This document shows positions 1-13,099 of a DNA stretch of 13,099 nt, piece after piece. Origin of the DNA: Candidatus Kariarchaeota archaeon (GTDB taxonomy: Archaea; Asgardarchaeota; Heimdallarchaeia; Heimdallarchaeales; Kariarchaeaceae); the NCBI GenBank assembly GCA_016839545.1, contig JAEOUB010000001.1, positions 1-13,099 on the forward strand. Reading direction: 5' to 3'. Position numbers and translations under genes: made by a program. The stretch's first letter is position 1, and every line of letters begins with the position of its first letter. The notes under the pieces were generated by a model that did not search any database, was not told the origin of the DNA, and saw nothing but the letters and a program-made list of their open reading frames with translations.

Positions 1-80
1 AACTCACGAGATATCTGGTCAAGGAAGAAGAGATTGTAGCATTTGCCGACCCTATTGTGAAATCAGAGCTTGCTCAATAA
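1..80 (+). CDS. 3' end of an unidentified protein-coding gene (C-terminus ...LTRYLVKEEEIVAFADPIVKSELAQ*)
   Basis: An open frame (phase 3) runs from the window edge to TAA at 78-80. It sits convergent with, and upstream of, the AT-rich promoter region. The product is not recognisable from 25 residues. Confidence 0.3.
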   Translation, partial: LTRYLVKEEEIVAFADPIVKSELAQ

Positions 81-84
81 CTTG

Positions 85-279
85 CTACCAAACATGCCTT
101 CCTGCCAAATTTCCAGCCTCTCTCCTTGAATTTTTACTCAGCTCTGCTTGACTCTGACCGTCCATACTTGCAGACTTGGATTTTCTGAGAGGCCCAAAAA
201 CTGTACGCAGATACAGATATGTGCCCCCAAGCAGAAAAATGACTGAGCCATACCCAATTAGCTCTGCAACAAGACTCAT
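85..279 (-). CDS. possible small membrane protein (one N-terminal TM helix, low-complexity K/S-rich tail)
   Basis: ATG at 279-277. The N-terminus MSLVAELIGYGSVIFLLGGTYLYL is hydrophobic. There is no clear RBS. It is divergent from the flotillin promoter region. An overlapping alternative ORF (134..340) exists. Coding status is uncertain. Confidence 0.2.
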   Translation of the reverse strand: MSLVAELIGYGSVIFLLGGTYLYLRTVFGPLRKSKSASMDGQSQAELSKNSRREAGNLAGRHVW

Positions 280-411
280 TATGGGATAATCTGCGATCCC
301 TTCTCAAAAACGTTGAGTGCGGTGGATATACAGAAATCACGTTTTCTAGGTGGTGTTCTTTGAAATTTGAATATTATACATTCTCTACAAATCTATATGA
401 AATATATATTC

Positions 412-420
412 TATATAAAA
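412..420 (+). promoter_or_regulatory. TATA-box-like element (TATATAAAA) upstream of the flotillin gene, bracketed by the 7-bp inverted repeat CTATATG (393-399) / CATATAG (421-427)
   Basis: An AT-rich 130-nt intergenic region with a canonical archaeal TATA-like octamer about 57 nt upstream of ATG 477. The inverted repeat was read directly from the sequence. Confidence 0.4.
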
Positions 421-462
421 CATATAGAGCTAGCTATTCAGTTACGGTGATGATAAAAATAC

Positions 463-470
463 AGGAGTGA
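463..470 (+). promoter_or_regulatory. ribosome-binding site AGGAGTGA, 6-nt spacer to ATG 477
   Basis: GGAGG/GGTGA-type Shine-Dalgarno, seen directly in the sequence. Confidence 0.55.
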
Positions 471-476
471 AACAAT

Positions 477-1898
477 ATGGCAACACTACCACCAGGAATC
501 TTATGGGGTGGAGGCATACTAGCCTTCCTCATATTCACCGTGGCCGTAATAAAGTCACGCTACAGGAAGTTCACAAACCGCGAGTTTGTGCTCTTCTTCA
601 GAAATGGTAAGCTCAAAGCACAGGGCTACGGTGGCGGTTACTTTTTACTGCCACTTATAGACGAGATTATTATTCTCAGTACTACCGTCCAGCGGCTCGA
701 AGTCGACGTCGCTGAGAAGATTATCACGCAGGAGAACCAAGACCTCCGCGTGTCGGGCTTTATCATCTACCGCATCGAGGATCCCGTTAAGGCCTACCAG
801 GCAATTAGCGGTACCCAAGACAGATCGGTACTGCATGAGCTCAACAAGACGCTCGAGGATCTGGTAGAGAGTATCATCCGAACCACTGTGGCGTCACTGT
901 CACTTGACCAGGTACTCCGAGAGAGAAGCCTGATCATTGAGGCTATCATGTCAGAGATGGTACCTGTGGTCTCACCCATGGGTATTCAGATCAGTACGGC
1001 CGAGATCCGACACGTTGAGGTACTCGACCAGGGTCTCTTTGAGGACCTCCAGGAAGACTATCGTCAAGAGGCGAGATTGAGGGCCGAACAAACCAAGATC
1101 GAGACACAAAGGGAAGTAGCAAAATCTCGAGCTGAGGCAGACCAGGATATTCGATCCCGTGAACTCCAGAGAGACGATGCTGTTCTGATGGAGCAGCAGA
1201 AAGTCCAGGAGACTGAGGAGAAGAGGCGCAGCGCAATCGAGACCTTGCAGAAAGAGCGAGAGGCAAAGGTTGCTGACCTGGACAAGAAGAAGCTGGAGAT
1301 CGAGGCACAGACCCGGTTGATGGAGATCGAATTCGAGGCTGAGTCCAACAAGCGACGACAGCTCCTTGAGACGATCGACATCCAGGCTGAGCAGAAGAAG
1401 CGAATGGCTGAAGCAGATGCTGAGGCAATCCGTGTCGCAGCCATTGCCCGTAAGGAGGCAGTCGAGCTTGATGCTGAGGCAGAGGCCACCAAGCTGAGGA
1501 CGGTTGCTGAGGCTATGAAGGAGTCCCTCCTGGCAGAGGCAGAGGGTCGCAAGGCTCTCCTGCTTGCTGAGGCTGAGGGTCTTCGTGAGAAGGTAAAAGC
1601 CCAGGGTTACGTCAACGAGTCAATGATTATGCAGGAACTTGTGCGTCAATTACCTCACATCGCCTCATCCATGAAAGTCGGGGACATCAACTGGCTCAAC
1701 ATGGGTGGCGGAGAGAGTGGTGACACACCTCTTGGGATCATCCCCAAGAACCTGACCCAGATCATGGCTCTCTCCAAGAGCTTTGGACTGGACATCGAGG
1801 ATCTTGTGCGGACCATCCGTGGTCAGTCCAAGAAGAATGGCAACAATGGCATCGAGGTCATTGAGGCTGTCCAGGACGAAGAGTCGGGGGAATCCTAG
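477..1898 (+). CDS. flotillin-like SPFH/Band-7 domain protein with N-terminal membrane anchor and long EA-rich coiled coil
   Basis: 473 aa. It starts with an N-terminal hydrophobic helix (ILWGGGILAFLIFTVAVI). An SPFH-like region follows (FVLFFRNGKL...GGGYFLLPLIDEIIILSTTVQRLEVDVAEKIITQENQDLRVSGFIIYRIEDP). Then comes about 200 aa of charged heptad-like sequence with AEAEA/EA repeats (AEADAEAIRVAAIARKEAVELDAEAEATKLRTVAEAMKESLLAEAEGRKALLLAEAEGLREK), typical of the flotillin domain. The start is ATG with a good RBS. Confidence 0.88.
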   Translation: MATLPPGILWGGGILAFLIFTVAVIKSRYRKFTNREFVLFFRNGKLKAQGYGGGYFLLPLIDEIIILSTTVQRLEVDVAEKIITQENQDLRVSGFIIYRIEDPVKAYQAISGTQDRSVLHELNKTLEDLVESIIRTTVASLSLDQVLRERSLIIEAIMSEMVPVVSPMGIQISTAEIRHVEVLDQGLFEDLQEDYRQEARLRAEQTKIETQREVAKSRAEADQDIRSRELQRDDAVLMEQQKVQETEEKRRSAIETLQKEREAKVADLDKKKLEIEAQTRLMEIEFEAESNKRRQLLETIDIQAEQKKRMAEADAEAIRVAAIARKEAVELDAEAEATKLRTVAEAMKESLLAEAEGRKALLLAEAEGLREKVKAQGYVNESMIMQELVRQLPHIASSMKVGDINWLNMGGGESGDTPLGIIPKNLTQIMALSKSFGLDIEDLVRTIRGQSKKNGNNGIEVIEAVQDEESGES

Positions 1899-1927
1899 GC
1901 CCAGTAGTCTACAGTCATGACCAGCTC

Positions 1928-2218
1928 ATGGCTGCAGTGGCAGTCTATGACAGCCACGGAGACCTGCTGGGGTTCGATGTGGATGGAGACGGCGATGCCG
2001 ACTTCACCATGCCCCAAGGCCTGTCTCTGATCGTGGACGACGATGGCTACATCGAGGGATTTGATCTCTCCGGTGATGGCACTGTCGACTACGCCATTGA
2101 CACCTTCAGCTCTCTGGCTGCTATCGACCTGAAGGGAGATGTGATCATCGATGGTCTCTCTCTGGATGGTCAGGCAGACATTGATATCAACCTGCGAGAT
2201 GTGGCACAGCTCTTCTGA
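1928..2218 (+). CDS. small acidic Asp/Gly-rich protein with repeated DxDGDG / DxSGDG (EF-hand/dockerin-like Ca-binding loop) motifs
   Basis: 96 aa, lying 30 nt downstream of flotillin on the same strand. Motifs are DVDGDGDADF, DLSGDGTVDYAID and DGLSLDGQADID. A hairpin plus T7 terminator lies about 90 nt downstream. There is no obvious RBS. An antisense ORF (1895..2284) overlaps it, so coding status is moderately uncertain. Confidence 0.45.
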   Translation: MAAVAVYDSHGDLLGFDVDGDGDADFTMPQGLSLIVDDDGYIEGFDLSGDGTVDYAIDTFSSLAAIDLKGDVIIDGLSLDGQADIDINLRDVAQLF

Positions 2219-2310
2219 GCACGGCTCACTTGGGGAATACTCTCCTGAGCACGGCTCTCCTGAGTACTGACACTGATCAACCATACACCATACTCGTAGA
2301 ACCTAGTTGG

Positions 2311-2333
2311 CGGGGGGAGACCCCCGTTTTTTT
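2311..2333 (+). terminator. intrinsic-type terminator: 6-bp GC stem (CGGGGG/CCCCCG), 4-nt loop GAGA, followed by TTTTTTT
   Basis: cggggggagacccccgttttttt was read directly. It lies at the end of the flotillin/acidic-protein transcription unit and immediately before the next promoter. Confidence 0.55.
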
Positions 2334-2365
2334 ATGCGCACCTCTGTTGAATTCGTCTCACATTG

Positions 2366-2373
2366 TTTATATG
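2366..2373 (+). promoter_or_regulatory. TATA-like box TTTATATG about 40 nt upstream of ATG 2414
   Basis: AT-rich octamer at the expected distance for an archaeal promoter that gives a short 5' leader. Confidence 0.35.
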
Positions 2374-2413
2374 CAAATTTCTGTCTATAGGGGTAGTGTC
2401 CAGCCACACGTTC

Positions 2414-3514
2414 ATGCTCTATCTGCAGGTGGTCATTACCACTACCCTGGTAGTTATTCTTGCATACGAGTACAGATCACGCAGGATAGAACCGTTGAAA
2501 TGGATACTGGCAGTGGTCATCACTGCCTTTGCAAGGTCCCTGTTTGATATCGGTGTTGAATTCACTGGCTATGCTGACAAACCCGTGGCTCAGCTGGAAT
2601 TTGCCATCACCGGGCTGGGATTTCTCCTGCTCTACATCTACCTGGAGCTGACACTCTACAACCGCCCCTACTTCAGTCGTTTTACCATCATGCTGACGTT
2701 GTTTGGCAGTTTTCTCGGTCTGCTGCTCTATACGGTGCTGGCAGATACTCTACCCTATCCTGCTCGATGGCCACTACCTGTCGGTCCACAGTCTCCCCGC
2801 TTTTTCGAGTTTCCCTTTGACCTGTTCTCCATTGCAGTCTGGTCACTGGCAGTCTACACCTTCTACCGGATGTACTCGCACGCCATCACAAAAGGGGTGA
2901 GGCAGATCACCCTGACTCTGACCATTGCTGCAGCAATCTTTCTTGTAGTCCAGCTGATTGAGTTCACTGAGTTCTTCTTCATCTATGACAATCCACCAGA
3001 GGCAACAATTGTGGCACTTCCCGGATTTCTCCTCATCGTCTTTGTCTATATCAAGCAGCCAAGTTTCAGCTACTCAAGCCCGGTACGTCTCTACCGTCTG
3101 ATGATATTTCACAAGAATGGTCCCTCTATTCTCAGCCTGACTATAGATCAGAAGTACCGGGAGAGCCAGCATGACCCCACCCTGGTCGGAGGACTGGCCA
3201 GCTCGTTGAATACAGCATACATGGAGATCACCCAGCAGCAGTCAGGCAGTATCCGCAAGCTGACTATGGATCGAGTCACCTTTGTCTTCACCCGGGCAGA
3301 CGATATCTTCACCATCTTGGAGATAGAGAGGTCCACCCATGTGATACGCTCTGCTCTTCGCAGTTTTACCAAAGCATTCTCAGAGCACTTTGCCAGGGAG
3401 ATTGATCGTGCTGGCAAGGGTGTTTTCGAATTTGAGGGCTACGAGGAATTATTCTACCGCTACTTCCCATTTGTTGTAGATATCGAGCAGGACCCTGCCG
3501 AAAATGCTCCTTGA
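2414..3514 (+). CDS. polytopic membrane protein (about 6 to 7 TM helices) with C-terminal cytoplasmic alpha/beta domain (about 140 aa, longin/roadblock-like beta-beta-alpha-beta-beta-beta-alpha pattern)
   Basis: The ORF-track start at 2363 is TTG. The first ATG is at 2414 (MLYLQVVITTTLVVILAY...), which fits the TATA box at 2366. Hydrophobic segments run through about residue 230. The C-terminal soluble region is RLYRLMIFHKNGPSILSLTIDQ...LVGGLASSLNTAYMEI...IRKLTMDRVTFVFTRADDIFTILEIE...HVIRSALRSFTKAFSEHF. No family was recognised with certainty. Confidence 0.7.
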   Translation: MLYLQVVITTTLVVILAYEYRSRRIEPLKWILAVVITAFARSLFDIGVEFTGYADKPVAQLEFAITGLGFLLLYIYLELTLYNRPYFSRFTIMLTLFGSFLGLLLYTVLADTLPYPARWPLPVGPQSPRFFEFPFDLFSIAVWSLAVYTFYRMYSHAITKGVRQITLTLTIAAAIFLVVQLIEFTEFFFIYDNPPEATIVALPGFLLIVFVYIKQPSFSYSSPVRLYRLMIFHKNGPSILSLTIDQKYRESQHDPTLVGGLASSLNTAYMEITQQQSGSIRKLTMDRVTFVFTRADDIFTILEIERSTHVIRSALRSFTKAFSEHFAREIDRAGKGVFEFEGYEELFYRYFPFVVDIEQDPAENAP

Positions 3515-3526
3515 TATCAATGTGAA

Positions 3527-4051
3527 TCAGAATCCCTTGATTTGAACATCTCGTGTGGTACTGTAGGGCAGAGCAATGAGTGCAGATGCCATATCGCCAA
3601 AATGACCACCAAATTGCCACTCCGGATCCAGTATCTGACGCAGGTAGCTCATCTGGTTGCTGTGGGCAAGTATGTGGTGAAGAAGTCGTGAGGCGATATA
3701 CCCCGGTCCTTTCTTTCCATTGATCTCTTCCAGTTGAGAGTCTGTAATTGAGCTGAGGAGATCTCGCATGGTTGCAAATCCCTGCTCAATGATGTCCTCC
3801 ACTGCTGCAAGAGACAGGGGATAACTGACCTCCTTGCAGGTCCAGGGTACTACCTCCCATGGCTTGGGATCTGAGAGGTGAGAGGTCATCCACGCAGTGC
3901 AGTGAATTGCAATCTGACCGATGGTCATCTTGTGCTCAGCAAAGACGTGATTGAGGTGTTCCTCCGAAATCCCCTCAAGAGGTGCCCTCAACCCATTATA
4001 GAAAGTGGGAATGATGGCAAGAAGTGCATCGCAATTGGCTCGTTCACTCAT
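3527..4051 (-). CDS. DinB/YfiT-like (DinB_2 four-helix-bundle, His-triad) family protein
   Basis: 174 aa. The histidines are spaced as in DinB_2 metal-binding proteins (NHVFAEHKMTIGQIAIHCTAW ... HHILAHSNQM). ATG 4051 directly abuts the TAA of the upstream FMN-reductase gene (TAAATG), indicating cotranscription. Confidence 0.5.
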   Translation of the reverse strand: MSERANCDALLAIIPTFYNGLRAPLEGISEEHLNHVFAEHKMTIGQIAIHCTAWMTSHLSDPKPWEVVPWTCKEVSYPLSLAAVEDIIEQGFATMRDLLSSITDSQLEEINGKKGPGYIASRLLHHILAHSNQMSYLRQILDPEWQFGGHFGDMASALIALPYSTTRDVQIKGF

Positions 4052-4657
4052 TTATTCCATCCCCGGGTTCTTTGGTGCAGTCTCCCATTCTTTCATGAAT
4101 TGGTCAATCTGCCTGGAGTTATGGAGTACTGAGAAGCGGGTAACCTGACGTCCCACTGTCCTGATCCTCTCAACCAGTCGCTCATCGGTCAGCTCCTCAC
4201 CTTCAAAATGCGATGAGACATTGGGCAGAGATGCCTGTTCGGGGATGACCCAGGCATGCAGCTGTCTTCCAATTGCTCTCAGTCCATTCAGGGCGTTGAT
4301 TGCTCCGAGGGCACCTCCACCCACACCAACCAGTCCGATCATCTTACCCTCGAATTCTGCAAAGCCCATGAGGTCCAGCATGTTCTTGATCACACCTGAA
4401 AAGCTTCCATGGTACTCTGGAGTGCCAAGAATAACACCCTGGGCACTGGCTATCTTTTCCTTCAATCGGCTCACATCATCAGGCATCTCGTCTCGAGGAA
4501 CCTGAAATGGAAACAGCAGGTGATACTCGGCAAGATCGATGAGCTCAGTCTGTGCTCCCATTTCCCTTGCAGCATCCAGTGCAATCTGAACGACTTTTTT
4601 GGTATAGCTCCCTGATCGTAAACTTCCCACGATTCCGATGATTCTTGGATTGTCCAT
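4052..4657 (-). CDS. NAD(P)H-dependent FMN reductase family flavoprotein (flavodoxin-like fold)
   Basis: The N-terminal RIIGIVGSLRSGSYT motif (LRxGS phosphate-binding loop of the PF03358-type FMN reductases) is present, together with GTPEYHGSFSG and a central GxGGG stretch. The ORF-track start at 4669 is a TTG; the first ATG (MDNPRIIGIVGS...) is at 4657. Confidence 0.85.
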   Translation of the reverse strand: MDNPRIIGIVGSLRSGSYTKKVVQIALDAAREMGAQTELIDLAEYHLLFPFQVPRDEMPDDVSRLKEKIASAQGVILGTPEYHGSFSGVIKNMLDLMGFAEFEGKMIGLVGVGGGALGAINALNGLRAIGRQLHAWVIPEQASLPNVSSHFEGEELTDERLVERIRTVGRQVTRFSVLHNSRQIDQFMKEWETAPKNPGME

Positions 4658-4703
4658 CACTATGCTCAAGCTAGGAGTGTGATTGATAGAGGTTATGGTC
4701 TAT

Positions 4704-6848
4704 TTACTTGATCTTGCTACCGGTGTCAACATCTTTGAACGGGGTGAGGAATGATACAGTCTTACCATCCTCTGCTGCCAGTAGCATCCCCTCGGACTTG
4801 ATCCCCCGCAACTTGGCAGGCTTGAGATTATCAACAATGATTATAGTCTGCCCTTCCAGCTCCTCAGGTTGATAGAACTCGCGGATACCGGCAACAATAG
4901 TCCGGTCATCACGCTCTCCATCATCCACAGTGAGTACCATCAGCTTGTCAGCTTTGGGGTGGGGTTCGGCCTTGAGTACTTTGACAGCCTTGAGCTTGAC
5001 CTTCTCAAAGTCATCGTAATCAATATACTTTGACTTCTTGCCCTCTTTCTCCTTGGAATCTTCATTGTTCTTGGATTTCTTCTCTTTCTTTTCTTTCTTC
5101 GATTTAGATTTCTTCGATTTCTTGGACTTCTCTTCTTTTGATTCAGATGATCCGAAGCGTTCCTTCAGTTTCTCGATATCCTTGTTGGGTATCTTCTCAA
5201 AGAGATTTCCTTTCAATTCAGGTACAGAGGTACCAGCCAGTGAACTGAAATCGAGGAGATCATCCCACTTTATCTCATGTACATCTTCAGGTTGCAATCC
5301 AATCGACTCGAATACTCTCTGCGATGTGTGAGGTGCAAACGGTGCCAGCAAGATGGCGCTGAGACGCAGTCCATGAGCTAGAGTAGCCACAGTCGTGGCA
5401 GTGTCTGCCTTGGTTGCCTCTTCTTTCACAGTTGCCCAGGGCTGCTTGTCCTGGAAGTATCGGTTCAATTCCTGCCAGATTGCTCTCAATGCCTTCAGTG
5501 GCTTTTGAAACTCGACCTTGCTGAACTCGGTATCATACTCTGTCACCAGTTCTGCAATTCTGGTCTGCAATTCCTCCTCTCTGTCACCCGGGACACCTTC
5601 AGGAATGGTATCATCAAAATGACGTGACACAAAGGTTGAGAACCGATTGACAAGATTGCCCAGCAGGTTATTCAGATCATTGTTCACTGCATTCTGAAAA
5701 CCATCCCACTGGAAATCTGTATCCTGTCTTTCAGGAGAGATTAACATCAGGTAATACCTCCAGTAGTCTGCAGGATACAGCTCAAGTGCCTGATCGGTAA
5801 AGATACCTCTATTTTGTGAGCTGGAGAATTTTCCTCCTTCATATGTTAGCCACTGTGATCCCTTGATGAAATTGGTCAGGTTGTAGGGTTTGTCATTATT
5901 GTCATTGAATCCCAGCATTGTACCTGGAAAGGTGATAGCGTGGAAGGGGACATTGTCAATTCCGATGAACTGGTAATAGTCAGTGTTGGTATCATGCCAG
6001 AAGGCATCAAACAGCTCTGGTTTCTTAACTATCTTGTCGGCCCACTTCTTGGTAATCGAGATATATCCGATCGGTGCGTCAAACCAGACGTAGAATACCT
6101 TGTCATCATGACCCTCAATTGGTAGATCGATTCCCCAACTTAGGTTACGAGTGATAGCTCTAGCTTGCAGACCCTCGTTCAACCACTTCTTCGCAATTGA
6201 GATTGAGGTCTGTGGCCATCCAGTCTGTGTATCAATCCATTCCTTGATCTTTGGCTCCAATGCAGGAAGATCAATATAGAAATGAGTGACATCGCGTTTC
6301 TCAAGGTTTTCACTTCCAGAAATTGCTGATCTTGGATTGATGAGATCTTGAGGATCAAGCAGGGTCGTACAGTTCTCACACTGGTCTCCCCTGGCACGGT
6401 CATACTCACAGTGAGGGCAGGTGCCGATGACATATCTGTCAGGAAGGTATCGCTCATCATCAAGGCTGTAGAGCTGAACGTCAGTCTTTTCCAGAATATA
6501 CCCATTCTCTTGGAGCTTTAGGAAAATATCTTGGGTGATATCATGGTTTTCCTGGTCGTGTGTCCTTCCAAAGTAATCAAAGCCAATACCGAATTCATCG
6601 TATATCCTCTTCTGTGTCTCATACATCTCATCACAGAACTCAGCAACATCCTTACCAGCTTCATGTGCTGACAGTTCAGCCGGAGTACCATGATCATCTG
6701 TTCCACAGATATAGATCACGTCTTTGCCCTTGAGCTTGAGATACCGACAATAGACATCTCCTGGTAGGATTGAACCCACCAGATTGCCAAGGTGTTTAAT
6801 TGAGTTAATGTACGGAAGTGCACTTGTGATGATAGTACGGTCGGTCAT
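4704..6848 (-). CDS. metG: methionyl-tRNA synthetase, archaeal/eukaryotic-type, with Zn knuckle, polylysine linker and C-terminal EMAP-II/Trbp111-like tRNA-binding domain
   Basis: A HIGH-region variant is present (ALPYINSIKHLGN), as are the CxxC...CxxC knuckle (CPHCEYDRARGDQCENC) and a KMSKS variant (KFSSSQNRG). The C-terminal OB-fold domain reads LKAVKVLKAEPHPKADKLMVLTVDDGE...GQTIIIVDNLKPAKLRGIKSEGMLLAA. The ORF-track start at 6854 is TTG; ATG 6848 is preceded by AGGTGA (6855-6860) with a 6-nt spacer. Confidence 0.95.
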   Translation of the reverse strand: MTDRTIITSALPYINSIKHLGNLVGSILPGDVYCRYLKLKGKDVIYICGTDDHGTPAELSAHEAGKDVAEFCDEMYETQKRIYDEFGIGFDYFGRTHDQENHDITQDIFLKLQENGYILEKTDVQLYSLDDERYLPDRYVIGTCPHCEYDRARGDQCENCTTLLDPQDLINPRSAISGSENLEKRDVTHFYIDLPALEPKIKEWIDTQTGWPQTSISIAKKWLNEGLQARAITRNLSWGIDLPIEGHDDKVFYVWFDAPIGYISITKKWADKIVKKPELFDAFWHDTNTDYYQFIGIDNVPFHAITFPGTMLGFNDNNDKPYNLTNFIKGSQWLTYEGGKFSSSQNRGIFTDQALELYPADYWRYYLMLISPERQDTDFQWDGFQNAVNNDLNNLLGNLVNRFSTFVSRHFDDTIPEGVPGDREEELQTRIAELVTEYDTEFSKVEFQKPLKALRAIWQELNRYFQDKQPWATVKEEATKADTATTVATLAHGLRLSAILLAPFAPHTSQRVFESIGLQPEDVHEIKWDDLLDFSSLAGTSVPELKGNLFEKIPNKDIEKLKERFGSSESKEEKSKKSKKSKSKKEKKEKKSKNNEDSKEKEGKKSKYIDYDDFEKVKLKAVKVLKAEPHPKADKLMVLTVDDGERDDRTIVAGIREFYQPEELEGQTIIIVDNLKPAKLRGIKSEGMLLAAEDGKTVSFLTPFKDVDTGSKIK
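5035..5160 (-). other. low-complexity polylysine linker within MetRS (ESKEEKSKKSKKSKSKKEKKEKKSKNNEDSKEKEGKKSK), encoded by CTT/TTC-rich repeats
   Basis: Seen directly. It lies between the catalytic/anticodon-binding body and the C-terminal tRNA-binding domain. Confidence 0.8.
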
Positions 6849-6998
6849 TTGCAATCACCTGCTGGGAAGACATAATTTGAATATGGACTAACGTAATTGT
6901 GACATGATAGCTTAAAATTATTAGAAGGCCATTTGGCAGTCACCAGGTAGTCTCATGTTCCTCCTCAACCTCTAATATGGCTACCTATCCTTAAATGT

Positions 6999-7289
6999 TT
7001 AGTTTTTCAATCCTCCACCTGCAGGAGGCAGAATAGTTATCTCATCACCGTCTGAAATACCAATACCGGTCATAGCACCTCGATCAAGTTTTTCCTCATT
7101 CAGGATGTAAATAAAATGATTACTCCACCCCTCAGAAGATTGAAGGTGGGTTTTGAGATCAGGATACCGGTCAACCAGAATATCCAGGGCTTCTCCAACA
7201 GTAGACCCGGTGAGCTCCAGCTCTACACGTCTGTCACCAATAACCTCCCGGATCATTGCAAAACTTCGGATAGTAATTCTAATTGTCAT
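6999..7289 (-). CDS. MoaD/ThiS/SAMP-type small ubiquitin-like protein (beta-grasp) with Gly-Gly followed by a short C-terminal extension (..ILPPAGGGLKN*)
   Basis: It aligns by eye with MoaD: MTIRITIRSFAMIREVIGDRRVELEL corresponds to the MoaD N-terminal strand plus 'FAxxRExxG', and DGDEITILPPAGGG to MoaD 'DGDEVAFFPPVTGG'. The likely start is ATG 7289-7287, directly after GGTG. This overlaps the last 11 nt of the upstream 748-aa gene. The ORF-track start at 7331 would add a 14-aa non-homologous leader. Confidence 0.75.
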   Translation of the reverse strand: MTIRITIRSFAMIREVIGDRRVELELTGSTVGEALDILVDRYPDLKTHLQSSEGWSNHFIYILNEEKLDRGAMTGIGISDGDEITILPPAGGGLKN

Positions 7290-9525
7290 CACCTTTAATC
7301 TCAAAGTATTGGAGCAGACTGTCGAGATCAAGTTCTACCATTTTACCAGAGAGATCCACGTTGAATGGGATGACTGAAACTGCTGCATTATACTGTCTTG
7401 GATTTGAGAAAAGAGGTATACGAAGAGTATTTCCTGTATGCTCTCCAATATGTGTGTAGATGTGACCTGTTGGTTCTGATGCATGATAGAACTGATCTGC
7501 CAGGGTGTAGAATTTGATACCATCAATTCCACTCTCAATAATAAGTTCCATATTCTGCGCCAGTTCAAAGAAGCCTATCAGGATCTCATCACCTATCATA
7601 CCTGTAGTCTCCTGTTTTTGGTTAATAAACTTGAGTTCAATTGATTTCATACTCTTGTTCAGGGCTTCGATTGTCATTCTCTGGGCGATATCCCAGTCTT
7701 TTACCATGGAGCGATACTCATCTGCAAGGTACTCAGTGGTGATATCGTCTTCACTAATCCCGATAAGATCCATTTGGCTCCTAAACACTGACGCCATGTA
7801 CTGGAAGTTGATATATTCCACAAAAGCAAGAGCGTGTTGATTCCTCTCATAGTATGCCTGAATGATGTGTACGTGAATGATTGAAATAATTGGCGAGATT
7901 ATCAGCAAAAAGTCCTGGTAAACTGTAGTGCCATTCTGAAAGATCTCCAACCAGCTGACCAGGTAAAAGAACAGTTGTTCAAGCAGATGGATGGGCAGAG
8001 ATCCTGTCCGGTTGTAGACCTTCTTCACAAGGTCCATAATCTCACTTGCCATAATGATAAATTCACGTTCGAAGGTAGATGAATTCACAATGGACCCGGT
8101 TTTTCCAGATTCTTCTTGAATTCGCTCTACAAGCTCAGTAATAGGTGTCCAATCTGCAAGTAGTTCCAAGTGCTTGAGAAAGAGATTGTTCTCAATGCTA
8201 TTTGGTTTCAGTTCAGTCAGTTTTGCAATGAAGGAAAATTCTTCCCAGGTATTCCTGCTCCGCTGTAACAGAACCATCCCATGATAGGAGTTTTGTATGA
8301 TTTCAATTAATGTCCTGCAGGCTTTTCTGAATTCAGGTTCTTTCTTCGATCTTATCTCAAGATATTCAACAAGCACTGCATCAGCAGGTTTGTCTTCCTC
8401 TAACAGTGATATTGCTCCTTTATACAAAATTGAGGAAAGTTGGTACAGGAGTTCTGTTATCTCGGCTTTCTCTGACGACTCCATCAACTCAAGCATGTAC
8501 TCTCTAAGAAGCTGTTCCATTGCAGAGAAACCGTTCCAAAGGTATACCTTCAGCAGATAGTCCGTATCAGATTTCAAGATATTGTCAAACAATTCTTCCA
8601 GCGAGATGTCATCGAAAGTGAAGTAGCTGGCAAGCAACCTCATTACAAGCTGTCTATTGTGAACAAAAGAGATATTGTACTTGTAATATTCCAAACCAAT
8701 TTTCGCAAAGATAATCGCGACGAGGTATCTATACGATTTAAGTTCTAGATCTGAGTACTTGTGCTCGAGATCAATCCATATTCGGCTTGTTAGATCGAAC
8801 ACCTCCCCTATCCTGTCATAACCCAGAGTTACCAATCCTCTTGTCAACAGAGTCAGCAAAATCACCCTCTTGGATGGATTATCCTGTGCTTCCTTTAGTT
8901 CTGACTCAAAGATATTGAGAAGGACAACGAGAATGGGTTCATATTTCTGGAAGCGGCCAAGGTCGTCTCGACGCAGATCAATCAGGTCTTCGAATAATAA
9001 CCATAGATCTCTCATTTTCCAAAATTTGTAATCATTTGTCAGATTTTCCAGTATCCTCCCTCTTGCAATAGAAAGCACAGGTGACTGTTCCACAAATTGA
9101 CGGATAAGCTCAGAATGATACCCAGTAGTTTCCCATTTGATGAGCCCTGAGAATAGAATTTTGACCTCTTCAACAAATAGGAGCTCAACCTTTTCCCATC
9201 CTGCCAGTCCTGCATGCCTTGACAGCATAACCAGATATTTATCAACCACTCCCCAGCCAATTTTATCCCTGTTGATTACCAATATATGTCGACAGAAATC
9301 AGATATTTGATCTTCGTCGAGTCTTTCCAGCTCCTTTTGCAAACCATGTCCATCTAGAATATACTCTAGGTTGGGACGTCTCTCATTCATGAGTGCATCA
9401 AGGATCTGCACAAATTTAGAGGAGTGAAGTAGACCCGTAGTCGGATAATTATAAGGGTCAGGAGGCTCTTGTGCTAGATATTCCATACTGGGCAGAGTGA
9501 AGAACCCGACAGGAATATCGTCCAT
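7279..9525 (-). CDS. large (748 aa) predominantly alpha-helical protein of unknown function; His-rich C-terminal segment HASEPTGHIYTHIGEHTGN
   Basis: A long uninterrupted ORF with an ATG start. Hydrophobic residues alternate with charged residues in an amphipathic-helix pattern throughout. No P-loop, Rossmann or Cys-cluster motifs were found. The gene is translationally coupled to the downstream ubiquitin-like gene and divergent from the Rab-like GTPase gene. Confidence 0.8.
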   Translation of the reverse strand: MDDIPVGFFTLPSMEYLAQEPPDPYNYPTTGLLHSSKFVQILDALMNERRPNLEYILDGHGLQKELERLDEDQISDFCRHILVINRDKIGWGVVDKYLVMLSRHAGLAGWEKVELLFVEEVKILFSGLIKWETTGYHSELIRQFVEQSPVLSIARGRILENLTNDYKFWKMRDLWLLFEDLIDLRRDDLGRFQKYEPILVVLLNIFESELKEAQDNPSKRVILLTLLTRGLVTLGYDRIGEVFDLTSRIWIDLEHKYSDLELKSYRYLVAIIFAKIGLEYYKYNISFVHNRQLVMRLLASYFTFDDISLEELFDNILKSDTDYLLKVYLWNGFSAMEQLLREYMLELMESSEKAEITELLYQLSSILYKGAISLLEEDKPADAVLVEYLEIRSKKEPEFRKACRTLIEIIQNSYHGMVLLQRSRNTWEEFSFIAKLTELKPNSIENNLFLKHLELLADWTPITELVERIQEESGKTGSIVNSSTFEREFIIMASEIMDLVKKVYNRTGSLPIHLLEQLFFYLVSWLEIFQNGTTVYQDFLLIISPIISIIHVHIIQAYYERNQHALAFVEYINFQYMASVFRSQMDLIGISEDDITTEYLADEYRSMVKDWDIAQRMTIEALNKSMKSIELKFINQKQETTGMIGDEILIGFFELAQNMELIIESGIDGIKFYTLADQFYHASEPTGHIYTHIGEHTGNTLRIPLFSNPRQYNAAVSVIPFNVDLSGKMVELDLDSLLQYFEIKGDDN

Positions 9526-9742
9526 AATATCCTTGGAATGGTATTGGGATATTTCAACATTTTTCTGTCAATTCTAGGATGAGTTGGAAAAACCTAATTT
9601 GATGGTGAATAGGAGGGATTCCAATAATTTATAGCTACAGATTTCCCATACATACATCTAGAGCAATTAATACAAAAAAATGATATGAAATTGACTTGTG
9701 ATAGTAGCTTTTATTTTCTATCATCTCTGAGGAAGATTACCT

Positions 9743-10306
9743 GTGTCAAGCACAAAGAAAACCCGTACAAGTTACAAGGTTGTTTTACTAGGTGATCCAC
9801 GGGTAGGGAAAACAAGTATCAGACGAAGCTATCTTGGTGCAGTATTCGAGCAGGATTACAACGTAACGCTGGGTGCGGATTTTGCTGTCAAACGTCTTCC
9901 TGATAATAACAATGTCTTGCAGATCTGGGATCTTGCCGGCCAAGCTGTCTATAAATCGGTAAGAAGTGGATATTACAAAGGTGCTGAAGGAGCAATCCTA
10001 ATCTACGATATAACACGCCCCGAGACCTTCAAGAATGTCGCAAAATGGCTTGATGAAATGCTATCCGTTTCCGATCAGATGATACCTTTGATACTTGTTG
10101 CCAACAAGATAGATCTGAAAACTGATGGTTCCCCCTTTGTATCACACAAGGACGGGAAGAACTATGCTGATGTGCTTACAAATTGGAGCGGATTCGATGT
10201 TCCCTATATCGAGTCTTCTGCAATGACTGGGGAGAATATCGACAAAATATTCCAGGATCTCATTGGAGAGATTGAAGTTCTGAAAAGCACTGAGCAGGGT
10301 AATTAA
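9743..10306 (+). CDS. Ras-superfamily small GTPase, Rab/Ran-like, lacking C-terminal Cys lipidation motif
   Basis: G1 LLGDPRVGKTS. Switch I / G2 YNVTLGADF (compare Rab TIGVDF and Ran TLGVEV). G3 WDLAGQ. The Rab-like stretch YYKGAEGAILIYDITRPETFKNVAKW is present. G4 VANKIDL (NKxD). G5 ESSAMTGENI (SAK-like). The start is GTG, preceded by GAGGAAG. The stop overlaps the Rad50 stop on the opposite strand. Confidence 0.85.
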   Translation: MSSTKKTRTSYKVVLLGDPRVGKTSIRRSYLGAVFEQDYNVTLGADFAVKRLPDNNNVLQIWDLAGQAVYKSVRSGYYKGAEGAILIYDITRPETFKNVAKWLDEMLSVSDQMIPLILVANKIDLKTDGSPFVSHKDGKNYADVLTNWSGFDVPYIESSAMTGENIDKIFQDLIGEIEVLKSTEQGN

Positions 10307-13086
10307 GGATCCACATAATGCCCACGTATACCATCCACAATTTGTAACCTGATACTATTTTCAGCATTTCTATCAAACTCGACCTTGTGAGTCACCAGAA
10401 GTAGTTGTCCTTTAGAGGCTGTAAATAGTTGTTCTCTATCTATGATCTCCATAAACTCCTCAATACGTTTTTGGTCAAGATGGTTCGTTGGCTCATCAAG
10501 GGTGAGAAAGTTGAGAGGGGCCACAAATTCGGCAAGGGCTAACCTCAGTGCAAGTGCCAGTACTGTTTTCTCCCCACCTGAAAGAGTGTTCTTGTCAATA
10601 CTGTATTGACCATTGTAAAGATGGACATCACCATCATTCTGGAATGCAACCTTGTTAAATCCTTGATTTGGAAGCATCCGTTTCATCATATTGGTGAGAT
10701 ATGATGAAATCTGAGATGCTGTTTTTGAAATCAGAAGCTCAGGAGCGTCTTGCAAAATACTTTCGTATTTTTCGGAAAGATGGTGTAACTTTCTCAATTC
10801 ATCAACTTCATCATTGAGGCGTAACAGGTTAATTTCTTGTTCTTCTGCTTTTTGCAATGTGTTTTTCAATTCCTCAAGTCTCTCATCGATATTCTTGATC
10901 CTCTCTTTCAACCCTCCTAGCATAGATATCGCATCTGCCAGCTCTGTATCCAATTTCTCCAATTCTTTGCCATCAAATTCCTTCTCCAATTCAGCCTTCT
11001 CTTCTTTGTCTTTGGATAACTGCTTTCCGAGTTCTTTCAGTCTCCTTGATATTCTATCCATATCCCTAGCCGAGGGGATAATTATATCATTGAGTGTCTG
11101 GATCTCCTGATTTAGTTTTTTGACCTCATCTCCCTCTTTCTCAAGCGACTTATTCAGTCTTTCAATATCGATTTTTTGGTTTTCATCTGATAGTTTCGCC
11201 ATTCTCTCTTTCATTGACTGTATATTAGCTTCCAGAACTTCGGTTTCTTTTTGTAATTTCTGCAGAGTTTTCTTATCGGTCTCAAGCTTTGATCTCTCCG
11301 TCTTGTATTGATCAACACTTTTCGATTTTAGCTCTTCATAGGCTTTTGATGCCACATTTTTGTCTTTGTCTAGTTTTCCAAGCTCTACTTTGATCTTCTC
11401 TAACTCAGTCTGTTTGGTCTGATTATACTCTAGCGTCTTTACAAATTGGTGGAGTTTGGGCAATTTATCTTCAATTTCTGTAAGTCTGATCTGAAGTTGG
11501 TCAATATTCTCTTTCAAATTGCCGGATTTAGCATTTTGACGACCATTTTCATCCGTCAGGCGATGTATAATATCCTGTTGAGTTCTGAGCAATTCACTTG
11601 TGTCCATTCCCTCGAATGGCCTGCGGCAAATTGGGCAATCATGATCTTCATGTGAGGTAAGCAATTCAATTGTCTGTTGTACTGTATCAATCTCCTTCTT
11701 CGTACTGGCTGATTTCTCTAGCAACTCCTCTCTCGTTGTTTTCAGCTGTTCCAGGGCGATGGTTGTTTTTTCCTTCTCACTCATTGCGGAAGATAGTAGC
11801 TCATTGACATTTGCGATATTTTGGTCAAATACCTTCCGGAATTCCGTCTCGTTTGCCAGTATTTCACCTTCAAGTTTCTCTATCTTCGATTTCAGCTCAA
11901 GATCTGTGCTGACAAATGTCTCATATTTTTCTTTTAATCGGGTTAATTCACTCTCATAATTGGCTATTTTCTCTGTTAACTCCTGTATCTTTGTCTCTCT
12001 TACATTTTCAGTCATCTCTTCCTCTATCTCTTTTGAAGAGCTCTTCTTGGTGTCAAGGTCACTCTTATTCTGAATATGTTCTTTTTCTAGTTTTTCAAGT
12101 TCTTCAGCTCTCTTCTCATAATTCTCTTTGATATTAATGTTGGTGGAAATAGATTTCGTTAATTTCAATAAGCTTGAGCTTTTGGTCTGCAGTAACCTAT
12201 CAGCACCATCTGTATCAATTTTGTCCCATCCAAAGCTGTCACGATAGTTATCAAGTTTTGACGAGTTATCCTTAAGATCAGATGAGAGGTCACTTGTTTC
12301 CTTTTCAGCAGTTGTAATCCTGCTCAGAACAATTTCAATGGTATTCTTTTTCTGTTTTAGAGTTTGAACCCTGGTTTCAAGAGAACTTATCCGTCCTGCC
12401 GTCGCGGTGATTTCTTGCTTGACTGATTCCTGTTTCTTCTCTTGAGCAGTGATGTCTGCTTGTACCTCATTCTTGTCGGTTTTCGTTTCGTCAATAGCAG
12501 CGATTTTGAACTGATTAGATTCAATTTTACTTGCTACAAATTTACCATAGTTTCTCATCACATTTCCAGTTTTCGCAAAGCTCTCCAGTCCTAATATTTT
12601 CCTGACCTGTTTACTGCGCTCTCCAGGTGTATCTCGTAACAGATCAGTTAACTCTCCCTGCCGAGCACACAACGCAGCCTTGAAGGTGTTAGCATCGATA
12701 CCTTCCCCGATGAGGGATTGGATCATCTCCTTAGACGGAGTCACTCCATCTGCTAGTACTTTATCGCTCCCTTTCTCATAGACCTTCCATACATCTGAAC
12801 CTGATGCTCTGATATGGTGTCGGCTGACAAATGTACCTTCAGGGGTTGTAAATGTAAGTTCAATTTTCCCTTTCTCAGCATCTCTTTTTACCAAATCTCC
12901 ATTTGTGAGATTAAGTCCTGTGAGGTAACTATTACCGTACAGACCGAATCCGATTGACGTGATAATCGTTGATTTTCCAGAACCGTTCGGTCCTGAGATC
13001 ACGTTCACACCCTCGTTGAATCTGAACGTTATTTTCTCAAAACACTTGATATCTTCAAGCACTAGTCGTTCAATTCTGAGGTACAT
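10303..13086 (-). CDS. rad50: Rad50 DNA double-strand-break repair ATPase (SMC-like ABC ATPase with long coiled coil and zinc hook)
   Basis: The N-terminal Walker A is FNEGVNVISGPNGSGKSTI. About 600 aa of K/E-rich coiled coil follow, containing the central zinc hook HDCPICRRPF (CPIC codons at about 11625-11636 on the + strand). The C-terminal signature LSGGEKTVLALALRLALAE is present, with Walker B/D-loop LTLDEPTNHLD and H-loop LLVTHK. At 927 aa it matches archaeal Rad50 in length. Confidence 0.95.
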   Translation of the reverse strand: MYLRIERLVLEDIKCFEKITFRFNEGVNVISGPNGSGKSTIITSIGFGLYGNSYLTGLNLTNGDLVKRDAEKGKIELTFTTPEGTFVSRHHIRASGSDVWKVYEKGSDKVLADGVTPSKEMIQSLIGEGIDANTFKAALCARQGELTDLLRDTPGERSKQVRKILGLESFAKTGNVMRNYGKFVASKIESNQFKIAAIDETKTDKNEVQADITAQEKKQESVKQEITATAGRISSLETRVQTLKQKKNTIEIVLSRITTAEKETSDLSSDLKDNSSKLDNYRDSFGWDKIDTDGADRLLQTKSSSLLKLTKSISTNINIKENYEKRAEELEKLEKEHIQNKSDLDTKKSSSKEIEEEMTENVRETKIQELTEKIANYESELTRLKEKYETFVSTDLELKSKIEKLEGEILANETEFRKVFDQNIANVNELLSSAMSEKEKTTIALEQLKTTREELLEKSASTKKEIDTVQQTIELLTSHEDHDCPICRRPFEGMDTSELLRTQQDIIHRLTDENGRQNAKSGNLKENIDQLQIRLTEIEDKLPKLHQFVKTLEYNQTKQTELEKIKVELGKLDKDKNVASKAYEELKSKSVDQYKTERSKLETDKKTLQKLQKETEVLEANIQSMKERMAKLSDENQKIDIERLNKSLEKEGDEVKKLNQEIQTLNDIIIPSARDMDRISRRLKELGKQLSKDKEEKAELEKEFDGKELEKLDTELADAISMLGGLKERIKNIDERLEELKNTLQKAEEQEINLLRLNDEVDELRKLHHLSEKYESILQDAPELLISKTASQISSYLTNMMKRMLPNQGFNKVAFQNDGDVHLYNGQYSIDKNTLSGGEKTVLALALRLALAEFVAPLNFLTLDEPTNHLDQKRIEEFMEIIDREQLFTASKGQLLLVTHKVEFDRNAENSIRLQIVDGIRGHYVDP
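11622..11639 (-). other. Rad50 zinc-hook (CxxC) coding segment at the apex of the coiled coil
   Basis: Reverse complement of gcaaattgggca encodes C-P-I-C; flanking His/Asp (HEDHDCPICRRPFEG). Confidence 0.8.
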
Positions 13087-13099
13087 CTATTCATCCCCC

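Follow-up and report, generated by a model that had tools for sequence, protein, structure and literature searches.

A gene for a Rab-like small GTPase, a gene for a 748-aa protein without annotation (the orphan) and a gene for a MoaD/SAMP-type ubiquitin-like protein (Ubl) lie side by side in all related genomes whose sequence extends far enough, and we put this cluster forward as a candidate unit of a GTPase and its partner that is open to test. The locus lies in a Candidatus Kariarchaeaceae (Heimdallarchaeia) MAG, within the 13,099-nucleotide stretch of DNA that was analyzed as a whole and is referred to here as the window. The orphan is the founder of a small, previously undescribed and unannotated Heimdallarchaeia family. 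At somewhat less than even chances, we read it as a lineage-specific helical-hairpin scaffold that acts as a dedicated partner of the GTPase, either effector or regulator, and in the main locus is made together with the Ubl from one transcript.

The cluster and its products

An earlier sequence-only reading of this DNA had proposed the three ORFs, flanked by housekeeping genes for methionyl-tRNA synthetase (MetRS) and Rad50; all three were re-located in the window at their positions, and both flanks were identified by Pfam (Table 1). A scan of the window returned no Rfam family or tRNA. None of the PADLOC anti-phage models matched the GTPase, the orphan or the Ubl, and with its housekeeping flanks the locus does not support a defence-island reading. 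A roadblock-like domain considered for a 383-aa membrane protein received no support from a PDB sequence search.

Table 1. Features of the cluster and its flanks, in window positions.
Feature	Positions	Strand	Basis or remark
Methionyl-tRNA synthetase, C-terminal tRNA_bind domain	4704..6854	-	Pfam
MoaD/SAMP1-type beta-grasp Ubl, 96 aa, end PPAGGG-LKN	6999..7289	-	TIGR01687, Pfam ThiS
Overlap of orphan stop and Ubl start, 11 nt	7279..7289	-	
Orphan, acidic all-alpha protein of 748 aa, ATG start	7279..9525	-	Founding member of a Heimdallarchaeia family that has no annotation
AT-rich divergent intergenic region, 217 nt	9526..9742	.	30.9% GC
Rab-like small GTPase, 187 aa, GTG start	9743..10306	+	Pfam Ras, PDB sequence match
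Rad50, convergent on the GTPase gene, 4-nt overlap	10303..13086	-	Pfam AAA_23, Rad50_zn_hook

The GTPase matches Pfam Ras at 5.1e-41 (140 bits), and its best PDB sequence match is the Thorarchaeota Rab 7ezb (3.5e-40). Its best 60 PDB matches are Thor-Rab, Rab11, Rab7, Rab1 and Ypt7, and the Arf match is much weaker (1.7e-13); judged by these comparisons, the protein appears nearer to Rab than to Ran, Arf or Ras among solved proteins. It carries G1 (GDPRVGKTS), switch I T42, G3 (WDLAGQ), G4 (NKIDL) and G5 (ESSA), and G1-G5, including the catalytic Gln of G3, are kept in an alignment of seven orthologues. The prenylation Cys motif that is a hallmark of eukaryotic Rabs was not found in the tail, which ends in ...EVLKSTEQGN and has no Cys, nor in those of the orthologues.

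For the Ubl, the ORF lister had started from a TTG (6999-7331); translation from the ATG at 7289 yields a 96-aa MoaD-family protein, in agreement with the NCBI call (MHA2501996.1). Its proposed MoaD/SAMP type is borne out by scores of 63.4 bits for TIGR01687 moaD_arch, where the cut-off is 49.5, and of 43.1 bits for Pfam ThiS (cut-off 22.5; 6.5e-11), and the family profile matches MoaD 2m19 and SAMP1 3po0/2l52. Against the SAMP1 equivalog NF041918 the protein reaches 49.1 bits, under the cut-off of 60. The seven aligned orthologues (7/7) stop exactly at PPAGGG and the LKN tail after GGG occurs in the window genome only, so the earlier description of the Ubl as a “precursor” does not hold as a family feature. 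Genes for E1 (MoeB/UbaA), MoaE or JAMM proteins were found neither in the 13-kb window nor in the related loci.

The orphan family has about 40 representatives among 1.84 billion proteins. Recovering them required an exhaustive profile search, since a word-indexed protein search, whether with the single protein or with a 30-sequence profile, returned P0001 and P0002 only each time. Scans of GTDB gave no loci with a 2-sequence orphan alignment and four with a 9-sequence subset, and a metagenome scan with orphan patterns gave none. Searches of the protein against Pfam, NCBIfam, PADLOC and PDB sequences returned no match. Even with E allowed up to 1, none of the Pfam families is common to more than two of 30 family members, and the family profile found nothing among PDB sequences at E < 0.35. 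No eukaryotic homologue of the family was found. A confident match to an unrelated family, which the sequence-only reading had named as evidence against a unit, was looked for and did not appear.

Several features of the orphan are nevertheless conserved. The start MDDIPVGF is kept in the homologue P0002, and a small N-terminal domain holds conserved H34, H60, D76, H80, N85, D95, W91 and W110. A helical-hairpin array makes up the centre and contains the motifs SxTFE (482-486), W525 and LSPIISI (543-549), and the C-terminus has a PFPxIRN-type motif (P704, N708). The AF2 models concur with the all-alpha prediction; since the six His, Asp and Asn residues of the N-terminal set form a conserved polar group with a candidate role, the accompanying statement that the protein lacks catalytic motifs can no longer be asserted. 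An AF2 model built from two sequences was poor (pLDDT 55.7) and was left out of the fold search. The confident model (pLDDT 82.6) matches generic helical-hairpin toroids and solenoids only, and comparison with DENN, TBC, longin, CATCHR, karyopherin and cullin gave no likeness beyond generic helical repeats. Neither by sequence profile nor by the fold of this model does the orphan match known Rab/Arf regulators and effectors, a group that here comprised DENN, TBC, longin/roadblock, Vps9, Sec7, CATCHR, karyopherin/HEAT and cullin. Enzymes with an (alpha/alpha)6 toroid, such as GH76 and N-acylglucosamine 2-epimerase, in which a closed 12-helix toroid carries catalytic acid residues, were also considered as a class for the orphan. 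The suggested Rab GEF/GAP, karyopherin/HEAT or cullin fold found no support, and no GEF, GAP or effector domain resembles the orphan fold.

Conservation of the neighbourhood

The core set consists of eight genomes, the window genome (L005) and seven relatives, which are deeply diverged (mean identity: MetRS 62%, GTPase 59%, Ubl 39%, orphan 29%). The order GTPase(-)|orphan-Ubl-MetRS is found in L005, L001, L008, L009 and L012. In L010 the GTPase and orphan genes are co-directional; in L104 the orphan-Ubl unit is inverted, MetRS is divergent, the GTPase gene is convergent and Mre11-Rad50 is gone. A reductase-like ORF rather than Rad50 lies left of the GTPase gene in L009, and the orphan is duplicated in L012, with one copy on each side of the Ubl. 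The GTPase, orphan, Ubl and MetRS genes stay contiguous while orientations and outer neighbours vary (L009, L104 and beyond MetRS).

Computed length and GC content agree with the earlier description of a 217-nt AT-rich divergent region, at 30.9% GC vs 41-44% for the genes on either side. Two TATA-like runs lie within this putative promoter region, TATAAATTATT near 9632-9622 (minus strand) and TTTTATTTT about 30 nt before the GTG. The idea of a shared divergent promoter is not supported across the core set, the arrangement being absent from L010 and L104. The proposed 11-nt overlap is present, with the orphan stop at 7281-7279 and the Ubl ATG at 7289-7287, and suggests translational coupling of the two genes. 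At the equivalent junction L001 has a 14-nt overlap and L007-L010, L012 and L104 have an 18-60-nt gap, so that orphan and Ubl form a tight unit in 8/8 core genomes (overlap of 11-14 nt or gap of 18-60 nt).

Inherited gene order explains much of the adjacency in the core cluster and part of the linkage. L001 and L010 have in common a block with eIF2beta, an OB-fold gene, a ribophorin-I-like gene, Hexapep, Mre11, Rad50, GTPase, orphan, Ubl and MetRS. Because this collinear block of at least 10 genes includes plainly unrelated ones, and because MetRS, which adjoins the cluster in 8/8 core genomes and has a separate upstream spacer of 144-390 nt, is no less constant than the GTPase, neighbourhood conservation alone is weak evidence. 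Rad50 adjoins the GTPase gene in four of the six genomes readable on that side, being absent in L009 and L104, and is therefore syntenic context outside the proposed unit; MetRS, too, is treated as context. The inversion in L104 is no test of linkage, since flipping the orphan-Ubl unit alone trivially preserves all neighbours.

These observations bear on an alternative that we consider unlikely, though it deserves serious weight: that gene order was inherited without common function, and that an independent GTPase, orphan and Ubl sit in a collinear region. The Ubl would then be the ordinary MoaD/SAMP sulfur carrier of the genome, serving molybdopterin synthesis, tRNA thiolation or general sampylation; the GTPase would count among the many Rab-like switches of Asgard archaea, and the orphan would have an unrelated role. 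The collinearity of L001 and L010, the ever-present MetRS and the recurrent Rad50 agree with this, while the tight orphan-Ubl junction in all eight core genomes and the persistence of the four genes together despite changed outer neighbours count against it. The Ubl scores above the cut-off of the generic MoaD_arch model and its orthologues have the GG end of a working sulfur carrier, and archaeal Ubl genes often lie among informational genes (PMC2948915), both as expected for independent genes. A mirror-tree test on pairwise identities from seven taxa, with null or negative correlations, also falls on the side of inherited order, and is uninformative at such divergence.

Orphan paralogues and their GTPases

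Each of two distant orphan paralogues that lie in unrelated contexts is likewise accompanied by a divergent Rab-like GTPase of its own. In L011 (P0009; same MAG as L010) the arrangement is GTPase(-)|orphan, followed after 21 nt by a ubiquitin-type 138-aa protein; in L102 (P0024, on a 736-kb contig), where the context is pilin/fn3, it is GTPase(-)|orphan. The paralogues P0021, P0029, P0032 and P0014 have no adjacent GTPase or Ubl, and no Ubl was found downstream of P0015 and P0013. Genes without common function would account for the four partnerless paralogues, but not readily for the recurrence of a divergent Rab-like GTPase at two others or for the ubiquitin-type beta-grasp gene after the L011 paralogue. 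Across about 183 kb of orphan-centred loci, Ras-family genes occur solely beside the orphan or its Ubl; since they are otherwise absent from these flanks, chance pairing of a GTPase with two paralogues is unlikely (rough P ~0.01-0.03, six readable contexts).

The GTPase orthologues of the eight core loci form one clade in 25 of 40 NJ bootstraps, and the GTPases of the L011 and L102 pairs fall outside it. Beside other Rab-like GTPases (39-52% identity), the orphan was found in 0/79 metagenome loci, its matches there being already known contigs only. The reading of the orphan as a dedicated GTPase partner is favoured by this absence, by core contiguity, by the tight junction, by the paralogous pairs and by the scarcity of Ras genes. 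It is weakened by the position of the L011 and L102 GTPases outside the core clade, by the lack of a GEF, GAP or effector fold and by the null co-evolution signal. As for the functional unit originally proposed, the adjacency of the trio and the paralogous GTPase pairs speak for it, whereas the fold ideas, the shared promoter and the precursor tail fell away; the synteny block, the four partnerless paralogues and a tail unique to the window genome weigh against it, and the unit is partly supported.

It is also improbable, in our assessment, that orphan and Ubl alone form a functional pair with the GTPase as bystander, the orphan being either a protein that docks, processes or accepts the SAMP1-like Ubl, as in the earlier idea of a sulfur carrier with its docking protein, or itself the main sampylation target. 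The two genes are co-directional and overlapping or closely spaced in 8/8 core genomes, are inverted as a unit in L104 and, in L012, have orphan copies flanking the Ubl on both sides; the invariant PPAGGG end, the conserved polar His/Asp patch of the orphan and the beta-grasp protein after the L011 paralogue point the same way. However, P0024, P0021, P0029, P0032, P0014, P0015 and P0013 have no downstream Ubl, no locus contains an E1, MoaE or JAMM gene, and the toroid likeness amounts to 6-10% identity over ~210 of 748 residues. Among the paralogues, moreover, the GTPase recurs more (two cases) than the Ubl (one weak case).

In the mechanism we propose for the orphan as GTPase partner, the GTPase in its GTP state would bind the orphan scaffold. 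The Ubl, with its invariant end, would either dock its Gly-Gly tail into the scaffold or be conjugated to or through it, and the N-terminal His/Asp patch is a candidate site for this. A bolder version, which we regard as doubtful, is a previously unrecognised three-part Heimdallarchaeia switch, in which a dedicated Rab-like GTPase would act on a new-fold scaffold that binds, or is modified by, a beta-grasp Ubl. The Ubl of such a switch would be of MoaD type in the main locus and of ubiquitin type in a paralogous one, with the pair duplicated within genomes.

Known systems and significance

Asgard archaea encode dozens of Ras-superfamily GTPases, and to our knowledge the partners of these proteins are almost unknown. 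It is hard to tell from genome layout which GEF, GAP or effector belongs to a given GTPase, because Asgard GTPase genes seldom lie in conserved neighbourhoods (PMC10933270; bioRxiv 10.1101/2020.10.19.343400), and most Asgard ESP genes lie outside them (bioRxiv 10.1101/2020.10.19.343400). Unlike the GTPase genes of MK-D1, which generally lie outside operons that encode candidate regulators (PMC10933270), the window GTPase keeps a conserved candidate cognate neighbour. It resembles the Thorarchaeota Rab 7ezb (Tran et al. 2024, PMC10933270) in being Asgard Rab-like without prenylation cysteines. An Asgard operon described by Liu et al. (bioRxiv 10.1101/2020.10.19.343400) joins a Rab-like GTPase to a LAMTOR1-like roadblock protein and a DENN-domain protein; there, too, a Rab-like GTPase gene is kept beside a larger non-GTPase gene. 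That operon is read as a GTPase plus regulator and offers a precedent for the partner reading. Among eukaryotic helical-repeat partners of small GTPases, karyopherins with Ran, TBCD with Arl2 and TTC7/Ypp1-type scaffolds serve as comparison.

With Haloferax volcanii SAMP1 and archaeal MoaD (3po0, 2l52, 2m19), the window Ubl has in common the beta-grasp fold and Gly-Gly-ending orthologues. It differs from them in falling below the SAMP1 equivalog cut-off, in its 3-residue tail and in its surroundings, where E1 (UbaA/MoeB), MoaE and JAMM genes are absent and the constant partner is a 750-aa helical protein. The association of a Ubl with a large helical orphan is absent from a survey of archaeal Ubls (PMC2948915).

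The locus offers one concrete, conserved candidate pair of GTPase and partner, with paralogous copies, and defines a protein family without annotation whose structural matches are generic helical ones only. Given its confinement to a narrow Heimdallarchaeia group and the lack of a detected eukaryotic homologue, the orphan family may have been invented within this lineage and may not be a forerunner of eukaryotic machinery. Should the Ubl link be real, it would join small GTPases to ubiquitin-like modifiers, both of which are central to eukaryotic cell organisation. A three-part switch, if real, would link small-GTPase signalling with Ubl chemistry in a prokaryote, and its scaffold would be a GTPase regulator or effector of a new class.

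A family of helical proteins and its setting

The 748-aa all-alpha protein at the centre of this locus, hereafter the orphan, has no match in Pfam, NCBIfam, PADLOC or PDB sequences, either as a single protein or as a family profile. A word-indexed search returned one relative, P0002 (33% identity, full length), and an exhaustive profile search, run over 1.84 billion cluster representatives, returned 40 orphan-family proteins. Most of them are 720-790 aa long, with mutual identities of 15-40%. Every named source is a Heimdallarchaeota/Kariarchaeaceae MAG, and a single metagenome or MAG can yield several members: assembly JAOUKW01 has both P0005 and P0009, P0002, P0021 and P0014 share a single sample, and P0001 and P0015 likewise share one.

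Conserved columns fall into three regions, namely an N-terminal signature (G-x-x-H-x-x-K-F ... G-H ... L-A-D-F-x-R-H ... N ... G-W ... D ... P-x-W-x-L-P), a central block (S-x-T-F-E, E-W-L, L-S-P-I-I-S-I-C ... A-F-L-x-Y-x-N) and a C-terminal motif (P-F-P-x-I-R-N). The orphan is acidic and soluble-looking, the conserved LSPIISI helix being its sole hydrophobic one. AF2, run on a 30-sequence alignment, gave a confident model (pLDDT 82.6, pTM 0.83) in which a small N-terminal domain with a few strands precedes about 30 helices, with low confidence past residue 590. Foldseek against the PDB found no match at E <= 1e-3 (TM-scores <= 0.2); none of the folds proposed in the sequence-only reading (DENN, TBC, longin, CATCHR, karyopherin, cullin) was specifically matched, and the likeness of the predicted fold is that of generic helical hairpins.

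Genes of the window, from the ORF listing and Pfam
Gene	Position	Strand	NCBI record
SPFH/Band7	477-1898	+	
383-aa multi-pass membrane protein, no family	2363-3514	+	
DinB-like	3527-4051	-	
FMN reductase	4052-4669	-	
MetRS with tRNA_bind tail	4704-6854	-	
Ubiquitin-like protein (Ubl)	6999-7289	-	MHA2501996.1, "MoaD/ThiS family protein"
748-aa orphan	7279-9525	-	MHA2501995.1, "hypothetical protein"
GTPase	9743-10306	+	
Rad50	10303-13086	-	

The window, 13.1 kb long, corresponds to a contig of a Candidatus Kariarchaeaceae (Heimdallarchaeia, Asgard) MAG. The arrangement of GTPase, orphan and Ubl first read from the sequence stands in every structural statement, gene identities included. The orphan gene, with its stop codon at 7281-7279, runs 11 nt into the Ubl gene, whose ATG is at 7289-7287, and the AT-rich spacer between orphan and GTPase (9526-9742, 217 nt) has 30.9% GC versus 41-44% in the adjoining genes. 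All five G motifs of the GTPase are present in alignment, its C-terminal cysteine is absent, and its closest solved proteins are a Thorarchaeota Rab (7ezb, 3.5e-40) and eukaryotic Rab11, Rab7 and Rab1. The GTPase and Rad50 genes converge with a 4-nt overlap (10303-10306), so that no terminators fit between the two; this overlap recurs in a distant relative, L012 (4343-4346).

Elsewhere in the window, which holds no tRNA or Rfam family, GC is 50-56% on the left (500-4500, Band7 to FMN reductase) versus 37-43% on the right (7000-13099, orphan to Rad50), and long "ORFs" at 991-1552 (-) are shadow frames within the Band7 gene. The 383-aa membrane protein gives no match in Pfam, NCBIfam or PDB sequences; its soluble C-terminal domain could, as a guess, be roadblock/longin-like. 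Weak homologues lie a few kb from other Rab-like GTPase genes (loci L042/L043 at 1e-14; L055, L077).

Neighbourhood conservation and inherited order

We recovered 16 non-redundant contexts, eight of which are core (orphan-Ubl-MetRS). The layout GTPase(-)/orphan(+)-Ubl(+)-MetRS(+) is found in the window and in related loci L001, L008, L009 and L012, while the L007 sequence ends upstream of the orphan. GTPase and orphan lie on the same strand in L010. L104 reads MetRS(-)/orphan(+)-Ubl(+)/GTPase(-)/Hexapep, lacks Mre11-Rad50, and is the L010 layout with the orphan-Ubl unit alone inverted, which keeps all neighbours automatically. The Ubl of L012 has an orphan copy on either side; this tandem, P0025 and P0012 (28% identical; 5319-10334, between GTPase and MetRS, also in L013), is a local duplication.

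At the orphan-Ubl junction, L001 has a 14-nt overlap and the six core genomes other than L001 and the window an 18-60-nt gap; MetRS is preceded by its own spacer (144-390 nt) in every case. A functional pairing limited to orphan and Ubl is a reading we consider improbable. The gene to the left of the GTPase is Rad50 in four genomes; in that place L009 has a reductase-like ORF and L104 has Hexapep. To the right of MetRS, depending on the genome, lies an FMN reductase, Na/H exchanger, IF-2B or class-V aminotransferase. Since these outer neighbours vary, the invariant set is GTPase, orphan, Ubl and MetRS. Mean pairwise identities (MetRS 62%, GTPase 59%, Ubl 39%, Rad50 34%, orphan 29%) show that the core genomes are far apart; the identity matrices contain no co-evolution signal. 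In NJ bootstrapping, 25 of 40 replicates group the eight core-locus GTPases as a clade; with one extra member tolerated, the figure rises to 32 of 40.

L001 and L010 share a collinear block of eIF2beta, an OB-fold gene, a ribophorin-I-like gene, Hexapep, Mre11, Rad50, GTPase, orphan, Ubl and MetRS. Its genes are plainly unrelated, so shared descent of the gene order accounts for much of the adjacency. This long block, together with the constancy of MetRS as a neighbour, which equals that of the GTPase, favours pure inherited synteny with the Ubl as a housekeeping MoaD, an explanation that we nevertheless regard as rather unlikely, given that a GTPase again stands beside P0009 and P0024 outside the block. 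A gene of about 670 aa occupies the same block position in L001 (2021-4033, -), L010 (1191-3230, -) and L104 (10119-12116, +); the L001 copy matches Pfam Ribophorin_I (2.6e-8), a eukaryote-type oligosaccharyltransferase subunit, the L010 copy has no Pfam match, and no such match is recorded for the L104 copy.

GTPases beside distant paralogues

Both of these distant paralogues, in unrelated surroundings, are again directly preceded by a Rab-like GTPase gene in divergent orientation. P0009 (locus L011) is flanked by pyruvate-ferredoxin-oxidoreductase genes and other genes, and P0024 (L102) has pilin-like and fn3 proteins around it on a contig of 736 kb. Across about 183 kb of orphan-centred loci, Ras-family genes occur only beside an orphan or its Ubl. 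The chance of a GTPase in two of six readable paralogue contexts is roughly estimated at 0.01-0.03, assuming 2-5% per neighbour and a presumed genome-wide GTPase density.

A 138-aa protein with a ubiquitin-type beta-grasp domain (L011 6668-7084, +) starts 21 nt after P0009. It has an acidic N-terminal extension, ends STAG-NSL without a terminal Gly-Gly, and scores 4e-4 against Pfam ubiquitin (under the gathering score), 2.6e-4 against PDB ubiquitin variants and 0.015 against archaeal ubiquitin-like proteins. Since L010 and L011 belong to the same MAG, the trio is present there in two versions that differ in their beta-grasp protein. Downstream of P0024, 196-aa and 1382-aa proteins (L102 8404-13598, +), the larger with many fn3 repeats, carry putative archaeal pilin-type (class III) signal peptides, read by eye.

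The proposal of a functional unit is supported in part: the paralogue GTPase pairs outside the block and the kept neighbourhood speak for it, and block synteny and partnerless paralogues against. P0021, P0029, P0032 and P0014 have neither GTPase nor Ubl adjoining, and no Ubl lies downstream of P0015 or P0013, the family members closest to P0009. Also counting against the trio are the null identity-matrix signal and the L011 and L102 GTPases, which do not group with the core clade and share about 55% identity with each other and with that of L080. Seen from the GTPase side, and in favour of specificity, no orphan occurs in the 79 metagenome loci that carry other Rab-like GTPases (39-52% identity).

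The ubiquitin-like protein and the proposed partnership

The Ubl scores 63.4 bits against TIGR01687 (MoaD_arch; cut-off 49.5) and 49.1 bits against the SAMP1 equivalog, under its cut-off of 60; a profile built from its orthologues matches MoaD 2m19 and SAMP1 structures. PPAGGG is the exact C-terminus in seven orthologues and the LKN extension is confined to the window copy, so the "precursor" trait once suggested is not supported as a feature of the family. The window gene ends GGA TTG AAA AAC TAA, in which TTG would be one substitution away from TAG. Invariance of the Gly-Gly end points to a role for C-terminal chemistry or tail docking, as is typical of MoaD, ThiS and SAMPs. E1, MoaE and JAMM genes are absent from all recovered loci.

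A class-V aminotransferase (cysteine-desulfurase-like) directly follows MetRS in L010 only (14176-15420, +) and is a possible sulfur donor to a MoaD-type carrier. MoaD-like genes also lie within 1-2 kb of other Heimdall-type Rab-like GTPases, in loci with no orphan: L044 (4696-6740; C-terminus VAGG, two ORFs between, which look TPP-enzyme-like) and L030 (760-2771; HGG-ST, opposite strand). The archaeal Ubl neighbourhood survey of Makarova and Koonin lists tRNA-modification and informational genes as associates; unlike the trio, its associations include no GTPase and no large helical protein (PMC2948915).

The orphan would be a lineage-specific helical scaffold partnering the adjoining Rab-like GTPase and, in the main locus, co-expressed with a SAMP1/MoaD-type Ubl that acts together with it. 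We put this first among the readings, tentatively and as a nearly balanced judgement, with GEF, GAP or effector roles all possible; the remaining probability is reserved for explanations outside the three considered here. The closest precedent, from Asgard archaea, is an operon in which a Rab-like GTPase accompanies a LAMTOR1-like protein and a DENN protein (bioRxiv 10.1101/2020.10.19.343400); our case differs in that the orphan belongs to none of the DENN, longin and roadblock groups. Tran et al. found Asgard GTPase genes generally outside operons with candidate regulators, which makes matching the two hard (PMC10933270). We found no published description of the orphan family or the trio; literature coverage was incomplete, and absence is no proof. 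The known kinds that the locus may represent are a GTPase with a cognate partner and a SAMP-type Ubl operon, and at their centre stands an unannotated protein family.

What the first reader, a model, noticed from the sequence alone, without database searches (positions are those of the whole stretch)
9743..10306. Eukaryote-like Rab/Ran-family small GTPase without a prenylation tail in an archaeal context
All five G-boxes are intact (GDPRVGKTS, T in TLGADF, WDLAGQ, NKID, SAM). The post-switch-II segment YYKGAEGAILIYDIT...FKNVAKW is close to the Rab/Ran consensus (YYRGAxGxxLVYDIT...SFxNxxxW). Asp-Leu replaces the Asp-Thr of eukaryotic DTAGQ, and the C-terminus (..LKSTEQGN) has no CC/CxC. Such GTPases are characteristic of Asgard archaea and a few other archaeal lineages. 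Their regulators are essentially unknown, which makes the neighbouring genes interesting.
Basis: partly seen in the sequence, partly recalled or inferred. Interest (0 to 1): 0.6.

Follow-up and report, generated by a model that had tools for sequence, protein, structure and literature searches.

The report
Asgard archaeal Rab-like small GTPase
This gene encodes a Rab-like small GTPase without a lipid anchor, from a Heimdall-group (Kariarchaeaceae) Asgard archaeon; the protein class is already known and has a solved structure, but this lineage has an unusual nucleotide-binding loop and keeps the same two uncharacterised neighbour genes in six genomes.

Summary
ORF 9743-10306 (+) encodes a 187-aa small GTPase. 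It scores E = 5e-41 against Pfam Ras, and its best solved relative is the Thorarchaeota Rab 7EZB (E = 3.5e-40), followed by eukaryotic Rab11, Rab7 and Rab1.

The contig is from a Candidatus Kariarchaeaceae MAG. A distance tree puts the protein in an Asgard Rab-like clade, outside Ras, Rho, Arf and MglA. The link of that clade to eukaryotic Rab/Ran is weak (51.5% bootstrap).

DLAGQ occurs in 115 of 120 homologues, and none has a C-terminal cysteine. Tran et al. 2024 already describe this kind of protein.

Two things are new:
- **P-loop.** It reads GDPRVGKT, with Pro and Arg at the Ras Gly12/Gly13 positions, where most paralogues have Gly-Ala. By analogy with H-Ras G12P, this predicts hydrolysis that does not depend on an arginine-finger GAP.
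- **Neighbours.** The GTPase sits next to an orphan all-helical protein of about 750-780 aa and a MoaD/SAMP1-type ubiquitin-like protein in six diverged genomes. The helical protein matches no known GEF, GAP or karyopherin fold. A functional link is plausible but unproven.

The "longin-like" neighbour is not supported by sequence searches.

The parts
9743..10306 (+). Rab-like small GTPase gene (187 aa, GTG start, stop included)
   Evidence: ORF; Pfam Ras E = 5e-41; best PDB match 7EZB Thorarchaeota Rab; same gene call on the NCBI MAG contig.
9791..9814 (+). G1/P-loop GDPRVGKT, with Pro19-Arg20 at the positions equivalent to Ras Gly12-Gly13
   Evidence: Coordinates. Pro occurs at this position in 28 of 120 homologues, all but four of them among the 34 closest, and the Pro-Arg pair in 15. 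The rest have Gly.
9866..9868 (+). G2/switch-I Thr42; the preceding residue is Val41 where Thor-Rab has Arg37
   Evidence: PMC10933270 describes Thor-Rab Arg37 as equivalent to the intrinsic arginine finger of MglA. The query lacks it.
9929..9943 (+). G3/switch-II DLAGQ, including the catalytic Gln67
   Evidence: DLAGQ occurs in 115 of 120 homologues.
10103..10114 (+). G4 NKID (guanine specificity)
10214..10225 (+). G5 SSAM
9526..9742 (.). 217-bp AT-rich intergenic region shared by the divergently transcribed GTPase and 748-aa genes; promoters are inferred, not shown
   Evidence: Sequence. A TATA-like TTTTATTT lies about 30 nt upstream of the GTG, and TATAAA is present on the minus strand at about 9625-9633 (read directly from the sequence). 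The arrangement is divergent in five of the six genomes.
7279..9525 (-). Conserved neighbour 'BIG': an orphan 748-aa all-alpha protein with a small N-terminal beta-hairpin
   Evidence: No Pfam, NCBIfam, PDB-sequence or PADLOC match. The family has only 40 clusters among 1.84 billion proteins. AF2 model pLDDT 81.7, pTM 0.81. Only generic helical-repeat fold matches. It is next to the GTPase in six distinct genomes.
6999..7289 (-). MoaD/SAMP1-type ubiquitin-like protein (96 aa); its start overlaps the stop of the 748-aa gene by 11 nt; it ends in GGG followed by LKN
   Evidence: Pfam ThiS; TIGR01687 moaD_arch 63.4 bits against a cutoff of 49.5; PDB profile hits to MoaD 2M19 and SAMP1 4HRO. It lies directly downstream of BIG on the same strand in all six genomes.

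Best explanation
The gene encodes a stand-alone Rab-like small GTPase of a Kariarchaeaceae (Heimdall-group Asgard) archaeon. It belongs to the same Asgard clade as the crystallised Thor-Rab.

It most likely works as a GDP/GTP molecular switch. The canonical G1-G5 elements bind Mg-GTP, Thr42 and Gly66 sense the gamma-phosphate, and Gln67 positions the hydrolytic water. The protein has no cysteine and no C-terminal extension, so it cannot be prenylated. It is therefore soluble unless a protein partner recruits it.

Its lineage carries Pro19-Arg20 at the Ras Gly12/Gly13 positions. By analogy with H-Ras G12P, I infer that it hydrolyses GTP intrinsically and is refractory to a canonical arginine-finger GAP. 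That would make it a self-timed switch, or one regulated by a non-canonical factor.

The most likely partner (effector, scaffold or regulator) is the adjacent orphan 748-aa alpha-helical protein. That gene is translationally coupled to a MoaD/SAMP1-type ubiquitin-like protein.

What is shown: identity, motifs, clade membership, absence of a lipid-anchor site, and conserved neighbourhood. What is inferred: switch behaviour, GAP-independence, and partnership with the neighbour.

Sub-confidences: Asgard Rab-like GTPase 0.95; functional switch 0.8; GAP-refractory P-loop 0.4; functional link to the 748-aa protein 0.3.
For: Identity:
- Pfam Ras scores 140 bits, above Roc (98) and Arf (51).
- 7EZB Thor-Rab scores E = 3.5e-40, and all the other top-60 PDB sequences are Rabs.
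- The reference ranking puts Rab above Ran, Ras, Rho and Arf, with no hit to MglA.
- In the NJ tree the Heimdall clade has 96% bootstrap, and 87.5% once Thor-Rab is included.
- All G-boxes are present and Gln67 is intact.

No anchor: the protein has no Cys, and none of 120 homologues has a Cys in its last 10 residues. Thor-Rab has intrinsic GTPase activity similar to Rab11B, and no REP or RabGGTase homologues were found in Asgard archaea (PMC10933270).

Strong constraint: the GTPase is 51-82% identical across the six genomes, as conserved as the neighbouring MetRS (54-69%).

P-loop: the residues that mark the orthologous group cluster in the nucleotide pocket (P19, R20, V41, Y70). H-Ras G12P keeps intrinsic hydrolysis but cannot engage RasGAP (PMC6662853).

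Neighbourhood:
- The GTPase + BIG + Ubl trio is present in six distinct genomes.
- It survives an in-place inversion of the GTPase gene (L003) and the loss of the Rad50/Mre11 linkage (L005).
- BIG and the Ubl overlap or lie 3-48 nt apart in every genome.
Against: - No biochemistry exists for this protein.
- The G12P analogy comes from Ras. Eukaryotic Rabs tolerate Ser at this position and still use arginine-finger TBC GAPs, so the effect of Pro-Arg in a Rab-like scaffold is unknown.
- The P-loop is not uniform among the trio-linked orthologues. P0004 has Ala-Arg and P0014 has Pro-Ala.
- The whole block Mre11-Rad50-GTPase-BIG-Ubl-MetRS is syntenic and includes housekeeping genes that are clearly unrelated. 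The GTPase-BIG adjacency could therefore be inherited gene order.
- GTPase and BIG are divergently transcribed in five of six genomes, so they are not in one operon.
- BIG evolves quickly (23-33% identity) while the GTPase is conserved, which is not what a tight obligate complex would suggest.
- Four tested BIG-family members outside the closest group have no GTPase or Ubl neighbour.
- BIG resembles no known GEF, GAP or effector fold.
Confidence: 0.8

Rival explanations
1. The neighbourhood means nothing functionally. The GTPase is one of many Asgard Rab-like paralogues, and it sits next to the 748-aa gene and the Ubl only because gene order in this region has been inherited within Kariarchaeaceae. 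Its real partners are encoded elsewhere.
For: The conserved block also contains MetRS and Rad50/Mre11, which have no plausible link to a Rab-like switch. GTPase and BIG are divergent, not co-transcribed, in five of six genomes. BIG paralogues occur without a GTPase. More distant Rab-like paralogues have entirely different neighbours. Tran et al. report that MK-D1 GTPase genes generally do not share operons with candidate regulators.
Against: The adjacency survives an inversion of the GTPase gene alone (L003/L004/L009) and the loss of the Rad50/Mre11 linkage (L005/L006). It does so across genomes whose MetRS is only 54-69% identical. Non-operonic gene order usually decays at that distance (general knowledge).
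Confidence: 0.5
2. It is a Ran-like GTPase, and the adjacent alpha-solenoid is a karyopherin-like, GTP-dependent cargo adaptor. That would be a precursor of Ran/importin-beta transport.
For: The tree does not resolve Asgard clade, Rab and Ran (51.5% support), and Ran scores 78 bits. The neighbour is a long all-alpha protein. Several karyopherins appear in the Foldseek list.
Confidence: 0.04
3. It is a locked or pseudo-GTPase. The Pro-Arg substitution at the Gly12/Gly13 positions abolishes normal cycling, so the protein is constitutively GTP-bound, as Rnd and RhoH are in eukaryotes. It would then act as a constitutive binding module, not as a switch.
For: Substitutions at Ras positions 12 and 13 generally impair GAP-stimulated hydrolysis (PMC6662853, and general knowledge). 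The Pro-Arg pair is specific to this lineage.
Against: The catalytic Gln67 and Thr42 and all the G-boxes are retained. Pro is the one Ras G12 substitution that keeps intrinsic hydrolysis and does not transform cells. The high sequence conservation extends through the switch regions.
Confidence: 0.1
4. It is a bacterial-type MglA/Roc/Era-like GTPase, or an Arf-family GTPase, that only looks like a Rab.
For: Weaker Pfam matches to Roc (98 bits) and Arf (51 bits).
Against: phmmer finds no hit to MglA, and Arf scores only 22-25 bits. In the tree the clade of Rab, Ran, Ras and Rho excludes Arf/Sar with 95.5% support and MglA with 100%. There is no COR domain (the protein is 187 aa with a single domain), no N-terminal amphipathic helix or Gly2, and no roadblock/MglB gene next to it.
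Confidence: 0.02

Closest known systems
Thor-Rab (Candidatus Thorarchaeota SMTZ1-45 KXH73347.1; PDB 7EZB/7EZD/7EZE; Tran et al. 2024, PMC10933270)
   Same: Closest solved relative (E = 3.5e-40, alignment over residues 10-174). Both are single-domain proteins. Both have WDLAGQ in switch II, RabF-like motifs, a truncated C-terminus without cysteines, and membership of the same Asgard clade (87.5% bootstrap).
   Different: Thor-Rab has a canonical GDGAVGKT P-loop and Arg37 in switch I. The query has GDPRVGKT and Val41 at that position. The query has about 8 extra residues between G4 and G5 (alignment) and a short basic N-terminal extension. It also comes from a different Asgard lineage (Kariarchaeaceae).
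Eukaryotic Rab GTPases (Rab7, Rab1/Ypt1, Rab11)
   Same: Best eukaryotic matches (98-103 bits). RabF2, RabF4 and RabF5 are nearly intact (VLQIW, YYKGA, LIYDIT), and the catalytic Gln is present.
   Different: No C-terminal hypervariable region or prenylatable Cys. RabF3 is not conserved (1 of 6). Leu replaces Thr in DTAGQ. Pro-Arg replaces Ser-Gly in the P-loop. The protein does not nest inside the Rab clade. No REP, GDI or RabGGTase homologues were found in Asgard archaea (PMC10933270).
Ran
   Same: Not resolved from Rab and the Asgard clade in the distance tree.
   Different: Lower score (78 bits). There is no acidic DEDDDL tail or C-terminal helix. No RCC1-, RanGAP- or RanBP-like gene is in the window.
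H-Ras G12P (non-transforming mutant, PDB 1JAH)
   Same: Pro at the equivalent P-loop position. In Ras this keeps intrinsic hydrolysis but prevents RasGAP action (PMC6662853).
   Different: That is an engineered mutant of a Ras-family protein. Here Pro is the natural, lineage-conserved residue, it sits in a Rab-like scaffold, and Arg follows it. No biochemical data exist.
Archaeal MoaD / SAMP1 (for the co-inherited Ubl)
   Same: TIGR01687 scores above its cutoff, and the PDB profile hits are MoaD 2M19 and SAMP1 4HRO/3PO0. The beta-grasp protein has a PPxGGG C-terminus.
   Different: It scores below the SAMP1 equivalog cutoff in the window copy (49 against 60). The window copy carries three extra residues (LKN) after the Gly motif. 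It is coupled to an orphan 748-aa protein, not to MoaE or an E1.

Membership tests
Ras-superfamily small GTPase (Pfam PF00071 / TIGR00231) | Profile score above the curated cutoff | tested here: met
   PF00071 scores 140.4 bits against 21.6. TIGR00231 scores 80.8 against 42.5.
Ras-superfamily small GTPase (Pfam PF00071 / TIGR00231) | G1 GxxxxGK[ST], G2 Thr, G3 DxxG(Q), G4 NKxD and G5 SA[K/L/M] all present | tested here: met
   GDPRVGKT, T42, DLAGQ, NKID and SSAM. The two variable P-loop positions are atypical, Pro-Arg.
Asgard Rab-like GTPases (Thor-Rab type) | Closest to Thor-Rab and clusters with it and the Heimdall homologues | tested here: met
   7EZB is the best PDB hit at E = 3.5e-40. Clade bootstrap is 87.5% with Thor-Rab and 96% for the Heimdall sequences (NJ distance tree).
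Asgard Rab-like GTPases (Thor-Rab type) | Single G domain, truncated C-terminus, no prenylatable Cys | tested here: met
   187 aa with no Cys. None of 120 homologues has a Cys in its last 10 residues. This matches the description in PMC10933270.
Eukaryotic Rab family (Pereira-Leal & Seabra criteria, as cited in PMC10933270) | Five RabF motifs (consensus recalled from memory: IGVDF, KLQIW, RFRSIT, YYRGA, LVYDIT) | tested here: inconclusive
   17 of 27 positions are identical. RabF2, F4 and F5 are nearly intact, RabF1 matches 3 of 5, and RabF3 matches 1 of 6.
Eukaryotic Rab family (Pereira-Leal & Seabra criteria, as cited in PMC10933270) | C-terminal Cys motif (CC, CxC, CCxx or CaaX) for geranylgeranylation | tested here: not met
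   There is no cysteine anywhere in the protein.
Eukaryotic Rab family (Pereira-Leal & Seabra criteria, as cited in PMC10933270) | Phylogenetic placement inside the eukaryotic Rab clade | tested here: not met
   The Asgard clade lies outside the Rab references. It groups with Rab + Ran at only 51.5% bootstrap. This is an NJ tree with few references, so the deep node is not reliable.
Eukaryotic Rab family (Pereira-Leal & Seabra criteria, as cited in PMC10933270) | Dependence on REP, GDI and RabGGTase | not testable with these tools
   Only 13 kb of the genome is available. Tran et al. found no Asgard homologues.
Ran | Acidic C-terminal tail / C-terminal switch helix, and best similarity to Ran | tested here: not met
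   The protein ends ...EVLKSTEQGN. Ran scores 78 bits against 98-103 for Rab7, Rab1 and Rab11.
MglA (bacterial polarity GTPase) | Sequence similarity to MglA, an intrinsic switch-I Arg, and an adjacent MglB/roadblock gene | tested here: not met
   phmmer finds no hit to M. xanthus MglA. Val41 occupies the Arg position. The window has no roadblock gene.
Roc (ROCO proteins) | Roc domain followed by a COR domain in a multidomain protein | tested here: not met
   The protein is a single 187-aa domain. Roc scores 98 bits, below Ras at 140.
Arf/Sar | N-terminal amphipathic helix or Gly2, and best match to the Arf profile | tested here: not met
   Arf profile 51 bits. ARF1 and ARF6 score 22-25 bits. 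The N-terminus MSSTKKTRTSY is polar and basic. The tree separates Arf/Sar at 95.5%.
Known GEF/GAP/effector folds (TBC, DENN, Vps9, Sec7, Cdc25, RasGAP, RhoGAP, longin/roadblock, karyopherin), tested for the 748-aa neighbour | Significant sequence or fold similarity | tested here: not met
Longin domain, tested for the C-terminal part of the membrane protein at 2363-3514 | Sequence or fold match to longin, SNARE-like or roadblock families | tested here: inconclusive
   Pfam gives nothing at E < 0.03. The PDB sequence search gives nothing credible. The fold was not tested because both structure-prediction jobs went to the 748-aa protein.
Archaeal MoaD / SAMP1 ubiquitin-like proteins, tested for ORF 6999-7289 | Profile above cutoff and a C-terminal Gly-Gly | tested here: met
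   TIGR01687 scores 63.4 against 49.5. All six orthologues have PPxGGG, and the window copy adds LKN. It is below the SAMP1 equivalog cutoff here (49.1 against 60).

The most novel reading that the evidence does not exclude
The Pro-Arg P-loop lineage of Kariarchaeaceae Rab-like GTPases forms a dedicated three-gene module with the orphan alpha-helical protein of about 750-780 aa and its translationally coupled MoaD/SAMP1-type ubiquitin-like protein. In this module a GAP-independent, self-timed GTPase would control a scaffold linked to Ubl conjugation or sulfur transfer. That would be the first partner assignment for an Asgard Rab-like GTPase readable from genome layout, and a natural example of Pro at the Ras-G12 position.
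Probability: 0.2. Interest if true: 0.6.

Novelty: new member of a known kind. Interest (0 to 1): 0.3.

Why it matters
Asgard small GTPases are central to arguments about how eukaryotic membrane trafficking began, but almost nothing is known about their partners. Tran et al. 2024 note that GTPase genes are generally not in operons with candidate regulators, which makes it hard to match a GTPase to a GAP or GEF from the genome layout.

This locus offers one concrete, testable pairing. The GTPase is as conserved as an aminoacyl-tRNA synthetase. Beside it in six genomes lie a fast-evolving orphan helical protein and a ubiquitin-like protein.

The natural Pro-Arg P-loop also predicts that the GTPase cycle does not depend on an arginine-finger GAP. 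If that holds, experiments looking for a GAP should change design: measure intrinsic rates and test P19G/R20A first.

The GTPase itself adds little. It is one more member of a large family that is already catalogued and has a solved structure.

Tried and rejected
- **Word-indexed homologue search for the 748-aa protein.** With the single sequence and then with a 5-sequence profile it returned only the protein itself and one relative. The candidate filter saturated, so the second search was wasted. The exhaustive HMMER search was needed.
- **The search for related loci.** The 27-sequence alignment failed because it has no conserved stretch. The 5-sequence alignment gave only 2 loci.
- **First AF2 run.** With a 2-sequence alignment it gave pLDDT 55.7 and was discarded. 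The 27-sequence run gave 81.7.
- **afdb50 fold library.** Unavailable, so no comparison with predicted structures was possible.
- **Biopython bootstrap.** Timed out; replaced by a vectorised Kimura-distance NJ tree.
- **Defence-system hypothesis for the trio.** No PADLOC match.
- **Catalytic-site idea for the N-terminal region of the 748-aa protein** (the His34/His60/Asp76/His80 cluster conserved in five sequences). Dropped, because only His80 stays nearly invariant across 27 sequences.
- **Large proteins next to more distant Rab-like paralogues** (1314 aa in L013, 762 aa in L015, 771 aa in L011). They are not related to the 748-aa family.
- **Longin hypothesis for the membrane protein.** No sequence support.
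- **RNA genes.** No tRNA or Rfam family in the window.
Full report
**1. Observation**

The ORF at 9743-10306 (+) is real. It starts with GTG and encodes 187 aa. The same protein is called on an NCBI MAG contig, GCA_054391395.1 JBSWSM010000038.1. That assembly's neighbouring 748-aa protein is named as coming from Candidatus Kariarchaeaceae. NCBI files that family under Promethearchaeati, the Asgard group.

The protein matches Pfam Ras at E = 5.1e-41 (140 bits, cutoff 21.6). Roc (98 bits) and Arf (51 bits) score well below that. It also matches TIGR00231 small_GTP.

- G1 GDPRVGKT, 9791-9814
- G2 Thr42
- G3 DLAGQ, 9929-9943
- G4 NKID
- G5 SSAM

The protein contains no cysteine at all. No competing ORF of 60 aa or more lies antisense to it. 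Only the Rad50 gene overlaps, by 4 nt at the stop codons.

**2. What it is**

Against PDB sequences the best hit is 'Thorarchaeota Rab' 7EZB (E = 3.5e-40). Every other entry in the top 60 is a eukaryotic Rab: Rab11, Rab7/Ypt7, Rab1, Rab12 or RABA1a.

Rab7A and Rab1A gave the same bit scores as the PDB chains, which validates those two. The ranking is ThorRab 140, Rab7 103, Rab1 102, Rab11 98, Ran 78, Rap1 72, HRas 62, Rac1 55 and Arf 22-25. MglA gives no hit.

I built a neighbour-joining tree with 200 bootstraps. It shows:
- The query sits with the Heimdall/Kari homologues (96%).
- That clade joins Thor-Rab (87.5%).
- The Asgard clade lies next to eukaryotic Rab + Ran with only 51.5% support.
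- It lies outside Ras/Rap/Rheb and Rho.
- Arf/Sar is excluded at 95.5%, and MglA is the outgroup.

The protein is not an MglA- or Era-type GTPase. Its exact relation to Rab and to Ran is not resolved by this crude tree.

Of 2217 homologues found, the best 120 are all from metagenomes or MAGs. Those that carry names are called Heimdallarchaeota, Heimdallarchaeaceae or Kariarchaeaceae GTP-binding proteins or 'Rab family GTPase'.

**3.

DLAGQ occurs in 115 of the 120 homologues. None of the 120 has a Cys in its last ten residues or any prenylation-type motif.

Tran et al. 2024 (PMC10933270) solved Thor-Rab and reported the following:
- RabF1-F5-like motifs are present.
- The C-terminal cysteines are absent and the C-terminus is truncated.
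- No REP or RabGGTase homologues were found.
- Intrinsic GTPase activity is similar to Rab11B.

A 2026 structural survey counts 932 representative structures of Asgard small GTPases in 59 clusters (PMC12962969). So the protein is a new member of a known kind.

Against the canonical RabF consensus it matches 17 of 27 positions. RabF2, F4 and F5 are nearly intact, and RabF3 is poor. Because the defining prenylation motif is absent, I call it Rab-like, not a Rab.

**4.

I compared the GTPases whose neighbourhood I had verified with 93 more distant homologues. The residues specific to the first group cluster in the nucleotide pocket:
- Pro19, where 86 of 93 have Gly
- Arg20, where 64 of 93 have Ala
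- Val41, the residue before the switch-I Thr
- Tyr70 in switch II, where 91 of 93 have Phe

Across the 120 homologues, Pro at the first position occurs in 28, all but four of them among the 34 closest. The Pro-Arg pair occurs in 15. These positions align with Ras Gly12 and Gly13.

In H-Ras, G12P is the non-transforming substitution. It keeps intrinsic hydrolysis, but its pyrrolidine ring prevents RasGAP from acting (PMC6662853).

From this I infer that this lineage hydrolyses GTP on its own, with Gln67 intact, and is refractory to a canonical arginine-finger GAP. This is an analogy and has not been shown. Rabs carry Ser at this position and still use TBC GAPs. Two linked orthologues also deviate: P0004 has Ala-Arg and P0014 has Pro-Ala.

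The position that is Arg37 in Thor-Rab, which Tran et al. equate with the intrinsic arginine finger of MglA, is Val here.

**5. Neighbourhood**

The window encodes, in order:
- flotillin/SPFH protein
- a 96-aa acidic protein
- a 383-aa membrane protein with no family match
- DinB-like protein
- FMN reductase
- MetRS
- a ThiS/MoaD-like Ubl
- a 748-aa protein with no family match ('BIG')
- the GTPase, on the opposite strand to BIG
- Rad50, convergent with the GTPase, followed by Mre11 just outside the window

I fetched the contexts of GTPase homologues at 51-82% identity. All six distinct genomes carry GTPase + BIG + Ubl side by side:
- window / L001
- L002
- L003 = L004 = L009
- L005 = L006
- L007
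- L008

In L003 the GTPase gene alone is inverted, so the order reads GTPase -> BIG -> Ubl on one strand. In L005 the Rad50/Mre11 pair is no longer adjacent.

BIG and the Ubl are always on the same strand. They overlap, by 11 nt in the window, or lie 3-48 nt apart, which is consistent with co-transcription.

These genomes are well diverged:

| Protein | Identity to the window copy |
|---|---|
| GTPase | 51-82% |
| MetRS | 54-69% |
| Rad50 | 29-38% |
| Ubl | 29-35% |
| BIG | 23-33% |

The GTPase is therefore as constrained as a tRNA synthetase, while its large neighbour evolves fast.

Several points count against a specific link:
- The whole Mre11-Rad50-GTPase-BIG-Ubl-MetRS block is syntenic, including genes that are clearly unrelated.
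- Four BIG-family members outside the closest group stand alone.
- Rab-like paralogues at 46-51% identity have other neighbours, unrelated to BIG.

I put a functional GTPase-BIG link at about 0.3 and the BIG-Ubl link higher.

**6. What the 748-aa neighbour is**

It has no Pfam, NCBIfam, PADLOC or PDB-sequence match, either as a single sequence or as a 27-member profile. The family is tiny: 40 clusters at 50% identity among 1.84 billion representatives, nearly all 720-790 aa long.

AF2 with the 27-sequence alignment gives a confident model (pLDDT 81.7, pTM 0.81). It has a small N-terminal beta-hairpin followed by about 30 helices.

No TBC, DENN, Vps9, Sec7, Cdc25, RasGAP, RhoGAP or karyopherin fold appears. 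An effector or scaffold role fits better but is untested.

**7. The Ubl and the 'longin-like' protein**

The Ubl is an archaeal MoaD-family protein. TIGR01687 scores 63.4 against a cutoff of 49.5, and the SAMP1 equivalog scores 49 against 60. The PDB profile hits are MoaD 2M19 and SAMP1 4HRO/3PO0. All orthologues end in PPxGGG, and the window copy adds LKN.

The membrane protein at 2363-3514 has no Pfam or PDB-sequence support for a longin domain. It is absent from the other neighbourhoods. Its fold was not tested.

**8. Verdict**

The class is already known and has a solved structure. The modest new content is the lineage-specific Pro-Arg P-loop and the conserved GTPase/orphan-helical-protein/Ubl neighbourhood. 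Interest is 0.3.

Noticed in passing
window 7002-7019 (- strand): The MoaD/SAMP1-like Ubl ends ...PPAGGG-LKN in this genome, whereas all five orthologues stop directly after GGG. If the protein is conjugated or thiocarboxylated, it would need C-terminal processing, as eukaryotic ubiquitin precursors do.
   Followed up: partly
window 1-4500 versus 5000-13099: G+C drops from about 0.50-0.55 in the left part (flotillin, acidic 96-aa protein, membrane protein, DinB, FMN reductase) to about 0.39-0.44 in the right part (MetRS to Rad50). The left-hand genes are mostly not syntenic in the related genomes. This could be an acquired segment or simply gene-specific composition.
   Followed up: no
window 10303-10306: The GTPase and Rad50 genes converge, and their stop codons overlap in the palindrome TTAA. 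The same 4-nt overlap is seen in L007. This leaves no room for a terminator between the genes.
   Followed up: partly
window 1928-2218 (+): A 96-aa, very acidic protein with repeated DxDGDG / SGDG-type motifs lies directly downstream of the flotillin/SPFH gene. It has no Pfam match. It may bind calcium and may be a flotillin partner.
   Followed up: no
window 5025-5150 (- strand; MetRS residues 569-610): MetRS carries a 42-residue Lys/Ser/Glu-rich low-complexity linker (SSESKEEKSKKSKKSKSKKEKKEKKSK...) between the anticodon-binding domain and the C-terminal tRNA-binding domain. It resembles the lysine-rich appendages of eukaryotic tRNA synthetases.
   Followed up: no
L005 2539-4613 and L006 3-2041: In one lineage the MetRS-Ubl-BIG-GTPase block is directly preceded by a Yip1-family membrane protein, a ThiF-type E1-like enzyme and a ubiquitin/Rad60-SLD-like small protein. 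Yip1 proteins interact with Rabs in eukaryotes, and the E1 could serve the Ubl. This was seen in only one of the six genomes.
   Followed up: no
L013 6001-10563; L015 2960-9065: More distant Heimdall Rab-like paralogues are also followed, on the same strand, by large uncharacterised proteins (1314 aa in L013, 762 aa in L015). These are unrelated to the 748-aa family. In L015 a Robl_LC7 roadblock gene lies about 2.5 kb upstream. Pairing of a Rab-like GTPase with a large orphan protein may be a recurring theme.
   Followed up: partly
L003 10001-10549 compared with window 9743-10306: Relative to the otherwise collinear Mre11-Rad50-GTPase-BIG-Ubl-MetRS block, the GTPase gene alone is inverted in L003/L004/L009, so it becomes co-directional with BIG.
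   Followed up: yes
window 2363-3514 (+): This is a 383-aa (372 in the MAG gene call) protein whose N-terminal two-thirds are hydrophobic. It has a soluble C-terminal domain of about 140 aa and matches no family.
   Followed up: partly
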